The notes beneath the pieces are model-generated. The model did no database searches, was not told where the DNA came from, and saw nothing but the letters and a program-made list of their open reading frames with translations. From NCBI GenBank assembly GCA_035935465.1, contig DASYXA010000089.1, positions 9,692-73,691 on the forward strand: a stretch of 64,000 bases of DNA. Reading direction: 5' to 3'. The stretch is from Candidatus Limnocylindria bacterium. Its GTDB lineage: Bacteria; Chloroflexota; Limnocylindria; P2-11E. Made by a program: the position numbers and the translations under genes. This document shows, piece after piece, positions 1 through 64,000 of this stretch (positions are counted from its first letter, which is position 1; the number at the start of each line of letters is the position of its first letter).

Positions 1-1182
1 GCGATCGCGGTACGGGGGGTTGAACGACGCATCCCACTGCGCGAGCGCGAAGACCGAGACGATGAGCGCCGCGGTCAGGCCGCCGATGGCGGCCACGCGG
101 CTCCGCTCGACGGTCCCCAGGAGCTCGGTGGTCCCGACGACCCCGAGGGCGACGCCGAAGGGCAGGAACGCGGCGAGCGAATGGAAATACGAGCCGCGGG
201 TCGAGTGCAGCGTGAAGACGAGGCTCTCGGCGAGGTACACGAGGACGAGCAGGCCGGCGAAGACGCCTACGCCGGCGCGATCGCGGCGCGTCCACAGCGC
301 ACGCGCCAGACCGGGCACGAGCAGCAGCCCGAACGCGAAGGCGAACGTCACCAGGTTGGTGACGAGCGCCGCGGGCCTCGACGCGAGCAGCTGATCGACC
401 GACGGCGCGACCGGCGCCCGCACGGCGAAGAAGTCCTCGTAGCGCACGAGGAGCGCGGAGCGCGCGAACAGGTCCGGCGACGATCCGAGGGCGAGATCGC
501 GAGCGAGCCAGCCGAGGCCGATCAGGAGCGCGATCCCCGACGCGATGAGCCCCGCGCGCCGCGAGGCCGGCGAACGGAGGAGCGCGAGGAGCGCGAGCCC
601 GAACAGCGCGCCCTCCGCGCGCGCGAGGAACAGCAGCCCGACGGCGAGACCGGCGCCGATCCCGGCGCGGACGTCGCCGGCAGCCGCGCGGCGGTACGTG
701 AGGAAGAACACCGTCCCGATGACGGCCGCGGGAGCGAACGCATCCAGGCTCACCCATCCCGGCGCGAACGCACCACCGAGGCCGGCGAGCGCGGCCGCGA
801 CGAGCGCGCCGTTCGCCGACGCGCCGAGCGAGCGCGCCGCCCGGTAGGCGACGACGGGGATCGCGCAGGCGATGAGGATCTCGACGGCCTGCGCGCCGTG
901 GAACGCGTCGAGGAACGGGAGCCCCTTGATGCCGACGGCCTGCAGCACGGTGGCGAGCGGCATCCAGAACCGATGGCTCGGCACCGGAAGCGTCCCGGTC
1001 GCCTCGATGAAGTTCCAGATGAAGTCGGCGGTCAGGCCCTGGCCACCTGCGAGGCGCTTGGCGACGTCGGCGTAGTAGTAGGCGTCCGTGTAGCCGGGCT
1101 GGAAGACGACGAACGCGGCGGACAGAACGCGGAATACCAGGAGCGCTCCGACGAGCAGGACGAGCCGGCGAGCGGCGCTCAA
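1..1182 (-). CDS. GT-C family (ArnT/PMT-like, GT39/83-type) integral membrane glycosyltransferase. This is the N-terminal part; the 3' end runs past the window start.
   Basis: Reverse-strand translation from a TTG at 1180-1182 gives MSAARRLVLLVGALLVFRVLSAAFVVFQPGYTDAYYYADVAKRLAGGQGLTADFIWNFIEATGTLPVPSHRFWMPLA..., a multi-TM protein with the typical N-terminus of 4-amino-arabinose / mannosyl transferases. The ORF track does not list it because its stop lies outside the window. Confidence 0.55.
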   Translation of the reverse strand, partial: MSAARRLVLLVGALLVFRVLSAAFVVFQPGYTDAYYYADVAKRLAGGQGLTADFIWNFIEATGTLPVPSHRFWMPLATVLQAVGIKGLPFLDAFHGAQAVEILIACAIPVVAYRAARSLGASANGALVAAALAGLGGAFAPGWVSLDAFAPAAVIGTVFFLTYRRAAAGDVRAGIGAGLAVGLLFLARAEGALFGLALLALLRSPASRRAGLIASGIALLIGLGWLARDLALGSSPDLFARSALLVRYEDFFAVRAPVAPSVDQLLASRPAALVTNLVTFAFAFGLLLVPGLARALWTRRDRAGVGVFAGLLVLVYLAESLVFTLHSTRGSYFHSLAAFLPFGVALGVVGTTELLGTVERSRVAAIGGLTAALIVSVFALAQWDASFNPPYRDR

Positions 1183-1192
1183 CCTCGCGAGT

Positions 1193-2254
1193 CTACGAGC
1201 GGAGCGACTCCTGCCGGCGATGGCGCGCGTACAGGGCGCCGCCGATGACGATGACCGAGAAGACGCTCACCAGGCGGTCCAGCACCGCGACCGCGATGGC
1301 GTCGTGCGTCGCGAGCCCGAAGCCCGTGGTGAGCACGTACACCACGGCAAGCTCGACGAACCCGAAGCCCGCCGGCGTGAGCGGGACGGTCGTAAGGAGC
1401 GACGACGCGACCGCGACGAAGATCACGCCGGAGATCGGAAGCTCGAGCCGGAGCGCGGCGAGGACGAACGCGAGCCGCGCGGCCTCCGCGAGCCAGATGA
1501 CGACGGTCTCGGGACCCGCCTCCGGGAGGGCGCGGAACGAGTGGAGCACCCCCTCGCGGAACAGGCGGCCGATCCGCCGCACCTCGCCCGGGAAGAAGCG
1601 CGCCACGCGCGGCGCGACGTAGTACACGGCGACGAACGCGACGACGATGAGGGCAGCGAGGACCGCGGCCGAGAGGTAGACGAGCCGGAGATCCGGGAGC
1701 ACGGTGCGGCCGAACGCGATGTACCCGCCCACGAGGAGCAGCGCGAAGACGACGAAGATGTCGAGAAGCCGCTCCGCGACGACCACGCCGACGGTGCGCG
1801 ACAGCGAGACGTTGAACCGCTGCTTCACCAGGTAGCTGCGATAGAGATCCCCGAGCTTCGCGGGCGCGAGGCAGTTCACGAACCAGCCGAGCAGCAGGAT
1901 CTCGAGCAGATCGCGGCCGCGGAGCATGAGCCCGCCCTCGCGCAGCAGCCGCGCCCATCGGCGCGCACGCACGGGGAACGTGGCGTAGTAGACGACCAGC
2001 GCCCCCAGCACCAGGAGCGGGTTCGAGCCGCGGATGGTGGCGAGCGCGGTCCCCCAGTCGACGTTGCGCGCGACGATCAACAGGAGGACGAGCGGGACGA
2101 GGATCGAGAGCGCCTCGCGCCAGCCGAACAGCCGGCGCCCGATCGCGCGCTCGTCGGCCAGGCCCGCTTCCTCGGCGAGCCGCTCGATCGACGGGTCTTC
2201 GACGTGCGTCGGGAGCCGCGTCAGGAGGTCCTGCTCCCGCGCCGGCCGAGCCAC
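1193..2254 (-). CDS. UPF0104 / LPG-synthase-TM-domain family integral membrane protein (flippase-like), often found next to glycosyltransferases
   Basis: C-terminal 313 aa of ORF 1193..3097 (RLFGWREALSILVPLVLLLIV...GGALYARHRRQESLRS) are multi-TM. The upstream part of that ORF is an off-frame overlap with the PHP gene. The only canonical start is GTG at 2252-2254, giving a 34-nt overlap with the PHP gene. Alternatively CTG at 2222-2224 overlaps the PHP TGA stop as CTGA. Confidence 0.6.
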   Translation of the reverse strand: MARPAREQDLLTRLPTHVEDPSIERLAEEAGLADERAIGRRLFGWREALSILVPLVLLLIVARNVDWGTALATIRGSNPLLVLGALVVYYATFPVRARRWARLLREGGLMLRGRDLLEILLLGWFVNCLAPAKLGDLYRSYLVKQRFNVSLSRTVGVVVAERLLDIFVVFALLLVGGYIAFGRTVLPDLRLVYLSAAVLAALIVVAFVAVYYVAPRVARFFPGEVRRIGRLFREGVLHSFRALPEAGPETVVIWLAEAARLAFVLAALRLELPISGVIFVAVASSLLTTVPLTPAGFGFVELAVVYVLTTGFGLATHDAIAVAVLDRLVSVFSVIVIGGALYARHRRQESLRS

Positions 2255-2877
2255 TTCCGGAACGTGTCGTACCGCGTGTAGAAATGGATGGAGGGCCCGG
2301 CGAGGCGGCCGGTCACTTCGCCGTTCTTGAGCGAGGCGATGAAGTCGGCCGGTCCCGTGAAGTCCGGGATCTCGACGTACGCGCGGCCGATCTCCCACGG
2401 CCGATGCGCGTCGCTCCCGACCGCGCCGGGGATCCCGTGGAGCACGGAGAACGCGAGCGCGCGGCGGTTGTCGTTCGCGATCGCCTCGCGCGCGTTGAAC
2501 ACCTCGATCGCATCGATCGTCGGCCAGACGCGCTCGAGGGCCTCGCGCTTGATCCGGTAGAGCCGGTTGTGGCTGTACGGGTGCGGGATCGAGACGAGGC
2601 CGCCCTGCTCGTGGATGCGCGCGATCGTCTCCTCGGCGGAGAGGCCCCGCGGGACCGCCTGCTCGAGGAACAGCCCGATGATCTCGCCGTCGCGCGACGA
2701 GACCTCTTCGCCGATCACGACCCGGAAGCCGTCGGCCTGCTCGCGGAGCCGGAGCGCGCCCTCGATCGTGTTGTGGTCGGTCGCGCACACGACGTCGAGG
2801 CCGGCGGCCTTGATCGCGATCGCCTGCACCGAGATCGGCGTGCGGCTGTCCGGCGAGTACTCGCAGTGCGTGTGCAT
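2221..2877 (-). CDS. PHP-domain metal-dependent phosphoesterase (TrpH/YciV-like)
   Basis: The C-terminal 218 aa of ORF 2221..4173 start MHTHCEYSPDSRTPISVQAIAIKAAGLDVVCATDHNTIEGAL, carrying the H-x-H and DHN PHP motifs. ATG at 2875-2877 was verified as cat on the plus strand. The upstream part of the ORF is Arg-rich junk. Confidence 0.65.
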   Translation of the reverse strand: MHTHCEYSPDSRTPISVQAIAIKAAGLDVVCATDHNTIEGALRLREQADGFRVVIGEEVSSRDGEIIGLFLEQAVPRGLSAEETIARIHEQGGLVSIPHPYSHNRLYRIKREALERVWPTIDAIEVFNAREAIANDNRRALAFSVLHGIPGAVGSDAHRPWEIGRAYVEIPDFTGPADFIASLKNGEVTGRLAGPSIHFYTRYDTFRKWLGRRGSRTS

Positions 2878-2906
2878 GTCGAGCTTGATCTGCTTCGGGG
2901 CGTCGG

Positions 2907-4004
2907 TCAGCTCGCTCTCCCTTCGGCGCGCGCGTGGTCGAGGCTTGCGCGGATCCGGGACTCGAATCGTGACACATCGAACCGGCGGGCGGAGCGACGC
3001 AGATCCTGCGGGTCGAAGCCGGCCTGCTCCACTCGGCGGACGGCCGCGGCGAAGAGCTCCGGGTCCGGCGTCGCGACGAGCGCACCGTCGGCGCCATCGC
3101 GGACGATGTCGGTCGCGCCGCCGAGACCGAGCGCGACGACGGGCGCGCCCGAAGCGAGCGCCTCCGCGCACACGATCCCGAAGTCGTCCTCGGCCGGGAA
3201 GATGAACCCGCGCGCGGCGCCGAGCAGCTCCTTCACGGTCGCGTCGTCGACGCGGCCGGTGAACGTCACGTTGTCCCGGGCAAGCCGCTCGAGCGACGAG
3301 CGCTCGCGTCCCTCGCCGACGACGATGAGCCGCATCCCGACCTCGTTGAACGCCTGCACCGCGACGTCGACGCGCTTGTACGCCGAGAGCCGCGAGACGA
3401 TCACCCAGAAGTCGCCGCGCTCGCGCGCGGGCCTGAAGGCGTCGACGTCGACCGGCGGATGGATGACCTCGCTGTCGCGTCCGTAGTAGCGCTTGATCCG
3501 CGCGCGGACGACGTCGGAGTTCGCGATCCAGTGATCGACCCGCTGCGCACCGCGCAGATCGGCGTCGCGCAGGCCTGGGAGCAGCGACCGGATCGTCCCG
3601 CGGAGCGCGCCGGGCACCTCCTCGGCGAGGTACTCCTCGCTCCAATCCCAGAGGTAGCGCGTCGGTGAGTGGCAGTACGCGACGTGGATCGTGTCCTCCG
3701 GCAGGGCGAGGCACTTGATGAACGCGCTCGTCGACGACAGCAGCAGCCCGGTCCCGCTCGCGACGCGCAGGCCGGCGGCGGCGCGCGGGTACAGCGGGAG
3801 GAGCGCGCGATGGAGACCACCACCGAGCGGGATGCTCTGCAGGAACGAGGTCCGCAGCTCGTATCCCGGCAGCGGCCCGTACGCGCGCCTGTCGTGGAAG
3901 AACGTGTAGACCGGCGCGTCCGGATGCATGCGGTGGAACACCTCGACGACGCGCTCCGCGCCGCCGTGCTGCGAGAAGTACTCGTGGGCGAGCGCGACCG
4001 TCAT
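2907..4004 (-). CDS. Glycosyltransferase family 4 (GT-B fold)
   Basis: 365-aa product MTVALAHEYFSQHGGAERVVEVFHRMHPDAPVYT...GLGGATDIV with the EX7E-type C-terminal domain. ATG verified at 4002-4004. It makes a 4-nt ATGA overlap with the upstream tagA-like gene. Confidence 0.8.
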   Translation of the reverse strand: MTVALAHEYFSQHGGAERVVEVFHRMHPDAPVYTFFHDRRAYGPLPGYELRTSFLQSIPLGGGLHRALLPLYPRAAAGLRVASGTGLLLSSTSAFIKCLALPEDTIHVAYCHSPTRYLWDWSEEYLAEEVPGALRGTIRSLLPGLRDADLRGAQRVDHWIANSDVVRARIKRYYGRDSEVIHPPVDVDAFRPARERGDFWVIVSRLSAYKRVDVAVQAFNEVGMRLIVVGEGRERSSLERLARDNVTFTGRVDDATVKELLGAARGFIFPAEDDFGIVCAEALASGAPVVALGLGGATDIVRDGADGALVATPDPELFAAAVRRVEQAGFDPQDLRRSARRFDVSRFESRIRASLDHARAEGRAS

Positions 4005-4732
4005 GCCCCGCGCAGCCGCTGCAGCAGGACGAGGAGCACGAACATCGGGAGGACGCGCTGCCGGCGCCAGCGCCGCGGCTCGCGGATGAGCCGCCAGAGC
4101 CACTCGAGCCCGATCGCGTGGACGACGCCGGGCGGCGCCTTCGCGGCGCCGGCGAGATAGTCGAGGCTGCCACCGACGCCGACCGCGATGCGCACGCTTG
4201 GGAGGCGCTCGAGGCCGCGCGCGATCCACCGCTCCTGCCTGGGCATCCCGAATGCGACCAGCAGGATGTCGGGCGCCGCGGCTGCGACGCGCGGCAGGAC
4301 GTCCGCGTCGTCGTCCGCCGAGCCCCCGTACGTTCCGGCGATGCGCAGCGCCGGATGGCGGCCGCGCAGCGTCGTGGCGGCGCGCTCGGCGACGCCGGGC
4401 GCGGCGCCGAGCAGGAACACCGAGAGGCCGCGCTCGGTCGCGACCGCCGCGAGGCGGTCGACCAGCAGCCGGCCCGGGGCGCGGCCGGGGAGCGGATCGC
4501 GCAGCAGCCGGGCCGCCACGACCGCGCCGGTGCCGTCCGGCACGACGAGGTCGGCGCGCCGGGCGATGGCCGCGAGCTCGGGATCCGCTCGGCAGAGCAT
4601 CACGAACTCGGGATTCGCGGTGACGATGAAGACCCGCTCGCCACGGTCGAGGCAGGCCTCGATCCGGGCCACGGCGTCGACGAGCGCGACCCGATCGAAG
4701 CCGACGCCGAGGATGTCGACGCGGCGGTCCAT
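4001..4732 (-). CDS. WecB/TagA/CpsF family glycosyltransferase (ManNAc/ManNAcA transferase-like)
   Basis: 243-aa product MDRRVDILGVGFDRVALVDAVARIEACLDRGERVFIVTANPEFVM...GSLDYLAGAAKAPPGVVHAIGLEWLWRLIREP, matching the family signature. Confidence 0.8.
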   Translation of the reverse strand: MDRRVDILGVGFDRVALVDAVARIEACLDRGERVFIVTANPEFVMLCRADPELAAIARRADLVVPDGTGAVVAARLLRDPLPGRAPGRLLVDRLAAVATERGLSVFLLGAAPGVAERAATTLRGRHPALRIAGTYGGSADDDADVLPRVAAAAPDILLVAFGMPRQERWIARGLERLPSVRIAVGVGGSLDYLAGAAKAPPGVVHAIGLEWLWRLIREPRRWRRQRVLPMFVLLVLLQRLRGA

Positions 4733-4744
4733 CTGAGGTAGGCC

Positions 4745-5764
4745 CTAGTGGACCGGGACGAGGCTCTTCTTGAAGAAGTCGAAGTGCTCCAGGGCGAGTC
4801 CCGTGCCCTTGGCGACGCAGTACAGCGGGTTGTCCGCGGCGTAGCACGCGACGCCGGTCACCTGCGTCAGGAGCTTGTCCATGTTGCGCAGCAGGGCGCC
4901 ACCGCCGGAGAGGACCATGCCCTTGTCGATGATGTCGGAAGCGAGCTCCGGCGGCGTCTCCTCGAGCACGTTCTTCACCGACGACACGATCTGCTGGAGC
5001 ACCGGCTCCATGGCCTCGGTGATCTCGTTGCTCCCGATGGTGATCGTCCGGGGCAGGCCGGCGATGAGATCGCGGCCGCGGACCTCCATGCTGAGCTCGG
5101 GGTCCATCGGCAGCGCGGAGCCGATCTGGATCTTCACGTCCTCGGCGGTGCGCTCGCCGATCATGAGGTTGTACCGCTTGCGCACGAAGTTCGCGATCGC
5201 TTCGTCGAGCCGGTTGCCGGCGGCGCGCACGCTCTTGCTGACGACGATGCCGCCGAGCGAGATGACCGCGATCTCGGCGGTGCCGCCGCCGATGTCGATG
5301 ATCATGTTGCCGCTCGGCCCCGAGATCGGCAGGTTCGCGCCGATCGCCGCCGCGAGGGGCTCTTCGATGAGATAGGCCTCGCGCGCGCCGGCGCGCAACG
5401 CCGCGTCCTTCACCGCGCGCCGCTCGACGCTCGTGACGCCGGACGGGACGCAGATCATGAGCTCGGGATGGAACACGCGGATCCGCCCGCTCACCTTGTT
5501 GATGAAGTACTCGAGCATCCGCTCGGTGATGACGTAATCGGCGATCACGCCGTCGCGCATCGGGCGAAGCGCCGTGATGCTGCCGGGGGTCCGGCCGAGC
5601 ATCATCCGAGCCTCTTCGCCGACGGCGACGATGCGCGGGCGATTGCCGTTGTCGTCGTGCGCGATCGCCACGACGGACGGCTCCGTGAGCACGATCCCCT
5701 TGCCGCGGACGTACACGATGACGTTGGCGGTCCCGAGGTCGATGCCGATCTGGCGAGCGAACAA
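4745..5764 (-). CDS. mreB: Rod-shape-determining actin homologue MreB
   Basis: 339-aa product (M)[18 protein letters not shown]...[16 protein letters not shown]...[19 protein letters not shown] start at 5762-5764 with an AAAGGGA Shine-Dalgarno about 8 nt upstream. Confidence 0.9.
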
Positions 5765-5834
5765 GCGTTATCCCTTTCACGTCCGGAACGAGGTGCGGGA
5801 ACGTCAGTCTACGCGGGGTCCGGGGCGCAGCGGG

Positions 5835-7007
5835 CTACGCCGGCGCCTGCCCGGTGCCATTCGGTCCGCTCGAGGCGGACACGCGACCGCCAAGCATGAC
5901 CGCCGCCGCGAGCAGCAGCAGCGCGAGCTGCGGCGCGGTCGTCTGCCACGTCGGATACACACCGAAGAACGTGCTCTCGGGGATCGGACCCGGGGTCACC
6001 GGTACGACGCCGGCGACCTGGAGCGCGTGGATCCCGGTCCCGATGAATTTGAACGCGAGGTAGTAGACGAGCGTTCCGGCGACCAGGAAGAACGGCCGGA
6101 TCGGCAAGCGCAGCCCGAACACGAGCATCGCGACACCGATGAGGGTCAGGCCGCCGGCACCGAGGGCCAGTCCGAGCGCGAGGTCGCCCAACGAGATCGA
6201 GGGCGCGATGCCGAGATAGAAGAGCACCGTCTCGGCTCCTTCGCGGAAGACGGCGAGGAACGAGATCAGCGCGAGTGACACCAGGCTGTTCCGCGCGAGC
6301 GCGGACGAGCTCTTGTCGCGGATGTAGCGCTGCCACGCGCCCAGGCTGGATTTCGAGTGAAGCCAATAGCTCATGTACAGGAGCATCACCGCGGCGAAGA
6401 GCCCGACGACCCCTTCGACCACCTCGCGGTTCGTGCCGCCGGTCTGCGCGAATACCAGATTGACGACCACCGCGACGACGACGCTGAGCCCGACACCCGC
6501 GGCGCCGCCGGCCCACACCCAGATCGCCTTGGCGGCGTTGCCGGTCTTGGCGAGGAACGCCAGCAGCGCCGCCACGACGAGCAGCGCCTCGAGCCCCTCG
6601 CGGAGCAGGATGACCGCGGCATCGAACACGCCGTAGCTGGTCGCGTCGAGGAATGGCGCGAGCTCGGCCTTCATCCGCTCGATGACCCCGCGCGCCTTCG
6701 CCGGATCCGGCGGTGCGCCGGTCAGGAGCGCGGTCGCGAGGGCCATGTCGTTCTCGACGTCCACATAGGCCTGCGGCGAGCGTGTCTTCACCAGGCCTTC
6801 GACATCGACCCAGTCGTGCTGGAACGCCTTGACCGCCGCCGCGGCGGCAGGCAGGTCATTCGCCGCGAGCCGTTCCAGAGCCCGGTCCAGATGGGCCACC
6901 GCGTCGCGCATCGTCGGCGTCGTGTCGGCGGCGGCCGGCCGGGCGAGCGGCCCCCCGAGCACGGCGACGAGCGCCGCGGCGCCGAAGACGATCCGGGCGG
7001 CGGTCAC
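5835..7007 (-). CDS. FTR1-family high-affinity iron permease (EfeU-like) with an N-terminal about 150-aa periplasmic domain
   Basis: Two RExxE motifs (LREGLEA and FREGAE) sit in a 7-TM core. GTG start at 7005-7007 overlaps the TGA of the upstream lipoprotein gene as GTGA. The signal-peptide-like N-terminus reads VTAARIVFGAAALVAVLGGPLARPAAA. Confidence 0.8.
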   Translation of the reverse strand: MTAARIVFGAAALVAVLGGPLARPAAADTTPTMRDAVAHLDRALERLAANDLPAAAAAVKAFQHDWVDVEGLVKTRSPQAYVDVENDMALATALLTGAPPDPAKARGVIERMKAELAPFLDATSYGVFDAAVILLREGLEALLVVAALLAFLAKTGNAAKAIWVWAGGAAGVGLSVVVAVVVNLVFAQTGGTNREVVEGVVGLFAAVMLLYMSYWLHSKSSLGAWQRYIRDKSSSALARNSLVSLALISFLAVFREGAETVLFYLGIAPSISLGDLALGLALGAGGLTLIGVAMLVFGLRLPIRPFFLVAGTLVYYLAFKFIGTGIHALQVAGVVPVTPGPIPESTFFGVYPTWQTTAPQLALLLLAAAVMLGGRVSASSGPNGTGQAPA

Positions 7008-7402
7008 TTCAGGGTCGCGACGACGTCATCGACGACGGAGTCGAGCTGCTCGAGCGCGTCGATCGCCTTCTTCGGGTCGGGCGTCGCGGGCACGGTCAGC
7101 ACCGCCTGCACGTCGGTGATGCCGCTCTCGATCTTGGCGTACCCGTCCTTGGTCTTCGCCTTGACGCCGTCCTCGATCGCGGCCCAGCCGGCCTGGAAGC
7201 GCTGGAACGCGGCCTGCGCGCCCGGAATGTCGTTCGCTTTGAGCCGCGCCACCGCGTCATCGAGCTCCCTGGTCAGGGCCGTCAGCGCCGCCGGGCCGGT
7301 CGTGGCCGACCCGCCGACCGACGCGCCACCGCCGCAGGCCGCAAGGAGCAGCATCGCGACCAGGACGAGGGCCGAGATGCGCGTCAGAGCGGAGCGGTCC
7401 AT
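7004..7402 (-). CDS. Small secreted lipoprotein, paralogue of the N-terminal domain of the adjacent FTR1 permease
   Basis: 132-aa product with a lipobox (LLLAAC). The sequence TRELDDAVARLKANDIPGAQAAFQRFQAGWAAIEDGVKAK aligns with AHLDRALERLAANDLPAAAAAVKAFQHDWVDVEGLVKTR of the permease. ATG verified at 7400-7402. Confidence 0.65.
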   Translation of the reverse strand: MDRSALTRISALVLVAMLLLAACGGGASVGGSATTGPAALTALTRELDDAVARLKANDIPGAQAAFQRFQAGWAAIEDGVKAKTKDGYAKIESGITDVQAVLTVPATPDPKKAIDALEQLDSVVDDVVATLK

Positions 7403-7427
7403 AGTTCTCCCGAGCGCGGAGCGTCAC

Positions 7428-7461
7428 TTAGGCTTCCCTAATGTGCGTTAGGGCAACCTAA
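7428..7461. promoter_or_regulatory. Two tandem TTAGG-N4-CCTAA palindromes (iron-box-like end pentamers) in the divergent permease-operon / ideR promoter region
   Basis: TTAGGcttcCCTAA at 7428-7441 and TTAGGgcaaCCTAA at 7448-7461, 20 bp centre to centre. They lie between the lipoprotein ATG (7402) and the repressor ATG (7487). The terminal pentamers match the DtxR/IdeR iron box TTAGG...CCTAA but the spacing is shorter. Confidence 0.5.
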
Positions 7462-7486
7462 CAAATTCCGACTCAGCAGGTCAAGA

Positions 7487-8128
7487 ATGGCGTCGAATGC
7501 TGTCGAGGAGTACCTCCAAGCCGTCTACACGCTGGCCGACGAAAGCGGCCACGTCGTTTCGGCCCGGCTGGCCGAATTCCTTGGCTTTTCCGCGCCGGCG
7601 GTGTCCGAGATGATCCACCGGATGGAGCGCGACGGGCTGGTGTCGCTCGATGGTCATAAAGAAGTGCATCTGACCAAGACGGGGAAGACCCAGGCGGATT
7701 CGATCGTCAGGCGGCACCGGCTGGCCGAACGATTCCTGGTCGAGGTCCTCGGGTTCGAGTGGTGGAAGACCCACGAAGAGGCCGAGCGCCTCGAGCACGC
7801 GATGTCGCCGGAGATGGAGGCGCGGATGGTGCGCGTGCTCGGCGATCCGCAGACCTGCCCGCACGGCAATCCGATGCCCGGCGTCGCGCCGACGCCGACG
7901 CGGCCGCTCGAGACGCTGTCGCGCGGCGAGCGCGCCGCGGTCATGCGCATCCCCGACCAGTTCGAGCACGAGCCCGGGTTCCTCGAGTACCTCGACTCCC
8001 AGGGCGTCCGTCCGGGCGTCGTCATCGAGCTCGTTGAGCGCGGCCCGGCGCTGCTCCGCGTCTCGATCGACGGCGCGATCAGATCCCTGCGACCCGATTG
8101 CGGTCAGAAAGTGTGGCTGGCGGCGTGA
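7487..8128 (+). CDS. ideR: DtxR/IdeR-family iron-dependent transcriptional repressor with a C-terminal FeoA/SH3-like domain
   Basis: 213-aa product MASNAVEEYLQAVYTLADESGHVVSARLAEFLGFSAPAVSEMIHRMERDGLV with an HTH, a metal-binding region (HEEAERLEH and CPHG), and an SH3-like tail. Confidence 0.85.
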   Translation: MASNAVEEYLQAVYTLADESGHVVSARLAEFLGFSAPAVSEMIHRMERDGLVSLDGHKEVHLTKTGKTQADSIVRRHRLAERFLVEVLGFEWWKTHEEAERLEHAMSPEMEARMVRVLGDPQTCPHGNPMPGVAPTPTRPLETLSRGERAAVMRIPDQFEHEPGFLEYLDSQGVRPGVVIELVERGPALLRVSIDGAIRSLRPDCGQKVWLAA

Positions 8129-8133
8129 GCGAG

Positions 8134-8790
8134 ATGGTCATCTTCGTGCGTCAGGGCTCCGAGGGCTACTGGCTCGGCGACGTGCCCGCGTTCCCCGGCT
8201 GCAACGCGTCAGGCACGACGCGCGACGAAGCGATCGCCAACACCCGCACGGCGTTCCGGGCGTACCGCGAGCTCCTCGAAGCGCGCGGCGTCTCGACCGA
8301 GCAGGTGAAGGACATCGATCCGGCGACGCTGACGGTCGAGAACGCGCCGCCGTCGGGCATGCTTCCCGGCGACGACAGGCCGCTCGAGGAGCACGAGCTC
8401 CGCGACTTCCTCCATCAGTTCGAGGCATCGCGCGCCGCGCTCATCAGCCTGATGAAGGAGCTCTCGCCCGATCAGCTGGAGCAGAAGCCGACCGAGACGA
8501 TCTGGAGCGTGCGCGAGACGCTCGAGCACATGCTGACGACCGACATCACGCTCCTCGCGCGCCTGGAGAAGTGGCCGGCGAATCCGTTCGCCGCGCTCCA
8601 GGCGGTGCACCGGCTCGCGTTCCAGCGGTTCAGCGTGATGGAGCCCGGCGATTGGGTCGACCACACGATCATGGGCCGCCGCTGGACGACGCGCCGCGTG
8701 ATGCGCCGGCTCCTCGAGCACGAGTACGAGCACTACGGTCAGATCAAGGAGATCATGGCCGCGCAGAGCGGCGACCGGCCGCCTGAGTAG
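8134..8790 (+). CDS. HicB-like (UPF0150) N-terminal domain fused to a DinB_2/YfiT-like metal-dependent hydrolase-like domain
   Basis: N-terminal MVIFVRQGSEGYWLGDVPAFPGCNASGTTRDEAIANTRTAFRAYRE, then C-terminal ...RRLLEHEYEHYGQIKEIM with the HxxxH-GQ DinB motif. ATG at 8134-8136, 5 nt after the ideR stop. An upstream GTG alternative would overlap ideR. Confidence 0.6.
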   Translation: MVIFVRQGSEGYWLGDVPAFPGCNASGTTRDEAIANTRTAFRAYRELLEARGVSTEQVKDIDPATLTVENAPPSGMLPGDDRPLEEHELRDFLHQFEASRAALISLMKELSPDQLEQKPTETIWSVRETLEHMLTTDITLLARLEKWPANPFAALQAVHRLAFQRFSVMEPGDWVDHTIMGRRWTTRRVMRRLLEHEYEHYGQIKEIMAAQSGDRPPE

Positions 8791-9265
8791 CGAGGCCGGC
8801 CCAGTCCTTCGCCCGATCCAGATGCCGTTCGATGAGCCCGCGCTGATCCGCGCGCACATCCGGTAGCGCGTCCAGCGGGAACCACCGGATCTCCGCCACC
8901 TCGGCGGTGAGCGCCTCGGTCCCGGCGACCACGCGGAACGCGAAGACGAGCTCCACCCGTGCCCACCGGAAGCCGGTGATCACCTCGAGGACGGGACCGA
9001 CCTCGATGACGAGCCCGGTCTCCTCCCGGATCTCGCGGGCGAGCGCGTCCTCGACCCGCTCGCGCCGATGGAGAAAGCCGCCGAGGAACCGCCACTGCGG
9101 AGCGCCGAAGCGATGACGGGCGAGGAGGACTCGCCCGCGCGCATCCACGCCGAGCCCGGTGACACCGACGAGGAACCGCTCGTGCGCCGCGGTCATGAAC
9201 CGTCGCTGCCAGCGCACCGGGAACGCATTGAAGACCGGCGCGAGGAGTCGCATCAGCATCGTCAT
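8753..9265 (-). CDS. NUDIX hydrolase
   Basis: Nudix box GGFLHRRERVEDALAREIREETGL. ATG verified at 9263-9265 (MTMLMRLL). The rest of ORF 8753..9649 is Arg-rich overlap. Confidence 0.75.
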   Translation of the reverse strand: MTMLMRLLAPVFNAFPVRWQRRFMTAAHERFLVGVTGLGVDARGRVLLARHRFGAPQWRFLGGFLHRRERVEDALAREIREETGLVIEVGPVLEVITGFRWARVELVFAFRVVAGTEALTAEVAEIRWFPLDALPDVRADQRGLIERHLDRAKDWAGLATQAAGRRSARP

Positions 9266-9280
9266 GAGACTATCGCCGCG

Positions 9281-10846
9281 ATGCGCACCCGCCGCGCCTT
9301 CCTCGCATCGGCGGGCGCGGCGATCATCGGCTGCGCGACGCCCGCGGCCCTCCCCGCTCCGAGCCCGAGCCCGGCGCCGCCCGGCGCGACGCCGACGCCC
9401 CCGCCGGTGCGCACCACGTCGCCGGCACCGGGACCGCCCGACTGGAGCGCGCTCGGCGACGAGCTGCGCGGCACGCTCGTGCGGCCGAACGACGCCGCGT
9501 ACGACGCCGCGCGTCTCCTCTACAACACGCGCTTCGACGGGCTGCGGCCGCAGGCGATCGCGCGCTGCGCGTCGGTCGCCGACGTGCAGGCTTGCGTCCG
9601 CTTCGCGAGGCGCAGCGCGGTCGCGATCACGCCGCGCTCGGGCGGCCACAGCTACGGCGGCTGGTCGAGCGGCCCGGGCCTGGTCGTCGACCTCGGCGGG
9701 CTCTCGGCGATCGACGTCCAGGGCGAGCGCGCCGCCATCGGCGCGGGCGCGCGGCTCGCCGACGCGTACGCGGCCGTCGCCGCGCAGGGCCGCGGCATCG
9801 CCGCCGGCAGCTGCCCGACCGTCGGGTTCGCCGGGCTGTCCCTCGGCGGCGGGCTCGGCGTCCTCTCGCGGGCCTGGGGTCTGACCTGCGACAGCGTCAC
9901 GAGCATCGACCTCGTGACCGCGGACGGGACCGCGCGAACGTGCGACGCGCTGCGCGATCCCGAGCTGTTCTGGGCACTCCGGGGCGGCGGCGGCGGGAAC
10001 TTCGGGGTCGTGACGTCATTCACGCTGCGCACGCGGCCGTCCGTTCCGCTCGCGATCGCGTTCGTGACCTGGCCGTGGGCCCGCGCCGCTGCCATCCTGC
10101 GGGCCTGGCAGTCGTGGATCGCCGCGCTGCCCGACGGGGTCTGGTCGAACGTGCACCTCGACGCGGCGACCGGGCCCGAGCCGACGCTCCTCGTCCACGC
10201 CGTCGCGACCGAGGACGCCGCGGCGCTGCGTTCGCAGCTCGACCGGCTCGTCAGCGCCGCCGGCAGCGCACCGGACAGCCGCACGGCGTTCACCCGCCCC
10301 TATGCCGAGGCGATGCTGCTCGAGGGCGGTTGCGCGCAGCTCTCGCTCGCGCAGTGCCACCTCGAGGGCACGTCGCCGGAGGGCCGGCTGGGGCGCGAGA
10401 CCTACGCCGCGAAATCGGCGATCGCGGCTACGCCGCTCTCGACCGCCGCGATCGACGCGATCGTCGCGGGGCTCGAGGGGCTGCAGGCGTTGCCGAACGC
10501 CGGCGCGGGCTCGGTGCTGATCGACGCGATGGGCGGCGCGATCGCGCGGCACGCACCGGACGCGACGGCGTTCCCGCACCGCAACGCGTTCGCGACGCTC
10601 CAATTCGTGGCCAGCTGGGACGCGGGCGCGCCGGCGGCGATCGCCGACGCGTCGCTCGCCTGGCTGCGGAGCGTCTACGCGACGGCGCGGCCGCTCATCG
10701 GGTCAGGCGCATATGTGAACTACGCCGATCCGGACCTCGCCGACTGGCAGGAGGCCTACTACGGCACGAACTACGCGCGCCTGCAGCGCGTGCGCGCGAT
10801 CTACGACCCCGATCGGCTGTTCGCCTTCCCGCAGGCCGTGGGCTAA
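9281..10846 (+). CDS. Secreted FAD-linked oxidase (PCMH / berberine-bridge-enzyme-like), Tat-signal lipoprotein
   Basis: MRTRRAFLASAGAAIIGCATP has an RR motif and a lipobox. FAD-binding PCMH domain (ITPRSGGHSYGG; BBE-like C-terminus YVNYADPDL). ATG verified at 9281. Confidence 0.8.
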   Translation: MRTRRAFLASAGAAIIGCATPAALPAPSPSPAPPGATPTPPPVRTTSPAPGPPDWSALGDELRGTLVRPNDAAYDAARLLYNTRFDGLRPQAIARCASVADVQACVRFARRSAVAITPRSGGHSYGGWSSGPGLVVDLGGLSAIDVQGERAAIGAGARLADAYAAVAAQGRGIAAGSCPTVGFAGLSLGGGLGVLSRAWGLTCDSVTSIDLVTADGTARTCDALRDPELFWALRGGGGGNFGVVTSFTLRTRPSVPLAIAFVTWPWARAAAILRAWQSWIAALPDGVWSNVHLDAATGPEPTLLVHAVATEDAAALRSQLDRLVSAAGSAPDSRTAFTRPYAEAMLLEGGCAQLSLAQCHLEGTSPEGRLGRETYAAKSAIAATPLSTAAIDAIVAGLEGLQALPNAGAGSVLIDAMGGAIARHAPDATAFPHRNAFATLQFVASWDAGAPAAIADASLAWLRSVYATARPLIGSGAYVNYADPDLADWQEAYYGTNYARLQRVRAIYDPDRLFAFPQAVG

Positions 10847-12006
10847 GGGATCCCCACCGCCACGATGCCGTGGGACCTCGGCACCGCGATCTTCTGCACG
10901 ACCTGCCTCGTGTTCACGTCGATGACGTTCACCATGCCGTCCACGTTCGTGGTGAGGAGGATCCGCCCGCCGAGCGGATCGTACGTCGTGTGGAAGGGCT
11001 GGCTGGCCAGACCCGTGGTCTCGGCCACGATCTTCCTGGCCCGGTAGTCGACCCAGAGGAGCGACGGACCCTTGTGGTCCGAGAGGACCATGATCGACCG
11101 GTCGGGCATGACGTACATACCGTCCTGGTTCTCCTTCATGGTGTGGAACGGGTAGTGATCCGCACCGAGCCGGATCTCCTCCTTCACCGTCAACGTATCG
11201 GGGTCGTAGATCACCATTCGGTCCGAGGGCTTGCCGATGAAACCTGACGAGGACGACCAGATCTCGCTCTGATCGGGCGTGTAGTACGCGTCGTGGACGT
11301 CCTGGACCTTGATCTTCGTGATCCTGCCCGTCGCGAGGTCGTACGCCCGAAGGTGGTCGACCTCGTTGCTGTTGGTCACGGTGAAGAGGAGCAGGTCGGG
11401 ACGCTTCGTCCCGATCGTGAGCACGTGCTGCGGCACGCCCACGATGAGCGGAGCGAGCAGCTTCCACGTGCCGACCTCGATCCGCGCGATGTAGGTGTCG
11501 CGCTCGTGGGCGACGTAGAGGATCTTCGAGTCCGGCGCGAAGGTGATGCCGTGCGGCTGCTTCCCGACCTTGATCCGCACGACCTCCTTCATCGCGAAGG
11601 GATCGATGATCGAGGTCTGGTCGGACAGCCGGTCGTTCACCGCGACCCACCTGCCGTCGGGCGAGACGGCCATCTGATGCGGCAGCTTCCCGACCGGGAT
11701 CTTCGCGACGAGCGCGAACTTCTCCGTCGGCGCGCCCTCGAGGACCCAGACCTGCTCGGTGTTCTCGCTGGCGACGAAGACGCGCAGCCTGCTGTACCGC
11801 GGATCGCTCGGCACGGACGGCGCTGCCACGTCCGCCGCGGGCGGCGCGCTCGCGAGCGCGACATCGGTCGGGCCGACCGCGGGGATCGGCGTCGCGGGCA
11901 GGCCGGCGGCGCCTGACGCGCAGGCGGACATGACGATCGCCACGACGGCGAGCCACACCACTCGTACGGGGCTCGCCGCTGCCGGGCGAAGCCCGGCGCG
12001 GCGCAC
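10843..12006 (-). CDS. YVTN-family beta-propeller repeat lipoprotein
   Basis: Repeated YVxN-like blades (ILYVAH, LLFTVTNS, RILLTTNVDG). The probable GTG start at 12004-12006 gives the signal VRRAGLRPAAASPVRVVWLAVVAIVMSAC. All upstream in-frame Met codons lie inside atpC. Confidence 0.6.
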   Translation of the reverse strand: MRRAGLRPAAASPVRVVWLAVVAIVMSACASGAAGLPATPIPAVGPTDVALASAPPAADVAAPSVPSDPRYSRLRVFVASENTEQVWVLEGAPTEKFALVAKIPVGKLPHQMAVSPDGRWVAVNDRLSDQTSIIDPFAMKEVVRIKVGKQPHGITFAPDSKILYVAHERDTYIARIEVGTWKLLAPLIVGVPQHVLTIGTKRPDLLLFTVTNSNEVDHLRAYDLATGRITKIKVQDVHDAYYTPDQSEIWSSSSGFIGKPSDRMVIYDPDTLTVKEEIRLGADHYPFHTMKENQDGMYVMPDRSIMVLSDHKGPSLLWVDYRARKIVAETTGLASQPFHTTYDPLGGRILLTTNVDGMVNVIDVNTRQVVQKIAVPRSHGIVAVGIP

Positions 12007-12016
12007 GAAGGACGTT

Positions 12017-12429
12017 CTACCCGCCGCGACGACGACGACGTTCGGCGACCCGCAGCCGGACCATCGACCGCTCGAGCGATGCCCGGGCGCGCGCTTCATC
12101 GAGCCCGACCGGACCCGCCTGGAGCGTCTCGCGAGCCCGGGTGCGCGCGGCCTCGGCGCGGGCCTCGTCGATCTCATCCGCCTGCTCGGCCGCTTCGGTG
12201 AGGATCACCACGCGCTCGGGACGGACGTCCATGAACCCGCCGAACACGGCGAACGACGTCTCGACGCCGCCCTTCTTGATGCGGAGCTCGCCGGGCCCGA
12301 GGGTCGAAAGGAGCGGCGCGTGGTGCGGCAGGATGCCGACGTACCCCTCGCTCGCCGGCGCGATCACCATGTCGACGTCGTCGGTCAGGACGGCGCGCTC
12401 GGGCGTGACGATCTCGAGGCGGATCGGCA

Positions 12430-12430
<1 letters not shown>
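12017..12430 (-). CDS. atpC: F1 ATP synthase epsilon subunit
   Basis: MPIRLEIVTPERAVLTDDVDMVIAPASEGYVGILPHHAPLLSTL. Confidence 0.9.
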
Positions 12431-16285
<3,855 letters not shown>

Positions 16286-16296
16286 TTCAACACTCC

Positions 16297-16860
16297 TTAG
16301 CTGCCAGCGAGCTGCACGCGCAGCGCGTTCAGTTGTGCACGCACGCTCGAATCGACCAGGTGATCCCCGAGCTGGATCTGCGCGCCGCCGATGAGCGAGG
16401 TATCGACGGCGAAGGTCGCCTTCAGCGTGTGGCCTGAGCTCTTCTCGAGGCGCTCGATGAAGCTGCGCTGCTGCCGGTCATCGAGCGGGACCGCCGTGGT
16501 GATCTTGGCGGTCACGATGCCCGCGCGCCGGTCGACGAGGTCACCGTACGCGCGCGCGATGTCGGGCAGGAGCGCGATGCGGTCACGTGAACCGAGGAGC
16601 AGCAGCAGCGAGCGGATCGCCCTCGGCTGCCCCGCCGTGACGGCCTCGATGGCCGCGAGCCGCTGCTTCACCGGCACCGCCGGGTCGCGCAGGGACCGGA
16701 TGGCTCGCGGCGAAATGCCCGCGCTGAGGCTGTCGAGCGAGGCGCGGAATGCAGCGACGGCGTTCTCCCCCGTCGCGAGGTCGAGGATCGCCTCGGCGTA
16801 GCGCCGGGCGGCGGACCCGGAGAGCGCCACTAGCTCGATCTCCGGCTTCGCCGGAGACAC
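16297..16860 (-). CDS. atpH: F1 ATP synthase delta subunit (OSCP)
   Basis: 187-aa OSCP-like product placed between atpF and atpA. Confidence 0.85.
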
Positions 16861-16918
16861 GCCCCGGGCGGAAGGAGCTCACTCGTCGCGGCAGCGCCGC
16901 TCCGCGTTCGCGTCAACA

Positions 16919-17449
16919 TCAGTTGTCCATCTTCCCGAGCTCGCTGCCGGCCTCGTCGAGCGACCGCTCGATGAGCGTCTGGTGGGTCTTCGCGTCGACC
17001 TCTCTGCCGAGGATCCTGCCGGCCGCGAGGACCGCCAGCGACGCGACCTCCGCGCGCAGCTGGCTGAGCGCCTGCTGATGCAGCCGGTCCGCATCGGCCC
17101 GCGCGCGCTCGCGGAGCCGGTCGCCTTCGGCCTTCGCCTCGGCCCGGATGTCCGCAGCCGCGGCTTCGGCGGCCTTCGTCGCCCGCTCGGCGATCGCGGC
17201 GGCCTCGCGGCGCGCGTCGCCCAGGAGCCCCTCGACCTCGATCCGCATCTGCGCTCGGTCGCGCTTCGCGGCCTCGGCCGTCTCGAGCCCTTCACGGATC
17301 CGGTCCGCGCGGGACTGAAGCGTCTTCTGGATCGGACCCCAGAGGAATCGCTGGAGCAGGAAGAACAGCACGAGGAATTGCACGATCGCGACCAGCACCC
17401 AGTAGGGCTGGACCGTCAATCCGCCTTCGGCGAGGATGCCTGGCTGCAT
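16919..17449 (-). CDS. atpF: Fo ATP synthase b subunit
   Basis: An N-terminal TM helix followed by a long Ala/Glu/Arg-rich coiled coil. Confidence 0.85.
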   Translation of the reverse strand: MQPGILAEGGLTVQPYWVLVAIVQFLVLFFLLQRFLWGPIQKTLQSRADRIREGLETAEAAKRDRAQMRIEVEGLLGDARREAAAIAERATKAAEAAAADIRAEAKAEGDRLRERARADADRLHQQALSQLRAEVASLAVLAAGRILGREVDAKTHQTLIERSLDEAGSELGKMDN

Positions 17450-17674
17450 CTAGACGATCTTCGTCCAGAGCAGGATGCCGAGCACGAACGACAGGATGCC
17501 GAGCCCCTCGGCGAGCGCGGCACCGAGGATCATGTTCGTCCGGATCGCGCCGGCCGCGTCGGGGTTGCGCCCGATCGCCTCGGACGATTTCGCGGTGAGG
17601 ATGCCGATGCCGAGGCCGGGACCGATGACGCCGAGGCCGACGGCGAGGCCGGCGGCGAGACCCTGGAAGTCCAT
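17450..17674 (-). CDS. atpE: Fo ATP synthase c subunit
   Basis: 74-aa hairpin proteolipid with the conserved carboxylate in AALAEGLGI. Confidence 0.9.
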   Translation of the reverse strand: MDFQGLAAGLAVGLGVIGPGLGIGILTAKSSEAIGRNPDAAGAIRTNMILGAALAEGLGILSFVLGILLWTKIV

Positions 17675-17695
17675 TGGATGTCCCCCTGTTGTTAT

Positions 17696-18535
17696 TTAGG
17701 CGGCGATGGGTTCGGGATGCTGCTCTTCGTTGGCGACGCGGTCGGTGTCCCGGTGACTCCCCTCCTCGTGAGATTCGTCGTGCGACTCGATCGCGAGCAC
17801 GAAGTACATGAGCACGAGCAGCGCGAACACGAGGCCCTGCACGAGGCCGATGAACACCTCGAGGCCGACGAACGGGAGCGCGAGTCCGGGCACGAGGAGC
17901 AGCGCGCTCATGACCGTGAGCATGATCTCGCCGCCGAACACGTTGCCCCAGAGCCGAAGGGTCAGCGTGAGCATGCGGAAGATCTCGCTGAACAGCTCGA
18001 TCAGCCCGACCAGGATGAAGATCGCGCCGATGAACGGGCCGTCCTTGAAGCCACTGAAGTTGAACCACCGCTTCACGTAACCGACGCCGAGGTGCCGGAA
18101 CCCTTCGGTCTGATACGCGATCCACGCCGTGAACGCCATCGCGAACGTGATGTGGTAGTCGGCGGTCGGCGAGTGGAGCCACGTGATCTGGCCGACGAAC
18201 GGCACGACCGACAGCCAGTTCGACGTGACGATGAACAGGAACAGGGTGCCGAAGAGCGGCAGGTACTTGATCGCCTTCGGACCGCCGATGCTCACGACGA
18301 AGTCCCCGAGCCCCTGCACGAGCATCTCGGCGACGTTCTGGAGGCCGGTCGGCTGCTCGCGCAGATCCCGCGTCGAAAGGAACGCGAACGCGGAGAGCAG
18401 CGCGATCACGAGCAGCATCGTGAAATGTGCGTTCGTGTAGCTGATCGGCCCGATCGTGAAGATCGGCTCGCCGGTGAGCGAGAAGGCGGTCGGGATGTCC
18501 GGGAACCGGAACCCGTTCGGGAACAGGAAGTCCAT
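17696..18535 (-). CDS. atpB: Fo ATP synthase a subunit
   Basis: TLRLWGNVFGGE has the essential Arg motif. It carries an unusual His/Glu-rich C-terminal tail ESHDESHEEGSHRDTDRVANEEQHPEPIAA. Confidence 0.9.
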   Translation of the reverse strand: MDFLFPNGFRFPDIPTAFSLTGEPIFTIGPISYTNAHFTMLLVIALLSAFAFLSTRDLREQPTGLQNVAEMLVQGLGDFVVSIGGPKAIKYLPLFGTLFLFIVTSNWLSVVPFVGQITWLHSPTADYHITFAMAFTAWIAYQTEGFRHLGVGYVKRWFNFSGFKDGPFIGAIFILVGLIELFSEIFRMLTLTLRLWGNVFGGEIMLTVMSALLLVPGLALPFVGLEVFIGLVQGLVFALLVLMYFVLAIESHDESHEEGSHRDTDRVANEEQHPEPIAA

Positions 18536-18822
18536 TACCGCTCTTCTTCCGCGCGGCGCTCCGCCTCAGCGTCTTCGGCCTGCCACGCCTGTCCGGCCGC
18601 GCGCGCACGCTCGCTCGACGGTGTCACCGGGTTCTCCTCCGCGAATCGCTTGATCAGCAGCGCCACGCCGCCCCCCGCGGCCGCCATCCCCACGAAGATC
18701 AGACCCAAGAGGCCCCACGGAGAGGTACCCAGCGCGGCATCGACCTTCAGACCGAGCCAGGCACCTAACGCGATGGGGACCGCGATTGTGAGTCCGACCT
18801 GGCCCAGGATCGCCGCGTTCAA
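18535..18822 (-). CDS. AtpZ/AtpI-like small membrane protein of the ATP synthase operon
   Basis: (M)NAAILGQVGLTIAVPIALGAWLG is the AtpZ signature. TTG start at 18820-18822. Its stop overlaps the atpB ATG as TAATG. Confidence 0.6.
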   Translation of the reverse strand: MNAAILGQVGLTIAVPIALGAWLGLKVDAALGTSPWGLLGLIFVGMAAAGGGVALLIKRFAEENPVTPSSERARAAGQAWQAEDAEAERRAEEER

Positions 18823-18905
18823 CGCGCTCCACCCGGGGTGCGGAGTGCGGCCAAGGCGACGTCAGTCTATGGGGAAATCGGGCGCCGCGCGAGTCCCGGG
18901 AGGCG

Positions 18906-19862
18906 TCAGAGCCAGCCCTTGCGCCTGAAGTACACCCCCAGCGCCACGGCGGCGACGACGGTGAAGGCGATCGACCCCCAGAAGACCGCCGCCGACTCAT
19001 AGGGGATGAACGCGACGAAGTTCTGGCCGAAGAAGCTGGTCACGACCGTCATGACCAGGAGGATCGTCGCGATGGCGGTGAGCACCTTCATGACCTCGTT
19101 CAGCCGGTTCGAGACGGCCGCGAGGTTCGCGTCGACCACGTTGCTCACGAGGTCGCGGAGCGTGTCGATCTCGTCGGTCACGCGCACGACGTGGTCGTAC
19201 ACGTCCTGGAAGTAGCGGCGCTCCTCGGGCCCGTAGCAGGTGACGTCGCCACGGCTCAGCACCTGCAGGACCTCGCGGCCGGGCGCGACGAGCTTGCGCA
19301 CGCGGAGCAGGTCGCGCTTCAGGAGGAACAGCTCCGCCAGCGACGTGCGGAGCGCCTCGCCGTTCGTGTCCTGGAGGATGAGCCCCTCGAGCACGTCGGC
19401 GCGCTCGCCGTAGTCGTCGATGATCGGGAAGTACCCGTCGACCGTGGTGTCGAGGAGCGCGTGGAGGAGCATCCCGGCGGACGGGATCCGGCCCTCGCGC
19501 CAGCGCTTCTCCACCTCCGCGCGCGCCGGCCATTCGCCGGCGCGGACCGTGACGATCGTGTCGGTGAACGCGAAGATCGAGAAGACCTCGGCCCGGAGCG
19601 CGCCGGGACTCCGCGAGTCGAGCGCGCCGAACGCGATGAAGTAGTAGGTGTCGTACGCATCGGCCTTCGGGCGGTCGTGCCGGTCGCGCGCGTCCTCCAC
19701 GGCCAGTGGGTGGAGCCCGAGCTCCTCGGCGATGAGCGCGAGCTCCCCGTCGTCCGGATGCGCGATGTCGAGCCACGCCGGCGTGCCACGCAGCTCGGAG
19801 AGCTCCGACGGCGGCAGCTCGCGGACACCGTCGGCCCGCTTGACCAGGAGTCGCGCGGTCAT
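18906..19862 (-). CDS. corA: CorA-family divalent cation (Mg2+/Co2+) transporter
   Basis: C-terminal two TM helices with FFGQNF (a GMN-motif variant). ATG verified at 19860-19862 (MTARLLVK). The ORF's upstream GTG start is less likely. Confidence 0.8.
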   Translation of the reverse strand: MTARLLVKRADGVRELPPSELSELRGTPAWLDIAHPDDGELALIAEELGLHPLAVEDARDRHDRPKADAYDTYYFIAFGALDSRSPGALRAEVFSIFAFTDTIVTVRAGEWPARAEVEKRWREGRIPSAGMLLHALLDTTVDGYFPIIDDYGERADVLEGLILQDTNGEALRTSLAELFLLKRDLLRVRKLVAPGREVLQVLSRGDVTCYGPEERRYFQDVYDHVVRVTDEIDTLRDLVSNVVDANLAAVSNRLNEVMKVLTAIATILLVMTVVTSFFGQNFVAFIPYESAAVFWGSIAFTVVAAVALGVYFRRKGWL

Positions 19863-20635
19863 GGCTCGCGCACCGTCCAGAACGAGAGCCACGGCGGCAC
19901 GACGGCGTTGAAGTGATCCCAGCTTCCCGGCGTCGCGCGGGGATCAGGTCGGGTGTCGGCTCCCTCGTCCAGATGCGTGATCCGGAAGCCACTCTCGACG
20001 AGCCCGTTGATCACGGTCTCGAGCGTCTGCCGGAACTCGCGCGCCGGCGGGACCGGTCGCCCGTCGGCGACCCATGCGGCCGTCGGCGTCTCGACGAGCG
20101 CGCCCTGCAGGTAGGGCTGCTTGACGACGTAGCCCTCCCCGTCGAAGTCGCGCTCGTCCACGCCCACGAAGTACGGATTCGCGAGCTGGACGTGGTACAG
20201 GCCGCCCGGTCGGATGACCCGCGCAACCTCGCGGAACACCGCCCGGCGGTCCGGAACGAAATTCAACGAGTACGGTTGCCACACGACATCGAAGGCTGCC
20301 GCGTCGAACACCGAGAGATCGCGCATGTCGCCTTCGATCGTTCGGACCTCGAGCCCGTGGTACGCCGCCGCTTCGCGATCGCGAGCGAGCTGCGCAGCGG
20401 ACAGGTCCAGGACGACGACACTCGCCCCGAGCAGCGCGCATGCGAGCGACTGTTGGCCGCCGCCGCCCGCGAGCACGAGGACCATCCTCCCGGCGAGGGG
20501 ACCGAGACGCGCGCCGGGATCGAGCCGTCGACGTGCGGTGTCCGCGTCGAGATCCAGTGCCGGGCGCGTGAAGACCGCATTCGCCTCGGCGAGCTGACGC
20601 CAGCGCTCACGGTTGAATCTGGCGGTCTCGTCCAC
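19859..20635 (-). CDS. Class I SAM-dependent methyltransferase
   Basis: VLVLAGGGGQ (motif I) ... VLDLSAAQL; 258 aa. ATGA overlap with the corA start. Confidence 0.75.
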   Translation of the reverse strand: MDETARFNRERWRQLAEANAVFTRPALDLDADTARRRLDPGARLGPLAGRMVLVLAGGGGQQSLACALLGASVVVLDLSAAQLARDREAAAYHGLEVRTIEGDMRDLSVFDAAAFDVVWQPYSLNFVPDRRAVFREVARVIRPGGLYHVQLANPYFVGVDERDFDGEGYVVKQPYLQGALVETPTAAWVADGRPVPPAREFRQTLETVINGLVESGFRITHLDEGADTRPDPRATPGSWDHFNAVVPPWLSFWTVREP

Positions 20636-20648
20636 GCCGGGATGGTAG

Positions 20649-21044
20649 TCAGGTGGAGAACCGGCGCACGAGCCTGAGGAGCTCGTCCGCGCGGAACGGC
20701 TTCGCGAGGAACGCCTCGGCGTTGCAGCGGTCGGCCTCGCGCTTCGGGTCGGCCGCAGCGGTCAGGATGACGAGCGGCACGTGACGCAGGCGCGTGCGCA
20801 GCTCGCGCGCGAAGGTCGGGCCGTCGATGCCGGGCATCTGCACGTCGAGGACGATCATCGCCGGGGGCTCCGCCTCGAGCGCGACGAGCGCCTCCGCGCC
20901 GTTGTGCGCCTCGCGCACCCTGAACCCCTCGTCGGTCAGGACGGCGCGCTCGACGGCCAGGATGTCGTTGTCGTCGTCCACGATGAGGATCGGCCGCGCC
21001 CGGCGTTCGATGAGTACCACGCCGACCAGCCATGCAATCGGCAT
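20649..21044 (-). CDS. Single-domain response-regulator receiver (CheY-like)
   Basis: RPILIVDDDNDILAVERAVLTDEGFRV...MIVLDVQMPGIDG...AKPF. ATG verified at 21042-21044. The longer N-terminus given by the ORF track overlaps other frames. Confidence 0.65.
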   Translation of the reverse strand: MPIAWLVGVVLIERRARPILIVDDDNDILAVERAVLTDEGFRVREAHNGAEALVALEAEPPAMIVLDVQMPGIDGPTFARELRTRLRHVPLVILTAAADPKREADRCNAEAFLAKPFRADELLRLVRRFST

Positions 21045-21063
21045 TCCCGCCGATACTGGGCGC

Positions 21064-21498
21064 GTGGCACGGCCCAAGGGTCTCCGGTCCGCCGACGAGA
21101 TCATCCCGCGGCTCGGGGTTCCAAGCGGCCAACCGGCCGTGCGGATCGGCGACATCGCGACGTACGACCGGCCGATCGAGCACCTCGCGGGGCAGCTCGA
21201 CCGGGCCGAGCTCGAGCTCCCGCTGCGCTATCGCGCCGCGCGGTTCGGCCTGTGCCTGTGCTTCGCCCTCGAGCCGGTCGGCGCGAACGCGCTCGCGGCC
21301 GAGCTGGCGCGGATCACGAGCACCGAGGGCGCGATCTGGATCGTGGTGTGGAAGAAGGCGTTCCTGCGGTCCGGCCTGCTCTCGTGGGACGACGTGCAGG
21401 CCGCGATGCTCCCGACCGGATGGGTGGACAACAAGATCCTGAGCTTCGGCGACGAGGTGTACGCGACGCGGTACGTGAAGCGGCTAGCGCTTCGGTAA
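21064..21498 (+). CDS. DUF3052-like small conserved actinobacterial protein
   Basis: The C-terminal 145 aa of ORF 20794..21498 look protein-like (RFGLCLCFALEPVGANALAAELARITSTEGAIWIVVWKKAFLRSG...). GTG at 21064 is the first start clear of the divergent receiver gene. The family assignment is tentative. Confidence 0.45.
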   Translation: MARPKGLRSADEIIPRLGVPSGQPAVRIGDIATYDRPIEHLAGQLDRAELELPLRYRAARFGLCLCFALEPVGANALAAELARITSTEGAIWIVVWKKAFLRSGLLSWDDVQAAMLPTGWVDNKILSFGDEVYATRYVKRLALR

Positions 21499-22110
21499 TG
21501 GGCGCCGCACGTTGTAGTCGGTTGGGTCGGCAGCACGGTTGTAGTGATGAGCGAGTAAGTCGGTGCACCAAAGCTCGCGCCCGATCAGGCGGATCTGCTT
21601 CGACTCGCTCTTGGACTTCCACGCACAGACCTCGACTGGATCGAAGCCTCGCCTCTTGTCGAGATCGAAGAGTGCTTCGATGGCCGGCACAAGGTCGGTA
21701 TCGGTCGATGCGACGATCCCGACGTCAAACTCATCGGCGACGTAGCCGCGAACGAGGTCGACGGCGAGATGAACGTCGATCCCTTTCTCCTGCGCGCGCT
21801 CCGTCGGCCAGTTCCGGGGGTACCGGAGAGACCTCGGCACTACGACAACACCAGGCTGCGATGACCAGGCAGCGCACTGACGCATGTGTGCGCCGTACGT
21901 CTGCGGGTCGCGGCTTGAACTCGGTCGACCTGTGTAGATGCGGACCTGATGCAGCTTGCGGTCCGCACCGGGACGGACCGGGACGAGCACCTCGCCGAAT
22001 CGGCGAGGAGAGATCTGACCTCGCGTGCGATCGTCCGCTGGCGTGAAGAACGTTCGACGCGCGTCCTGATACAGGTTCTGCGCATCGATGAAGACAACGA
22101 TCCGTGGCAT
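21484..22110 (-). CDS. NYN-domain (LabA/DUF88-like) protein, putative RNase
   Basis: MPRIVVFIDAQNLYQDARRTF is the NYN N-terminal motif. ATG verified at 22108-22110. Confidence 0.65.
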   Translation of the reverse strand: MPRIVVFIDAQNLYQDARRTFFTPADDRTRGQISPRRFGEVLVPVRPGADRKLHQVRIYTGRPSSSRDPQTYGAHMRQCAAWSSQPGVVVVPRSLRYPRNWPTERAQEKGIDVHLAVDLVRGYVADEFDVGIVASTDTDLVPAIEALFDLDKRRGFDPVEVCAWKSKSESKQIRLIGRELWCTDLLAHHYNRAADPTDYNVRRPLPKR

Positions 22111-22173
22111 GGAGGGAACGTACGGCGGCCTCGCCGCCGTGTCACTACGGCGCGGTCTTGTCAGCCGGCACAT

Positions 22174-22215
22174 GGAAAAAAAGACCCCGCCAGTTCGCTT
22201 TCGCGGACGGCGGGG
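22174..22215 (-). terminator. Intrinsic (rho-independent) terminator of the minus-strand tsaC–S9-peptidase operon
   Basis: The minus-strand RNA reads CCCCGCC-(17 nt)-GGCGGGG followed by UCUUUUUUU, 80 nt past the peptidase stop. On the plus strand an A7 run sits at 22176-22182 and the stem halves at 22185-22191 and 22209-22215. Confidence 0.6.
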
Positions 22216-22296
22216 AAGATTGCCTAACAGGATAGCCGGGAAGGTGAGGTCGTCGGCGATAGTACGACGGACCTACCGAGCAACCGAACGGCCGTG

Positions 22297-24153
22297 CTAT
22301 GAGCCCACCAGCTGCTGCGTGAGGAACTCGACGATCCGCGCGTGGGCCCGATCCTGGTTCGCGCGCTTCGTGAAGCCATGGCCCTCGTCCTCGAAGACCA
22401 TGTACTCGACCGGCACGCCGCGGGCGCGGAGCCGCTCGACGACCTGATCGGACTCCTCCTTCGGGACGCGCGGATCGTTCGTGCCCTGCACCACGAGCAT
22501 CGGGCAGCGGACCTTGTCCATGTGGTTGATCGGCGAGCGCTCCACGAGCTTCGCGCGATCGGTCTCGAGGTCGCCGATCCAGAGCTTCAGGAACCGCCGC
22601 CAGTTCGGCTGGGCATGCTCGATCATCGTGACGAGGTTCGCGACGCCGAACACGTCGACCGCGCAGTTCCAGCGGTCGGGCATCGTCGTGACGCACACGA
22701 GCGTCGCGAACCCGCCGTACGAGCCGCCGTACACCGCCAGGCGCTGCGGATCGATGCGCGGGTCGGCCGCCATCCAGTCGGCGACCGCGCGGAGATCCCG
22801 CGCGTCGATGCCACCCCAGTCGCGGTGGATCGCCTTCTGCCAGCGCAGGCCGTAGCCCGTGGAGCCGTGGATGTTCGGCACGACGAGCGTGATGCCGCGG
22901 TCGACGAGCGACTGGAGGTACGCCATGCGGTCCGGGAATCCGGGGCGCGACTGGCCCTCAGGGCCGCCGTGCGGGTAGAGGACCGCGGGGGTGCGGCCGG
23001 CCGCGCCGTTGGGGCGGAAGACGAAGCACGGGATGTCCCCGTCGGCGGCCGCGATCCGGATGAGCTCGGGCTCGACCAGGTCGGAGGCCCGCACGGTGCG
23101 CGCGGTCTCGAACACCTTCCGGGCCTCGCCGGTGCGCAGATCGAGCACCCAGAGCTGCGGCGCGTCGGTCGCCGATGTGCGGTGGTACGCCGCGAGCGAT
23201 CCGTCGGCGGAGAGGATCAGGTCCTCGCACACGCCCCCGAGCGCGCGCTCGCCCCCGCGCTTCCGGTCCCGTTGCCAGCGGAGCGTCGAGTAGCCGTCCT
23301 CGTTCACCGACCAGATCTGGGCCCGACCATCGGCCGACGACGCGGCGAGCTCGACGTCCCACTCCGGAGCGTCGATGATCTCGCGCGCGCCGGTCGTCGC
23401 GTCGTACGCCGCGAGGTAGAGGTGCTCGCGCCCGGCGTCGGTCATCCCGAGCGGCCGGCCGTCGGCCAGCCACCCCGCGGGCACGTTCGAGACGTCGCTC
23501 CCATCTTCAGGACGGTGCGTGGTCAGGTGCCGCAGCGCGCCGGACGCGGCGTCGACGATGAACAGGTCCTGATCCGTGTTGGCCTGCACGCGCATCACGA
23601 GGAGCGCCTGCCCGTCGGGCGACCAGCCGCCGGCGACGTACCAGGTCGGACCGGCCACGAGGACCCGCTCGGTCGCGGTCTCGACGTCCTCGACGACGAT
23701 GTCCATGTCGGTGGGCTGGCGCGCGTTCGACGAGAATGCGACGCGCTTCCCGTCCGGCGAGGTCGCGTTCCACGACAGGAGCCGCTGCACGCGCTCGCCG
23801 TCGCTCCACGAGAGCTTCTCGACCCGCTCGTCACTGCGCGCGACGTACAGCTGGTGGAGCTCGGTGCCGCCGCGATCCGCCGCGCCGATCAGGTCGCCGC
23901 GCTTCGACCAGCTGAGCGAGCGGAGCGCGGCGCCATCGACGCCGAGCGCCGGCGACGGCTTGCCTGGCTTCGCGAGCGGCAGCGTCCAGGCGGAGTACGT
24001 GCCGAGGCCGAGATCGGCGATGAACGCGAGGGTGCCGTTGTCGGGCGAGATCGCGAGCGCCGAGCGGCACGAGAACCGGCGGGTCGTGTGCGGGATCGGC
24101 GCGATGCGCTCGCGAGGCTCGAAGTCGGACATCGGCCGGACCACGAGCGGCAT
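22297..24153 (-). CDS. S9-family serine peptidase (prolyl oligopeptidase / acylaminoacyl-peptidase type) with an N-terminal beta-propeller
   Basis: GGSYGG nucleophile motif with Asp/His in the C-terminal domain (FEDEGHGF). TolB-like repeats fill the N-terminal half. Confidence 0.8.
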   Translation of the reverse strand: MPLVVRPMSDFEPRERIAPIPHTTRRFSCRSALAISPDNGTLAFIADLGLGTYSAWTLPLAKPGKPSPALGVDGAALRSLSWSKRGDLIGAADRGGTELHQLYVARSDERVEKLSWSDGERVQRLLSWNATSPDGKRVAFSSNARQPTDMDIVVEDVETATERVLVAGPTWYVAGGWSPDGQALLVMRVQANTDQDLFIVDAASGALRHLTTHRPEDGSDVSNVPAGWLADGRPLGMTDAGREHLYLAAYDATTGAREIIDAPEWDVELAASSADGRAQIWSVNEDGYSTLRWQRDRKRGGERALGGVCEDLILSADGSLAAYHRTSATDAPQLWVLDLRTGEARKVFETARTVRASDLVEPELIRIAAADGDIPCFVFRPNGAAGRTPAVLYPHGGPEGQSRPGFPDRMAYLQSLVDRGITLVVPNIHGSTGYGLRWQKAIHRDWGGIDARDLRAVADWMAADPRIDPQRLAVYGGSYGGFATLVCVTTMPDRWNCAVDVFGVANLVTMIEHAQPNWRRFLKLWIGDLETDRAKLVERSPINHMDKVRCPMLVVQGTNDPRVPKEESDQVVERLRARGVPVEYMVFEDEGHGFTKRANQDRAHARIVEFLTQQLVGS

Positions 24154-24154
24154 C

Positions 24155-25054
24155 CTAGCCCGCGTCCGCGGCCAGCAGCTTCGCCATGTCGGCGGCGTTC
24201 GTCACGGCCTTGTCGCCGTAGCAGTTGTTCATGAGGACGTGGACCTCCTCGGTCTCGTCGGCGAGGTGTCTGATCTTGGCGAGCCACTCGGCGAGCTCCT
24301 CGTTCGAGTACGAGTAGTCGAACCGCTCGGCCGCGGAGAGGCCCTTCTTCTTCCAGTTCTCGGCGTTGCGTCCGTGGAACCGGACGATCGCGAGCCGCTC
24401 CGAGGTCGCGGCCGCGACCGGCGGCACGCTCGACGGGAAGCCCTGCGGCTCGTCCACGGCGACGTAGGTGAGGCCGTTGTCCGCCAGGAACGTCAACGTC
24501 TCGGCCCGGTTGCGCTCGCTCATCCAGGTCTCGTTGCGGAACTCGACGGCGAGGCGGTCGTCGGGCAGGCGCTCGCGCGCGTGCAGGATCTCGTCCTTGT
24601 TCCGGTGTGAGATCACGAACCAGTCGGGGTACTGCAGGAGGATCGCGCCGAGCTTGCCGGCCGTCCGCAGCGGCTCGAGGGCGACCCAGAAGCGCGCGTG
24701 GATCTCGTCGCGGATCTCGGCCGGGAGATCCTTCGGATAGAGCCGCCGCTTGTCCCGGGCCGCGGCCGGGAGCGACTCGCGGATGTTCTTCGGCAGCCGC
24801 TGCGGATCGATCGGGTGCGTCGTGATCGTGCCGAAGGCCTTGAAGTCCATGGTGAAGCCGGCTGGCGTGCGCTCCGTCCAAAGCTGCGCCTGCTTCGGGT
24901 CCGGGAGCGCGTAGTACGCCGCGTCGTTCTCGACCACCGGGAACCGGTCGGCGTAGAACCGGAGGCGCTCGTCGGCCTTCTTCGCGACCTGCTCGGGATA
25001 CCAGCCCGACGCGAGGAGCGTGGGATCGGTCCACGAGCACGTGCCGACCTTGAT
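24155..25054 (-). CDS. DUF72 (YecE-like, UPF0759) family protein; start codon unresolved
   Basis: The C-terminal 299 aa of ORF 24155..25579 read IKVGTCSWTDPTLLASGWYPEQ..., matching YecE MIYIGLPQW. No ATG/GTG/TTG lies between that N-terminus and the wecA stop. ATC at 25052-25054 and ATA at 25100-25102 are the only in-frame near-cognates; the ATA overlaps the wecA TAG as ATAG. Confidence 0.55.
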   Translation of the reverse strand: MKVGTCSWTDPTLLASGWYPEQVAKKADERLRFYADRFPVVENDAAYYALPDPKQAQLWTERTPAGFTMDFKAFGTITTHPIDPQRLPKNIRESLPAAARDKRRLYPKDLPAEIRDEIHARFWVALEPLRTAGKLGAILLQYPDWFVISHRNKDEILHARERLPDDRLAVEFRNETWMSERNRAETLTFLADNGLTYVAVDEPQGFPSSVPPVAAATSERLAIVRFHGRNAENWKKKGLSAAERFDYSYSNEELAEWLAKIRHLADETEEVHVLMNNCYGDKAVTNAADMAKLLAADAG

Positions 25055-25098
25055 CCGTCCCGAACCTGAGCGCTCCGCGCCCGGGGGCCCGGCCCTGG

Positions 25099-26220
25099 CT
25101 ATTCGGCCTTCTCCGGATAGAGGCTCGGATCGAGCTCCTCGGCCTTCGCGCTGCGCTGCGACAGGGCGAGCACGACGACACCGAACAGCACGAGCACGCC
25201 GACGAAGGCGTAGGTCTGCGCGCGGCCGCTCGACAGGAACGCGAGCGCGCCGAGACCGAGGGTGATCGCGTAGATGAGCAGCACGGCCTGGCGGTGCGAC
25301 AGGCCGACGTCGAGCAGCTTGTGGTGGAAGTGGCCGCGATCGGGCGCGAACGGCGCTTGGCCCGTGACGAGGCGGCGGACGATCACGTAGAAGGTGTCGA
25401 TGATCGGCACGCCGAGGACGAGGAGCGCCGCCGCGACCTTCGCGGTGCCGAAGATCGACAGCACCGCGAGCATGGTGCCGACGAACGCGACGCCGGTCGT
25501 GCCGAGGAACACCTTCGCCGGATGGACGTTGAAGACGAGGAAACCCGCGATCGCGCCCGCGAGCGTGAAGTTCATCCACGCCACGAACGGCTCGTTCACC
25601 GCCGGCAGGAGCGCGGTGGCGCCGAGGGCGACGGCCGCGATGGCCGCGACGCCGGCGGCCAGGCCGTCGAGCCCGTCGATGAAGTTCAGGGCGTTGTTCA
25701 TGCCGACGATCCAGAAGACCGTGAATCCGATCGCGATCGGCGGCGCGAGCTGGATGAGCCCGTCCCCGCGCGGGTCGTTGATGAAGTCGACGCGGATGCC
25801 GGCCGCGACGATGATCGCCGCGATCGCGAAGTAGCCGAGCAGCTGCCAGCGAGCCCGCAGGTCGAGGGCGTCGTCGAGCACGCCGACGGCGAGCCCGAGG
25901 AATGCGGCCATCGCGGTGAGCGTGAAGCGCGGCGTGCGGACCTCCTCGGGGATGAGGAACGGGTGACCGTTCAGCCGGTCGACGAGCCAGAACGCGAACA
26001 CCGCGAGCCCGAACGCGATCGCGATCCCGAGGCCGCCGATCCGCGGGATCGGCTCGGGATGCGTCCGCCGGCCACCGGGTGTGTCCAGGAGCCCGATCCG
26101 GCGGGCGAGCGCGCCGACGATCGGCGTCACCGCGAGCGCGATGAGGAACGCGAGCAGCGCCGAGCCGGCGAACAGCAGGAGCGTGCTCGCACTGACCGTG
26201 ACGGAGAGGAACGGATCCAT
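25099..26220 (-). CDS. wecA: Undecaprenyl-phosphate GlcNAc-1-phosphate transferase (WecA/TagO/Rfe, MraY-family polyprenyl-phosphate N-acetylhexosamine-1-phosphate transferase)
   Basis: 373-aa, 10-11-TM protein with the NALNFIDGLDGLA motif. It occupies the position of rfe in the conserved actinobacterial gene order. Confidence 0.8.
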   Translation of the reverse strand: MDPFLSVTVSASTLLLFAGSALLAFLIALAVTPIVGALARRIGLLDTPGGRRTHPEPIPRIGGLGIAIAFGLAVFAFWLVDRLNGHPFLIPEEVRTPRFTLTAMAAFLGLAVGVLDDALDLRARWQLLGYFAIAAIIVAAGIRVDFINDPRGDGLIQLAPPIAIGFTVFWIVGMNNALNFIDGLDGLAAGVAAIAAVALGATALLPAVNEPFVAWMNFTLAGAIAGFLVFNVHPAKVFLGTTGVAFVGTMLAVLSIFGTAKVAAALLVLGVPIIDTFYVIVRRLVTGQAPFAPDRGHFHHKLLDVGLSHRQAVLLIYAITLGLGALAFLSSGRAQTYAFVGVLVLFGVVVLALSQRSAKAEELDPSLYPEKAE

Positions 26221-26849
26221 CAGCTCGTACCGAACTGGCGGTCGCCGGCGTCGCCGAGGCCGGGGACGATGTAGCCCTTCTCGTTCAGGCGCTCGTCGAG
26301 CGCCGCGACGTGGACCGGGACGTCAGGATGCGCGTCGCTCAACGCCCGCACGCCCTCGGGCGCCGCGATCAGGCCGACGTACTTCACCCGGCGCGCACCC
26401 CACCGCTTGAGGATCTCGATCGTCGCGACGGACGAGCCGCCGGTCGCGAGCATCGGGTCGAGGACCAGGCAGACCTGCGCGGTCGCCTCCGACGGGAGCT
26501 TGTTGTAGTACTCGATCGGCCGGAGCGTGTGCTCGTCGCGGAACAGGCCGATGTGCCAGACCTGCGCCTCCGGGATGAGCTGCAGCGCCGCCTCGACCAT
26601 ACCGATGCCCGCTCGCAAGACCGGCACCAGACCGATCGTCTGGCTCAAGCGCGCCCCGGTATATGGGGCGAGCGGCGTCCGCACCTCGGCCGGAACGGTC
26701 GACAGGTCGGCGGTCGCCTCGTAGAGGACGAGCAGCGCGATCTCGTGGACCAGCCGCCGGAACTCCGGAGGCGGCGTCCGCTCGTCACGAAGGCGCGTGA
26801 CCTTCTCCTTGACGAGCGGGTGGGTCGAGACGTGGAGCTGGTCGGTCAG
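26220..26849 (-). CDS. upp: Uracil phosphoribosyltransferase
   Basis: [16 protein letters not shown]...[11 protein letters not shown]...[16 protein letters not shown] aligns end to end with Upp. There is no canonical start; CTG at 26847-26849 overlaps the glyA TGA as CTGA. Confidence 0.8.
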
Positions 26850-28114
26850 GCTCGGGCCGGCTCGCGGGTGGTCGGGGATATCCCGGGCACCGGGAACCGG
26901 CGCGTCAGGTCGAGCACCTCGTCGGCGATCTGCTTCGCGATCGTCTCGTCCTTCGCCTCGCGCAGGGCGCGGGCGATGAGCGCGCCGATACGCTCCATCT
27001 CGGCTTCCTTCATCCCGCGCGTCGTGATCGCGGGCGTGCCGATGCGGATGCCCGACGCGGTCCCCGGCTTCTGCGGGTCGTACGGGATGGTGTTCTTGTT
27101 CACGGTGATCCCGACCGCATCGAGGAGCTTCTCCGCCGCCTTGCCGGTGAGGCTCATCGGCCGGACGTCGACGAGCATGAGATGGTTGTCGGTGCCGCCC
27201 GATACGACGCGGAGCCCGGCGCCCGCGAGCGCCGCGGCGAGCGTCGTCGCGTTCGCGCGGATCTGCTTCGCGTAGGTCCTGAACTCCGGCGTCGCCGCTT
27301 CCTTGAGCGCGACGGCCTTGCCGGCGATGACGTGCATGAGCGGGCCGCCCTGCGCGTACGGGAACACCGCCTTGTCGACCGCCTTCGCGTACTCCTCGGT
27401 GCAGAGGATCATCCCGCCGCGCGGGCCACGGAGCGTCTTGTGCGTCGTGGTGGTCACGATCTGCGCGTGTGGCACCGGGTTCGGATGCTCCCCCGCCGCG
27501 ACGAGACCGGCGAAGTGCGCCATGTCGACCATCAGGAGCGCGCCCACAGCGTCGGCGATCGCCCGAAGGCGCGCGAAGTCGAAGAACCTTGGATACGCGG
27601 TCGCGCCGGCCACGATGAGCTTCGGGTGGTGCTCCGTCGCGAGGGCTTCGAGCGCGTCGTAGTCGATGGTCTCGTCGTCGCGCTTCACCCCGTACGGCAC
27701 GAACGTATAGAGCTGGGCCGAGAAGTTCACCGGGGAGCCGTGGGTCAGGTGGCCGCCCTGATCGAGGGCCATGCCGAGCACCACGTCGCCCGGCTTGAGG
27801 ATCGCGGCGTAGGCCGACATGTTCGCCTGCGCGCCGGCGTGCGGCTGGACGTTCGCGTGCTGCGCGCCGAACAGCGCCTTCGCGCGCTCGATCGCCAATG
27901 ACTCGGCGACGTCGACCCACTCGCAGCCGCCGTAGTAGCGGTGCCCCGGGTAGCCCTCGGCATACTTGTTCGTGAGCACGCTGCCGACCGCGTCCAGGAC
28001 CGCCTGGCTCGTGTAGTTCTCGGACGCGATGAGCTCGATCTTCTCGACCTGCCGCTTGCGTTCGCTCTCGATCGCCGCGTAGATCTCCGGATCGATCCGT
28101 TCGAGCTCGCTCAT
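26846..28114 (-). CDS. glyA: Serine hydroxymethyltransferase
   Basis: [22 protein letters not shown]...[17 protein letters not shown] verified at 28112-28114 with an AAAGGTGAAAGGGA Shine-Dalgarno. The 60-aa N-extension in the ORF track is junk. Confidence 0.95.
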
Positions 28115-28560
28115 GTCCCTTTCACCTTTTCCAGATCTTCGATCTGCTTGCGCCGGCGCTCGTGCCGCTCGCCTTGGACCGTCGCGCCGAGGTAGGCGTC
28201 GACAACGGATTTCGCGAGCTCGATCCCGATCACCCGCTCGCCGAGGGTGAGCAGATTGACGTTCACGTGCTCGACGGCGTCGCGCGCGGACCACTCGTTG
28301 TCCACGACCGCGGCACGCACGCCCGCGATCTTGTTGGCGGCGACGGCCGGGCCGATCCCGGAGCCGCAGCAGAAGATGCCGCGCTGGTAGCGGCCGCCCG
28401 CGATCGCGCGGGCGAGCGGCTCGACGATGAGCGGGTAGTCGTCATCGGGGTCGTTCTCGGGCGAGAGGTCATCGACCTGATGCCCGTTGAGCCGGAGATG
28501 GTGCGCGACCTGGTCTCTCAGGTCCACGCCCGCGTGATCGGCCGCGATGCCGATCCTCAC
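28111..28560 (-). CDS. rpiB: Ribose-5-phosphate isomerase B
   Basis: [14 protein letters not shown]...[21 protein letters not shown] overlap with glyA. Confidence 0.85.
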
Positions 28561-29159
28561 GAGTACGACTCCACGCCGAGCAGCGCTTCCTCGAGCTGCG
28601 CCTTCGAGATCGCGCCCTCGCGCAGGACGGTGAGCGGCTCGGTCGTACAGTCCACGATCGTCGAGCTCTGCCCGATCGGCGTCGGGCCGCCGTCGAGGAT
28701 GATCGACACGCGGCCGTCGAGCTGCTCCTGGACCTGCTGCGCGGTCTTCGACTCCGGCTTGCCCGAGCGGTTGGCGCTCGTGACCGGCAGACCGCCCCCG
28801 CTCGCGGCGATGATCCGTCGCGCGACGTCGTTCGCCGGGACGCGGAACGCGATCGTCCCGCGGCGCGGCGCGACCAGCACGATCGTCAGCGGACCGGGCC
28901 AGAACCGCGCGGCGAGCGCGCGCGCGGCCGGCGTGACCATCGCGCTCGCCTCGAGGTTCATGGCGTCGGACAGCAGGATGGGGATGCGCTTGTCCTTCGG
29001 GCGGTCCTTCGCGAGGTAGAGCTTGCGAAGATGGTCATGGCCGGCGGCGAGGCCGTAGACGGTGTCGGTGGGAAATGCGACAAGCTCCCCGTTCGCGAGC
29101 GCGGTCGCGGCCTCTTCCACCGCCCCTGGCGCGTCCGCCGGAAGGAGGCGGGTCTTCAC
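28557..29159 (-). CDS. L-threonylcarbamoyladenylate synthase, YrdC/TsaC (Sua5/YciO/YrdC) family
   Basis: VAFPTDTVYGLAA...PVTSANRSGKPE; 200 aa covering the YrdC domain only. Confidence 0.8.
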   Translation of the reverse strand: MKTRLLPADAPGAVEEAATALANGELVAFPTDTVYGLAAGHDHLRKLYLAKDRPKDKRIPILLSDAMNLEASAMVTPAARALAARFWPGPLTIVLVAPRRGTIAFRVPANDVARRIIAASGGGLPVTSANRSGKPESKTAQQVQEQLDGRVSIILDGGPTPIGQSSTIVDCTTEPLTVLREGAISKAQLEEALLGVESYS

Positions 29160-29201
29160 TCCACCGATGATAACGAGGCCGGCCCGTCCGGAAACGCGGC
29201 C

Positions 29202-29687
29202 TCAGCGCGGCGGACGGACGTCCGTTGTTGCCGGGGTTCGGTCGTATTCACCTCCGAGCGAACGAAGCAGAAAGATCGCGACGCCGTATGCGAGCAGCAG
29301 TCCCAGCGCCGCAAGGATGATCAGCGCGATCCGACCGGCTAGATCGGCACGTTGCGATTCCAAGAAGAGCGGGAGAGCGAAACATCCGAATGTGACACCG
29401 GCGTAAAGCGCTGCGGTCCATCGATAGCCAAGCCGACGCCCGAACCAAAGGTCAAGCAGGTGGCGCCGCGCGAGCCACAACAGGAGAAAGATCGTCGCGG
29501 GCCATGCGTCGATCACGAACGTCCAGATCGCGGCGGCCGCGATCACGCCGCTGACGATCACTCTCGTTCGAAGACCGAACTTCATTCCGAATGGCGAGCT
29601 CGAGTCCAAGACCGCGAGTGTGACGACGCTCAGCGGGATCACGATGAGCAGGTTCGCGGCGAGCAAGACGTAGTCTGCGGTGGTCAC
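29202..29687 (-). CDS. Hypothetical 4-TM membrane protein
   Basis: 161-aa hydrophobic product. It sits between prmC and tsaC in the conserved operon. Confidence 0.5.
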   Translation of the reverse strand: MTTADYVLLAANLLIVIPLSVVTLAVLDSSSPFGMKFGLRTRVIVSGVIAAAAIWTFVIDAWPATIFLLLWLARRHLLDLWFGRRLGYRWTAALYAGVTFGCFALPLFLESQRADLAGRIALIILAALGLLLAYGVAIFLLRSLGGEYDRTPATTDVRPPR

Positions 29688-29871
29688 TTCAGATGCCCCG
29701 TCGCTCGTCCAGCGCTTTCACCATGGTCTTCGGCGCGACCACGCGATAACTCTCGTGGACCCAGTCGTTTCAATTCGGAGAGCAGCGAGTCGCTGACGGT
29801 GTTCGTTCGTAGAGACATCCAGCCGGCCTTGCCGAGGCCGATACACGTTCGCGTGCGTGCGCAGCGCGGCG

Positions 29872-30705
29872 TCACCGGCGCATGCGCACGACCCGATCGA
29901 GGCCGGCAAGATCCTTCAGCACATCGACGGTCCCGAGCGGCCGCAGCAGCGCGGCGATCGGCTCGGCCTGCGGCGGATCGCACTCGAAGAACGCCGCGCC
30001 ATCCGGCGCCAGGACGCGGGGCAGATCGGCGATCGCGTGGCGCACGAGCGCGAGCCCGTCCGGTCCGGCGACGGTCGCGACGCGCGGCTCGAACGCGAGC
30101 GACGTCCGCTCGCCGGCGAGCTCCTCGAGCGCGTCGTCGCGCAGGTACGGAAGGTTCGCGGCGACGACGTCGACCCGCTCCGTCACGGTGGTCAACAGGT
30201 CACCCCGACGGAACTCGATCCGCGCGCCGTTCGCCGCGGCGTTCACGCGCGCGACGGCGAGCGCCGCGACCGAGACGTCGGTCGCGATCACCCGCAGCCG
30301 CGGCGCGCTCAGGGCGAGCGCGACCGCGATCGCGCCCGACCCGGTGCCGACATCGACGACCGTGAGTCCGCGGTCGCTCACGTGGTCGCGGACCGCATCG
30401 ACGAGGATCTCGGTCTCCGGTCGCGGCACGAGCACCCGCGGATCGACCGCGAAGCGGAGCCCGTAGAACTCCTTGAAGCCGCGCAGGTACGCGACCGGCA
30501 CGCCGTCGGCGCGTTTCGCGACGAACGTGTCGAACCGGGCTGCCTCCTCCGGCCCCAGCTCGACCTCGGGATGCGCGACGAGCGCCTCCTTCTCCACGCC
30601 GAGCGCGTGCGCCAGGAGCACGTCGGCGTCGAGTGCCGGTGTGGGCGCGCCGGCGCGGCGCAGCGTCTCGGTCGCGCGCGCACGGGCCTCGCCGCGAGTG
30701 GGCAC
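29872..30705 (-). CDS. prmC: Release-factor glutamine N5-methyltransferase PrmC (HemK)
   Basis: (M)PTRGEARARATETLRRAGAPTPALDADVLLAHALG...VVDVGTGSGAIAVAL...VVAANLPYL (an NPPY variant). GTG verified at 30703-30705. The rest of ORF 29872..31677 is antisense junk. Confidence 0.8.
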   Translation of the reverse strand: MPTRGEARARATETLRRAGAPTPALDADVLLAHALGVEKEALVAHPEVELGPEEAARFDTFVAKRADGVPVAYLRGFKEFYGLRFAVDPRVLVPRPETEILVDAVRDHVSDRGLTVVDVGTGSGAIAVALALSAPRLRVIATDVSVAALAVARVNAAANGARIEFRRGDLLTTVTERVDVVAANLPYLRDDALEELAGERTSLAFEPRVATVAGPDGLALVRHAIADLPRVLAPDGAAFFECDPPQAEPIAALLRPLGTVDVLKDLAGLDRVVRMRR

Positions 30706-30717
30706 GTTGGAAGTATC

Positions 30718-31701
30718 GTGCGCGCGGTGCTCAGCCTTCGCGACATCGAGGCCGCGCGGCTCATCGTCGACCGGTACCTGCCGCGCGCGCCCATCGAGCG
30801 GAGCCCGTACCTCTCGCAGCTGCTCGGCGCAGAGATCCTGCTCAAGATCGAGACGTTCAAGCCGACGCGGACGTTCAAGGTGCGCGGCGCGCTCACCAAG
30901 ATCGCGTCGCTCGACGACGCGCACCGGTCGCGCGGCGTCGTCGCGGCGTCCGCCGGCAGCCACGCGCAGGGCGTCTCGTACGCGGCGTACCGGCTCGGCG
31001 CGCCGGCGACCGTGGTCATGCCGCGCGGCGTCTCGGACACGATCGTCGGCGTCTGCCGCGCCTACGGGGCCGAGGTCCTGCTCGAGGGGGACATGTACGA
31101 CGACACCCTCGCGCTCGCGCACGAGATCGAGCGCGCGCAGGGCAAGACGTTCGTCCACCCGTACGCGGATCCGCTCATCGTCGCGGGGCAGGGCACGCTG
31201 GGGCTCGAGATCCTCGACGACGTCCCGGACGTGGATCTGGTGATCATCCCGGTCGGCGGTGGCGGGCTCATCGGCGGCGCCGCGCTCGCGTTGAAGGAGC
31301 GCCGGCCGGCGGTGCGCGTCGTGGGGGTCGAGCCGGAGGGCGCCGACGCGGTGCGGCGTTCGCGCGCGGCCGGCCATCCGGTCGTCCTGGAGCACCCGCA
31401 CAGCGTCGCGGACAAGCTGGTCGCGAAGAGCACCGAGCAGCTGAACGTGGACCTCGCGCGCGCGTACGTCGATGACCTGGTGACCGTCACCGACGCGGCC
31501 CTCGAGGCCGCGACCTACGACTACCTCGAGCGCCTCTCGCTGCTCGTCGAGCCGTCGGGTGCGGCGGCGCTGGCCGCGGTCCGCTCGGGCGTCGTGCGCC
31601 CGAGCGGCAAGACGGTGCTCGTCGTGAGCGGCGGCAACGCCGCGGCGCCGGTGCTCGCGCGGATCCTCGCCCAGCACGGCGGCAAGGCGGCCCTTGCGTG
31701 A
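30718..31701 (+). CDS. Threonine / serine dehydratase (PLP-dependent, catabolic type, no ACT domain)
   Basis: ETFKPTRTFKVRGA is the PLP-lysine motif, GGGGLIGG is also present. GTG at 30718 (VRAVLSLRDIEAARLIV). 327 aa. Confidence 0.8.
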   Translation: MRAVLSLRDIEAARLIVDRYLPRAPIERSPYLSQLLGAEILLKIETFKPTRTFKVRGALTKIASLDDAHRSRGVVAASAGSHAQGVSYAAYRLGAPATVVMPRGVSDTIVGVCRAYGAEVLLEGDMYDDTLALAHEIERAQGKTFVHPYADPLIVAGQGTLGLEILDDVPDVDLVIIPVGGGGLIGGAALALKERRPAVRVVGVEPEGADAVRRSRAAGHPVVLEHPHSVADKLVAKSTEQLNVDLARAYVDDLVTVTDAALEAATYDYLERLSLLVEPSGAAALAAVRSGVVRPSGKTVLVVSGGNAAAPVLARILAQHGGKAALA

Positions 31702-32114
31702 CGACCACGCACCTCGGCTTGCGGATCGAGACCACGACGAAGGCCGAGACCATCGACATCACCGAGCGCGTCGCGGCGAAGGTGAAGGACGCCAGGATCC
31801 GCGACGGCATCTGCGTCGTGACGGTCGCGCACACGACCGCGGCGGTGTTCATCAACGAGAACGCCGACCCCGACGTGCGGCGCGATCTGCTCGCGACGCT
31901 CGCGCGGCTCGTCCCGGACGCGGGCGACTACCGGCACGCGGAGGGCAACGGCCCGGCGCACATCAAGTCGGTGCTGGTGGGCGGTGACGTCACGGTCGCG
32001 ATCAGGGACGGAGCGCTCGATCTCGGCCGGTGGCAGGGCATCTACGTCGCCGAGTTCGACGGACCGCGGACGCGGAGCGCGACCGTCACGATCATCGGCG
32101 AGCGCGCGGGCTAA
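31698..32114 (+). CDS. yjbQ: YjbQ/UPF0047 family secondary thiamine-phosphate synthase
   Basis: 138-aa product with ICVVTVAHTTAAVFINENADPDV. GTGA overlap with the dehydratase stop. Confidence 0.8.
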   Translation: MTTTHLGLRIETTTKAETIDITERVAAKVKDARIRDGICVVTVAHTTAAVFINENADPDVRRDLLATLARLVPDAGDYRHAEGNGPAHIKSVLVGGDVTVAIRDGALDLGRWQGIYVAEFDGPRTRSATVTIIGERAG

Positions 32115-32170
32115 ACTCGCGACCTCTAGGGGAGGCCTGACCGATCGCTACCGCCACGTTGCCGCGCACC

Positions 32171-33571
32171 ATGAGCGTCAGCGAGAAGGCTGCATCGCGC
32201 GCATTGCGCACCGCGCTGTCGCGCGGCGGCGACTGGGCCGAGCTGTTCTGGGAGCGCAGCAACACGGTCACGCTCACCCTCGATGACGGCAAGCTCGAGG
32301 ATGCGATCACCGGCGTGGACCAGGGTGCCGGGATCCGCGTGACCGCGCGCGACCGCGGCGTGTACGCGAACGGGAACGTGAACGACGGCGACGACCTGCT
32401 CGCCATCGCCGGCCGCGCGGCCGCGGCGATCGCCGACGACGGCGGCACGCGTGAGGTCACCGCGATCTCGGCCGACGTGCTCCCCCGCCCATCCGTCGTG
32501 CAGATCGACCCGCGGACCGTGCCGATCGAGCGCAAGGTCGCCCTCCTGAAGCTCGCGAACGAGCGCGCGCGGGCCGCGGACCCGCGCGTGCACCAGGTGA
32601 CCGTGCTGTACCGCGAGAGCGTCCAGGACGTCGTCGTCGCGAACAGCGACGGGCGTTTCCGCACCGACTCGCGCACGCGGCTCGTCTTCGGCGTGCTCGT
32701 CACGGCGAAGCAGGGCGACGTGCTCGAGTCCGGCTACAAGGCGAGGGCCGGCACCGAGGGTTTCGAGATGCTCACCGAGGAGGCCGTGCTCGAGACCACG
32801 CTGACGGCCGCGCGGCTCGCCGTGCAGAACGTCCAGGCCGAGCCCGCGCCGGCCGGCACGTACACGGTCGTGCTCGCGAGCGACGCCGGCGGCACCCTCA
32901 TCCACGAGTCGGTCGGGCACGGGCTCGAGGCGGATCTCAACCTCAAGGGGATGTCGGTGTACTCGGGCCGGCTCGGACAGCAGGTCGCGAGCGAGCTCAT
33001 CACGGTCATCGACGACGGGACCGACCCGGGCAAGCGCGGCACCCAGGCGATGGACGACGAGGGGACCCAGACCGGCCGCACCGTGCTGATCGAGAACGGG
33101 ATCCTGAAGACGTACCTGAGCGACCGGAAGCACGCGCGGAAGCTCGGCATCCCGGAGAGCGGCAACGGGCGGCGCGAGTCGTTCCGGCACCTGCCGATCT
33201 GCCGGATGACCACGACCATGATCCGGCCCGGCACGTCCGATCCGGCCGCGATCCTGGCGTCGGTGCAGGACGGCGTCTTCGTGAAGGGCATGGGCGGCGG
33301 GCAGGTCGACGTCGTCAGCGGCAACTTCGCGTTCGAGATCACCGAGTGCTATCGGATCCGCGACGGAAAGCAGGCCGAGCCGCTGCGCGGCGCGACGCTC
33401 GTCGGCCAGGGCCCGAAGCTCATGAGCGAGATCGACATGGTCGGCTGGGACCTCGGCTACTCGGTCGGGACCTGCGGCAAGGAGGGCCAGGGCGCCCCGG
33501 TCGCCGACGCCCAGCCGACGCTGCGCATCCCGAGCGTCGTCGTCGGCGGCAAGGTGAAAGCGCAGCGATGA
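32171..33571 (+). CDS. tldD: Metalloprotease TldD
   Basis: HESVGHGLEADLN motif. ATG at 32171. The ORF track's TTG at 32159 has poor Shine-Dalgarno spacing. Confidence 0.85.
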   Translation: MSVSEKAASRALRTALSRGGDWAELFWERSNTVTLTLDDGKLEDAITGVDQGAGIRVTARDRGVYANGNVNDGDDLLAIAGRAAAAIADDGGTREVTAISADVLPRPSVVQIDPRTVPIERKVALLKLANERARAADPRVHQVTVLYRESVQDVVVANSDGRFRTDSRTRLVFGVLVTAKQGDVLESGYKARAGTEGFEMLTEEAVLETTLTAARLAVQNVQAEPAPAGTYTVVLASDAGGTLIHESVGHGLEADLNLKGMSVYSGRLGQQVASELITVIDDGTDPGKRGTQAMDDEGTQTGRTVLIENGILKTYLSDRKHARKLGIPESGNGRRESFRHLPICRMTTTMIRPGTSDPAAILASVQDGVFVKGMGGGQVDVVSGNFAFEITECYRIRDGKQAEPLRGATLVGQGPKLMSEIDMVGWDLGYSVGTCGKEGQGAPVADAQPTLRIPSVVVGGKVKAQR

Positions 33572-34926
33572 GCGAGAAGCTGTCCAACGACGCGGCCGTG
33601 GATCGCGCGCTCGCGTCGATCAGGGGCGTGCGGGTCGATGGCGGCGAGGTGTTCCTCCGCGACGGCCAGTCGACGACGGTCGAGGTGCGCGAGGGCGAGA
33701 TCGAGAACGCGATCACCCGCGGCGAACGCGGCATCGGCGTGCGCGTGCTGCGCGGCGGCCGGGTCGGATTCGCCTACTCGAGCGACCTGTCGGCCGCGGG
33801 GATCGAGGACTGCGTCAACGCGTCGCGCGACATCGCGTCCGTGACCGAGCCGGATCCGGACGTGTCCATCGCGACGCACAAGATCGAGCCACCCGATCTG
33901 CGCCTGTACGAGCCGGGCATCGACGAGCGCTCGGTGCGGGAGCGCGCGGAGGTCGCGTTCGCGGTCGAGCGTGCGGCGAGGCGCGTCGACGCCCGCATCA
34001 CCGGGTTCCGCAAGACGACGTACAGCGACGGATCGCTGACGACGATCGTCGCCACGACCGCCGACGTCCGCGGCACCTACCGCGAGACGTACTTCAGCGT
34101 CGGCACGTCCGCGGTCGCGACGGCCGGCGAGGAGCGGCAGGTCGGCTATCACGGCGAGGCGAAGCGGCAGTTCGCCGCGATCGATCCCGACGCGGTGGGC
34201 CGCCGCGCGGCGGAGCTCGCGGTCGGCAAGCTCGGCGCGCGGACGTTCAAGACGCAGACGCTGCCGATCGTGCTCGACCCGTACATGGGGATCTCGCTGC
34301 TCGGCGCGCTCGTACCGCTCTTCTCGGCGGACTCGGTGATCAAGGGCAAGAGCCTGTTCGCGGGCAGGCTCGGCGAGGCGGTGGCCAGCGACCGGGTGAC
34401 GATCGTGGACGACGCGCGGACGCCCGGTGCCCTCCGCAGCGCGCCGTTCGACGGCGAGGGCGTCGCGACGAGCACGCGCACGCTCGTCGACACAGGCGTG
34501 TTGCGCGGCTACCTCTCGTCGCTCAAGACGGCGAAGAAGATGGACCAGCCCCCCACCGGCAATGCGCGGCGGTCGTCATACGCGGCGCCCAGCCGGATCG
34601 GTGCCGCGAACTTCCATCTCGCGGCCGGTGGGACCGACCCCCGGGTGCTCGTGAGGCGGCTCGACCGGTCGCTGCGGATCACCTCGCTGCTCAACCTGCA
34701 CACGGTCGATCCGATCTCCGGCGAGTTCTCGCTCGGCGCGACCGGCGACTACCTGGAGCAGGGCGAGCGCCGGTACCCGGTCCAGGGCATCACCATCGCG
34801 GGCAATCTCACGACGCTCCTCGCGTCGATCACCGGCGTCGCGAACGACCTGACGTTCGGGTCGTCCGGGCTCGGGAGCCCGACGGTCGTCATCTCCCAGC
34901 TGTCCGTCGGAGGCGTCTCCGCCTGA
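33568..34926 (+). CDS. pmbA: Metalloprotease PmbA/TldE
   Basis: TldD/PmbA-family product MSEKLSNDAAVDRALASIRGVRVDGGEVFL. ATG at 33568 overlaps the tldD TGA as ATGA. Confidence 0.8.
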   Translation: MSEKLSNDAAVDRALASIRGVRVDGGEVFLRDGQSTTVEVREGEIENAITRGERGIGVRVLRGGRVGFAYSSDLSAAGIEDCVNASRDIASVTEPDPDVSIATHKIEPPDLRLYEPGIDERSVRERAEVAFAVERAARRVDARITGFRKTTYSDGSLTTIVATTADVRGTYRETYFSVGTSAVATAGEERQVGYHGEAKRQFAAIDPDAVGRRAAELAVGKLGARTFKTQTLPIVLDPYMGISLLGALVPLFSADSVIKGKSLFAGRLGEAVASDRVTIVDDARTPGALRSAPFDGEGVATSTRTLVDTGVLRGYLSSLKTAKKMDQPPTGNARRSSYAAPSRIGAANFHLAAGGTDPRVLVRRLDRSLRITSLLNLHTVDPISGEFSLGATGDYLEQGERRYPVQGITIAGNLTTLLASITGVANDLTFGSSGLGSPTVVISQLSVGGVSA

Positions 34927-35030
34927 CCAAGCTGCTGAAAGACCAGGCACCGTTCCGTTTCGGCGCGGGACAGGAGTGCACGTTCCCGGCAGCGCTCGCA
35001 GCGGCCACGAAGACCGAGTACGACTGGCTC

Positions 35031-35864
35031 ATGGGCGCGTCAGGCGCGGCGTTCGACACGACGATCGACGTCGAGGGCTTCGATCCCCTCGCGGCGACGC
35101 CGCGCGATCCCGAGACGCAGAGGCTCGCGGCGCGCGCGGCCGGGGTGAGGCTCGACGACGTGCCGCCGCCGTACGACGACGAGCTTCGCGATCTCGTGGC
35201 CGCGCGGATCCGCGAGGCGATCGACGCAAGGCTGCCGCCGCTCATCCGCGGGGCCGTCGGTCCTCCCGAGTACGGGCTGATCGTCGGATACACCGACGAC
35301 GACCGGTTCCTGGTGCGCACGTTCTTCGACAAGGACGACAAGCCGAGCCAGATCGGCTGGCCCGACTTCATCGACGCGGAGCACGGCGGCCCGATCTTCC
35401 TCGATGAGACGGGTCCCCCCGAGCGCGCGATGGTCGCGAAGGGCGGCCTCGATGCCGGCCTTGCGCGCGCCGAGCGCTCCCTCGGGGCGCTCATGGGCTG
35501 GGCCACGGCGCTGCGCGACGAGGCACGGTGGGCCGATGTGAAGCACGCCGGCACCGCGGCGTTCGCCGATCACGCGATGCGCGTCGTCCTCGCGGACAAG
35601 CGGCGGGCCGCGGCCCGGTTCCTGCGCGGGCTGCGCTCGTTGTTCACGACGCCGGGCGGAGATCTGCTTCGCGCGGCCGAATCGTACGGTTACGTCGTGG
35701 AGGCGCTCGAGAAGGTCGGGACGAAGCCGTTCGACGCGTCGGTGGCGATGCGGTTCCTCGACCCGGGCCACCGCCGCGGCATCGCCAAGGCGCTGGACGC
35801 CGTCCTCGGCCACGAGCAGGAGGCCCACGACGCGCTCCGGGCCGCTCGTGCGAGCATCCGGTAG
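35031..35864 (+). CDS. Hypothetical protein
   Basis: 277-aa product with non-junk composition (YGLIVGYTDDDRFLVRTFFDKDDKPSQIGWPDFIDAEHGGPIF). No family recognised. Confidence 0.45.
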   Translation: MGASGAAFDTTIDVEGFDPLAATPRDPETQRLAARAAGVRLDDVPPPYDDELRDLVAARIREAIDARLPPLIRGAVGPPEYGLIVGYTDDDRFLVRTFFDKDDKPSQIGWPDFIDAEHGGPIFLDETGPPERAMVAKGGLDAGLARAERSLGALMGWATALRDEARWADVKHAGTAAFADHAMRVVLADKRRAAARFLRGLRSLFTTPGGDLLRAAESYGYVVEALEKVGTKPFDASVAMRFLDPGHRRGIAKALDAVLGHEQEAHDALRAARASIR

Positions 35865-35883
35865 GACATGCGGAGATCGATAG

Positions 35884-36684
35884 CTGACTGACCAGCTCGC
35901 GGCCGTCATCCTCGGCCTGGTACAGGGACTCACCGAGTTCCTGCCGGTGAGCTCGACCGCCCACCTCATCCTGGTATCCGACGTCCTCAAGCTCGACCCT
36001 GCGAAATTCGGACTCAGCTTCGATGTCGCGCTGCACCTCGGGACCGCGCTCGCGGTCCTCGTCTACTTCGCCTCGGCCTGGATCGGCCTCCTCGGCGACG
36101 TGCTGCGCGGCCGCTGGCGGCTGCCGATCGTCATCGTCGTCGGGACGATCCCCGGGGCCGTCGCCGGCGTGCTCCTCGAGACCGCGGTGTCCACGACGCT
36201 GCGGAGCGCCGTGTACATCGCGGTCGGTCTGGTCATCGGATCCGCGGTCTTCGTCCTCGCCGAGCGCCTCGGGGCGCGGCGGCGCCGGCTCGAGCGCGCG
36301 TCGCTCGTCGACGCGGTCGTCATCGGCGCGGCCCAGGCCCTCGCGCTCCTTCCCGGCATCTCGCGATCGGGCATCACGATCTCGGCCGGGCTGTTCCGCG
36401 GTCTCGAGCGCGGCGACGCGACGCGGTTCTCGTTCCTCCTGGCCACACCGATCATCCTCGGCGCGGGCGCGAAGACGCTGCTCGACGCGCGCAAGCTCTC
36501 CGGCCTCACCGCGGAGCTGGACATCGTCCTCATCGGCTTCGCGGTGTCGTTCCTCTCGGGCCTCGCGGCGGTCGCGTTCATGGTCCGGTACCTGCGCACG
36601 CATTCGCTGAGCGTCTTCGTCATCTACCGCGTCGCGCTCGCGGTCGTCATCCTCGCGGCGGTGGCCGTCGGCGCGCTGAGCTGA
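35884..36684 (+). CDS. uppP: Undecaprenyl-diphosphatase UppP/BacA
   Basis: LTDQLAAVILGLVQGLTEFLPVSSTAHLILVS...GISRSGITISAG. The conserved N-terminal helix lies upstream of the only canonical start (GTG 35947). An in-frame TAG at 35881-35883 is followed at once by CTG at 35884. Confidence 0.75.
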   Translation: MTDQLAAVILGLVQGLTEFLPVSSTAHLILVSDVLKLDPAKFGLSFDVALHLGTALAVLVYFASAWIGLLGDVLRGRWRLPIVIVVGTIPGAVAGVLLETAVSTTLRSAVYIAVGLVIGSAVFVLAERLGARRRRLERASLVDAVVIGAAQALALLPGISRSGITISAGLFRGLERGDATRFSFLLATPIILGAGAKTLLDARKLSGLTAELDIVLIGFAVSFLSGLAAVAFMVRYLRTHSLSVFVIYRVALAVVILAAVAVGALS

Positions 36685-37492
36685 TCGCCGCGAGCGCAGG
36701 CGAAAGTCCGGCCAAGCTCGCGATGGTCGCGTCCGCCGACGGCGATCCCTCTGACCGCTCTGCGCCACGATCCACCAGGATCGACGCGACCCCCGCGTTC
36801 CGCGCGCCGGCGATATCGCGCTCCCGACTGTCGCCGACCACGACCGCCTCGTCGGCGCTGACGCCGAGCCGCTCGAGCGCGATCCGCAACATCGCCGCTT
36901 CGGGCTTGCCGGATCCGATCTCCTCGGAGATGACGACGATCGGGAAGTAGCGCTCGAGACCGGACGCGCGCACCTTCGCGCGCTGGACGTCGCCGGGTCC
37001 GTTCGTCGCCATCGCGAGCCCGTACTCGCCGGCAACAGGTCGCAGCGCGGGCACCGCGTCGGGATACGGCGGCGAGAAGACCCGCTGCCGCGCGCGGAAT
37101 GCCGCGTCGAGCGTTCGGCCCAAGGCATCACGCGACGCGGGCTCGACACCGTGCGCCGCGAGCCCGCGATGCCACGCCTCGCGACGGTACTCGGGCATCC
37201 ACGCGCGCAGCCGGGCGTGCTCGGGCCGTCCCGCGGTCAGGTCCGTGAGGAGGCTCGTCGGTGAGCCGATGCCGAGGCGAAGGCATTCGGCGGCCCACGG
37301 TGACGATCGCCAGAGCGCGTGCGACGCCTCGAACACCGACCGGCGGAGCGCAGACACGTCGAGGCCGAGCTCCTGCGCGATGTCGCCGCAGCCATCGTCG
37401 AACGCCCGCTCGTAGCTCGCGAACTCCGGCACGAGCGTGTTGTCGAGATCGACGATGAGCGCGCGGACGGGCACGCCGCGAAGTATCGGCAA
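36647..37492 (-). CDS. HAD-superfamily hydrolase
   Basis: ALIVDLDNTL is motif I (DxDxT). TTG at 37490-37492 or GTG at 37472-37474. Confidence 0.7.
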   Translation of the reverse strand: MPILRGVPVRALIVDLDNTLVPEFASYERAFDDGCGDIAQELGLDVSALRRSVFEASHALWRSSPWAAECLRLGIGSPTSLLTDLTAGRPEHARLRAWMPEYRREAWHRGLAAHGVEPASRDALGRTLDAAFRARQRVFSPPYPDAVPALRPVAGEYGLAMATNGPGDVQRAKVRASGLERYFPIVVISEEIGSGKPEAAMLRIALERLGVSADEAVVVGDSRERDIAGARNAGVASILVDRGAERSEGSPSADATIASLAGLSPALAAISSARRRPPPRG

Positions 37493-37510
37493 TCGCGCTA
37501 GCGTCTAACC

Positions 37511-38299
37511 GTGGACCTCGGACTCAGGGAGAAGCGCGTCCTAGTCGCCGCCGCGAGCAAGGGCCTCGGCCGCGCGATCGCCGCGGAGTTCGTGGAGGAA
37601 GGCGCGCGCGTCGTCATCTGCTCGCGCGAGTCCGCGCGGATCGAGCAGGTCGCGCAGGACATCGGTGCCGCCAAGGGCATCGCTGCCGATGTCAGCACGG
37701 AAGACGGCTGCCGCACGTTCGTCGCGGAGGGGACGAAGGCGCTCGGCGGGATCGACGTGCTGGTGGTGAACGCGGGCGGACCGAAGCCCGGGAAGTTCGT
37801 GGACCTCGACGATGCGGCGTGGCAGAAGGCGTTCGAGCTGACGCTCCTCTCGGCCGTGCGACTCACCCGCCTCGCACTGCCCGAGCTCCGGAAGACGAAG
37901 GGCTCGATCGTGTTCTCGACCTCGACGTCGGTGCGGCAGCCAGGCTCGCCCGCCTACGGGACGCTCATGCTCTCGAACGGCCTGCGGGCCGCGGTGCACG
38001 GTCTCCTCAAGACCCTCTCGACGGAGCTCGCGGCGGATGGGATCCGGGTGAACGCGATCCAGCCCGGCCGTATCTCCACCGAGCGGATCGCGGAGCTCGA
38101 CGCCGACACCGCGAGGCGCGAGGGGATCCCGATCGAGACGGTCCGGGAACGCTTCGAGAAGGGCGCGATCCCGCTCGGGCGCTACGGCCGGCCCGACGAG
38201 TTCGCCGCGGCGGCGGTGTTCCTCGCGTCGCCGCGCGCGTCCTACATCACCGGCGTGAGCCTGCAGGTCGACGGCGGCATGCTCACGAGCATGTGGTGA
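37511..38299 (+). CDS. SDR-family oxidoreductase
   Basis: VLVAAASKGLGRAIA is the Gly-rich NAD(P) motif; NAGG and YxxxK context. GTG at 37511. Confidence 0.8.
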   Translation: MDLGLREKRVLVAAASKGLGRAIAAEFVEEGARVVICSRESARIEQVAQDIGAAKGIAADVSTEDGCRTFVAEGTKALGGIDVLVVNAGGPKPGKFVDLDDAAWQKAFELTLLSAVRLTRLALPELRKTKGSIVFSTSTSVRQPGSPAYGTLMLSNGLRAAVHGLLKTLSTELAADGIRVNAIQPGRISTERIAELDADTARREGIPIETVRERFEKGAIPLGRYGRPDEFAAAAVFLASPRASYITGVSLQVDGGMLTSMW

Positions 38300-39645
38300 T
38301 CGTCAGAGACCGCCTGCGGCCGGAGACGTTCCGCCTCCCGGTCGAGAAGATCCGTGCGGGGTACAAGAGCGACATCTACTTCGCGCGGACGAAGCTCATC
38401 CTCGAGCAGGATCGTCGGCGCGACCGCGTGACGATGCAGGTTTTCCAGAAGCATCCCCACACCGTCATCGTCGGGACCGATCACACGCTCGCGATCCTCC
38501 AGGTCGGGGCGGGTCGGTACCGCGACCGGCGGCGGAGCGACGCGCTCTTCCTGCGCTACCTCGAGGCCGAGCGCCGCGCGTACGCGCATTGGGCGGGGCT
38601 GCCGGCATCAGGCGGCTGGGAGGCGTACGCGCCGCTCGCGCGCGAGGCCTTCGAGATCTCGCACGAGCTCGCGACGCTCTGGGAGCCGGGGTGGCGGGAC
38701 CTCCGGGCGCGGTCGCTGTTCGACGGCGAGTGCGCGGAGCCGGGCGAGTCGGTCATGCATATCGACGGCGAGTACGGGTCGTTCGCGCACCTCGAGACGC
38801 TCTACCTCGGCGCGCTCGCCGAGGGGTCCCGCGTCGCGACAAACACGCGCGACGTCGTGGCTGCCGCGAACGGCAAGCCGGTGATCATGTTCGGCGCGCG
38901 CCATCAGGCGCATGAGGCGCAGGCCGGCGCCGGCTACGCGGCGTACGTCGGCGGCGCGATCGGCGTCTCGACCGACGAGCAGGGCGAGTGGTGGGGCTCG
39001 ACCGGCCTCGGGACCGTGCCGCACGCGCTCATCGCGGTCTACGGCGGCGACACGACCGTCGCGACGCTGAAGTTCGACGAGTACATCAACCGGACGACCG
39101 AGGCGATCGGGCATCTCACCGCACCCGGGACGCCCGAGGGCCACGTGAACGTGACGAGCCTCGTCGACTTCCAGAACGACGTCGTGAACACCTCGCTCGG
39201 CGTCGCCCACGCGCTCGGGCAGCGGCTCTGGGGCGTGCGCGTGGACACGAGCGAAGCGCTCATCGACAAGTCCGTCGTGCGCGAGGTCGAGCGGAGCGGC
39301 GGCGTCGCCGGCGAGGATCTACGCGGCGTGACCCCTCGGCTCGTGCAGATCCTGCGGCGGGCGCTGGATGCGGCCGGCTACGGGCACGTGCGCATCGTCG
39401 CGTCGGGCGGCTTCGATGCGGCGAAGATCGCGCGGTTCGAGCAGCTCGGCGTGCCGGTCGACGTGTACGGCGTTGGCTCGGCGCTCGTGCACGGCAGCGG
39501 CTTCGATCACACCGCCGACATCGTCCGCCTGGATGGCCGCGACGTCGCGAAGGTCGGCCGCGGCTACCGCGACAACCCGCTGTTGCAGGACGTCGACTGG
39601 AGGGCGCTCGTCGGCGAGCGCGCATGGGCACCGCCGACTTCCTGA
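38296..39645 (+). CDS. Nicotinate phosphoribosyltransferase family protein
   Basis: The C-terminal 449 aa of ORF 37819..39645 carry RLPVEKIRAGYKSDIYFARTKLILE, the NAPRTase N-terminal signature. GTGA overlap with the SDR stop. Confidence 0.75.
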   Translation: MIVRDRLRPETFRLPVEKIRAGYKSDIYFARTKLILEQDRRRDRVTMQVFQKHPHTVIVGTDHTLAILQVGAGRYRDRRRSDALFLRYLEAERRAYAHWAGLPASGGWEAYAPLAREAFEISHELATLWEPGWRDLRARSLFDGECAEPGESVMHIDGEYGSFAHLETLYLGALAEGSRVATNTRDVVAAANGKPVIMFGARHQAHEAQAGAGYAAYVGGAIGVSTDEQGEWWGSTGLGTVPHALIAVYGGDTTVATLKFDEYINRTTEAIGHLTAPGTPEGHVNVTSLVDFQNDVVNTSLGVAHALGQRLWGVRVDTSEALIDKSVVREVERSGGVAGEDLRGVTPRLVQILRRALDAAGYGHVRIVASGGFDAAKIARFEQLGVPVDVYGVGSALVHGSGFDHTADIVRLDGRDVAKVGRGYRDNPLLQDVDWRALVGERAWAPPTS

Positions 39646-40364
39646 TCCTCGTCCTCGGGCTCGGCGTCGCGGGATTCGCGAAGGGCACGGCCGGGCTGGG
39701 CCTACCGCTGATCGCGACGCCGATCCTGGCGGGCGTGTTCGGGCCGCGCGCGGCCGTCGTCATCGTGACCATCCCGATCTTCGTCGCGAACACGCTCCTC
39801 GTGCTGCAGGGCTGGCGGCGCATCGAGGTGCTCCGGGGCCTGTGGCCGATCCTGCTGGCGAGCGTCATCGGCACCGCCATCGGCGTGAACCTGCTTGCGC
39901 TCCTCGATCAGCGGATGTTCGCGATCCTCATCTCGGCCATGGTCGCCGTGTTCCTGTTCCGGGGAGAGCGCCTGCTGGGCGACCCCGGCGCGCGGCGCGC
40001 GCGCGCCGCCGGCACCGCGGTGGGCTTCGTCAGCGGAGTGCTCCAGGGAACGACATCGATCGCGGCACCCTTGATCGGCTCGTACCTGCACGCCCGCCGG
40101 CTCGAGCCGCGCGACTACGTCGTCGCCGTCGCATCGGTGTTCCAGCTGAACGCGATCGTCCAGCTCGTCGGCTACGGGCTCCTCGGCCTCTACACGCCGG
40201 ACATCGTCGCGATCGGTCTCATCAGCCTCGTCCCCACGCTGCTCGCGTTGATGGCGGGGGTCTACTTCCGTTCGAGGCTCGACCAAGGGCGGTTCCGTCA
40301 GATGATCGTGGCGCTCCTCGTGTTCAGCGTCGCGAACCTGCTGTGGCGGACCTTCGGCCCCTAA
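39624..40364 (+). CDS. TauE/SafE-family sulfite/anion exporter
   Basis: 246-aa multi-TM protein with a duplicated 4-TM architecture. ATG at 39624. It overlaps the NAPRTase 3' end by 22 nt. Confidence 0.7.
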   Translation: MGTADFLILVLGLGVAGFAKGTAGLGLPLIATPILAGVFGPRAAVVIVTIPIFVANTLLVLQGWRRIEVLRGLWPILLASVIGTAIGVNLLALLDQRMFAILISAMVAVFLFRGERLLGDPGARRARAAGTAVGFVSGVLQGTTSIAAPLIGSYLHARRLEPRDYVVAVASVFQLNAIVQLVGYGLLGLYTPDIVAIGLISLVPTLLALMAGVYFRSRLDQGRFRQMIVALLVFSVANLLWRTFGP

Positions 40365-40975
40365 GGGCGCGCCGGGGGATGGGCCGCGGGCGGGGCGAGC
40401 AGCGATCGTCCGAGCCACAGGCCCCAGAACGGCTGCAGCAGGAATCCGGTCTCGAGCAGCAGGATGCCGCTGTCGGTGATGTCGTTGATCGACCCGTCGA
40501 TCGTCGGCGTCGGGAGCCCGCCGGCGCCGAACAGCACATTCGCCAAGAACCACAGGCCGCCGATGACCGCGCCGAAGATGAGCGGCGCGCGCGGCAGCCC
40601 GGTCTCCATGAGCGCGATGCCGCCGGCCATGAGCAGCCACACGCCGATCCCGCCGAGCACCGGGTAGTAGGCGACCGTCTCCTGGTCGAACGTGAGCTGG
40701 CCGCTCGCCGTCGCGAGCTCGAGGAAGGCCGCGGCGCCGAACGAGACGAGCCCGAACGCGAACACCGCCGCGCTGACGATGTTCGCGTGCGTCCGCGACG
40801 CGCGGTAGAAGAGGTAGGCGAGCGGGACGAAGCTCGCGGCCCAGAGCACGCCCGAGGCGTTGTTCAGCAGCCCGATGAGGCCGTTCGCCTTCGGGTCGCC
40901 CCCCGACGTGAGGAGCTGCGCGATCGCGGCGAGCGAGTTCGCATACGCCGCGTACGCGGCCCAGCGCAGGCTCAC
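40361..40975 (-). CDS. Hypothetical integral membrane protein
   Basis: C-terminal part of ORF 40361..41977 (VSLRWAAYAAYANSLAAIAQLL... with 5-6 TM helices). GTG at 40973-40975 overlaps the asparaginase TGA as GTGA. Confidence 0.5.
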   Translation of the reverse strand: MSLRWAAYAAYANSLAAIAQLLTSGGDPKANGLIGLLNNASGVLWAASFVPLAYLFYRASRTHANIVSAAVFAFGLVSFGAAAFLELATASGQLTFDQETVAYYPVLGGIGVWLLMAGGIALMETGLPRAPLIFGAVIGGLWFLANVLFGAGGLPTPTIDGSINDITDSGILLLETGFLLQPFWGLWLGRSLLAPPAAHPPARP

Positions 40976-41904
40976 CGCGAGCGGCGGCGGACGATGGTGC
41001 GCGGCCGCAGCGCCGCGCGCGCCATCCCGACGGTCTGGTAGGCGTAGCTCACGCCGCGCTTGGTCGTCGCGGCCGCGTGTTCGCCATTGGCCGCGAGGAC
41101 GACGATGTTCAGCCGGCTGCCGTGGCTGGCCAGGGCGTTCGCGTCGGCGATCGCCGCTTCGGCCACGGCCATGGCGGAGTCGCCGCGCGCGAGCCGGTCC
41201 ACCGCCGTCTTCGTCGTCACGTTGCGCATCGCGAGCTCGCCGAATCCGGTGCACGCCGCGCCGCCATAGCGCGTGTCCGAGTAGTGGCCCGCGCCGATGA
41301 TCGGCGAGTCGCCGATCCGGCCCGGGTACTTGAACCCCCAGCCGCTCGTCGTGACCGCCGACGCGACATTGCCGCGTCCGTCGATCGCGACGAAGTTCAC
41401 GGTCCCGCGCTCCTTCACCATCTCGACCACCACCGGGGCGAGCGCCTGGGCCTTCGCGATGGACGCCGGCGTGTGACCGGCCTCGCGCAGGCGGGCGATC
41501 CACTTCTCGCGCGACCCGGCCGTGAGGAGCTCGCCCTCCTCCGAACCGATCTCCTTCGCGAACCGCGCCGCGCCCGCTCCGACGAGCATCACGTGCGGCA
41601 ACCGCTCCATCACCGCCCGCGCGACCGTGATCGGGTGCAGGAATCCGGTGAGGGCCGCGACCGAGCCGGCCGCGTGGGTCGTGCCGTCGACGATCGACGC
41701 GTCGAGCTCGACGACGCCGAGCACGTTCGGGAGGCCGCCGTACCCGACCGTGTCGTCCGCCGGGTCGGACTCGACGATGCGCGCGCAGGCCTCCACGGCG
41801 TCCAACGCGGTACCGCCCGTCGCGAGGATCCGGACGCCGGTGGCGAGCGCACCACGGCCGTTCCCGCTCGCGACGATCGTCGGGATCACCTTCGTGGCAG
41901 GCAC
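40972..41904 (-). CDS. Isoaspartyl peptidase / L-asparaginase (Ntn-hydrolase, asparaginase_2 family)
   Basis: MPATKVIPTIVASGNGRG...GTVNFVAIDGRGNVASAVTTSG, with the Thr nucleophile context. Confidence 0.8.
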   Translation of the reverse strand: MPATKVIPTIVASGNGRGALATGVRILATGGTALDAVEACARIVESDPADDTVGYGGLPNVLGVVELDASIVDGTTHAAGSVAALTGFLHPITVARAVMERLPHVMLVGAGAARFAKEIGSEEGELLTAGSREKWIARLREAGHTPASIAKAQALAPVVVEMVKERGTVNFVAIDGRGNVASAVTTSGWGFKYPGRIGDSPIIGAGHYSDTRYGGAACTGFGELAMRNVTTKTAVDRLARGDSAMAVAEAAIADANALASHGSRLNIVVLAANGEHAAATTKRGVSYAYQTVGMARAALRPRTIVRRRSR

Positions 41905-41939
41905 GGCCGTACCGTAGGGCTTCGTGGGATGATCGTGGC

Positions 41940-42983
41940 GTGGCGTCGGCCGACGGTCTCCTCGTGATGGCGGACATCTCGGGCTACACGGCGTTCGTCT
42001 CCGGCACGGAGCACGAGCACTCGCGCGAGATCCTCGCCGAGCTCATCGAGAACATCGCGAAGAGCTTCGGCGGCAAGCTGAGCATCGACCAGGTCGAGGG
42101 CGACGCGCTCTGCTGCACGACGGAGCGGACCGGCGTCGAGGTCGCGGACTGGCTGCGCGAGACCTTCGCCACCTTCCATCGCCGCCTACGGGACATGCGG
42201 GCCGCGACGACCTGCCCCTGCCACGCCTGCCGGATGATCGGCAGCCTCGGCCTCAAGTTCATCGTCCACCGCGGGACGTATTCGCGCCAGGTCGTGGCCG
42301 GCGTCACGCAGCTCCACGGCGCGGACGTGAACCTCGTCCACCGCCTGCTGAAGAACACGGTGCCGCTGCGCGAGTACCTCCTTGCCACGGACGCGGCGAT
42401 GCGGGACTGGCCCCCGAGCGCCCGCGCAGGCTACCTCGAGGCCCCGCAGCGCTACGACCTTGGCGACGTCGCCGCGGCGTATCTGGACCTCTCCCCGGTC
42501 CGCGCGGATGCGTTGCGCGAGGACCGCACGGTCGTGACCGACGCGGAGGCCAAGCTCAGAGCGACCCGTCGCTACGCGGCCGCGCCCGAGGACGTGTGGC
42601 ACCTGATGACGGATCCGGTCGCGCGGCGGACGATCATGAACGTGCCGCGGATCGATTTCGAGAAGGGCGCCCGCGGGACGCTCGTCGGAGCCGAGTACCA
42701 CTGCGAGCACGGCGGCGACCGCACCACCGTGTTCCGGGTGGTGAACGCCGAGCGCCCCGCGGAGCTCACGGTCACGGTGGAGTTCCCGTTCGTCGGCCGG
42801 ATCTACCGGACCGATCGGGTCGTGCCCGAGGGCCCGGGCACGCGTGTCGACACCGCCGTCTACTGGGACGAGCCGAAAGGCATCCGGATGAAGGTCGGCA
42901 CGATCGTCGCCGTGCGGATGATGAAGAGGTACTTCGGCGAGTACGACGACCGCATGGACGCGATGCTGAAGAACGCGGGCTAG
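41940..42983 (+). CDS. DUF2652 (nucleotidyl-cyclase-like) domain fused to a C-terminal SRPBCC/START-like domain
   Basis: N-terminal LLVMADISGYTAF. The C-terminal 140 aa are polyketide_cyc2-like. GTG at 41940 or ATG at 41967. Confidence 0.55.
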   Translation: MASADGLLVMADISGYTAFVSGTEHEHSREILAELIENIAKSFGGKLSIDQVEGDALCCTTERTGVEVADWLRETFATFHRRLRDMRAATTCPCHACRMIGSLGLKFIVHRGTYSRQVVAGVTQLHGADVNLVHRLLKNTVPLREYLLATDAAMRDWPPSARAGYLEAPQRYDLGDVAAAYLDLSPVRADALREDRTVVTDAEAKLRATRRYAAAPEDVWHLMTDPVARRTIMNVPRIDFEKGARGTLVGAEYHCEHGGDRTTVFRVVNAERPAELTVTVEFPFVGRIYRTDRVVPEGPGTRVDTAVYWDEPKGIRMKVGTIVAVRMMKRYFGEYDDRMDAMLKNAG

Positions 42984-43606
42984 CCCGACCCCGAGTACCG
43001 GCGGATCGCTCCGAGCTCCGGAGCGGCGCAGACGACGGCCGTCACGCAGAGCGCGTCGCGGAGCGATCGGGCGACGGCGGTCCCCTCGAGCAGGCGGCGC
43101 GCCCGCGCCGCGTAGTAGAGCCGGCGCAGGACGAGCAGCAGCACCCGCAGACCGATGCGCCCCGGCCGGCTCGAGAGGAGCGGCCGCAGGATGCGCGATC
43201 GCCGGCCCGGCCAGAGCTCGCGCCCGTCCGCCCGGGCGCTCGTCCCCCACCACATCGCGCGCGCGAGCCGATCGGCATCGCGATGGTTGTGCTCGTCGCC
43301 CGAGGTCACGTCGCCGCGCGACTCGACGATCGTGATGAGCGGCAGATCGTGCTTGAGGGCGATGTGCGCCGCGAGATGGACGTACAGCGAGATCCGCTCT
43401 GCCGCGCTGACCGACCGATCCACGACGAGCCCCTTCGGCATGCCGCCCGCGAGCGGGCTGACGAGGAGCGCGCGCGTCCCGGGCAGCGAGGCGACCCGCG
43501 TGCGGATGCCGAGGCGCTCCTCGAGCATGCCGCGCAGCCGCTCCTCCTCCGCGCGCACCGTGTTGCTCTCGGCGGGGACGGCGACGGGGGTCACGTCGGC
43601 AGCCAT
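42980..43606 (-). CDS. Hypothetical protein (possible degenerate ImmA/IrrE-like domain)
   Basis: YVHLAAHIALKHD...GDEHNHRDADRLARAMWW. Only a weak resemblance; no confident family. Confidence 0.4.
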   Translation of the reverse strand: MAADVTPVAVPAESNTVRAEEERLRGMLEERLGIRTRVASLPGTRALLVSPLAGGMPKGLVVDRSVSAAERISLYVHLAAHIALKHDLPLITIVESRGDVTSGDEHNHRDADRLARAMWWGTSARADGRELWPGRRSRILRPLLSSRPGRIGLRVLLLVLRRLYYAARARRLLEGTAVARSLRDALCVTAVVCAAPELGAIRRYSGSG

Positions 43607-44043
43607 ACGCGCAGACCCTCCTCGAGGTATTCGCGGAGCGTTCGCAGATCGGTCAGCTTCGGCAGCGTCCTGCGGAGATCGGCGAAGACCAGTGTCGCGA
43701 GCGGCTCGCCGACGAATCCGGCGAGCATCGTGCGGCCCTCGCCGACGACCTCGGCCAGGGTCAGCTCCTCCTCGCAGCCGATGATCATCAGCGCGAAGTA
43801 GAGGCGGACGCAGTCCTCCGGACTGTCGATGGCCCGCGTGACGCGCGTCCGCCCGGTCGCGACCCGCTGGAGCGTCGCGCGATCCAGCGAGACCGACCCT
43901 TCGGTGATCTCGTAGATCCGGTCGACCAGGGAATCGAGCGAGCGGTCGCCACGGAGCGTCCGGATCGCCTTCGAGACGCGCTCGCGGTCCTGCAGCCGCA
44001 TCGCGCGGAACGCTACTCCGCGGATCGTTCGCCGTCGTCTCAC
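43591..44043 (-). CDS. Hypothetical protein (possible HTH domain)
   Basis: SLDSLVDRIYEITEGSVSLDRATLQRVATGRTRV looks HTH-like. 150 aa. Confidence 0.4.
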   Translation of the reverse strand: MRRRRTIRGVAFRAMRLQDRERVSKAIRTLRGDRSLDSLVDRIYEITEGSVSLDRATLQRVATGRTRVTRAIDSPEDCVRLYFALMIIGCEEELTLAEVVGEGRTMLAGFVGEPLATLVFADLRRTLPKLTDLRTLREYLEEGLRVWLPT

Positions 44044-44070
44044 ATGTGGGATGGCCTGCGGATCGCGTCG

Positions 44071-45966
44071 CTAGCCGGCGAGCATCCGGCGCGCGTTCCG
44101 GCGGGCGAGCGCCATCACGGTCAGCATCGGGTTCACCCCGGACGCGTTCGGGAACGCGCTCGCGTCGGCGACGATCAGCCCGCGGACGCCGCGGACCGCG
44201 CCGTCGGGATCGGCCACGCTGTCACGCGCGGCGCCCATGCCGGCGGTACCCATCTGATGCGCGCTGAACATGCCGACGTCGTTCGGCGCGACGCCGCGGC
44301 GCGCGACCGCGTCCGCGAACGCGTCGAGGTCACCGCCCGGCTCGAGCAGCAGCGGCCGGGTGTGGAGCGTGCGCACCTCGCGCGCGCCCGCGGCGAGGTG
44401 CACGTTCGCGGTCTCGACGATGGCGCGCACGCACATCCGCGCGTCGGGTCCGCTGACGGCGTAGGAGACGAGCGCCGCGCCGTCGCGGTCGACGCGCACG
44501 CGACCGGGCTCGCGGTCGCGGACGATCGGGATGAACGCCGCGTAGTGGTCGATCGCGCGCATCGTCGCACGATGGTCCTCGGCCGAGCGCCACACCGTGC
44601 CCGCGGCCGCGACGCCCGGGAGGACCGGCGGCACCTCGAGGCGGAAGCCGTACGCCCCGTCGAGCCGCGCGAAGGCGTCCGACACGACGCTCTGCGGCAC
44701 CCCATGCCACATCCGGATCGGCTCGGCGTAGCGCGCGAACACCGCGGGCACCGGGTGGAGGAACAGGCGGCGTCCGGCGAGCGGACCGCCGAGGCCGGAG
44801 CGCAGGAGCAGCGCGGGCGTGCCGAGCGCACCGCCGGCGAGCACGACTCGCGCGGCGCGCACGGTGATCCGGCGATCGCCCGCGATCGCGGCCACGCCCG
44901 TGACCGACCCGTTCCGCGTCTCGAGCGTCGTCGCGTCGCAGCCGGTCACGACGCGCGCGCCGCGCGCGACGGCGTCGGTCAGGAAGGTCCGCGCGCTCGA
45001 CCGCTTCGCGCCGGCCCGGCAGCCGTAGCCGCAGTGCCCGCAGTCGCCGCAGCCGCGGGCGTTGCGCGGGATCACCGACCAGGGCACACCGAGCGCGTCG
45101 AGGCCGCGCGCGAGAGCGCTGTTCTGCGCGTTGCGCCGGCTCTCCTGCACATTCACGTCGCTGCGCGCCTCGACCGCTGCGTAGTGCTCGTCCAGCTCCG
45201 CGCCCATGCCGTCGGCGCCAAGCGATTCCCATTCGGCGCGGATGTCCGCGGGCAGGCGGAGCGAGGTCATCCAGTTCACCGCGGTCCCGCCGCCGAGCGC
45301 CCGACCGGCGAAGAGGACGACGCCGAGATCCTCGGTCGCAGCGAGGCCGCGGTCCCAGAACAGGCGCGCACTCCCTTCGGCCTCCCGCGGCACCAGGTCC
45401 GGCTCGCTCCACGTCGGCCCGCGCTCGAGCACGATCACCGACCGCCCCGCGGCCGCGGCCTCGGCAGCCGCAACGGCGCCGCCGGCCCCCGAGCCGACGA
45501 CACAGACGTCGCACTCGAGCGTGTCGCCGTCGCGCACCGCGAGTCCCGCGATCGCGAGCGGTCGGCCCGGGAGCGGCAGGGGATCGGGGCGGACGTAGCC
45601 GGTCTCGGGGAGGAGCGCGGCCGCGCCGGCCTCGGGCCGCGAGTAGGCGATGAACAGCGACAGCCGCTTCACCGCGTGGAACCCGCTGCGCAGGAGCGGG
45701 ATCCGCGAGTCGGCCCAGCGGCGGAGGTAGGCCTCGCGCTCCGCCGGGCGCAGATCGCCGAACCGGATCGGTCGCCGCACCAGCGCGAGGTTCGCAAGGC
45801 GCGAGTCGATCAGCCGCAGGAACAGCCGGAGGTCCGCGAGCAGCTTCGGCCGTCCGATGGCGGCGAGCTCCGCGACGATCGCGTCCGCGATCGCGCCCGG
45901 CTGGCCTTCCGGGACGAACGTGCCGCAGACGGTCACCAGGGTCGCGCGCTCGCGGCCGCCGATCAC
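44071..45966 (-). CDS. GMC-family FAD oxidoreductase with an N-terminal gluconate-2-dehydrogenase-subunit-3-like extension
   Basis: DVCVVGSGAGGAVAAAE (FAD GxGxxG) ... C-terminal GMC signature HQMGTAGMG...GLIVADASAFP. Confidence 0.75.
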   Translation of the reverse strand: MIGGRERATLVTVCGTFVPEGQPGAIADAIVAELAAIGRPKLLADLRLFLRLIDSRLANLALVRRPIRFGDLRPAEREAYLRRWADSRIPLLRSGFHAVKRLSLFIAYSRPEAGAAALLPETGYVRPDPLPLPGRPLAIAGLAVRDGDTLECDVCVVGSGAGGAVAAAEAAAAGRSVIVLERGPTWSEPDLVPREAEGSARLFWDRGLAATEDLGVVLFAGRALGGGTAVNWMTSLRLPADIRAEWESLGADGMGAELDEHYAAVEARSDVNVQESRRNAQNSALARGLDALGVPWSVIPRNARGCGDCGHCGYGCRAGAKRSSARTFLTDAVARGARVVTGCDATTLETRNGSVTGVAAIAGDRRITVRAARVVLAGGALGTPALLLRSGLGGPLAGRRLFLHPVPAVFARYAEPIRMWHGVPQSVVSDAFARLDGAYGFRLEVPPVLPGVAAAGTVWRSAEDHRATMRAIDHYAAFIPIVRDREPGRVRVDRDGAALVSYAVSGPDARMCVRAIVETANVHLAAGAREVRTLHTRPLLLEPGGDLDAFADAVARRGVAPNDVGMFSAHQMGTAGMGAARDSVADPDGAVRGVRGLIVADASAFPNASGVNPMLTVMALARRNARRMLAG

Positions 45967-47690
45967 GGCGCGGACGCGCGCTGCTCCCGGTCATCCTCCG
46001 CGAGCTGGCGCCGAAGGACCTTGCCGATGAGCGTCTTCGGCAGCGCGTCCCGGAACTCGATGGCCCTCGGGACCTTGAACGGAGCGAGCTGCTCGCGGCA
46101 GAACGCGATGAGCTCGTCGGCCGTCGCGGTCCGGCCGGGCTTCAGGACGACGAACGCCTTCACCTCCTCGCCCTTGATCGGGTGCGGGACGCCGATCGCG
46201 GCGCCCTCGAGGACCGCGGGGTGCGTCGCGAGGGTCTCCTCGACCTCGCGCGGATACACGTTGAACCCGGAAACGATGATCAGCTCCTTCTTGCGATCGA
46301 CGATGGCCACGTAGCCGTCGGCGTCGATCGTCGCGATGTCGCCGGTGTGCAGCCACCCATCCTTCAGCGTCTGGGCCGTCTCCTCGGGATTGTTGTAGTA
46401 GCCGTCCATGAGCTGCGGCCCGCGGATGAGCAGCTCCCCTGCCTCGCCGGTCGCGAGGTCCCGCCCACCCGTCTCGAGGTCCACGATCCGGGTCTCCGTG
46501 TCGGGGAACGTGAGGCCGATCGTGCCGACCTTGTTCCTCGCCGTATCGAAGACCGGATTGCAGTGCGTCACCGGCGAGGCCTCGGTGAGGCCGTAGCCCT
46601 CGACGAGATTCGCGCCGGTGAGCTCGCGGAATCTGCGTGCCGTCTCCATGAGCAGCGGCGCGGAGCCCGAGATGCAAGCGGTGATCGAGCGGAGGTCGTA
46701 CTTCTGGGCCAGCGGCGAGTTGTTGATCGCGTTGTAGATGCGCGGCGCGCCGTGGAACAGCTTCGGCTTGTGCCGCTGGATGTCCTTCATGACGTGCTCG
46801 AGGTCGAGCTGCGGCTCGAGGATGATGGCGCCGCCGGAGAGCACGGCGAAGTTCATCACCGTGGTGAGGCCGTAGACGTGGAACAGCGGCATCACGCCCA
46901 TCACCGCATCCTTGCCGTCGCGCATCGCCCTGCCGAACCACGCCGCGCACTGCAGCGTGTTCGCGACGAGCGCGCGGTGCGACAGCATCGCGCCCTTCGA
47001 CGTGCCGGTCGTGCCGCCGGTGTACTGGAGGACCGCGATGTCGTTCGGGCTGACCGGCGCGGCCGAGTCGTCGCCGCCGAGCGAGAGGACCTTCCGGAAC
47101 GCGATCGCCCCCGGATCGCCGTCGAACGGCACGCGGTGCCCGTCCTTCTTCTCCTTCGCGATGGTGAACAGCGTGCGGAGGACCGGCGGCATCTCCTCCT
47201 TGATGTTCGTCACGATGACGTTGCGGATCTTCGTTCCGTCGCGCGCGGCCTTCACGACCGGATACCCCCGCGACAGCACGACGATCGTCTCCGCGCCCGA
47301 GTCCGCGAGCTGGTGGCGAAGCTCGGGCGGCGTGTACAGCGGATTGCAGGGCACGACGACCGCGCCCAGGCGCAGCGCGCCGAAGAACGCGATGAGGAAC
47401 TGCGGGCAGTTCGGGAGGTCGACCGCGACCCTGTCGCCCTGGCGCACCCCGAGCGCGCGCAGGCCGGCGGCGAACCGCTTGGCGTCGTCGAACAGCTCGC
47501 GATAGGACTTCTTCGCGTTGAAGAAGATCGTCGCCGTCGAGTCGGGGTAGACCCGGGCCGACTGGTCGAGCAGCGCGTGCAGCGAGACCGCGGGGTAGTC
47601 GAGCGACGACGGGACGTCCGTGTCGTAGTTCTTCGCGTACTTCGGCGCGAGCGTGCCCGCCCTGGGCGTGACCGCGATCCGCTGTGCCAT
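45963..47690 (-). CDS. fadD: Long-chain fatty-acid–CoA ligase
   Basis: AMP-binding motif LQYTGGTTGTSKGAM, ...GYGLTE, ...GWLHTGD. Confidence 0.85.
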   Translation of the reverse strand: MAQRIAVTPRAGTLAPKYAKNYDTDVPSSLDYPAVSLHALLDQSARVYPDSTATIFFNAKKSYRELFDDAKRFAAGLRALGVRQGDRVAVDLPNCPQFLIAFFGALRLGAVVVPCNPLYTPPELRHQLADSGAETIVVLSRGYPVVKAARDGTKIRNVIVTNIKEEMPPVLRTLFTIAKEKKDGHRVPFDGDPGAIAFRKVLSLGGDDSAAPVSPNDIAVLQYTGGTTGTSKGAMLSHRALVANTLQCAAWFGRAMRDGKDAVMGVMPLFHVYGLTTVMNFAVLSGGAIILEPQLDLEHVMKDIQRHKPKLFHGAPRIYNAINNSPLAQKYDLRSITACISGSAPLLMETARRFRELTGANLVEGYGLTEASPVTHCNPVFDTARNKVGTIGLTFPDTETRIVDLETGGRDLATGEAGELLIRGPQLMDGYYNNPEETAQTLKDGWLHTGDIATIDADGYVAIVDRKKELIIVSGFNVYPREVEETLATHPAVLEGAAIGVPHPIKGEEVKAFVVLKPGRTATADELIAFCREQLAPFKVPRAIEFRDALPKTLIGKVLRRQLAEDDREQRASAP

Positions 47691-47710
47691 CTCCGTCAGA
47701 CCTCCCGCGC

Positions 47711-48859
47711 CTACGCCTTCAGCAGCTCTTCCGCGATGATCATCCGCTGGACCTCGCTGGTCCCTTCATAGATCCGCAGGATCCGGGCATCCCGATAGGC
47801 CCGCTCCACCGGCGACCCCTTCATGTAGCCCATGCCGCCGTGGATCTGGAGCACCCGGTCGACGACCCGCCCGGCCATCTCCGACGCGAACACCTTCACC
47901 ATCGCCGCCTCGTTCGACGCCCGGACGCCGCGGTCGAGCTTGGACGCGGCGTCGTACACCATCAGGCGCGCGGCGTGGATCTCGACGGCGGAGTCGGCGA
48001 GCATCCACTGGATCGCCTGGTTCACGGCGATCGGCTTGCCGAACTGCACGCGTCGCTTGCTGTGGGCGATCGCCAGCTCGAGCAGGTGCTGGCTCGAGCC
48101 GACCGCGCCGGCCGCGAGCGAGACGCGGCCGATGTCCAGCGCGCCGAGCGCGGTCCGGAAGCCGCTGCCGACCGTCCCGCCCAGCACGTTCTCCTCGGGC
48201 ACCTCGCAGTCCTCGAACACGAGCTCGCCGGTGTAGCTTCCGCGCAGGCCCATCTTGTCGTCGACCGCGCCGACCCGGAATCCACTGAAGCCCTTCTCGA
48301 CGATGTACGCGGTGATCCCGCCCCGCGGGCCGAGGCTCCGGTCGTTCGCCGCGTACACCACGACGACGTCGGCGATCGGCCCGTTCGTCACCCAGATCTT
48401 CGTACCGTTGAGGATCCAACGATCCCCCTTCTTCACCGCGGTCGTCTGGATCGACGCCGCGTCGGAGCCGCTCGAGGGCTCCGTCAGGGAGAACGCCGCG
48501 ATCTTCCGGCCCGCCGTCAGGTCGGGGAGGTACTGCCGCTTCTGGGCCTCGGTCCCGCCCAGGTAGATCGACATCGAGCCGATCGAGGTGTGCGCGCCGA
48601 TGAGGTTCGAGAACGCCGCGGACGCGCGGCCGAACTCCTCCAGCGCGACGCAGTAGCCGAGGTCGCCCGCGCCGACGCCCCCGTACTCCTCCGGGAACGG
48701 GAGCCCGAAGAACCCGAGCGTGCCCATCTCCCGGAGGATCGCGTCGGGGATCTGGTCGTCGTCCTCGACCTGCTCCGCGATCGGAACGAGCCGGCCCTCC
48801 ACGAACTCGCGCACCGTGCGCTTGAGCAGGAGGAGCTCCTCGGGGAGGTCGAAGTCCAC
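47711..48859 (-). CDS. Acyl-CoA dehydrogenase
   Basis: 382-aa ACAD fold (GGMGYMKGSPVERAYRDARILRIYEGTSEVQ). Confidence 0.85.
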   Translation of the reverse strand: MDFDLPEELLLLKRTVREFVEGRLVPIAEQVEDDDQIPDAILREMGTLGFFGLPFPEEYGGVGAGDLGYCVALEEFGRASAAFSNLIGAHTSIGSMSIYLGGTEAQKRQYLPDLTAGRKIAAFSLTEPSSGSDAASIQTTAVKKGDRWILNGTKIWVTNGPIADVVVVYAANDRSLGPRGGITAYIVEKGFSGFRVGAVDDKMGLRGSYTGELVFEDCEVPEENVLGGTVGSGFRTALGALDIGRVSLAAGAVGSSQHLLELAIAHSKRRVQFGKPIAVNQAIQWMLADSAVEIHAARLMVYDAASKLDRGVRASNEAAMVKVFASEMAGRVVDRVLQIHGGMGYMKGSPVERAYRDARILRIYEGTSEVQRMIIAEELLKA

Positions 48860-48869
48860 GCGCGGGAGC

Positions 48870-49562
48870 CTAGACCTCGGCGCTGTGGATGGCGGCGATG
48901 CCGAAGGTCACGCGTTCGTAGGTCACTCGGACGAATCCGGCCTCGCCGAGCATCGCGGCGAGGCGGTCGGCGTCGGGGAACCGGCGCAGCGAGCGCGGCA
49001 GGTAGCGGTACGCGTCGCGGTCCCCACCGAGCAGCGCCGCCGCCGCCGGAAGGACGCGCTCGAGATAGAAGGAGTAGAGCCGGCCGAACGCGGGGTTCGG
49101 CGGGTGCGACAGCTCGAGCACGACCGCTCGGCCCCCGGGCCGCAGGACGCGCCTGAACTCGCCGAACGCGCGCGCGAGGTCACCGACGTTGCGGACGGTG
49201 AAGCCGGTGACGATCCGGTCGACGCTGGCGTCGGGGAACGGCAGCCGCTCGGCGCTACCCACGAGCGGGACGATGCGAGACGCCTGCGCCCCGGCGGCGC
49301 GGCGCGCGAGCACCGCGAGCATCCCGGCCGACAGATCGACCGCCGTGACGCGCGCGCCGCGCGCCGCGGCCGCGAACGACAGATCGCCGGTCCCGGCACC
49401 GACATCGAGGACCGTCGCGCCCGGCCGGATGTCCGCGCGCGCGATCGCGCGCCGCCGCCAGCCGACGTCGGTGCCGAACGAGAGCACCCGGTTGAGGACG
49501 TCGTAGCGCGCCGCGATGCGGTCGAACATCGTCGCGATCTCGCGGTCGTGCGCGTCGTTCAT
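48870..49562 (-). CDS. ubiE: Demethylmenaquinone / ubiquinone methyltransferase UbiE/MenG
   Basis: MFDRIAARYDVLNRVLSFGTD...VLDVGAGTGD. Confidence 0.8.
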   Translation of the reverse strand: MNDAHDREIATMFDRIAARYDVLNRVLSFGTDVGWRRRAIARADIRPGATVLDVGAGTGDLSFAAAARGARVTAVDLSAGMLAVLARRAAGAQASRIVPLVGSAERLPFPDASVDRIVTGFTVRNVGDLARAFGEFRRVLRPGGRAVVLELSHPPNPAFGRLYSFYLERVLPAAAALLGGDRDAYRYLPRSLRRFPDADRLAAMLGEAGFVRVTYERVTFGIAAIHSAEV

Positions 49563-49579
49563 CAGCCGCGAACGCTAAC

Positions 49580-50308
49580 CTGTCAGCCATCGGCACCGCG
49601 CTGTTCATCTACGCCCATCCCGACGACGAATCGTTCGTGTCCGGCACGCCCATGACGCTTGCCGCCGCGGGACACCGGATCGCGCTGCTCACGCTCACCC
49701 GTGGCGACGCGGGCCTCTGGCTCGGCAAGACGTTCGGTTCGTGGTCGAAGCCGGAGCTCGGGGCGGAGCGCGCGAACGAGTGGGCCGCGGCCGTGGCCGT
49801 CATCGGCTACCACTGGTCGACGCTCCTGCGGTATCCGGACGGCGGCCTCAAGGACGCGCCGGCCGAGGTCATCACCGCCGACGTCGTCGAGGCGATCCGC
49901 GCGGTCCGCCCCGACGTGGTCTGCACCTTCGGCCCCGAGGGCGCGGGCAGCGAGCACGACGACCATCGGTCCACGTCGTACTTCGCCGCGCGCGCCTTCG
50001 CGCGCGCGGCGCTCGCCGACCAGTACCCCGAGCGCGGCGAGCCGCATCTCGCCCGGCGGCTCTACTTCAGCGCGACCCCATACACGGCCGGCGCACCTGC
50101 CGCGTTCGGCGCGACGACGCCGACCCATGTCATCGACATTTCGGCATTCGAGAAGCGGAAGGCCGACGCATTCGAGTGCCATAAGACGCAGCACAAGGAC
50201 CGCGCCTTCTTCTACGACCTCCTGAAGCGCCGCGCAGGCAAGGAGTATTTCCATCTCGCGATCGACCGCACCGGGGCGCCGACGGGCTCCGACGACCTGC
50301 TGGCCTAG
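49580..50308 (+). CDS. PIG-L / LmbE-family N-acetylglucosaminyl deacetylase
   Basis: The zinc motif AHPDDES lies upstream of the first canonical start (GTG 49637), and no ATG/GTG/TTG precedes it in frame. CTG at 49580-49582 sits 1 nt after a TAA and gives (M)SAIGTALFIYAHPDDE. Confidence 0.65.
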   Translation: MSAIGTALFIYAHPDDESFVSGTPMTLAAAGHRIALLTLTRGDAGLWLGKTFGSWSKPELGAERANEWAAAVAVIGYHWSTLLRYPDGGLKDAPAEVITADVVEAIRAVRPDVVCTFGPEGAGSEHDDHRSTSYFAARAFARAALADQYPERGEPHLARRLYFSATPYTAGAPAAFGATTPTHVIDISAFEKRKADAFECHKTQHKDRAFFYDLLKRRAGKEYFHLAIDRTGAPTGSDDLLA

Positions 50309-51118
50309 ATGGCCCTCGCGACGCTCCCACTCGTGCTCTGCGTGCTCATGGTCGAGCTCGCGATCGGCGGCGCGTTCCTGATGTGGTACATCGACCGCAC
50401 CGAGACGGCGCCCAGCGGATTCCTGAAGCTCACCGCGTTCGTCGACGCCGGCGCCATCGCGTTCGCCGGCGTGCTCCTACCCGCGCTGCCGCGCGGCGAC
50501 CTCGTCGCCCGCGCCGGCCTGGATGGGACCGCCCTCGCCGCGTTCGCGCAGGTCTTGATCGTCGTGATCGTGCTCGTCGTCGCGCAGCTCGCCGCAGCGT
50601 TCACGCCGTGGAAGGCCGCGCGCGAGGCGGTCGGCATCATCACGATCCTGGCCGGCATGTTCGACCTCGTGCTCGCGGCGGTCGCGCGGCCGTCCGGCTC
50701 CCCGTTCGACGTGTTCGCCCTGCTCGCGCTCCCGCTCGGCGCGCTCGCCCTCGGCGGCGCGGACGCGGCGATGCTCCTCGGCCATTGGTACCTCGTGACG
50801 CCGAAGCTGTCAGCGGGACCGCTCCAGCGCGCGGCGCTCGTGCTCGTCGGCGCGGTCGTCCTCCAGATCGTGCTCGTCGCGATCTCCGTCGCTCGCGGTG
50901 AGCTCACGCTGAACATGGAGCTTGCGTTCGTCGTGGCCGCGGGACTGCGCGTCGGAGTGGGTCTCTTCATGACGCTCGCGGTCGCGCTCGCGGCATGGTG
51001 GACCGCGCGCCTGAACACGCAGGCTTCGACGGGCCTCCTGTTCGTGGGCCTGGGCTGCGTGCTCGCGGGCGAGGTGAGCGCGCGGGTGCTGTTCTTCCTG
51101 ACCGGGGCCGCCGTCTGA
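50309..51118 (+). CDS. Hypothetical multi-TM membrane protein
   Basis: 269-aa product, 7-8 TM helices. ATG immediately after the LmbE TAG. Confidence 0.55.
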   Translation: MALATLPLVLCVLMVELAIGGAFLMWYIDRTETAPSGFLKLTAFVDAGAIAFAGVLLPALPRGDLVARAGLDGTALAAFAQVLIVVIVLVVAQLAAAFTPWKAAREAVGIITILAGMFDLVLAAVARPSGSPFDVFALLALPLGALALGGADAAMLLGHWYLVTPKLSAGPLQRAALVLVGAVVLQIVLVAISVARGELTLNMELAFVVAAGLRVGVGLFMTLAVALAAWWTARLNTQASTGLLFVGLGCVLAGEVSARVLFFLTGAAV

Positions 51119-51189
51119 TCGGGCCCGCCCCGGATCCGGCTACGGCTCGGCGGACCCCGCGGCTCGGCCGCTCACGCGCCCGCTCTCGG

Positions 51190-51690
51190 CTAGGAGGCGC
51201 GCCTGCGCTTCTGGTGGCGACGCGGCTCGTACTCCTCGTCATCGAGGACCGCCCACTCGCGGCTCGCGTACAGCGTCGCGGCGACGAACCCGTCGACCGC
51301 GAGCACGACCAGACCGGCGAGCGCGGCCACCACGGCGCCCGGTGACGCGCCAGCGGCGCCGAGGTCGGTGACCCGGAGCGCGGCCGACGCTACGTAGAGC
51401 AGGAACACGACGAACGCGGCGAGCACGTCGAGCCGCGCGAGCGCGCGGTCCACCTCGGCGGCGTCGCCGGCTTCGACCAATGCGGTGAACGTGGCGAGGA
51501 TCGCCACGACCGCGGTCGCGACCGTGAGCCAGGCGTTCGCGATGACGAAGCCATTCGTGTCACGCGCACCCCAGCCGAACCAGGCCATGAGGTCGAGGAG
51601 GGTGACCGCGATCGCGAGGCCGAGGGCGATCTGCCCGAGCTGCGGACGGGGAGCGAAGCCGAATCGACGGCCTTCGAGAAGCTCTCTCAT
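51190..51690 (-). CDS. Hypothetical membrane protein
   Basis: 166-aa product, 4 TM helices. Confidence 0.5.
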   Translation of the reverse strand: MRELLEGRRFGFAPRPQLGQIALGLAIAVTLLDLMAWFGWGARDTNGFVIANAWLTVATAVVAILATFTALVEAGDAAEVDRALARLDVLAAFVVFLLYVASAALRVTDLGAAGASPGAVVAALAGLVVLAVDGFVAATLYASREWAVLDDEEYEPRRHQKRRRAS

Positions 51691-51798
51691 TCGGGTCGAT
51701 GGTAGCGGGGATGCGCCTCAGGCGAACGACCGTCCGCCGGTGCCGGACGTCAACAGCCGGGCTCGCCGGGTCGCCCGCAGCAATCGTGCGGCGGGGTC

Positions 51799-52323
51799 GT
51801 GACGCGCCGGAGGATGTTGCCGGCCGCGAGCGCGACCCGGCGGCGGAACGGCAGGTCGCTCGTCCAGAAGAGCCGCCACGCGGTGCCGGGGTCGCCGTGC
51901 TGGTGGGACATCGCGGAGAATTGTCGGGTGACCGACGAGCTCTCGCCCGAGCACATCGCCGCCGGGCTTCCTGGGACCGCGGACCTCATGGTCCTCGTCG
52001 GCAATGCCTGGTGGCGCTGCGCGTACGCCGCACGCGGCGGCAACTGGCCGCTCGCGGCGTTCTACGCGCGCCGCGTGCGATCGCTGCAGCGGCGACTCGG
52101 CGTCGTCCGGCCGAAACACGCGGACCGCCTGGCGACGTTCGAGGCCGCGATGCTCGGTCCGGTGTTCAGCGCGATCGAGCGTCAGGACCGCGACGCGTTC
52201 GACCGCGCGTTCGCCGCGGCGACCGACGACGCGAACCGGCAGCACGTCGCGACCGGCTACGGCTACATCCGCTGGAAGCTGCCGGACGAGGCACCGCAGG
52301 ACGTGGACCTCGGTCCCGGCTAG
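51799..52323 (+). CDS. Hypothetical protein
   Basis: Protein-like composition in the C-terminal 120 aa (WPLAAFYARRVRSLQRRLGVVRPKHADRLATFEAAMLGPVFSAIERQDRDAFDRAF). Start uncertain. Confidence 0.4.
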   Translation: MTRRRMLPAASATRRRNGRSLVQKSRHAVPGSPCWWDIAENCRVTDELSPEHIAAGLPGTADLMVLVGNAWWRCAYAARGGNWPLAAFYARRVRSLQRRLGVVRPKHADRLATFEAAMLGPVFSAIERQDRDAFDRAFAAATDDANRQHVATGYGYIRWKLPDEAPQDVDLGPG

Positions 52324-52862
52324 TCCGTCAACAGCGGCGCGGCGTCGCGCCAGCCGTACGCGACCTCGTGCAGCACATACCCGTCGAACGGCTCGCGCTT
52401 CTCCCCGATCACGGCCCCGCCGCGTGACTCGTAGAAGCCGCGCGAACGCGGGTTGTCGAAGAGCGTCCAGATGACGATCGGGACGAGGCCGCGTTCGACC
52501 AGCCCGCCGGCCGCGGCCCGCAACAGGCGACGCCCGATCCCCCGCCGCTGCCTCGACGGGTGGACGTAGATCGCGTAGACCTCACCGAGGTATCCGGGCG
52601 GCGCGCCGTCGCGGGCCCGGCCGCCGCCGGCGAAGCCGACGATCCGGCCATCGAGCTCCGCGACGTGCACGACCCGGGTCGGATCCAGCAGGTCGAATCC
52701 GCGTCGCCATCCGGCCTCCCAGCGGTCGTCGCGCAGCCCGTCGAGCAGCGCATCGGGGACGAGGCCGCGGTACGACGTGCGCCAGGTGTCGGCATGCATC
52801 CGGGACGCCTCGGTCGCGTCGTCGACGACTCCGCGCCTGATGAGCAGGTCAGCGGTGGGCAT
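52320..52862 (-). CDS. GNAT-family N-acetyltransferase
   Basis: RQRRGIGRRLLRAAAG is the acetyl-CoA motif. ATG verified at 52860-52862. Confidence 0.7.
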   Translation of the reverse strand: MPTADLLIRRGVVDDATEASRMHADTWRTSYRGLVPDALLDGLRDDRWEAGWRRGFDLLDPTRVVHVAELDGRIVGFAGGGRARDGAPPGYLGEVYAIYVHPSRQRRGIGRRLLRAAAGGLVERGLVPIVIWTLFDNPRSRGFYESRGGAVIGEKREPFDGYVLHEVAYGWRDAAPLLTD

Positions 52863-54843
52863 CGAACCAGTCGGCGATGCGCCGCGCGTGATCGATCCGG
52901 TTCTTCGGCTTGCCGCCACGCGTGAGCTCGTGCGTGTCGTCCTGGTAGCGCACGAGTGTCGCCTCCTTGCCGAGCACCTTCAGGGCCACGAAGAGCTGCT
53001 CGGCCTGCTCGATCGGGCAGCGGAAGTCCTTCTCCGCGTGCAGGATCAGGAGCGGGGTCCGCACCTCCTGGACGTAGGTGAGCGGCGACCGCGCAACGAG
53101 CTTCTGCTCGTCGCGCCAGGGCGTCGCGTCGCCCATCTCGTACTGCCAGAAGTGCCACCCGATGTCGCTCGTGCCGAACGCGCTGATGTTGTTGCTGATG
53201 CTCCGCTGCGTGACCGCGGCCCTGAACCGGTCGGTGTGTCCGACGATCCAGTTCGTCATGAAGCCGCCATAGCTGCCGCCGGTCACGTACAGCCGCTGCG
53301 GATCGACCCAGCCGAGCCCGAGCACGTGATCGACGCCGGCCATGAGGTCCAGGTAGTCCTTGCCGCCCCAGTCGCCGACGCACGCGCGCACGAACGTGTC
53401 CCCGTACGCGTGGCTGCCGCGCGGGTTCGTGTACAGGACCGCGTAGCCGCGCCCGGCGAGGACCTGGAACTCGTGGAAGAAGGAGTGGCCGTACGCGCCA
53501 TGCGGCCCGCCGTGGATCTCGAGCACGAGCGGCCAGCGCTTCGCCGGATCGAAGCCCGGCGGCTTCAGCAGCCAGCCTTCGACGGCCCAGCCGTCGGCGC
53601 CGGCGAATCGCACCTGCTCCGGCGCGGCGATGTACCGCGCGCCGAGCAGCTCCGCGTTGAGGCTCGTGATCGTGCGCATCCCGCCACCCGGCTGGCCGGT
53701 GACCACCTCACCCGGCGACGTGGGGGTCGCGATCACGCCGGCGAAGCAGTGCGCCTCGCGGTCGAGCGTCGCCGTGACGAGCTGGTGCGCGCCGAGCGTT
53801 TCCGCACGCACGTCCCCGCCGCGGGCGCTGACCGAGTAGAGGTTCGCGGTGCCCCGATCGGAGCCGATGAACAGGACGCGACCGTCCTTCGTCCACACCG
53901 GCGCGAGCGGGGCGGTCTCGCCGCGGACGTCGCTCATCACGCGCGAGCCGGTCGTGCGATCCCAGCCGCCGAGCAGGTCGGTCCCCGCGCCGCCGCCGCT
54001 GCTGAACCGCCAGACGCGCGTGTTGCGCGCACCGGCGCCGATCGCGTCCGCGGTCCCGAGACAGGTGATGGCCGCCCCATCGGGAGACCACGATGCGTTC
54101 GCGTATTGCCCGCGTTCGGTCGTGATCCGCGTAGCGCTCCCGCCCGCGACCGGGGTCACCCAGATGTCGCTCACCGTGTTGCGGTCGCGGTCGGCCGAGC
54201 GATTCGACGTGAACGCGAGCATCGTGCCGTCGGGCGATACGGACGGCTGGGTGTCGTCCCAGTCGCCGTCGGTCAGCTTTCGCGGCGCGCTGTCGAGCGG
54301 CACGAGCCAGAGGTGCTTGCGGCGGAGGTCGAGGAGCCCGCCCTCGTCGGACTTGTAGCGGAGGCGGTCGTAGACCTTCGGCGCGTCGTCGGGCTGCGCG
54401 GTGGCCGCGTCCTTCAGCGTCACGATGAGGCCCGATCCGCTCGGCAGCCAGGTCAGGTCGCCGCAGTCGTCGGGGAAACGCGCGATCTGACGTGGCTCAG
54501 CGCCCGGCGCGTCGATCAGGAACAGGCTCTTGGGAGCGCGTTTCTTCCCTTCCGGCACCTCGCCGCGATCGCTCACGAACGCGATCCGCGTGCCGTCCGG
54601 AGACCATCGCGGCGTCGCATCCTCGGCCAGGTCGTCGGTCCAGCGCGCGCTGCCGGAGCCGTCGACCGCGCTGACGAAGATGGCGGCGCGGTAGCGGTCG
54701 GCGTCGAGGTCCATCCGGCGCACCGCGTACGCGACGCGGTCGCCGGCGGGCGAGATGGCCGCCTCGTTCACGAAGGCGAACGCGGCGAGGTCCTCGGCGG
54801 TGAGTGGAGCCGTTGCGGAGGACACGGCGGCGTATCGTCCCAT
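52849..54843 (-). CDS. S9-family serine peptidase (acylaminoacyl-peptidase-like) with a TolB-like beta-propeller
   Basis: MGRYAAVSSATAPLTAEDLAAF... then GGSYGGFMTNW and HAEKDFRCP...HEL. ATG verified at 54841-54843. The 144-aa S/T/P/R-rich N-extension in the ORF track was rejected. Confidence 0.8.
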   Translation of the reverse strand: MGRYAAVSSATAPLTAEDLAAFAFVNEAAISPAGDRVAYAVRRMDLDADRYRAAIFVSAVDGSGSARWTDDLAEDATPRWSPDGTRIAFVSDRGEVPEGKKRAPKSLFLIDAPGAEPRQIARFPDDCGDLTWLPSGSGLIVTLKDAATAQPDDAPKVYDRLRYKSDEGGLLDLRRKHLWLVPLDSAPRKLTDGDWDDTQPSVSPDGTMLAFTSNRSADRDRNTVSDIWVTPVAGGSATRITTERGQYANASWSPDGAAITCLGTADAIGAGARNTRVWRFSSGGGAGTDLLGGWDRTTGSRVMSDVRGETAPLAPVWTKDGRVLFIGSDRGTANLYSVSARGGDVRAETLGAHQLVTATLDREAHCFAGVIATPTSPGEVVTGQPGGGMRTITSLNAELLGARYIAAPEQVRFAGADGWAVEGWLLKPPGFDPAKRWPLVLEIHGGPHGAYGHSFFHEFQVLAGRGYAVLYTNPRGSHAYGDTFVRACVGDWGGKDYLDLMAGVDHVLGLGWVDPQRLYVTGGSYGGFMTNWIVGHTDRFRAAVTQRSISNNISAFGTSDIGWHFWQYEMGDATPWRDEQKLVARSPLTYVQEVRTPLLILHAEKDFRCPIEQAEQLFVALKVLGKEATLVRYQDDTHELTRGGKPKNRIDHARRIADWFDAHR

Positions 54844-54868
54844 ACATGGAGACGGTGCGCTCCCACTG

Positions 54869-56422
54869 ATGCCGCGGCTCGATCCCCGTGCGCGCACCGG
54901 ATCGCTGGTCGGCGGTCTCGCGATGTTCTTCGCGCTCGACCTCGCGTTCCTCGTGAGCCTCGGTGGATTCGCGTTCGCTCCCGATGCGCTCGGCCAGGCG
55001 CTCATCGAGATCATGCCCGGCTTCATCGTCGTGCCGCTCATCGGCCTGCTGCAGTTCTGGGCGAAGCGGCTCCTGGTCGGTGGCGTGCTCGTCGGCTTCC
55101 TCGCCTGCGGCGCGCTGGCCGGCGTCTTCGCCGTCGATCCACGGCGGCGGGACCGCACGGTCCTGATCGTCGGCGCGCTTCCGTGGGCCGGCTCGGTCGT
55201 CCTCGGCCAGGTGTTCGCGCCCGGCGTCGTCGATCTCTCGTCGGTCCTGCTCACGAGCGCCGTCGGCGCGCTCACCTACTTCGCCGCGCTGCAGCTGCTC
55301 GCCGGGGTCGCCACCTATCAGCCGGTGCGGTCCACGGCCGAACGGTCGCCGTCGCGGCGTCGCGTGCTCTTTGGCGCCGCGGCGGCCTCCGCGCTCATCG
55401 CGGTCGGCAGCCTCGGCGGCGGAGCCGCGGTGCGGGCGCTCGCGAAGCGCGCCGAGGGCATCCCGTTCGTCGCGCGGCGGCTGCGCACGAAAGCCGCGCC
55501 GCCGCCCGCGCTCCAGACCTTCGAGACGCTGCCGGGGCTCACCCCGCGCATCACCGACAACGCCGACCACTACACGGTCGACACGACGCTCATCAAGCCG
55601 TCGGTCGACGCCACGACGTGGACGCTCGACATCGGCGGCTCCGTCGAGAGCCCGTTCTCGCTCACGTACGACGACCTCCTCGACCTCGAGGCCGTCGAGC
55701 AGCTGAAGACGCTCGAGTGCATCAGCAACGAGGTCGGCGGCGAGCTCATCTCCACCGCGCTCTGGACCGGCGTCCCATTGCGCGACCTGCTCGCGCGCGC
55801 GAAGCCGGCTGCCGAGACGTACGACGTGAAGCTCACCTCGGTCGACGGCTACACGGATTCGATCCGCATCGAGAAGGCGATGGAGCCGGACACGATCGTC
55901 GCGTACCTGATGAACGGCGTGACGCTCCCGCAGGACCACGGCTACCCGGTGCGGCTCCTCGTGCCGAACATCTACGGCATGAAGAACGTGAAGTGGCTGC
56001 GGTCGGTCGAGTGCGTCACCTTCGACTACCTCGGCTACTGGATGCAGCGCGGCTGGTCGGACACCGCGATCGTGAACACGAACACGCGGATCGACACCCC
56101 GGACCGCTCGGCGAGGTGGGACGGCAGTACGACCATCCCGATCGCCGGCATCGCATTCGCCGGCGCGCGGGGGATCCAGACGGTGGAGGTCTCCGCCGAC
56201 GGTGGCCACACGTTCGTCGCCGCCGAGCTCGAGCCCGCGCTCGGTCCGCTCACCTGGGTCCGCTGGAAGCTCGACTGGACGCCGCCCGGCACCGGGAGGT
56301 TCACGATCGTCGCGCGCTCGACCGACAAGACCGGCGAGCGGGAGACGGAGATCCGGCGCGAGCCGTTCCCCGATGGGGCGACCGGCTGGGACACCGTCGA
56401 CGTCATCGTCGTCCGCGGTTGA
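54869..56422 (+). CDS. Sulfite-oxidase-family molybdopterin oxidoreductase fused to an N-terminal polytopic membrane domain
   Basis: About 5 TM helices, then SRRRVLFGAAAASALIAVGSLG, then the Moco domain (ECISNEVGGELISTALWTGVPL, YGMKNVKWL) and a C-terminal dimerisation/Ig-like domain. ATG at 54869. Confidence 0.75.
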   Translation: MPRLDPRARTGSLVGGLAMFFALDLAFLVSLGGFAFAPDALGQALIEIMPGFIVVPLIGLLQFWAKRLLVGGVLVGFLACGALAGVFAVDPRRRDRTVLIVGALPWAGSVVLGQVFAPGVVDLSSVLLTSAVGALTYFAALQLLAGVATYQPVRSTAERSPSRRRVLFGAAAASALIAVGSLGGGAAVRALAKRAEGIPFVARRLRTKAAPPPALQTFETLPGLTPRITDNADHYTVDTTLIKPSVDATTWTLDIGGSVESPFSLTYDDLLDLEAVEQLKTLECISNEVGGELISTALWTGVPLRDLLARAKPAAETYDVKLTSVDGYTDSIRIEKAMEPDTIVAYLMNGVTLPQDHGYPVRLLVPNIYGMKNVKWLRSVECVTFDYLGYWMQRGWSDTAIVNTNTRIDTPDRSARWDGSTTIPIAGIAFAGARGIQTVEVSADGGHTFVAAELEPALGPLTWVRWKLDWTPPGTGRFTIVARSTDKTGERETEIRREPFPDGATGWDTVDVIVVRG

Positions 56423-56450
56423 ACGCGAGAGAGCGCTAGGCTCCCGTCCC

Positions 56451-56870
56451 GTGGCGAAGCGCCGCTTCTCGATCACCGTGGCGCTGCCCGCGTACGCGCG
56501 GCCGCGCAACGAATGGCGCCGCCGCGTGCACGGCGCGGTGCTCGACGTGCAGACCCGCCGCGGAGTGGGCTATCGCGAGAGCGATCGGCTCGAAGTGCGG
56601 ATCTCGCTACCGCTGGGGGACCGACCGCTCGACATCCATGAGATCGACGAGCGGGTCAAGGACGTGATCGACGCGCTCGAGGGCCGCATCGCGGGACCGC
56701 GGAGCCGCCGGCGCATCGCGCCGATCGTGCCGTCCGCGGATCAGATCCGGCGCATCGTGCTCGAGCGGGTCCCGCCGGGAGCGTCGAAAGAGCCGCGCCG
56801 GATCAGGCGGCGCGCGCTCGGCGAGCTTGCGATCTCCCGCTTCCACGCGCGCCGCCGGGGTCCCGGCTAG
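56451..56870 (+). CDS. Hypothetical small protein (possibly RusA-like)
   Basis: VAKRRFSITVALPAYARPRNEWRRRVHGAV...DIHEIDERVKDVIDAL. GTG at 56451. The upstream part of ORF 56202..56870 is junk. Confidence 0.35.
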   Translation: MAKRRFSITVALPAYARPRNEWRRRVHGAVLDVQTRRGVGYRESDRLEVRISLPLGDRPLDIHEIDERVKDVIDALEGRIAGPRSRRRIAPIVPSADQIRRIVLERVPPGASKEPRRIRRRALGELAISRFHARRRGPG

Positions 56871-57415
56871 GCGGCGACCGGCTGGGTCTTCGCGACCGGA
56901 GTTGCCGCGATGTTCGCCTCGATCGTGATCTTCTCGCCGACGAGGACGCCGCTCGGGATCGGCATGTTCCAGACCAGACCCCACTGGGTGCGGTCGAAGC
57001 TGAACTTCGCGTCGAATCCGGCCCGCTGACCGGCCCGCGGGTCGGCCGCGATGCCGACCAGCTCCACGTTCACCGCCACCGGCTTCGTGGTGCCGCGGAT
57101 CGTGAGGTCGCCGTCGACGACGAACTCGCTCTTGCTCGAACCCTGCGGCGTGATCTTCGTGCTCTTGAAGATGATGTCGGGGTGGCTCGCGGCGTCGAGG
57201 AAGTCGGCGGACCGGAGGTGCCCGTCACGCTTCTCGTCGCCGGTGTTCACGGACGCTGCCGGGATGCGCAGCTCGACGGCCCCGCTCTCCGGCATGGCCG
57301 GGTCGAAGTCGATGACCCCGCTTGCCCCGCTGAATGCGCCGCGCACGGTCGTGAGCATCATGTGCTTGACCGCCGCCGTGACGCTGGAATGGCTCGAGTC
57401 GATCTGCCACTGCAT
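56867..57415 (-). CDS. YceI-family periplasmic/lipid-binding protein
   Basis: MQWQIDSSHSSVTAAVKHMMLTTVRGAF is the YceI signature. Confidence 0.8.
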   Translation of the reverse strand: MQWQIDSSHSSVTAAVKHMMLTTVRGAFSGASGVIDFDPAMPESGAVELRIPAASVNTGDEKRDGHLRSADFLDAASHPDIIFKSTKITPQGSSKSEFVVDGDLTIRGTTKPVAVNVELVGIAADPRAGQRAGFDAKFSFDRTQWGLVWNMPIPSGVLVGEKITIEANIAATPVAKTQPVAA

Positions 57416-57485
57416 GGGTGTTGTGTCCTCCCCGGGTCGACCGGTGCGGAAGTGCTGTGCCCGGTCCTGCCGGACTGCTATCCTT

Positions 57486-57504
57486 CTTGTTGTACAGGAA
57501 CAAG
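57486..57504. promoter_or_regulatory. Perfect inverted repeat CTTGTT-N7-AACAAG in the yceI / marR divergent region (candidate MarR operator)
   Basis: cttgtt gtacagg aacaag sits in the most AT-rich stretch of the intergenic region. Confidence 0.4.
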
Positions 57505-57554
57505 TTGCGCAGGAAACCTATTCCGCGAAGCCGCGGCGGGCCTCCGGACCGGAG

Positions 57555-57992
57555 CTGAGCGCGTGGCGCGCCTTCCTGCGCGCCGGCACGGCCTCGGCCC
57601 TCGCACTCGAGTCCGCCCTCGCGGAGACCCGGGTGTCCCACTCCGAGTACGACGTGCTCCTCAACGTGGCCACCGGGCCGAAGGATGGGCTGCGGCCTAC
57701 CGACCTCGCCGAGCGCGTGCTCATCACGAAGAGCGGCCTGACTCGCCTGCTCGACCGGCTGGTCGAGCGCGGATACATCGAGCGCCGCACGTGCGCGAGC
57801 GACCGCCGCGGGCAGCTCGTCGTGTTGACCGCGGACGGACGGCGCGCATTCCGGCGAGCGGCGCCCAACGTCGTGCGGGCGATCGGCGCGCTCTTCGGCG
57901 ACGGCTTCACCGAGCGCGATCTCGCCGCGCTCCGTGTGGCGTGCGAGCGGATCGCGACGACCGCGGAGGCGATGACCACCCCACCTCAGTAG
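57555..57992 (+). CDS. MarR-family transcriptional regulator
   Basis: LSAWRAFLRAGTASALALESALAETRVSHSEYDVLLNV...TKSGLTRLLDRLVERGYIERR. The only in-frame canonical starts (ATG 57414, GTG 57423) overlap the yceI start codon and would place the palindrome inside the CDS. CTG at 57555 is the alternative. Confidence 0.6.
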   Translation: MSAWRAFLRAGTASALALESALAETRVSHSEYDVLLNVATGPKDGLRPTDLAERVLITKSGLTRLLDRLVERGYIERRTCASDRRGQLVVLTADGRRAFRRAAPNVVRAIGALFGDGFTERDLAALRVACERIATTAEAMTTPPQ

Positions 57993-58002
57993 GCTCGGTC
58001 GC

Positions 58003-59478
58003 GTGAGGCGCCTTTCCGCGGGCGGGCTGGTCTGGGCAGGATTCGACGGACCTGCCGTTCCCGGGCCGTTGCTCGACGGCATCGCGCGCGGGCGGATCGG
58101 CGGCCTCCTCCTGTTCGCGTATCGCGGCAACCTCCGTTCGCGCGACGCGGTCCGCGGCATGCTCCGCGAGGCCGCGGACGCGGCGCGGCGCGGCGGCCTG
58201 CCGCCGGTCCCGGTGGGCGTCGATCAAGAAGGTGGCGCCGTCGTGCGCATCGGGTACGGCGCGGTGTTCCCGAGCGCGTTGGCCATCGCCGCGACCGGCG
58301 ATCCCGCGAACGCGGAGCGGGTGGCCGGCGCGGTCGCCCGCGGCCTGCGCGCCGACGGCATCGCGATGAACCACGCCCCGGTGTGCGACGTGAACGTCGA
58401 GCCGCGCAACCCGGTGATCGGCACGCGCTCGTTCGGGGACGAAGCGAGCGATGTCGCGCGCTACTGCGCGGCGTGGGTGCGGGGCTCCGAGGCAGCGGGG
58501 GTCGCCACGTCGCCGAAGCACTTCCCGGGTCACGGCGCGACGGGATACGACACGCACCACACGACGGTCGATGTCCCGGCCGACCGCGCGGTCCTCGAGG
58601 CGCGCGAGCTCGTCCCGTTCCGCGCTGCGTTCGCCGCGGGCGCGACGTCGGTCATGACCGCGCACATCCGCTACCCGGCGCTGGACGACGGGAATATCGC
58701 GACGCTCTCGCCGCGGATCCTGGGCGACCTGCTCCGCCGGGAGCTCGGCTTCGGCGGCCTCGCGGTCACGGATTCGCTCGACATGTCCGGCCTGACCCAG
58801 GTGGAGACGCCCGAACGCGTGGCGGCGCGTGCGGTGAACGCGGGGATCGACGCGGTGATGGTGACGAGCGGCCTGGACCGGCAGCTCGAAACGTCCGAGC
58901 ATCTCGCGCTCGGTGTAGCGCCCGCGCGCCTGCGCGAGGCGCTCGTCCGCGCGGCGGCATTCCGCGAACGCTTCGGGATCGAGGTACCCGACGCGCCGTT
59001 CGACGACGCGCCGGGACGCGCGCTGGCGCTCGAGGTCGCGGCCGCCTCGATCACGCACGTCGGCCCCCCGCTGCCCCCGCTCGGCGGACCGATCCGGGTC
59101 GTCCTGCTGCCGTCCGGGCGGCGATCACCGGTGGAGGAGCTCGCGCAGCCCGAGGCGGACTTCGAGAACGCGTTGCGCGAGCGCCTCGGATCGAAGGTCG
59201 CGTTCTCGGCGGAGGGCGGCGCGCCGGATGGCGAGGGGCCGCTCGTCGTGTGCACGTCGAGCGCGTGCTTCGATCCCGCGCAGGCCGAGCGCGCACGGGC
59301 GCTCCTCGCGGGCGGCGGCATGCTCTGCGCGCTGCGCAGCCCCTACGACGCGTCGCTCGTCCCGGGAGTGCCGGCGCTCCTCACCTACGGCGATGTCCCC
59401 GTGTCGCTGGCCGCGCTCGCCGACGTGCTGGCCGGGCGCGCACCGCTGCGCGGGATCCTGCCGGTCCGCCTGCCGTGA
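58003..59478 (+). CDS. nagZ: Beta-N-acetylhexosaminidase, GH3 (NagZ-like, cytoplasmic)
   Basis: GVDQEGGAVVR ... KHFPGHGATGYDTHH ... TDSLDMSG. GTG at 58003. Confidence 0.8.
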   Translation: MRRLSAGGLVWAGFDGPAVPGPLLDGIARGRIGGLLLFAYRGNLRSRDAVRGMLREAADAARRGGLPPVPVGVDQEGGAVVRIGYGAVFPSALAIAATGDPANAERVAGAVARGLRADGIAMNHAPVCDVNVEPRNPVIGTRSFGDEASDVARYCAAWVRGSEAAGVATSPKHFPGHGATGYDTHHTTVDVPADRAVLEARELVPFRAAFAAGATSVMTAHIRYPALDDGNIATLSPRILGDLLRRELGFGGLAVTDSLDMSGLTQVETPERVAARAVNAGIDAVMVTSGLDRQLETSEHLALGVAPARLREALVRAAAFRERFGIEVPDAPFDDAPGRALALEVAAASITHVGPPLPPLGGPIRVVLLPSGRRSPVEELAQPEADFENALRERLGSKVAFSAEGGAPDGEGPLVVCTSSACFDPAQAERARALLAGGGMLCALRSPYDASLVPGVPALLTYGDVPVSLAALADVLAGRAPLRGILPVRLP

Positions 59479-61172
59479 ACCGGCGACGTCTGCTCGCCCG
59501 GACCGCGGCGGCCGCCGCGCTCGCGGCATGCACCCCGTTCCAGAGCCATCCGATCGGCACGATCGGCGGATCCCGCGCGGACCGGATGCTCGCCGGCATG
59601 TCGCCGGCGGCGCGGGCCGGCCAGCTGATGAGCGTCGCGTTCCGCGGCACGAAGATCACGCCGGCCCTCGAGGCGATGATCCGCGGCCGGAGCGTCGGCG
59701 GCGTGATCCTCTACGCGGAGAACTTCGACGGCGACGCGGCGCGGCTGAAGGCGCTCATCGCCGACCTGTCGCGCATCGCGGCCGAGGCCACGGTCGTGCC
59801 GCTGTTCTTCTCGATCGACCAGGAGGGTGGCGCGGTCGTCCGCATCGGGCGCGGCGCGACCATCCTGCCCGGGAACATGGCCCTGGCCGCGACGCCCGAT
59901 CCGGCCGACAGCGTGCGCAAGGCCGTCGCGATCACCGCGCGCGACCTGCGCGCCCTCGGCGTGAACTTCGAGCTCGCGCCGGACGCCGACGTGAACAACG
60001 AGCCGCGCAACCCGATCATCCTCAACCGCTCGTTCGGCTCCGACCCGCAGCGCGTCGCCTCGCTCGTGACGGTCGCGACGAACGCGTTCGCCGACGCGAA
60101 GCTCTTGTGCTGCGTCAAGCACTTCCCCGGCCACGGCGCGACGACGACCGATTCGCACACCGGCCTTCCGCTGCTGGACGTCGACCGCGCACGCCTCGAC
60201 GCGGTCGAGCTCGTGCCGTTCAGGGCCGCGATCGCCGCGGGCACCCCCGCGATCATGAGCGCGCACATCCGGATCCCGGCGCTCGACCCGACGCCGGACG
60301 TCCCGGTGACGCTCTCCCGACGGGTCATGACCGGCCTCATCCGCACGGAGCTCGGCTTCGGCGGCCTGCTCGTCACCGACGACCTCGAGATGGGCGCGCT
60401 CACGCAGACCCGATCCGAGTCACAGGCCGGCTACGACGCGTTCCTCGCCGGTGCGGATCTCCTGCTGTTCCGGTTCGACGAGAGCGCGCAGACCGACGCG
60501 CACGACCGGCTGACGCGAAGCATCACCACGGACCAGACGGCCCTGACGCGATCCGGCGATTCGGTCGGACGGATCCTCGCGGTCAAGGAGCGGTTCGGGA
60601 TCCTCGATGCCTCGGCGCCGAGCGGGACCGCCGGGAGCGACGCGGACCGCGCGACGGCCGACGAGCTCGCGCGTGCGAGCATCACCGTCCTGCGCGCCGG
60701 CGGACTCCCGCTGCGGGGACGGATCTTCGCCGTCTCGCCGCTCGACCCCGACATCGCGCTCGTGGCGGATCAGCCCTCGCTCGGCCAGGTGCTCGCGCAG
60801 CGCCTGCCGAACGTCACGACGCAGACGATCACCCTGTCGCCCAGCCGGTCGGACATCGATCGCGCGGTCGCGTCCGCGCGCGCGGCGGACGTCGTGGTCC
60901 TGGGCGCGGCCGATCTGTTCTCGTATCCGCAGCAGGCGACGCTCGCGAGGGCGCTGCAAGCCGTGAAGCCGACGGTGCTGGTGTCGCTCCGCTCGCCCTA
61001 CGACATCCTGAGCGCGCCGTCGGTCGCGGGCTACGTGTGCGCCTACACCGGGCGCGAGCCGACGCTCCGCGCGCTGGCCGGCGTCCTGTCCGGATCGCGG
61101 GCACCGACAGGCACCCTGCCGGTCGACGTCCCCGGTGCCTACCGTATCGGCGACGGGATGAAGCGGCTCTGA
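59475..61172 (+). CDS. Secreted GH3 beta-N-acetylhexosaminidase-like lipoprotein (Tat signal) with a C-terminal alpha/beta domain
   Basis: (M)NRRRLLARTAAAAALAACTP, then SIDQEGGAVVR, KHFPGHGATTTDSH and TDDLEMGA. GTG at 59475 overlaps the nagZ TGA as GTGA. Confidence 0.75.
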   Translation: MNRRRLLARTAAAAALAACTPFQSHPIGTIGGSRADRMLAGMSPAARAGQLMSVAFRGTKITPALEAMIRGRSVGGVILYAENFDGDAARLKALIADLSRIAAEATVVPLFFSIDQEGGAVVRIGRGATILPGNMALAATPDPADSVRKAVAITARDLRALGVNFELAPDADVNNEPRNPIILNRSFGSDPQRVASLVTVATNAFADAKLLCCVKHFPGHGATTTDSHTGLPLLDVDRARLDAVELVPFRAAIAAGTPAIMSAHIRIPALDPTPDVPVTLSRRVMTGLIRTELGFGGLLVTDDLEMGALTQTRSESQAGYDAFLAGADLLLFRFDESAQTDAHDRLTRSITTDQTALTRSGDSVGRILAVKERFGILDASAPSGTAGSDADRATADELARASITVLRAGGLPLRGRIFAVSPLDPDIALVADQPSLGQVLAQRLPNVTTQTITLSPSRSDIDRAVASARAADVVVLGAADLFSYPQQATLARALQAVKPTVLVSLRSPYDILSAPSVAGYVCAYTGREPTLRALAGVLSGSRAPTGTLPVDVPGAYRIGDGMKRL

Positions 61173-62197
61173 GCCTCGAGCGGGTCAAGACGGTCGTCGA
61201 CGCGGCGGCGGGCACGCTGTTCACCGCGTGCGTCGTGCGCATCGAGCGCGCCGGCGGCGCCGAGACGTATGCGGCCGGCACGCTGTGCCCGGATCCGGAC
61301 GCGCCACCCGACGCCCCGTGCACCGCGAGCGCGATCTTCGATCTCGCGTCGCTGACGAAGCTCGCGACGACCGCGCTGGTCCTCTCGTTCGTCCGCGAGC
61401 GCGCGCTCTCGCTCGAGACCCCGCTGCGAGCGCTCGTGCCCGACTTCCGCGGCGGCCGCAAGGACGAGGTCACGCTGCGGCATGTGCTCCTGCACACCGC
61501 GGGGCTCACGTGGTGGCTGCCCCTCTGGGCGGAGAGCCACTCGATCGAGGAGGCCGTCTGGCGCGCGGCCCAGGAGCCGCTCGCGCAGGATCTCGGCACG
61601 TATGTCTACAGCGACCTCGGGTACATCATGCTGACCGGCGGCCTCGCGACCGTGGGCGGCGGCGGATTCGACGCCCTCGTCGCCGAGCGTGTGATCGGCC
61701 CGGTCGAGGCAGCGACGCTGCGCTTCCCGCCCGAGGCGCCGACCGCCTGTGCCGCGACCGAGCTCGACCCATCGCTCGGGCGCGGCCGGATCCGCGGCAC
61801 GGTACACGACGAGAATGCCCATGCCATGGGCGGCATCGCCGGCCACGCCGGCCTGTTCGGCACGGCGGCGGACGTCGCGGCGCTCGCGCGGATCTTCCGC
61901 GACGGCGCCGTCATCGGCAACGACCTCGCGGCGCTCGCCCGCACGGAGCACGCGAAGGGCGACAACGTCCGTCGCGGCCTCGGCCTGGCGCTCCGCGCGC
62001 CGGTCGGCCCGCTGACGAGCGAGCGCTGGAGTCGCGAGAGCTACGGCCACACCGGCTTCACCGGCACATCGCTCTGGATCGATCCCGTGAACGACCTCAC
62101 CGTCGTGCTCCTGACGAACCGCGTGTACTTCGGCCGCGCGAACGACGACGCGATGTACCGCTTCCGCATCGCGGTGCACGAGGCGGCGGCCTCGTGA
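61169..62197 (+). CDS. Beta-lactamase-fold serine hydrolase (EstB/AmpH-like)
   Basis: ASLTK (SxxK) ... YSDLGY ... HTGFTG. CTG at 61169 overlaps the GH3 TGA as CTGA and gives (M)SLERVKTVVDAAAGTLFTACVVRIERAGG, which fits the family N-terminus. GTG at 61235 is the alternative. Confidence 0.7.
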   Translation: MSLERVKTVVDAAAGTLFTACVVRIERAGGAETYAAGTLCPDPDAPPDAPCTASAIFDLASLTKLATTALVLSFVRERALSLETPLRALVPDFRGGRKDEVTLRHVLLHTAGLTWWLPLWAESHSIEEAVWRAAQEPLAQDLGTYVYSDLGYIMLTGGLATVGGGGFDALVAERVIGPVEAATLRFPPEAPTACAATELDPSLGRGRIRGTVHDENAHAMGGIAGHAGLFGTAADVAALARIFRDGAVIGNDLAALARTEHAKGDNVRRGLGLALRAPVGPLTSERWSRESYGHTGFTGTSLWIDPVNDLTVVLLTNRVYFGRANDDAMYRFRIAVHEAAAS

Positions 62198-63282
62198 TCG
62201 CGATCGGGATCATGTCCGGCACCTCGGCCGACGGGATCGACGCGGCCGCGGTCGAGATCGGCGAGGGCGCGCGACCGACGGTCACGCTCCTCGCGCACGC
62301 CGCGCGGGACCACCCCGACAGCCTGCGCTACCGGATCCTCGCCGCGGGGTCCGGCGCCCCACTGCCGGCGCACGACATCGCGGTCCTGCGGGCCGAGCTC
62401 GGCGACGCGTACGCGGCGATCGCGCGCGAGATCGTGACCGCGATCGGACGGCGGCCGGCCTGCGTCGCCGTTCACGGCCAGACGATCGCCCACTACCCGG
62501 CCGAGCACGCGACCCTCCAGATCGGCGACGCGTCGCGCGCCGCGCTCGCACTCGGCGTACCGGCCATCGACGACTTCCGCAGTGCCGACGTCGCGCTCGG
62601 CGGCCAGGGCGCGCCGCTCGTACCGTTCGCCGACCACCTGCTGTTCGCGCCGCTCGCCCCGGTCGCGGTGCTCAACCTCGGCGGCATCGCGAACGTCACG
62701 CTCATCCCGACCGAGCGCGCGGAGGACGTGACCGCGTTCGACACCGGGCCGGGGAACATGATCATCGACCAGCTCGCGCGCAGGGGCGGCAACGAGCTCG
62801 ATCGCGACGGCGCGGCGGCCGCACGCGGGCGCGTGCACGGCGCGGCACTCACGAACGCGCTCGCGCATCCGTACTTCGCACGACGTGCGCCGAAGTCCAC
62901 CGGCCGCGAGGAGTTCGGTGCGCCGTTCGCGAAGCAGCTCCTCTCGGACGTGCAGGCAGCCGGCGGATCCCTCGACGACGCGATCGCGACCGCGACCGCG
63001 CTCAGCGTCGAGAGCGTCGCACGCGCGCTCGACGGTGGGGAGTGGCGCGAGCTCATCGTCGCCGGCGGCGGAGCCCGCAACGCGACGCTCGTCGCGCGGC
63101 TGCGGGAGCGCACGAAGCTCGCGATCCGGACGACCGACGAGCTCGGGATCCCGGCCGAGGCGCGCGAGGCGGTCGCATTCGCGATCCTCGGCGCCTACCG
63201 CCTGCGCGGCGAGCCGAACACTCTGCCGCGGTGCACCGGCGCAGCGCGCGCGGTCTCGGCAGGCGCCATCCATCACCCGTGA
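62194..63282 (+). CDS. anmK: Anhydro-N-acetylmuramic acid kinase
   Basis: (M)IAIGIMSGTSADGIDAAAVEI. GTG at 62194 overlaps the hydrolase TGA as GTGA. Confidence 0.85.
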   Translation: MIAIGIMSGTSADGIDAAAVEIGEGARPTVTLLAHAARDHPDSLRYRILAAGSGAPLPAHDIAVLRAELGDAYAAIAREIVTAIGRRPACVAVHGQTIAHYPAEHATLQIGDASRAALALGVPAIDDFRSADVALGGQGAPLVPFADHLLFAPLAPVAVLNLGGIANVTLIPTERAEDVTAFDTGPGNMIIDQLARRGGNELDRDGAAAARGRVHGAALTNALAHPYFARRAPKSTGREEFGAPFAKQLLSDVQAAGGSLDDAIATATALSVESVARALDGGEWRELIVAGGGARNATLVARLRERTKLAIRTTDELGIPAEAREAVAFAILGAYRLRGEPNTLPRCTGAARAVSAGAIHHP

Positions 63283-63301
63283 CGCCGCCATACTCCCGGT
63301 G

Positions 63302-64000
63302 GTGAACGACCTCGTCGTCGGGATGGATGCCGGCGGGACGAAGACCCGCGCGTTCGCGCTGACCCGCGGCGGCGAGATCGTCGGCCGCGGCGCCGGCGGC
63401 GGCGCGAACCTGCTCTCGTCCCCCGACCCGCAGGGCTCCATCGCCGCGGCGCTCCGCGAAGCGCTCGCGGGACGGATCCCCGACGCGGTCGTGCTCTCGT
63501 GCGCCGGCGGCGAGCGGGAGGCCGATCGCGCGAAGGGCCGGGCGATCCTGGCCGCCCTCCTCGGGCCGGACGTCTCGGTCGAGGTGACGCACGACGCCAA
63601 GGCCGCGCTGTACGCGGGCAACCCCGCGGGCTGCGGCGTCGTTCTCATCAGCGGCACCGGCTCGATCGCGTATGGCCGCAACGATCAGGGCGCCGAGGCG
63701 CGCTGCGGCGGCTGGGGCTATCTCGTCGGCGACGAGGGCTCGGCCGTGTGGATCGGGCAGGAGGGCCTGCGCGCCGCGTCCTACGACCACGACCGGCGCG
63801 GATCGCCGACCCGGATCACGCGGCACCTGTTCGACGATCTCGGCGTCGCCGACTTCAACGGCCTGCTGCCGCTGTTGTACGGCAAGCCGCACCCATCACC
63901 GGCGATCCTCGCCGCGACGCGCGCGGTCGCGCGGGCGTTCGCGGAGGACGACGCGATCGCGGTGAACGTCGTCCAGCGCGGCGCGCGATCGCTCGCGGAC
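63302..64000 (+). CDS. BadF/BadG/BcrA/BcrD-type ATPase (N-acetylglucosamine-kinase-like), 3'-truncated by the window end
   Basis: (M)NDLVVGMDAGGTKTRAFAL...ISGTGSIAYG...GGWGYLVGDEGSAVWIG. GTG at 63302; the product runs to the end of the window. Confidence 0.65.
   Translation, partial: MNDLVVGMDAGGTKTRAFALTRGGEIVGRGAGGGANLLSSPDPQGSIAAALREALAGRIPDAVVLSCAGGEREADRAKGRAILAALLGPDVSVEVTHDAKAALYAGNPAGCGVVLISGTGSIAYGRNDQGAEARCGGWGYLVGDEGSAVWIGQEGLRAASYDHDRRGSPTRITRHLFDDLGVADFNGLLPLLYGKPHPSPAILAATRAVARAFAEDDAIAVNVVQRGARSLAD

Follow-up and report, generated by a model that had tools for sequence, protein, structure and literature searches.

A domain of about 95 amino acids, predicted to fold as an up-down four-helix bundle, emerged as a partner of FTR1 permeases that is widespread among bacteria but curated in neither Pfam nor NCBIfam. 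In the window (i.e., the whole 64-kb stretch of DNA that was analyzed, from a soil Chloroflexota genome), this bundle domain occurs twice: once fused to the N-terminus of an FTR1 permease, and once as a free lipoprotein encoded directly upstream. The initial annotation had described an FTR1 permease module with a paralogous lipoprotein, in which this domain may replace the EfeO/P19 partners. The module, with its all-helical domain in a fused and a free copy, was confirmed overall, whereas the replacement of EfeO did not hold for fused bundles. The label "periplasmic", used there for the permease domain, should read extracytoplasmic; the contig stems from a Candidatus Limnocylindria (Chloroflexota) MAG. 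The features of the locus are as follows:

5835–7007, minus strand: permease gene (390 aa), with a signal peptide, one proximal-type bundle and the FTR1 core (ORF, Pfam, NCBIfam, sequence, alignment).
6927–7007, minus strand: predicted signal peptide of the permease (aa 1–27, ending …ARPAAA/D; hydrophobic segment at aa 1–19, putative cleavage site from the AxA pattern).
6642–6926, minus strand: N-terminal bundle of the permease (aa 28–122; family HMM, E 1.6e-28).
6812–6753, minus strand: signature of the permease bundle (W66, E70, Y81, E85; sequence).
5892–6635, minus strand: FTR1 membrane core (aa 125–372; Pfam FTR1 1.3e-26, TIGR00145 1.4e-46, hydropathy).
6602–6588, minus strand: REGLE motif in TM1 (aa 136–140; sequence; R, E, G and E invariant in 18 relatives).
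6245–6231, minus strand: REGAE motif in TM4 (aa 255–259; sequence; invariant in 18 relatives).
7004–7007, minus strand: GTGA start/stop overlap coupling the lipoprotein and permease genes (sequence).
7004–7402, minus strand: lipoprotein gene (132 aa), with a signal peptide, a lipobox and one distal-type four-helix bundle (ORF, sequence, orthologues, AlphaFold2).
7334–7402, minus strand: signal peptide and lipobox of the lipoprotein (aa 1–23, LLAAC, Cys23; sequence; hydrophobic segment at aa 9–27).
7007–7297, minus strand: bundle domain of the lipoprotein (aa 36–132; family HMM, E 1.8e-29; pLDDT 93–98).
7127–7186, minus strand: signature of the lipoprotein bundle, W73-x3-E77 … Y88-x3-E92 (end of helix 2, start of helix 3; conservation).
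7428–7441, no strand assigned: palindrome 2, TTAGGGAAGCCTAA (comparison of orthologous loci, pattern search).
7448–7461, no strand assigned: palindrome 1, TTAGGTTGCCCTAA (TTAGG-N4-CCTAA), a candidate DtxR/IdeR-type single-dimer operator (comparison of orthologous loci, pattern search).
7487–8128, plus strand: DtxR/MntR-family regulator gene (213 aa), with HTH, metal-binding/dimerisation and FeoA/SH3-like domains (Pfam, PDB relative).

On the minus strand, the lipoprotein gene (7402–7004) is followed by the permease gene (7007–5835), and the GTG start codon of the latter (7007–7005) shares bases with the TGA stop codon of the former (7006–7004). This GTGA overlap, on which coupling of both genes had been proposed, is thus seen in the sequence itself, and an overlap of 1 or 4 nt between these genes is retained in the orthologous contigs L001–L004. 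A scan of positions 5600–7700 for consensus promoters and terminators yielded no match; by eye, TTGACC (7484–7479) could be read as a candidate –35 box, accompanied by a –10 box overlapping palindrome 1. Since no Rfam family was detected in the window (nor any tRNA), no riboswitch lies upstream of the operon.

The permease matches Pfam FTR1 (PF03239) over aa 128–330 with 94 bits (cut-off 25.3), but scores below the equivalog cut-offs of both NF041756 for EfeU (117 vs. 255 bits) and TIGR00145 (159 vs. 303.8 bits), so that it belongs to FTR1/EfeU at the family level only and not as an EfeU equivalog. Both of its previously noted RExxE motifs (i.e., REGLE and REGAE) fall within hydrophobic segments, and a third, looser motif (REVVE) is present at aa 194. 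Hydropathy analysis revealed six clear hydrophobic segments and a weaker one (aa ~305–330), with TM1 beginning near aa 125. The soluble N-terminal domain is shorter than the approximately 150 aa initially assigned to it, i.e., some 95 aa (aa 28–122) behind a 27-aa signal peptide; this signal peptide and the secreted paralogue together suggest that the N-terminus lies outside. A search of FTR1/EfeU sequences against the library of solved structures gave no match.

The lipobox of the lipoprotein, MDRSALTRISALVLVAMLLLAAC, fits the pattern [LVI][ASTVI][GAS]C and predicts lipidation at Cys23, which is present in all nine orthologues (65–80% identity). Cys, His and Met are entirely absent from the mature lipoprotein, and the fused domain has two His and three Met, none of them conserved, in line with the earlier remark that clusters of these residues are missing. 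The structure prediction called for at the time has now been run: AlphaFold2 modelled the lipoprotein with four helices (residues 37–55, 59–83, 85–102 and 110–131; pLDDT >90), and the bundle models have a pLDDT >90 across the domain (mean pLDDT 94.6), bearing out the anticipated all-helical fold. That the lipoprotein is a stand-alone copy of the permease N-domain likewise proved correct. BLASTP aligned both at 36% identity across 111 aa (E 6e-9), and each matches one common family profile at E ~1e-29; their paralogy is far beyond chance. Searched alone against PDB sequences, the lipoprotein gave a chance match to XseB and nothing else.

The bundle family comprises 594 clusters at E<1e-3. Its signature, W-x3-E…Y-x3-E, is nearly invariant: in 361 instances of the domain, W is conserved at 100% and E, Y and E at 94% each. 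All four residues are identical in both paralogues of the window. Family members have two to four tandem copies N-terminal to FTR1 (relatives in Bacillus, Paenibacillus, Streptococcus, Cyanobacteria and Chloroflexota) or are secreted proteins with one to four copies, and stand-alone copies adjoined an FTR1 gene in every context examined. Moreover, two natural fusions (P0023 and P0043) join an FTR1 core to a lipoprotein signal peptide followed by bundles. No curated family of Pfam or NCBIfam covers the domain at threshold, and the literature searched on EfeUOB/FepABC/YwbLMN, on N-terminal domains of FTR1/EfeU, on DUF4363 and on YwbL yielded no description of it. The earlier suspicion of an undescribed accessory domain therefore stands for these databases and this literature.

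The two copies in the window are of different types. The lipoprotein bundle scores 89.6 bits on an HMM of distal copies and 60.7 bits on one of proximal copies, and the permease bundle scores 109.2 bits on the proximal and 78.9 bits on the distal HMM. Aligned with FTR1 proteins that have two copies, the permease bundle corresponds to the second one, nearer the membrane. With a free copy of distal and a fused copy of membrane-proximal type, the window looks like a reduced or split form of the common two-copy FTR1 permease. The FTR1 genes in all 80 related genome loci sampled (±8 kb) encode two to four bundle copies.

Within these 80 loci, fused bundles occur together with both EfeO and EfeB in 54, in operons of the fepABC/efeUOB type, and seven loci encode EfeO-like lipoproteins whose M75 domain is itself preceded by a fused bundle. 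Solo bundle proteins, 12 of 15 of which have a lipobox, were present in 14 of the 26 loci without M75/DyP and in none of the 54 with them (Fisher p 6e-9, a statistic that ignores phylogeny). Since fused bundles coexist with EfeO/EfeB, the proposal that the domain replaces EfeO fits the free lipoprotein only. In the 64-kb window itself, no M75, DyP or multicopper oxidase genes were found, and an M75 HMM built for this analysis had zero matches there.

The divergently transcribed regulator is above threshold for PF01325 (Fe_dep_repress), PF02742 (Fe_dep_repr_C) and PF04023 (FeoA), and among solved structures it is closest to IdeR (7b1v, E 4e-38). Its divergent position is shared by L001–L005 and L043; in L008 the regulator is divergent and truncated, and in L023 it is located upstream on the same strand. 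Palindrome 1 is kept in L001 and L002 amid variable flanks, within the window's first 16 kb the exact pattern matched only upstream of the operon, and half of the IdeR box TTAGGTTAGSCTAACCTAA has the same geometry (PMC10317159). The regulator probably represses the operon via the two TTAGG-N4-CCTAA palindromes. However, its residues E8 and E100, conserved among orthologues, align with Met10 and Cys102 of IdeR, which sets it apart from the iron-selective IdeR/DtxR subgroup; in MntR proteins, the two positions are occupied by Asp/Asn and Glu (PMC10317159). Specifically, E8, H77, E100, E103 and H104 match D8, H77, E99, E102 and H103 of Bacillus subtilis MntR. Because of these MntR-like ligands, together with the two conserved palindromes upstream, the metal of the operon could be either Fe or Mn. 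In nearly all Bacillota loci, a Fur box (TGATAATNATTATCA, 0–2 mismatches) is situated about 70 nt or less from the first gene, also where the operon is of the solo-bundle type, while the window has DtxR-type palindromes instead. The related YwbLMN system of B. subtilis is needed for iron acquisition (PMC3068169). Regulation by iron may hold for the operon in the window as well, although the ligands of its regulator are of the Mn type.

Remote relatives of the bundle were sought by comparing the family with 53 M75 domains via HHalign. This gave a weak match to M75 bundle 1 that spans 90 columns (score 31.2, P 1.5e-4, probability 52%), with controls at 19.1 (reversed M75), 14.2 (DyP) and 12.5 (FTR1 membrane region). 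In this alignment, W73 pairs with the Tyr of the acidic M75 motif YERIEP and E77 with its second Glu (site IV); Y88-x3-E92 falls on F-H-x-x-E (the HxxE motif). In the bundle-M75 fusions, the family HMM also weakly touches the start of M75 (i-E 0.011–0.12). Nevertheless, Pfam Peptidase_M75 (PF09375) has no match at E<=1 in either window protein, and only 5 of 97 relatives match it, all at E>=0.031. The GxHxxE motif is not found in either paralogue, the lipoprotein reading G-Y-A-K-I-E and the permease A-Y-V-D-V-E, neither with a His. A joined two-bundle model (an artificial chain, pTM 0.62) aligned to imelysins across one bundle only. Against PDB sequences, the family profile retrieved nothing significant (best hit cytochrome b562 at E 0.018; EfeM at E 0.52). 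DUF4363 (PF14276) matches 47 of 97 diverse family members weakly (best E 1.2e-7), and one EfeO-linked bundle copy reaches 27.0 bits (cut-off 27.5); it has no match at E<=0.1 in either window copy, and a link between both families at the superfamily level is suggested.

Other identities could be set aside. Haem binding as in cytochrome b562 was ruled out by the lack of conserved Met/His, and a PsbQ relation by the NCBIfam match spanning the signal peptide only; the likeness to bundles of these types consists mainly of an 'aGD..A' pattern in helix 1, and the window proteins have neither conserved Met/His haem ligands nor a functional link to them. The earlier statement that the lipoprotein is neither a cupredoxin nor P19 also holds, with an all-alpha model rather than a beta-sandwich and a mature protein without Cys, His or Met.

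We consider the chances evenly balanced that the lipoprotein and permease genes make up a single operon for FTR1-type metal uptake, under control of the regulator, in which the bundles capture the metal (most likely iron) and hand it to the pore. The extracytoplasmic part would then be built from a single 95-aa bundle family, with one copy fused to the permease and one as an anchored lipoprotein. The fused bundle is joined by approximately 10 residues to TM1, where the first RExxE motif is located. Judging from helix boundaries and topology, the Glu/Glu/Tyr cluster would sit in the helix 2–3 hairpin at the membrane-facing end of the bundle, where it might bind metal through hard oxygen ligands. 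The distal-type lipoprotein may capture the metal and pass it to the proximal bundle over the pore mouth, which could in turn feed the RExxE motifs, and in systems without EfeO/EfeB the free lipoprotein would fill the role of EfeO. More tentatively, and at well under even probability, the bundle may be a generally unrecognised metal-relay module of FTR1 systems, with chains of one to four bundles, fused or lipid-anchored, passing iron to the RExxE pore and letting some of these systems, such as that of Limnocylindria, work without an oxidase, EfeO or P19. Several observations speak against such a relay. Two Glu and one Tyr are a thin ligand set and may be structural inter-helix contacts, and fused bundles coexist with EfeO/EfeB in most relatives and may therefore only dock these partners. 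As to iron, Glu at both the Met10 and Cys102 positions of IdeR is an MntR pattern (PMC10317159).

It is rather unlikely, though worth serious consideration, that the bundles do not bind metal but serve as a rigid stalk or docking platform for EfeO, EfeB or other bundles, or in oligomerisation or pore gating, with the W/E/Y/E residues being structural. The fold is indeed generic, resembling iron-related proteins no better than PsbQ, FAT domains, cytochrome b562 or designed bundles. The bundles have no His or Cys ligands, their copy number ranges between 1 and 4, which would suit a spacer, and the 54 of 80 loci with a full EfeO/EfeB set already have metal binding and oxidation provided for. On the other hand, solo bundle lipoproteins occur exactly where EfeO/EfeB are missing, E77 and E92 fall on glutamates of the M75 metal sites in the profile alignment, and two near-invariant Glu at solvent-accessible flanking positions in very divergent copies would be unusual for a pure spacer. 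This same M75 alignment, whose score exceeds all controls, would also suit a diverged half of imelysin/EfeO, with the lipoprotein and the fused copy together rebuilding a two-bundle, iron-binding protein like EfeO and the locus being an ordinary EfeU-EfeO system in disguise. Imelysin is itself thought to stem from the duplication of a four-helix bundle (PMC3143127), and the signature falls on the YERIEP and HxxE motifs, with the weak contact to M75 in the fusions pointing the same way. The missing Pfam match, the EfeM E-value of 0.52 and the absence of both the HxxE histidine and the GEEDRY loop nevertheless leave this descent only a slim chance, and the bundle behaves as a separate module, being fused in some proteins to an M75 domain that is itself complete.

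The identity of the metal bears on another reading, i.e., that the system imports Mn rather than Fe(III) in this lineage, or takes up Fe(II)/Mn(II) with no oxidation step, and that the regulator is an MntR-type Mn sensor; such import would explain why no oxidase partner is needed. We regard it as improbable, if less so than descent from imelysin. The regulator ligands shared with B. subtilis MntR, the conservation of E8 and E100, the Glu at the Met10 position in a second FTR1-linked regulator (L043), and the absence of DyP, M75 and multicopper oxidase from the window all agree with it, as do the similar NCBIfam scores of the regulator for DtxR (147.6 bits) and Thermus MntR (129 bits), both below cut-off. 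However, the FTR1 core has both RExxE motifs typical of iron permeases, solo-bundle-type Bacillota operons have Fur and not MntR boxes, and the palindromes resemble IdeR half-boxes. In addition, ligand-based prediction of DtxR selectivity is unreliable beyond the studied clades, and to our knowledge no FTR1-family member has been shown to be a manganese importer. FTR1 permeases classically depend on an oxidase, and with no oxidase gene nearby the bundles might themselves supply this activity through a carboxylate-bridged, ferritin-like site that oxidises Fe(II) and so provides the permease with Fe(III). This is very improbable, given that a bundle offers only two conserved Glu and lacks a conserved His, which falls far short of a di-iron centre; moreover, most relatives keep the DyP peroxidase, and one cyanobacterial locus keeps a multicopper oxidase.

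If the bundles do act as a metal relay, they would be an overlooked working part of Bacillus EfeU/EfeO and of streptococcal/staphylococcal FepC-type transporters; this compact and highly conserved domain is attached to a large permease clade that includes Bacillus, Paenibacillus and oral streptococci. The window holds its minimal form, i.e., one fused copy and one free lipoprotein without EfeO or EfeB, and with its four nearly invariant residues it could serve as a simple test system for metal relay and oxidase-free FTR1. Should the MntR-like regulator control the operon, non-iron substrates of FTR1 transporters would also come into view.

Finally, the locus was compared with known FTR1 systems. 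P19/FetP with cFtr1/FetM, FtrABCD and yeast Fet3-Ftr1 also combine FTR1 with an extracytoplasmic metal-handling partner encoded by an adjacent gene. Their partners (P19, cupredoxin, multicopper oxidase) are beta-rich copper proteins that use Cys/His/Met ligands, whereas the partner in the window is all-alpha and free of such ligands. Closer in kind are EfeO/EfeM/Algp7 (Peptidase_M75), which are likewise all-helical, extracytoplasmic, built from four-helix bundles and partners of FTR1, and whose proposed metal sites are rich in carboxylates, the conserved Glu of the window aligning with glutamates of sites III and IV. These proteins are V-shaped and consist of two bundles (~250 aa), in contrast to the single 95-aa bundle of the window, which has no HxxE histidine, GEEDRY loop or Pfam match and which in some other proteins accompanies M75 as a module of its own.

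With EfeUOB/YwbLMN of B. subtilis and FepABC of Staphylococcus aureus, which are iron-regulated operons, the window shares an FTR1-family permease in which two RExxE motifs are present and whose partner is an extracytoplasmic lipoprotein. The same N-terminal bundles are present in its relatives in Bacillus, Paenibacillus, Streptococcus and Lysinibacillus, where M75-DyP-FTR1 or FTR1-M75-DyP operons are located behind Fur boxes. One such locus, L029, has genes for 498, 388 and 419 aa, an order and sizes that probably correspond to those of ywbL, ywbM and ywbN. The window differs from these systems in having no M75 (EfeO) or DyP (EfeB) genes, in a permease with one bundle instead of two or three, in a DtxR-type regulator instead of Fur, and in a partner lipoprotein that consists of a single 95-aa bundle.

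The bundle–FTR1 feature of the window is real and well supported, and it comprises two consecutive genes:

7402..7004, minus strand: lipoprotein gene (132 aa, with a lipoprotein signal peptide)
7007..5835, minus strand: permease gene (390 aa)

As the initial annotation had proposed, both genes are coupled through GTGA (7007..7004), where the GTG start of the permease overlaps the TGA stop of the lipoprotein; an overlap of 1 or 4 nt was also seen in the orthologous metagenome contigs L001–L004. The lipoprotein signal peptide is MDRSALTRISALVLVAMLLLAAC, with Cys23 as the lipobox Cys. An exact protein match in the database carries an annotation to a Candidatus Limnocylindria (Chloroflexota) MAG. 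The assignment of the downstream gene as an FTR1 permease with two RExxE motifs and an N-terminal soluble domain was borne out as well, with aa 128–330 corresponding to Pfam FTR1 (94 bits vs. a cut-off of 25.3) and with both REGLE (aa 136–140) and REGAE (aa 255–259) situated within hydrophobic segments. NCBIfam places the protein in the EfeU/Ftr1 family, yet far below the EfeU equivalog cut-off. The part of the permease that precedes TM1 comprises a signal peptide of 27 aa and then a soluble domain of ca. 95 aa, rather than the ca. 150 aa originally estimated. Across an alignment of 111 aa, this domain is 36% identical to the lipoprotein (BLASTP, E 6e-9), confirming that the lipoprotein is a copy of it. 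The mreB gene (4745–5764, minus strand; Pfam MreB_Mbl, E 2e-142) follows 70 nt past the permease gene, with no terminator-like site seen in this gap; the gene order is the same in L001–L003.

The AlphaFold2 model of the lipoprotein is an up-down four-helix bundle (pLDDT >90 throughout, with predicted helices at 37–55, 59–83, 85–102, and 110–131). A profile built from both window copies of this bundle and their orthologues was searched against 1.84 billion representatives and matched 594 clusters at E<1e-3. Among the best 150 of these 594, bundles were located ahead of the FTR1 domain, as a pair in 40 proteins, three in a row in 14, and four in one, while a second form consisted of one to four bundle copies in proteins without RExxE motifs. 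On the contigs examined, all genes for such stand-alone bundle proteins adjoin an FTR1 gene that itself bears bundles. Across 361 distinct bundle instances, W73 was conserved in 100% and E77, Y88, and E92 each in 94% (lipoprotein numbering); the single Trp and single Tyr of each window bundle are the signature residues W73 and Y88. No Pfam family reached threshold for the bundle domain, and no NCBIfam model covered it; weak Pfam matches to DUF4363 were obtained for 47 of 97 diverse family members, and for neither window copy. The bundle domain is a large family tied to FTR1 and not covered by curated libraries. In the relatives P0023 (844 aa), P0043 (549 aa), and L022:581-3220, the FTR1 core runs in frame into a signal peptide of the lipoprotein type (…AVLLVLGGC…) followed by further bundles. 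These proteins are natural fusions of a permease with a downstream bundle lipoprotein, in which the internal signal peptide apparently serves as an eighth membrane helix.

Permeases with two bundles carry W-P-x-V-E-G in the membrane-proximal and W-x-x-I-E-D in the distal copy, and separate HMMs were made for both subtypes. The window lipoprotein bundle scored 89.6 bits with the distal and 60.7 bits with the proximal HMM, vs. 78.9 and 109.2 bits, respectively, for the fused bundle. By score, 128 of 142 stand-alone copies were likewise of the distal type, and the window gene order (i.e., lipoprotein, then permease) equals the domain order within fused proteins. The window pair may have arisen when a two-copy permease split, or it may represent an ancestral state in which the two were not yet fused.

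The C-terminal helix of the fused bundle continues into TM1 via ca. 10 residues (…LAPFLDATSYGVFDAAVILLREGLE), which would place this bundle directly above the pore mouth. Helix boundaries in the model suggest that the helix 2–3 hairpin faces the same way as the C-terminus, toward the membrane, and that the flanking E77/E92/Y88/W73 cluster would therefore do so too. The lipoprotein, with its N-terminal lipid tether and 12-residue linker, would adopt the same orientation as the fused bundle. In the mechanism proposed, each bundle would bind metal through its Glu/Glu/Tyr cluster; the lipoprotein would hand its metal to the fused bundle, and the fused bundle would deliver it to RExxE.

Which metal this would be was considered from the regulatory region, which contains:

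7487..8128, plus strand: DtxR-family regulator gene, divergent from the lipoprotein/permease operon
7461..7448 and 7441..7428: 14-bp palindromes TTAGGTTGCCCTAA and TTAGGGAAGCCTAA

Both TTAGG-N4-CCTAA palindromes occupy the 84-nt spacer between regulator and lipoprotein genes, flanked by a TTGACC hexamer (7484..7479) on one side and the lipoprotein start on the other. Both are kept in L001–L005 while adjacent bases vary; their starts are 20 bp apart in the window vs. 23 bp in these contigs. Similar palindromes precede bundle–FTR1 genes in other Chloroflexota loci, and DtxR-type regulators adjoin the permease in L008, L023, and L043. In Bacillota loci, including those of the solo-bundle type, near-perfect Fur boxes (TGATAATNATTATCA, 0–2 mismatches) were present at the operon start, and B. 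subtilis requires the related YwbLMN system to acquire iron (PMC3068169). In an alignment with IdeR, the window regulator retains H77, E81, H96, E103, and H104, and has Glu at the Met10 and Cys102 positions, where sulfur ligands increase Fe(II) selectivity and MntR proteins have acidic residues (PMC10317159). It combines an MntR-like ligand set with an IdeR-like, SH3-containing scaffold, and this ligand set is conserved in orthologues. Because of these two Glu residues, iron control of the window locus is inferred from its relatives, and manganese rather than iron is a live alternative. The last 31 nt of the regulator gene overlap a gene (8098–8790, plus strand) whose 230-aa product has a DinB_2 domain and, at its N-terminus, a weak resemblance to HicB; a DinB_2 gene lies in the same place in L001–L005. 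The first 14 kb of the window have a GC content of ca. 68–76%, and the 64-kb window yielded neither tRNA genes nor Rfam families at gathering threshold.

Tests for a match to a known EfeO/EfeM or imelysin fold, named in the initial annotation as an argument against a new domain, gave mixed results. HHalign of the bundle family with 53 M75 (imelysin) domains from related loci gave a score of 31.2 (P 1.5e-4, probability 52%) over the first M75 bundle, vs. 19.1, 14.2, and 12.5 for reversed M75, DyP peroxidase, and the FTR1 membrane region. In this alignment, E77 falls on the second Glu of the acidic M75 motif Y-E-R-I-E-P and Y88-x3-E92 on F-H-x-x-E (i.e., the HxxE motif), both proposed metal sites in EfeM (PMC9174327). 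Bundle profiles retrieved nothing significant from the PDB, and a single-chain model of both window bundles (alignment from natural tandem proteins; pLDDT 94.6, pTM 0.62) aligned with imelysins over one bundle only. The domain is not a member of M75. That it shares a remote ancestor with a single bundle of the imelysins is possible, if not established.

The proposal that the bundle replaces EfeO held for the free lipoprotein only. One genome per species was scanned, and in the best 80 matches (from Chloroflexota, Cyanobacteria, Leptospiraceae, Leptotrichia, Pasteurellaceae, Moraxella, Helicobacter apodemus, and the Bacillota Bacillus, Neobacillus, Paenibacillus, Brevibacillus, Lysinibacillus, Streptococcus, and Gemella), all 80 permeases bore two to four bundles, in a sample biased toward carriers since the query included the N-domain. 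M75 and DyP (EfeB-type) neighbours were confirmed by Pfam in sampled loci, and HMMs derived from these classified all 80. A solo bundle protein was present in none of the 54 loci with adjacent EfeO-like M75 and DyP genes, vs. 14 of the 26 with neither (Fisher's exact test ignoring phylogeny, p 6e-9), and 12 of 15 solo proteins had a lipobox. It is the free bundle lipoprotein that fills the EfeO/EfeB niche in these genomes; this does not apply to fused bundles, since they usually occur alongside EfeO and EfeB. No M75, DyP, or multicopper-oxidase homologues were found in the 64-kb window, which holds a minimal split form of the bundle–FTR1 system without EfeO or EfeB.

In seven of the 54 M75/DyP loci (L029:9135-10301, L019, L032, L046, L048, L067, and L068), the N-terminal part of the M75 protein is itself a bundle. 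In these EfeO-like lipoproteins the bundle sits where proteobacterial EfeO has its cupredoxin domain, and the NCBIfam EfeO model matches just aa 137–385. In L012:95-2606 (Iningainema sp. MAG), the two-bundle FTR1 gene is adjoined by genes for a 452-aa lipoprotein whose final 95 aa are a bundle copy, and for a two-domain multicopper oxidase (Pfam Cu-oxidase_3 and Cu-oxidase_2), a cyanobacterial pairing with FTR1 that resembles Fet3/Ftr1. The transporter is of a known kind (FTR1), joined here by an uncharacterised, widespread accessory bundle module.

Follow-up and report, generated by a model that had tools for sequence, protein, structure and literature searches.

The 84-bp region between two divergently oriented transcription units in a 64,000-nucleotide stretch of Candidatus Limnocylindria DNA, here called the window, carries two short palindromes of the form TTAGG-N4-CCTAA. 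One unit begins with a putative lipoprotein gene followed by a permease gene, and the other begins with the gene for a DtxR-family regulator. An earlier note had named the regulator gene ideR, and among its readings of the palindromes was IdeR autoregulation combined with iron repression of the permease operon through a non-canonical half-site spacing.

The 4-bp spacer is the geometry of a single dimer

Crystal structures of IdeR bound to DNA show that the 19-bp iron box contains four CCTAA repeats, one per IdeR subunit, with one dimer on repeats 1 and 3, and a second dimer on repeats 2 and 4 (PMC8464063). Each dimer in these crystals sees TTAGG-N4-CCTAA, which overturns the view of the 4-bp spacer as a departure from canonical spacing. 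The spacer had seemed abnormal because the outer pentamers of the 19-bp box were taken as the half-sites of one dimer. Moreover, a designed 14-bp IdeR 'half site', in which two CCTAA pentamers are 4 bp apart, takes up just one dimer (KD, 78 nM); a natural site in the nuo promoter is likewise bound by a single IdeR dimer, and the authors proposed the 14-bp sequence TTAGGNNNNCCTAA as a redefined IdeR consensus (PMC8464063).

Both palindromes in the window match this published one-dimer consensus exactly, with inverted CCTAA pentamers separated by 4 bp. The tempting misreading of the spacer as an oddity is thereby corrected, because 4 bp is the normal geometry for each DtxR/IdeR dimer. To judge from its sequence, the window carries two canonical one-dimer sites next to each other. 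The 14-bp half site was first recognised in 2021 (PMC8464063), and a review of IdeR treats the role of half sites as an open question (PMC10317159). Our literature search found TTAGGNNNNCCTAA in one work only, and no described DtxR regulon from Chloroflexota.

Two rare palindromes in a symmetric intergenic region

The two boxes lie 20 bp apart from start to start, with a gap of 6 bp, and divide the intergenic region symmetrically into segments of 25, 14, 6, 14 and 25 bp (Table 1). The coordinates given in the earlier note are confirmed, as is the rarity of the motif. When up to one mismatch is allowed, TTAGG-N4-CCTAA occurs twice in 64 kb against an expectation of 0.03, and none of 100 shuffles reached two matches. 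No additional site appears anywhere in the 64-kb window even at two mismatches, and for this reason the window alone does not define a regulon.

A parallel search for sites resembling the 19-bp iron box (TTAGG-N9-CCTAA, up to two mismatches) found none within the intergenic region. The sole TTAGG-N9-CCTAA match of the window lies inside the regulator open reading frame and is at chance level. The window has a G+C content of ∼70%. The boxes do not merge into a larger palindrome, as the central 6 bp and the spacers disagree when the sequence is compared with its reverse complement.

Table 1. Coordinates of the boxes, candidate promoter elements and genes, numbered from the first position of the window.
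Feature	Position	Strand	Description
Intergenic region	7403-7486		84 bp; minus-strand open reading frame starts at 7402, plus-strand open reading frame at 7487
Box 1	7428-7441		TTAGGCTTCCCTAA; 14-bp palindrome; predicted operator for one dimer of a DtxR-family protein; the lipoprotein/FTR1 operon has its start codon 25 bp away
Box 2	7448-7461		TTAGGGCAACCTAA; 14-bp palindrome; predicted operator for one dimer; 25 bp separate it from the regulator ATG; retained by almost every relative
Conserved flank of box 2	7462-7489	+	cAAATTCCGAC (7462-7472), 7 variable bases, GTCAAgAAT(G) (7480-7489)
Candidate -35, permease-operon promoter	7479-7484	-	TTGACC; read by eye, putative
Candidate -10, permease-operon promoter	7455-7460	-	TAGGTT (form TAnnnT), within box 2; 18 nt from the candidate -35; putative
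Minus-strand start codon	7400-7402	-	
DtxR-family three-domain metalloregulator	7487-8128	+	213 aa; Pfam PF01325, PF02742, PF04023
DinB_2-superfamily gene	8098-8790	+	overlaps the regulator 3' end by 31 nt
Putative lipoprotein	7004-7402	-	132 aa; signal peptide with LLAAC at its end; leads the divergent operon
FTR1/EfeU-family permease	5835-7007	-	390 aa; PF03239, E = 1.3e-26

The boxes are conserved together with the regulator gene

The nearest homologues of the regulator, at 77-92% identity, come from metagenome-assembled genomes of Candidatus Limnocylindria / Chloroflexota. We scanned a set of 80 related loci totalling 794,914 bp, with one genome per species and regulator identities of 58-92%. 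Every one of the 65 exact boxes in this set lies upstream of a regulator orthologue, within ∼100 bp, or upstream of the operon to which it belongs; the latter arrangement is found in L035, L063 and L075. About 0.1 exact boxes would be expected by chance in this amount of DNA, as estimated from base composition. Within these 795 kb, no exact box occurs at any other place. Box and regulator are kept together in about 75 species-level genomes, while the surroundings, and even the partner transporter, differ.

Per-column information content was calculated for 73 sequences, comprising 72 loci and the window. The CCTAA half-site is invariant, and box positions 0, 2 and 4 are nearly always T, A and G, respectively. 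By contrast, the 4-bp spacer is variable, and the 30 bp upstream of the box are almost without information. A second box (up to one mismatch), equivalent to box 1 and in a like relative position, is present at 23 related loci at a distance of 11-23 bp, mostly 18-20 bp. The 20-bp spacing of the window is common to seven other related loci. Most related loci have a single box beside the same regulator. The boxes are real and strongly conserved sites, far beyond what chance would produce.

Conservation extends beyond box 2 into its flank, and together they form a 41-bp module in which CCGA at positions 20-23, GTC at 32-34 and AAT at 38-40 are near-invariant. The flank block is retained even at loci whose start codon is further downstream. 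Because this module is far longer than a single dimer site, more than a DtxR dimer must constrain this DNA; candidates for the role of the flank are a promoter element, a leader hairpin or a second site.

We also considered whether the palindromes are no protein site at all, and instead form a structural element of RNA or DNA, such as a leader hairpin or a cruciform, or reflect chance. The minus-strand transcript of the spacer does fold box to box, at -32 kcal/mol with a z score of -3.2. However, the plus-strand fold is ordinary (z = -0.6), no T-run terminator is present, most relatives have only one box, and the chance expectation of 0.03 has already been noted. The hairpin is a by-product, because two palindromes that have common half-sites will pair with one another. 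This explanation is thus extremely improbable. Two specific candidates were examined in their own right and rejected. A selected RNA hairpin was dismissed after box spacers proved no more complementary than shuffled pairs (1.57 versus 1.51 ± 0.21), and a known RNA family is ruled out by the lack of any Rfam match.

A constant box-regulator module with interchangeable transporters

Gene order at these loci runs from mreB through a variable transporter to the boxes, the regulator and the DinB_2 gene. The DinB_2 gene is immediately 3' of the regulator in related loci (77 tblastn rows), and presumably is co-transcribed with it. On the other side, the lipoprotein of the window has no match in Pfam or NCBIfam; it is a paralogue of the permease's N-terminal domain and shares 36% identity with permease residues 6-114. 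The permease carries this additional domain of ∼125 aa, and its gene overlaps that of the lipoprotein by 4 nt. The permease scores below the cut-off for TIGR00145 and for EfeU models, and 'iron permease operon' is a fair label at the level of the family.

The divergent partner is a short EfeU-like FTR1 at 32 loci, a ZupT-like ZIP transporter of one of two types at 30 loci, and an ABC transporter with a PhnD-type binding protein at nine loci. The long FTR1 with its lipoprotein is divergent in the window only; in L035 and L063 this cassette is on the strand of the regulator, between box and regulator. That a constant box-regulator module stands beside interchangeable importers argues strongly, on comparative grounds, for boxes that serve as operators of the regulator itself and govern the neighboring transporter. 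A point against this reading is that the PhnD-type phosphonate/phosphite transporter that serves as partner in nine species has no obvious fit to a metal regulon.

The regulator belongs to the DtxR family and differs from IdeR

The regulator comprises a winged helix-turn-helix domain, a dimerisation and metal-binding domain and an FeoA/SH3-like domain, and its best PDB matches are IdeR and DtxR. It is nonetheless no IdeR orthologue, and the gene name ideR is not supported: with the actinobacterial DtxR model (NF053665) the protein reaches 147.6 bits, well short of the cut-off of 290, and both sulfur ligands of IdeR are missing. It also fails the MntR models, with 129 versus 350 bits for NF047407, 62 versus 153 for NF008273 and 55 versus 138 for NF003025.

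The window protein and 79 orthologues were compared at the positions of IdeR Met10 and Cys102, where readable. The residues in the window protein are Glu8 and Glu100, and glutamate occupies both positions in all readable orthologues. In IdeR, sulfur ligation by Met10 and Cys102 raises selectivity for iron, and MntR proteins have Asp/Asn and Glu, respectively, at these positions (PMC10317159). Glu8 fits the carboxylate or amide of MntR proteins but is Glu, rather than the Asp or Asn cited for them, and Glu100 fits their Glu.

Other metal-site residues are retained. The IdeR primary-site residues Glu105 and His106 are kept as Glu103 and His104, and the ancillary-site residues His79, Glu83 and His98 as His77, Glu81 and His96. 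The Glu and Gln of the IdeR SH3 domain correspond to Asp157 and Glu160, which are invariant in 80 of 80 proteins. In the recognition helix, IdeR Ser37 and Pro39 correspond to Ser35 and Pro37, the proline being replaced by alanine in 34 relatives, and Gln43 is replaced by Glu41, a change found in all orthologues; the base contacts of IdeR are reported to be dispensable (PMC8464063).

A linker motif, Cys124-Pro-His126, is also invariant in 80 of 80 proteins, along with His77, Glu81 and Glu160. The same position reads Ser-Pro-Tyr/Phe in IdeR and DtxR, and Asp-Pro-His in Mycobacterium tuberculosis MntR. By numbering, with an offset of -1 to the SloR chain, this set of residues appears to correspond to site 1, the primary Mn site, of MtsR (H76, E80, C123, H125 and E160; PMC6698748).

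Judged by these residues, the regulator is a hybrid that combines a DNA site of the iron-sensor type with ligands like those of manganese sensors. The suggestion that a different metalloregulator is involved is correct in that the subtype differs from IdeR, but not beyond the DtxR family, to which both belong. For annotation, DtxR-family metal-dependent regulator is preferable to ideR.

Tandem boxes recur in metagenomes

Metagenome contigs were scanned for exact box pairs whose starts are separated by 16-26 bp. At least 120 loci carry such a pair, and those listed range in G+C content from 28 to 75%. With the 23 related loci described above, the tandem arrangement noted in the window is recurrent. 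The 150 open reading frames that directly flank the listed tandem boxes include 26 of the DtxR family, ∼15 Fe(III)-type solute-binding proteins, 10 FTR1 permeases, 10-14 CarboxypepD_reg/outer-membrane-barrel (receptor-like) proteins, four Peripla_BP_2 proteins, two Nramp transporters and two Dyp peroxidases. The families of these neighbors indicate that tandem one-dimer boxes are common in DtxR-family autoregulation and control of metal uptake.

Among the matches listed, regulators that adjoin tandem boxes vary at position 10 between Asp, Asn and Glu and at position 102 between Glu and Cys, and Met10 occurs in one distant match of 28. One regulator of the Asn/Glu type adjoins an Nramp gene and others adjoin genes for receptor-like proteins. 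Spacings between the listed boxes peak at 17, 21-22 and 25 bp, in a sample that is phylogenetically redundant.

These neighborhoods also bear on the possibility that a different DtxR-family protein, for example a true IdeR encoded elsewhere in the genome, binds the boxes, with the adjacent regulator being merely its target. Cross-regulation between paralogues of this family does exist, since Haloferax TroR represses idr (PMC10783522). However, pairing of box and regulator is inseparable in ∼75 genomes, which is a signature of autoregulation, and DtxR-family genes make up 26 of the 150 open reading frames that flank unrelated tandem boxes among the listed metagenomic matches. In addition, neither the examined regions of the window nor the related loci contain a second DtxR-family gene, save for apparently mixed bins. 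A binder other than the adjacent regulator is consequently improbable.

A proposed metal-dependent switch

The boxes are very probably DtxR-family operators that provide a metal-dependent switch for both the uptake operon and the regulator's own gene. Each box would hold one dimer of the adjacent regulator. With enough of the cognate divalent metal in the cell, dimers loaded with it would sit on both boxes and keep RNA polymerase from either promoter. Leftward, the lipoprotein and FTR1-permease uptake operon would be repressed; rightward, repression of the regulator-DinB_2 operon would amount to negative autoregulation. Metal shortage would release the dimers and de-repress uptake. In this scheme we infer that the adjacent protein is the binder, that repression is the effect of binding, and where the promoters are located. 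What survives of the original proposal of IdeR autoregulation with permease-operon repression is the placement of DtxR-family operators for both units; the identification as IdeR and the non-canonical spacing do not.

The dimensions of the region favor this scheme. Because the region spans only 84 bp, with 25 bp, including the Shine-Dalgarno sequence, between each box and the nearer gene, the boxes must cover the -10 or core promoter, the transcription start or the early leader. Scans of positions 7300-7600 for sigma-70 promoter consensus sequences and for terminators found nothing, and as a consequence the promoter elements in Table 1 were assigned by hand and overlap of boxes with promoters is argued from distances. 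Two features of the alignment might nevertheless be explained by a permease-operon promoter that overlaps box 2. In 50 of 73 sequences, GTCAA keeps the same offset from the box, 32. The spacer consensus, yGAG, lacks palindromic symmetry, and its third base is A in 52 of 73 boxes, which reads as T on the minus strand. Fixed GTCAA and an asymmetric spacer would both fit the candidate -35 and -10 elements.

It is also conceivable that the two boxes form a cooperative unit, effective only jointly, in which dimers touch through their FeoA/SH3-like domains to give a switch-like response. In MtsR, neighboring dimers join into oligomers on DNA by way of their FeoA domains, which regulation requires (PMC6698748); an SH3-domain swap in IdeR-DNA crystals has been suggested to cross-link dimers at adjacent sites (PMC8464063). 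The 20-bp spacing, which places both boxes on roughly the same face of the DNA and recurs at the seven related loci, and the wide distribution of tandem boxes (at least 120 metagenomic loci) are consistent with such an arrangement. Conversely, most related loci manage with a single box and the same regulator, and spacings range over 11-23 bp in Limnocylindria and over 16-26 bp among the listed metagenomic matches, with no 10.5-bp periodicity. Moreover, at a siderophore promoter of Haloferax volcanii with two TroR motifs ∼30 bp apart, either motif is enough for iron repression (PMC10783522).

A strictly cooperative unit thus seems rather unlikely, although contacts through the FeoA/SH3-like domains, as in MtsR, are a serious alternative. 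The range of 11-23 bp among the 23 two-box relatives argues against a strict requirement for helical phase. Because box spacing drifts between relatives and most of them have one box, the two sites most likely work additively or largely on their own, and not as a strictly phased cooperative unit.

Iron or manganese

Fe2+, Mn2+ or both could be the cognate metal, as the MntR-like Glu8 and Glu100 conflict with the iron-type box and the FTR1 target. The box by itself does not settle the matter. Iron is suggested by the type of box, which is that of IdeR and TroR, by the FTR1/EfeU-like targets, and by the metagenomic neighbors, which are rich in iron-uptake families. The signal from neighbors is mixed, however, as it includes FTR1/EfeU-like, ZupT-like ZIP and PhnD-type ABC transporters, and in metagenomes receptor-like outer-membrane proteins and Nramp next to regulators of the Asn/Asp and Glu type. 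Our estimate gives Fe2+ about an even chance of being the metal, regards Mn2+ as possible, and considers a dual specificity or another metal to be rather doubtful.

If the metal is manganese, the regulator would be a sensor of the MntR/MtsR type that uses an IdeR-type box through the same DNA mechanism, and its partners would be importers of Mn or of Mn and Fe. Glutamate at the Met10 and Cys102 positions, in the window and throughout the readable orthologues, agrees with this possibility, as do the invariant residues that resemble MtsR site 1 (PMC6698748) and two metagenomic tandem-box loci that adjoin Nramp genes among the matches listed. In the opposite direction, characterised manganese sensors of the family have other operators: the motif of the Mn-related SirR of Haloferax is TTTwGA-N4-TCwAAA (PMC10783522), that of MtsR is an AT-rich 22-bp sequence (PMC6698748), and DR2539 has a 21-bp repeat. 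TTAGG-N4-CCTAA is documented for the iron sensors IdeR (PMC8464063) and TroR (PMC10783522), FTR1/EfeU permeases are annotated as iron transporters, and iron-uptake families dominate the neighbors of the listed metagenomic tandem boxes. The ligand rules themselves are indecisive, and MtsR itself may accept iron (PMC6698748). A dedicated manganese sensor is therefore a possibility that falls well short of probable.

Implications for one-dimer operators

The one-dimer DtxR/IdeR operator is known; here it stands in tandem, in an uncultured class of Chloroflexota, beside a regulator with atypical ligands. Occurrence in ∼75 genomes of this class, from soil and freshwater, and at 120 or more metagenomic loci makes the 14-bp half site a main natural form of operator. 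The locus offers a compact system for the study of one-dimer repression, of cooperation between dimers through FeoA/SH3-like domains, and of the rule by which residues at the Met10 and Cys102 positions predict Fe versus Mn; the swapped transporters are a further yield of the locus.

A broader reading can be offered only tentatively. DtxR-family sensors in Limnocylindria, and apparently in many uncultured lineages, may use only one-dimer boxes, either single or in loose tandem. The sensor here may be a hybrid that takes its DNA specificity and ancillary site from the IdeR type, has a primary site made up of oxygen ligands alone and carries a Cys-Pro-His site of the streptococcal type, and the fixed operator-regulator module may be a docking place for FTR1, ZIP and PhnD-type ABC transporters that are swapped. 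Such a sensor might respond to Mn, or to Mn together with Fe, and the PhnD-type partner could be an importer whose link to metals has gone unrecognised. If this reading is true, the Limnocylindria system would naturally explain the purpose of IdeR half sites.

Comparison with known systems

A close match to the boxes is the IdeR half site of Saccharopolyspora erythraea, represented by C23S1 in the nuo promoter and by a designed sequence (Marcos-Torres et al. 2021, PMC8464063), whose consensus TTAGGNNNNCCTAA is identical to them. There, one dimer of a DtxR-family protein with three domains binds the half site, and the regulator in the window likewise has three domains. In S. erythraea, however, the half site is rare and single, and the main operator is the overlapping 19-bp box, whereas in Limnocylindria the 14-bp box, alone or as a tandem pair, is the sole form of operator seen at the divergent promoter of the regulator itself. 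The Limnocylindria protein is also without Met10 and Cys102.

The canonical 19-bp DtxR/IdeR iron box, TTAGGTTAGSCTAACCTAA, has its recognition pentamer and its geometry per dimer in common with the boxes. It accommodates two dimers offset by 5 bp on opposite faces of the DNA, whereas the two dimer sites of the window are separate, with a 20-bp offset that puts them on roughly the same face.

TroR of H. volcanii, an iron-responsive protein of the DtxR family, recognises the ChIP-defined motif TTTAGGC-NNN-CCTAAA (PMC10783522), which has the same pentamers and the same 4-bp spacing as the boxes and likewise occurs in tandem before metal-uptake genes. Iron-dependent repression has been demonstrated in Haloferax (PMC10783522); in Limnocylindria, repression is the presumed outcome. 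The TroR system is archaeal, its motif is ∼100 nt upstream of start codons, and binding of TroR to its own promoter was not detected (PMC10783522). By comparison, the system of the window is bacterial, with a 20-bp distance between the boxes and 25 bp from each to a start codon, in a layout suited to autoregulation.

MtsR, SloR and ScaR of streptococci (PMC6698748) resemble the regulator in another respect. They are three-domain DtxR-family repressors, and mtsR is divergent from the metal importer genes mtsABC, as in the arrangement described here. The His-Glu-Cys-His(-Glu) ligands of MtsR site 1 appear to be present in the Limnocylindria regulator too, and the FeoA-domain contacts between adjacent MtsR dimers are a possible model for the tandem sites. 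MtsR differs in that its AT-rich 22-bp operator is unrelated to TTAGG-N4-CCTAA, its target is a TroA-type ABC transporter, and its metal is established as Mn.

An importer slot beside a constant regulatory module

Among Limnocylindria species, the importer encoded between mreB and the gene for the DtxR-family metalloregulator differs from locus to locus, while the module of operator, regulator and DinB_2 gene stays constant (compared: the window and 80 related regulator loci, L001-L080; table). The DinB_2-superfamily gene, for which there is no NCBIfam name, overlaps the regulator stop by 31 nt, and a tblastn search with it returned 77 hit rows in related loci, directly 3' of the regulator. 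The gene is presumably co-regulated.

Coordinates and loci of the features described here (L numbers, related regulator loci, except L101, L127 and L156, which are metagenomic tandem-box loci)
Feature	Position	Loci
Importer slot between mreB and regulator	window 5835-7486	L001-L080
Short FTR1	mreB-regulator slot	32 loci
ZIP	mreB-regulator slot	30 loci
PhnD-type ABC transporter, divergent from metalloregulator	mreB-regulator slot	9 loci (nine species): L024, L034, L044, L046, L050, L056, L061, L065, L077
Long FTR1 + lipoprotein	5835-7007, 7004-7402	the window; also L035, L063, there on regulator's strand
DinB_2-superfamily gene	8098-8790	the window
41-bp module	7448-7489	the window; 72 loci
Possible hairpin transcript, minus strand	7403-7486	the window
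Box array	13811-13900	L156
Box array	216-290	L101
Box array	6195-6270	L127
ATT in place of regulator ATG		L025, L028, L032, L036, L038-L042, L059, L066, L079
ATC in place of regulator ATG		L045, L052, L053, L055, L057, L062
ATA in place of regulator ATG		L054
Odd bin labels		L012, L020, L028, L038, L074, L076

Limnocylindria-type copies of the locus are also present in bins named Saccharimonadales, Udaeobacter, Bathyarchaeia, Dormiibacterota and Acidiferrales, and some single MAGs hold two copies (pairs L021/L027, L015/L045 and L036/L059). Each copy has its own mreB beside it in the first two pairs; in the third, mreB is visible at L059 only, L036 being truncated upstream. Together, the odd labels and double copies suggest binning contamination or mixed strains.

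Sequence elements around the predicted operators

Conservation runs well past box 2, the second of the two TTAGG-N4-CCTAA palindromes that are the predicted operators of the regulator, and defines a 41-bp module with the consensus T[TA]AGG-yGAG-CCTAA-c-n-A-w-w-T-CCGAC-N7-GTCAA-s-AAT. The right part of this module forms a genuine inverted repeat, TTCCGAC-N7-GTCGGAA, in some clades (L005, L012, L015, L061, L073 and L075), and the module is retained in L067, L068 and L076 although the start codon sits 25-30 nt further on. The extension may act as a promoter element, as a hairpin in the leader or as a further protein site.

A second conserved element, GGTGCGATACTCGG, precedes the transporter start by ~15-25 nt in L019-L060, whatever the transporter type, and is absent from the window. 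Taken on the regulator's strand, it resembles an extended -10 (TGcGATACT) and may thus be the regulator promoter, in which case the boxes would fall within the leader.

The minus-strand (permease-side) transcript of the window's spacer could fold so that the two boxes pair in a 34-nt hairpin (-32 kcal/mol, z = -3.2), which seems to arise incidentally from two palindromes with common half-sites.

Among the matches listed, TTAGG-N4-CCTAA boxes also form arrays on some metagenomic contigs; these comprise from three to at least five boxes and have a constant period of 18, 19 or 22 bp. One such array, on a contig of 36% G+C, consists of repeated TTAGGAGAACCTAAGGTG.

Probable non-canonical start codons of the regulator

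The codon homologous to the regulator ATG is ATT, ATC or ATA, in frame, in 19 species. In none of these does a canonical start occur upstream of that codon before a stop is reached, and in 18 of them the next one lies at least 23 codons downstream, beyond the predicted metal ligand Glu8; the exception is L041, where a GTG stands in frame at codon 6. ATT, ATC and ATA look like non-canonical start codons, which may hold translation of the repressor at a low level.

Possible partners of the permease and the metal sensor

The 132-aa lipoprotein is paralogous to the N-terminal ~115 residues of the long FTR1 permease (36% identity), and neither the lipoprotein nor this N-terminal region has a Pfam or NCBIfam family. 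The shared region may represent a periplasmic domain, so far undescribed, that partners FTR1 permeases.

In the nine species with the divergent ABC transporter, its binding protein passes TIGR01098, a phosphate/phosphite/phosphonate model, with 142 bits versus a cut-off of 112. Such a transporter makes an odd pairing with a metal sensor.

Follow-up and report, generated by a model that had tools for sequence, protein, structure and literature searches.

Conserved genes with apparent near-cognate CTG start codons, often overlapping an upstream TGA stop, in a Candidatus Limnocylindria genome

The analysed DNA is a 64-kb window (the whole stretch under study) of a metagenome-assembled genome of Candidatus Limnocylindria, a soil bacterium of this class of Chloroflexota, with a GC content of about 71%; a total of 62 genes was used for it. 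Start-to-stop overlaps of the NTGA type between co-directional genes are present at the junctions of the window, and this geometry is kept in their orthologues. There are five CTGA, four ATGA and ten GTGA overlaps, the canonical ones amounting to 14; an earlier reading of the sequence (the original prediction) had the four ATGA junctions right but counted six GTGA junctions instead of ten. The comparative evidence points to CTG starts in six to seven of the 62 genes, i.e., in about 10% of the window starts, and four to five of them are exact 4-nt overlaps. The starts supported by comparison are those of upp, a PHP/CehA-like gene (2910), the gene at 34923, uppP (35884), an LmbE-like gene (49580) and a serine hydrolase gene (61169). 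The compared loci are orthologous copies of two syntenic regions, so the family-level counts are small (about ten families).

The upp gene, encoding uracil phosphoribosyltransferase, occupies positions 26220–26849 of the reverse strand and yields a protein of 209 aa when read from the CTG codon at 26847–26849. This codon overlaps the TGA stop (26846–26848) of glyA (28114–26846, same strand); the reverse complement of positions 26835–26852 reads AGC CTG ACC GAC CAG CTC. The sole upstream canonical start in the upp frame is GTG 27920, which is 357 codons away, and the first one downstream is GTG 26684, 55 codons past the CTG; a start there would cost the UPRTase domain some 50 residues (positions 1 to ~49). 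Positions 1–206 of the Pfam UPRTase profile match Upp residues 7–208, numbered from the CTG, and Upp relatives of the same length (209 aa) begin with M or V. These distances and the profile boundary bear out the original prediction that upp begins at a CTG overlapping the glyA stop, with nothing canonical nearby. The Shine–Dalgarno (SD) sequence at this CTG is weak or absent. The ATC codon at 26879, ten codons upstream of the CTG, was considered as an alternative start and rejected; it is not conserved, and L001 and L002 carry TAT and CAC in its place.

The CTGA of the upp/glyA junction is found in 15 assemblies (the window, L001, L002, L004–L010, L021, L026, L170, L171 and L173). The start column contains CTG in these 15 and GTG in two (GTGA in the close relatives L168 and L169), and L003 has instead a GTG three codons upstream. 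The overlap is retained in relatives with 79–91% Upp amino acid identity to the window, while the final glyA codon differs between them (GCC, ATC, CGC, CAC, AAC, AGC, ACC), its third base being invariably C. In the outgroup Chloroflexota, the homologous position is occupied by ATG or GTG together with GGAG. The NCBI annotation of the L002 Upp (P0014, ‘MTEQLHVS’) takes the CTG as the start, and a second assembly with an identical GlyA (Logan SRR12347814) has an identical junction.

Two further CTGA junctions lie on the reverse strand near the beginning of the window. The first one (2907–2910) joins the stop of a GT4 glycosyltransferase gene (4004–2907) to the putative start of the PHP/CehA-like metallohydrolase gene (2910–2221); the original prediction did not include this junction, nor the one at 34923–34926 described below. 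The PHP CTG is present in all seven sequences compared, and so is the AAGGGAG with its 6-nt spacer, of which the SD-like AGGGAG lies at 2917–2922 in the window, 6 nt upstream of the CTG. In distant PHP homologues, the start (M or V) comes before the conserved IKLD strand (P0168, with the same 229 aa as the window protein, begins MSKQRKKIKLDMHTH), and PHP domain profiles start ahead of the internal ATG at 2877. This ATG, 11 codons downstream of the CTG (residue 12), is itself conserved and is chosen by all gene callers, giving a protein of 218 aa; a shorter PHP protein may be made from it. The PHP gene is without a compatible canonical start only if the IKLD strand belongs to the protein.

The second junction (CTGA, 2221–2224) separates the PHP gene from a UPF0104 (LPG_synthase_TM) gene. 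Both the CTG at 2224 and a GTG at 2254, ten codons upstream, are conserved, but the PHP gene encodes Lys-Trp at this point, which dictates the GTG. An unlinked UPF0104 copy in L166 has an ATG start three residues before a conserved His, compared with six residues for the CTG and 16 for the GTG, so that its N-terminus is similar in length to that of the CTG form; gene calls take the GTG. Since the GTG is available and conserved, the UPF0104 start is ambiguous. Thus, the tetranucleotide of the original prediction is indeed present at 2224–2221, but the CTG is not the sole possible start there.

On the forward strand, a PmbA-like gene (33568–34926) ends in a CTGA (34923–34926), at which a gene encoding a 313-aa protein (34923–35864) appears to start. 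The start column of the latter contains CTG in five sequences, GTG in one and ATG in one (CTG ACC in L001, L008, L010 and L021, GTG in L026 and ATG ACC in L169). An in-frame stop lies four codons before the CTG in L001 and L021, which excludes an N-terminal extension in these genomes. The closest canonical codon lies 38 codons from the coding onset and 36 codons downstream of the CTG. A GGAGG (34909–34913) precedes the CTG by 9 nt in the window and is missing from some orthologues.

The uppP gene (undecaprenyl-diphosphatase, 35884–36684, forward strand) begins 19 nt past the preceding stop. Its CTG (35884–35886) is immediately preceded by an in-frame TAG (35881–35883), so that no upstream extension is possible, and the next canonical start, GTG 35947, would cut into the conserved GLTEFLPVSS motif; position 1 of the BacA profile corresponds to residue 7. 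This agrees with the original claim that uppP begins at a CTG and has no usable canonical start. The gene has its own GGAG (35872–35875) 8 nt upstream of the CTG, and GGAAGGAG is found at comparable spacing in L026. Given the 19-nt gap and this GGAG, termination–reinitiation is not required here. The start column contains CTG in three sequences (CTG AAC in L008 and L026) and ATG in two (L001 and L169). In L169, whose Upp is 87% identical to that of the window, GTG, ATG and ATG stand exactly at the CTG columns of upp, the 34923 gene and uppP, respectively.

The LmbE/BshB-like deacetylase gene (49580–50308, forward strand) has its CTG at 49580–49582 and is divergent from a gene starting at 49562. 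As it has no co-directional upstream gene, termination–reinitiation cannot apply to it. Domain profiles begin at residue 8, and the next canonical start, GTG 49637, falls past the AHPDDE motif of the PIG-L domain, so the CTG start that had been suggested for lack of a canonical one stands. The orthologues have CTG (L083) or GTG (L118) in this column. The last junction, also correctly recognised in the original prediction, is the CTGA at 61169–61172 (forward strand), which joins the stop of a GH3 beta-N-acetylhexosaminidase-like gene (59475–61172) to the start of the serine hydrolase gene (61169–62197). The orthologous junctions are NTGA, where N is G in eight cases, T in six, C in four and A in one. 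Canonical starts are unusable for the serine hydrolase, since switching to one costs at least 12 log-likelihood units. The SD sequence is weak or absent for both the serine hydrolase and the LmbE-like genes; PHP, uppP and the 34923 gene have a strong one in the window, and SD use in the lineage is generally weak.

One objection is that canonical starts are used elsewhere, giving either shorter proteins (Upp of 197 or 171 aa, PHP of 218 aa, DUF72 of about 258 aa) or proteins extended through the upstream gene, with the CTG being a leucine codon or non-coding. Public gene calls take this very form (Upp is called at 197 or 171 aa), CTG-started versions of the window proteins are lacking in a collection of 15 billion proteins, and the PHP gene has its conserved ATG at residue 12. 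Against this, the truncation would remove conserved beginnings (UPRTase 1 to ~49, GLTEFLPVSS of BacA, AHPDDE of PIG-L), and upp, uppP, the 34923 gene, the LmbE-like and serine hydrolase genes have no in-frame ATG, GTG or TTG compatible with their families. Relatives have Upp calls of 197 aa because of a GTG at codon 13, where the window has GTC. Between the CTG and the next canonical codon downstream, the protein sequence is conserved while the nucleotides change synonymously. As for the extended forms, upp would gain 357 residues out of frame across glyA, and in-frame stops bar an extension of uppP and, in L001 and L021, of the 34923 gene. We consider canonical starts elsewhere an improbable explanation.

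Not all candidates withstood the comparison. A CTG at 57555–57557 (forward strand) had been offered as the start of a MarR gene; it is not supported, as its column contains CTC or ATC in eight of ten orthologues and coding conservation continues upstream. The MarR family starts in a column 21 codons further up (57492–57494), in which the window alone has GTA and the orthologues have GTG or ATG. Two genes flagged as start-less in the first pass were also discarded: g8984 has an ordinary ATG (9281) followed by a twin-arginine signal, and g58072 has an ordinary conserved GTG (58003). Probable ATC or ATA starts are found in addition to the CTG set in the TldD-like and DUF72 genes. The probable TldD-like start is an ATC at 32144–32146 (forward strand), with GGGGAGG (32129–32135) 8 nt before it and an in-frame TGA two codons upstream. 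The SD sequence, a 3–8-nt spacer and an in-frame ATC (ATT in L169) are found in 12 of 12 sequences, and no canonical start of this gene was found in L003, L007, L008 and L021. For DUF72, the candidate is an ATC at 25052–25054 (reverse strand), the alternative being an ATA at 25102–25100 that overlaps the TAG of the upstream glycosyltransferase-4 gene; in the window as in most relatives, its N-terminal region has no NTG codon close by.

Alignment of orthologous loci, which had been proposed as a check of the original prediction, showed for upp, the serine hydrolase, uppP and the LmbE-like gene a CTG that is kept or alternates with canonical starts, and failed to do so for MarR. Strong comparative support can be named for these four genes, to which PHP (2910) and the 34923 gene are added. 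In the orthologues of the CTG-start genes, the CTG is retained or swapped for canonical starts and not for synonymous leucine codons. In addition, the canonical-start columns of other genes, taken as a control, contain mixtures of ATG, GTG and TTG only, which indicates that the CTG is gene-specific and is not alignment noise. Such conservation also bears on a sequencing or assembly error, or pseudogenes, concealing an ATG, a GTG or a frameshift of the true genome. The metagenomic origin of the window and the GTA seen in the window alone in the MarR column speak for this, the latter indicating that single-base differences in start codons do occur. However, the same CTG recurs from assembly to assembly (15 in the case of upp, seven for PHP, five for the 34923 gene and four for the serine hydrolase), these come from different studies and assemblers, and neither codon usage nor protein conservation shows any sign of decay. 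Conservation across assemblies effectively refutes this explanation, which we regard as having almost no chance of being correct.

The CTGA tetranucleotide alone is not improbable and carries little weight, since C precedes 52% of the TGA stops in the Limnocylindria lineage. What goes beyond chance is the combination, seen in the sequence comparisons, of the absence of a canonical start, a homology boundary at the CTG and a column that is conserved or alternates with ATG, GTG or TTG. Three statistical tests were abandoned. The base counts at the 112 NTGA junctions present across some 820 kb of Limnocylindria sequence did not serve as a test of CTGA enrichment: C is rarer before the TGA of a junction than before TGA stops elsewhere, and one CTGA match in two is the canonical CTGATG. 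A ‘rescue’ test, in which CTG was compared with decoy codons within two log-likelihood units of the coding onset, used too permissive a window; CTG rescued 28 of 71 genes at a codon frequency of 2.9% and CTC 27 of 71 at 6.3%, a modest enrichment. A test of SD-associated CTG or ATC codons near coding onsets had no power, as even ATG and GTG seldom have an SD sequence (by our motif definition, one precedes 23% of the ATG and 11% of the GTG codons that stand in frame near the coding onsets of the lineage). With the same codon-usage pipeline, genes without an acceptable canonical start are three to six times commoner in Limnocylindria than in the Anaerolineae/Chloroflexia or Bacillota loci. Taken together, the comparisons strongly support the view that, far more often than is usual in bacteria, conserved genes of the window begin at near-cognate CTG codons, which in many cases overlap the TGA of the preceding gene. 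Thus, the proposed six near-cognate CTG starts in about 70 genes hold as to frequency (6–7 of 62), but not as to MarR, which drops out, and UPF0104, which is ambiguous.

It is highly probable, in our estimation, that these are real genes translated from CUG by the ordinary fMet-tRNA, mostly through termination–reinitiation at NUGA overlaps. The CUG would be read by the normal initiator with a mismatch in the first codon position, as with GUG and UUG. In upp, PHP, the 34923 gene, the serine hydrolase and perhaps UPF0104, it overlaps the UGA of the co-directional upstream gene with the 4-nt arrangement also seen at the 14 ATGA/GTGA junctions of the window, and a ribosome that has just terminated would most likely re-initiate one base back. 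The delivery of ribosomes by upstream translation would offset the low intrinsic efficiency of CUG, and coupling through CUG would set a low ratio of downstream to upstream protein. Termination–reinitiation at the overlapping junctions is a reasonable reading of their arrangement; we infer initiation with fMet, dependence on upstream termination and low expression as the selected outcome. The positions of uppP after a 19-nt gap and of the divergent LmbE-like gene imply that CUG would also be usable without an overlap.

A programmed −1 frameshift near the end of the upstream gene would give fusions (GlyA–Upp, etc.) and need no start codon, and the downstream frame is indeed −1 relative to the upstream one at every NTGA junction. 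Nevertheless, there is no in-frame X XXY YYZ heptamer before the glyA stop, the nucleotides of this region are not conserved in relatives, and the 14 ATGA/GTGA junctions share the geometry and need no frameshift. Moreover, the paired genes are functionally unrelated, and a stand-alone Upp with its own ATG or GTG and SD sequence is found in relatives and outgroups. A frameshift is hardly credible here. A less remote alternative is de novo initiation of 30S subunits at the CUG, guided by an SD sequence or mRNA structure, in which case the overlap with TGA would be incidental and result from operon compaction and GC3 bias. The use of CTG without an overlap by uppP and LmbE-like genes, the strong, conserved and ideally spaced PHP SD sequence, and the abundance of C before the TGA stops of the lineage all fit this. 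In turn, the exact 4-nt overlap in most of the CTG starts of the window, the survival of the upp/glyA overlap despite the changing last glyA codon, and the lack of a good SD sequence in upp and the serine hydrolase argue against it. We judge this rather unlikely; its sole difference from CUG initiation by termination–reinitiation is the way in which the ribosome reaches the codon, and the two may occur side by side.

As for the initiation machinery, genes for the initiator tRNA and IF3 (infC) were not found in the window or the compared loci, which contain only two elongator tRNAs. Extended codon–anticodon pairing, in which U at position −1 pairs with A37, is known (PMC10018350). It does not account for the CTG codons of the window: C or G stands at −1 in five of the six well-supported cases, and T only in the serine hydrolase. 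A compensating pairing of A at +4 with U33 is speculation, the unconstrained cases being few.

CUG initiation and 4-nt coupling are each already known. In Escherichia coli, CUG, AUA, AUC and AUU rank just below AUG, GUG and UUG, initiate with Met and work at 1–2% of AUG, and in model genomes ATG, GTG and TTG make up 99.95% of annotated starts (Hecht et al., bioRxiv 10.1101/063800). The same class of codons is implicated in the window (CUG, plus the AUC, AUA and AUU candidates), yet CTG makes up about 10% of its starts. With the E. coli efficiency, function here would need coupling, a less stringent machinery or a demand for very little protein. In Deinococcus deserti, four genes were reported to have non-canonical starts: rpsL with CTG (MS/MS peptide, conserved CTG), hppk with CTG (alignment), dnaA with ATC (N-terminal proteomics) and infC with ATA (alignment) (Baudet et al. 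2010, PMC2830850). As in the window, the codon is conserved in relatives and the start is misplaced by gene callers. However, these are four genes per whole genome, a number that was termed ‘unusually important’, compared with 6–7 CTG and probable ATC/ATA starts among 62 genes in 64 kb; the Deinococcus cases were not described as stop–start overlaps, and the evidence in the window is comparative only.

Coupling by termination–reinitiation is described for ATGA and TGATG overlaps (Huber et al. 2019, PMC6728339; reviewed in PMC12548453). The junctions of the window resemble these systems in their co-directional genes and 4-nt stop–start overlaps, with 14 canonical junctions beside the five CTGA, and differ in that the start is CTG; CTGA, CTG and other non-canonical starts are not mentioned in these two papers. 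We found no literature on CTG starts in Chloroflexota or Limnocylindria and no description of such a frequency of CTG starts, together with their conservation, within one lineage. Mutants of IF3, 16S rRNA and the tRNAfMet anticodon stem relax start discrimination (e.g., M1 tRNAfMet; Mattingly et al. 2024, PMC11497404), and weaker inspection of the G–C pairs of the initiator anticodon stem lessens discrimination against CUG. This is a concrete route to the acceptance of CUG; however, these mutants are laboratory-made, and the window and compared loci are without these genes. It is possible, though doubtful, that Limnocylindria or a sub-lineage has a relaxed start repertoire, using CUG, AUC, AUA and AUU for 5–15% of genes, often at overlaps, through a changed checkpoint (IF3, the initiator-tRNA anticodon stem or 16S G1338/A1339).

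If such a repertoire exists, a considerable part of the proteins of the clade, which lives in soil and freshwater, would be given shortened or missing N-termini by standard gene callers. Prodigal-type callers would already truncate Upp, PHP, DUF72, UppP and others across the public catalogues of the clade, affecting domain annotation, structure prediction and orthology. If the CUG starts are true, about one start in ten of a randomly taken 64-kb window would be a CUG, which would matter still more if AUC and AUA starts are added and the codons stay conserved class-wide. The upp CTG has been kept in 15 of 18 relatives, though a single C-to-G change would yield GTG. This suggests that weak starts at coupled junctions may serve as fixed settings of expression ratios, and Limnocylindria would offer a natural system for studying the stringency of start-codon selection and whether stop–start overlap lowers it.

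Translation from genuine CUG starts is highly probable for upp and for no fewer than four further genes. The upp CTG (26849-26847, minus strand) overlaps the TGA stop of glyA (26848-26846, minus strand; glyA CDS 28114..26846); on this strand, the sequence of 26835-26852 is AGC CTG ACC GAC CAG CTC. Before an in-frame stop, the upp frame contains a single upstream canonical start (ATG, GTG, or TTG), GTG 27920, which is 357 codons off, across glyA; the first downstream one is GTG 26684, 55 codons into the gene. In the profile alignment, residue 7 counted from the CTG corresponds to position 1 of the Pfam UPRTase profile. The original prediction, a CTG over the glyA TGA without a near canonical start, thus describes this junction correctly.

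The best Upp matches are annotated as Candidatus Limnocylindria (Chloroflexota), with identity up to 93%. A genome scan revealed 13 Limnocylindria loci with conserved synteny; the glyA/upp junction is present in 12 of them, and 11 of these have CTGA. Three more contigs, obtained via DUF72, also carry CTGA at this boundary. The final glyA codon varies across the CTGA loci (GCC, ATC, CGC, CAC, AAC, AGC, ACC), its third base always being C. In a second assembly (Logan SRR12347814), GlyA and the glyA-upp junction are both identical to those of the window. The relatives L168 and L169 (Upp identity of about 87%) have GTGA at the column of the window's CTGA, and their Upp is 209 aa in length, equal to the window Upp counted from the CTG. 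In the outgroup Anaerolineae and Chloroflexia, ATG or GTG with GGAG is found at the homologous position. In the proposed alignment of orthologous loci, the upp CTG is thus kept in most relatives and replaced by GTG at the same column in two. The NCBI pipeline occasionally annotates such CTG starts, as in protein P0014 from the relative L002 ('MTEQLHVS'). The 197-aa Upp of public catalogues reflects the gene callers' fallback to a GTG at codon 13, which is GTC in the window.

A gene finder based on codon-usage log-likelihood (GC3 of ~0.9 in real frames) identified 62 complete genes in the window, the G+C content of which is 68-74%. In about 51 of them, an ATG or GTG lies no more than a few codons from the coding onset; in one to three it is a TTG. 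Six genes lack an acceptable canonical start (cost of 10-23 log-likelihood units) and have CTG at the onset (cost of at most 1.5): the PHP/CehA-like metallohydrolase gene (PHP, 2910), upp (26849), a gene of unknown function (34923), uppP (35884), the LmbE-like gene (49580), and the serine hydrolase gene (61169). Both CTG and GTG are available to UPF0104 (2224); DUF72 (25054) and MarR have neither an acceptable canonical start nor CTG at the onset. The CTG genes encode salvage, cell-envelope, or hydrolase enzymes, and the ATP synthase genes and glyA of the window start with ATG or GTG. Stop-start overlaps of 4 nt comprise 10 GTGA, 4 ATGA, and 5 CTGA. The earlier count of four ATGA stands, its six GTGA become ten on recounting, and its three CTGA junctions omitted those at 2910-2907 and 34923-34926. 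As for TTG, the start column of a 650-aa gene (52849-54825, minus strand) holds it in 31 of 43 orthologues (GTG in 11, ATG in 1); elsewhere in this lineage, with its 70% GC, the codon is uncommon (0.24% of codons).

An in-frame TAG lies immediately 5' of the uppP CTG, GGAG is located 8 nt upstream, and the next canonical codon would truncate the GLTEFLPVSS motif. The uppP start column contains ATG in L001 and L169 and CTG AAC in L008 and L026. The gene at 34923 begins with CTG ACC in L001, L008, L010, and L021, with in-frame stops 4 codons 5' of the CTG in L001 and L021; GTG is found at this column in L026 and ATG in L169. Where the window has CTG in upp, uppP, and the gene at 34923, L169 has a canonical start at each of the three columns. 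The PHP CTG is present in 7/7 sequences and is preceded by a conserved AAGGGAG and 6 nt. Distant PHP homologues start with M or V upstream of the same IKLD strand; one homologue, P0168, also of 229 aa, opens MSKQRKKIKLDMHTH. Public PHP calls are mostly of 218 aa, from the Met of the DMHTH motif, and the CehA/McbA and PHP profiles begin upstream of this Met. The NCBI call P0121, from a Candidatus Limnocylindria MAG, is 100% identical to the window PHP across its 218 called residues.

The serine hydrolase gene overlaps the preceding stop as NTGA in 19 orthologous junctions: 8 GTGA, 6 TTGA, 4 CTGA, and 1 ATGA. At the LmbE-like start column, L083 has CTG and L118 has GTG. The predicted CTG starts of uppP, the LmbE-like gene, and the serine hydrolase gene are thus well supported: there is no acceptable canonical start, and relatives have CTG or a canonical codon at the column. 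Compared with L118, a single base is missing from the LmbE-like genes of L102 and L109 immediately 3' of the ancestral GTG, which is now out of frame, behind TAG/TAA; their remaining starts are ATC (IGTVLF...) or a GTG two codons 5' of the AHPDD motif. At the glyA/upp junction, C is kept in 15 of 18 cases, even though glyA would accept G there as a synonymous or tolerated change. Set against the drifting serine hydrolase junction, this retention suggests, speculatively, that the upp start is selected to be weak.

A similarity of openings can also be noted. The unrelated proteins of upp (26835-26849, minus strand) and uppP (35884-35898, plus strand) both open CTGAC(C/T)GACCAGCTC (L-T-D-Q-L), identical at 14/15 nt, with a chance expectation of 0.06 matches. 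PHP opens CTGACCGACCAG in L166 and CTGACCGAC in the window. The sequence common to these openings may be a favoured context 3' of CTG starts.

The CTGA string itself is not improbable, since C precedes 52% of Limnocylindria TGA stops without an overlapping downstream gene. If the CTGs were ordinary Leu codons, synonymous drift to CTC would be expected, because CTG makes up only ~30% of Leu codons; such drift was not seen in the orthologues at the CTG start columns, where the sole replacements are start codons. The canonical-start columns of ~20 other genes contain ATG/GTG/TTG mixtures only, never CTG, which argues that CTG use is gene-specific and not alignment noise. In a control with the same pipeline, crude because only two regions, in orthologous copies, make up the loci and because GC content alters the information per codon, the best canonical start costs >20 codon-equivalents in 7.7% of the genes in Limnocylindria loci (678 genes), 1.8% in Anaerolineae/Chloroflexia loci (109), and 2.4% in Bacillota loci (753), and >30 in 4.0%, 0%, and 0.66% of the genes, respectively.

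The CTG proposed for MarR (57555) is not supported as its start: most orthologues have CTC or ATC there, and protein-level conservation extends upstream. MarR orthologues carry GTG or ATG (10 orthologues) 8 codons 5' of a conserved TAT TCC, and the window has GTA (57492-57494), either a genuine loss of the start codon or a MAG base error. This column lies at the centre of the palindrome CTTGTT-GTACAG-GAACAAG (57483-57501, plus strand), predicted to be probably the repressor's own operator. As for PHP/UPF0104 (2224), the CTGA junction is present and conserved, but CTG is not the only candidate start, since a GTG 10 codons upstream is also conserved. This GTG is imposed by the PHP Lys-Trp codons in the other frame; an unlinked UPF0104 copy (L166) starts with ATG, its N-terminus being near the CTG version in length. 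Either CTG 2224 or the upstream GTG may be the start.

Near-cognate initiation and 4-nt coupling are already known; their frequency and conservation here are unusual. In the closest described case, Deinococcus deserti, four genes with non-canonical starts per whole genome were called unusual. No account of CTG starts emerged from literature searches on Chloroflexota or Limnocylindria, and start codons are not a topic of a 2026 comparative-genomics study of the clade. A collection of 15 billion proteins contains no CTG-started version of the window proteins. Catalogue entries of the clade are often N-terminally truncated, gene callers being restricted to ATG/GTG/TTG: Upp is called at 197, 203, or 171 aa versus 209, PHP at 218 versus 229, DUF72 at ~258 versus ~300, and RpiB at 122 aa in L171. 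For DUF72, the truncated calls make up 8 protein clusters (154 members) that share 84-92% identity with the window protein.

The simplest reading is that fMet-tRNAfMet would initiate on CUG, mismatched at the first codon position like GUG and UUG. In E. coli, CUG, AUA, AUC, and AUU form the class directly under the three canonical codons, at 1-2% of AUG. Termination-reinitiation, described for ATGA and TGATG overlaps in papers that do not mention CTGA (PMC6728339, PMC12548453), would bring the ribosome to the CTG overlaps and account for a weak codon being enough. It is the most economical route, because four to five CTG starts have the 4-nt overlap of the 14 canonical junctions; we lean slightly towards it as the main route there. 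However, uppP and the divergent LmbE-like gene use CTG without overlap, so the overlap is dispensable.

Other codons may also be involved. In the TldD-like metalloprotease gene, compared across the window, L001-L008, L021, L026, and L169-L171, all sequences (12/12) have a conserved GGGGAGG and, 3-8 nt further on, an in-frame ATC (ATT in L169); in the window, the signal region spans 32129-32146 and the ATC 32144-32146 (plus strand), with an in-frame TGA 2 codons 5' and an ATG 9 codons 3'. Length differences in the N-terminal segment are always multiples of three. AUC is the probable start, because L003, L007, L008, and L021 have no ATG/GTG/TTG whatever. Among the DUF72 genes compared (window, L002-L008, L017, L021, L170-L173), those of the window and most relatives lack an NTG codon close to the N-terminus. 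Its candidate starts on the minus strand are ATA 25102-25100, overlapping the upstream glycosyltransferase-4 TAG stop 4 nt after GGAGAAGG, and ATC 25054; other relatives offer an ATC further upstream, and in one group of relatives a conserved ATC lies 8 nt before the glycosyltransferase-4 stop. All candidates are in frame, and their spacers differ by multiples of 3. In L027, near 10001 ('uncultured Chloroflexia bacterium', 70% GC), a upp homologue with 61% identity has no ATG/GTG/TTG/CTG within the 15 codons preceding its conserved HVSTHP motif, and Limnocylindria may not be the only group with non-canonical starts. Judged from sequence, the TldD-like and DUF72 genes give a hint that the lineage's start-codon repertoire may be relaxed in general. 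Neither the window nor the loci compared contain an initiator tRNA, 16S rRNA, or infC gene. The tRNAfMet M1 variant is a laboratory precedent for relaxed start-codon selection, and a start-codon checkpoint relaxed lineage-wide in Limnocylindria is a tentative, rather doubtful possibility.
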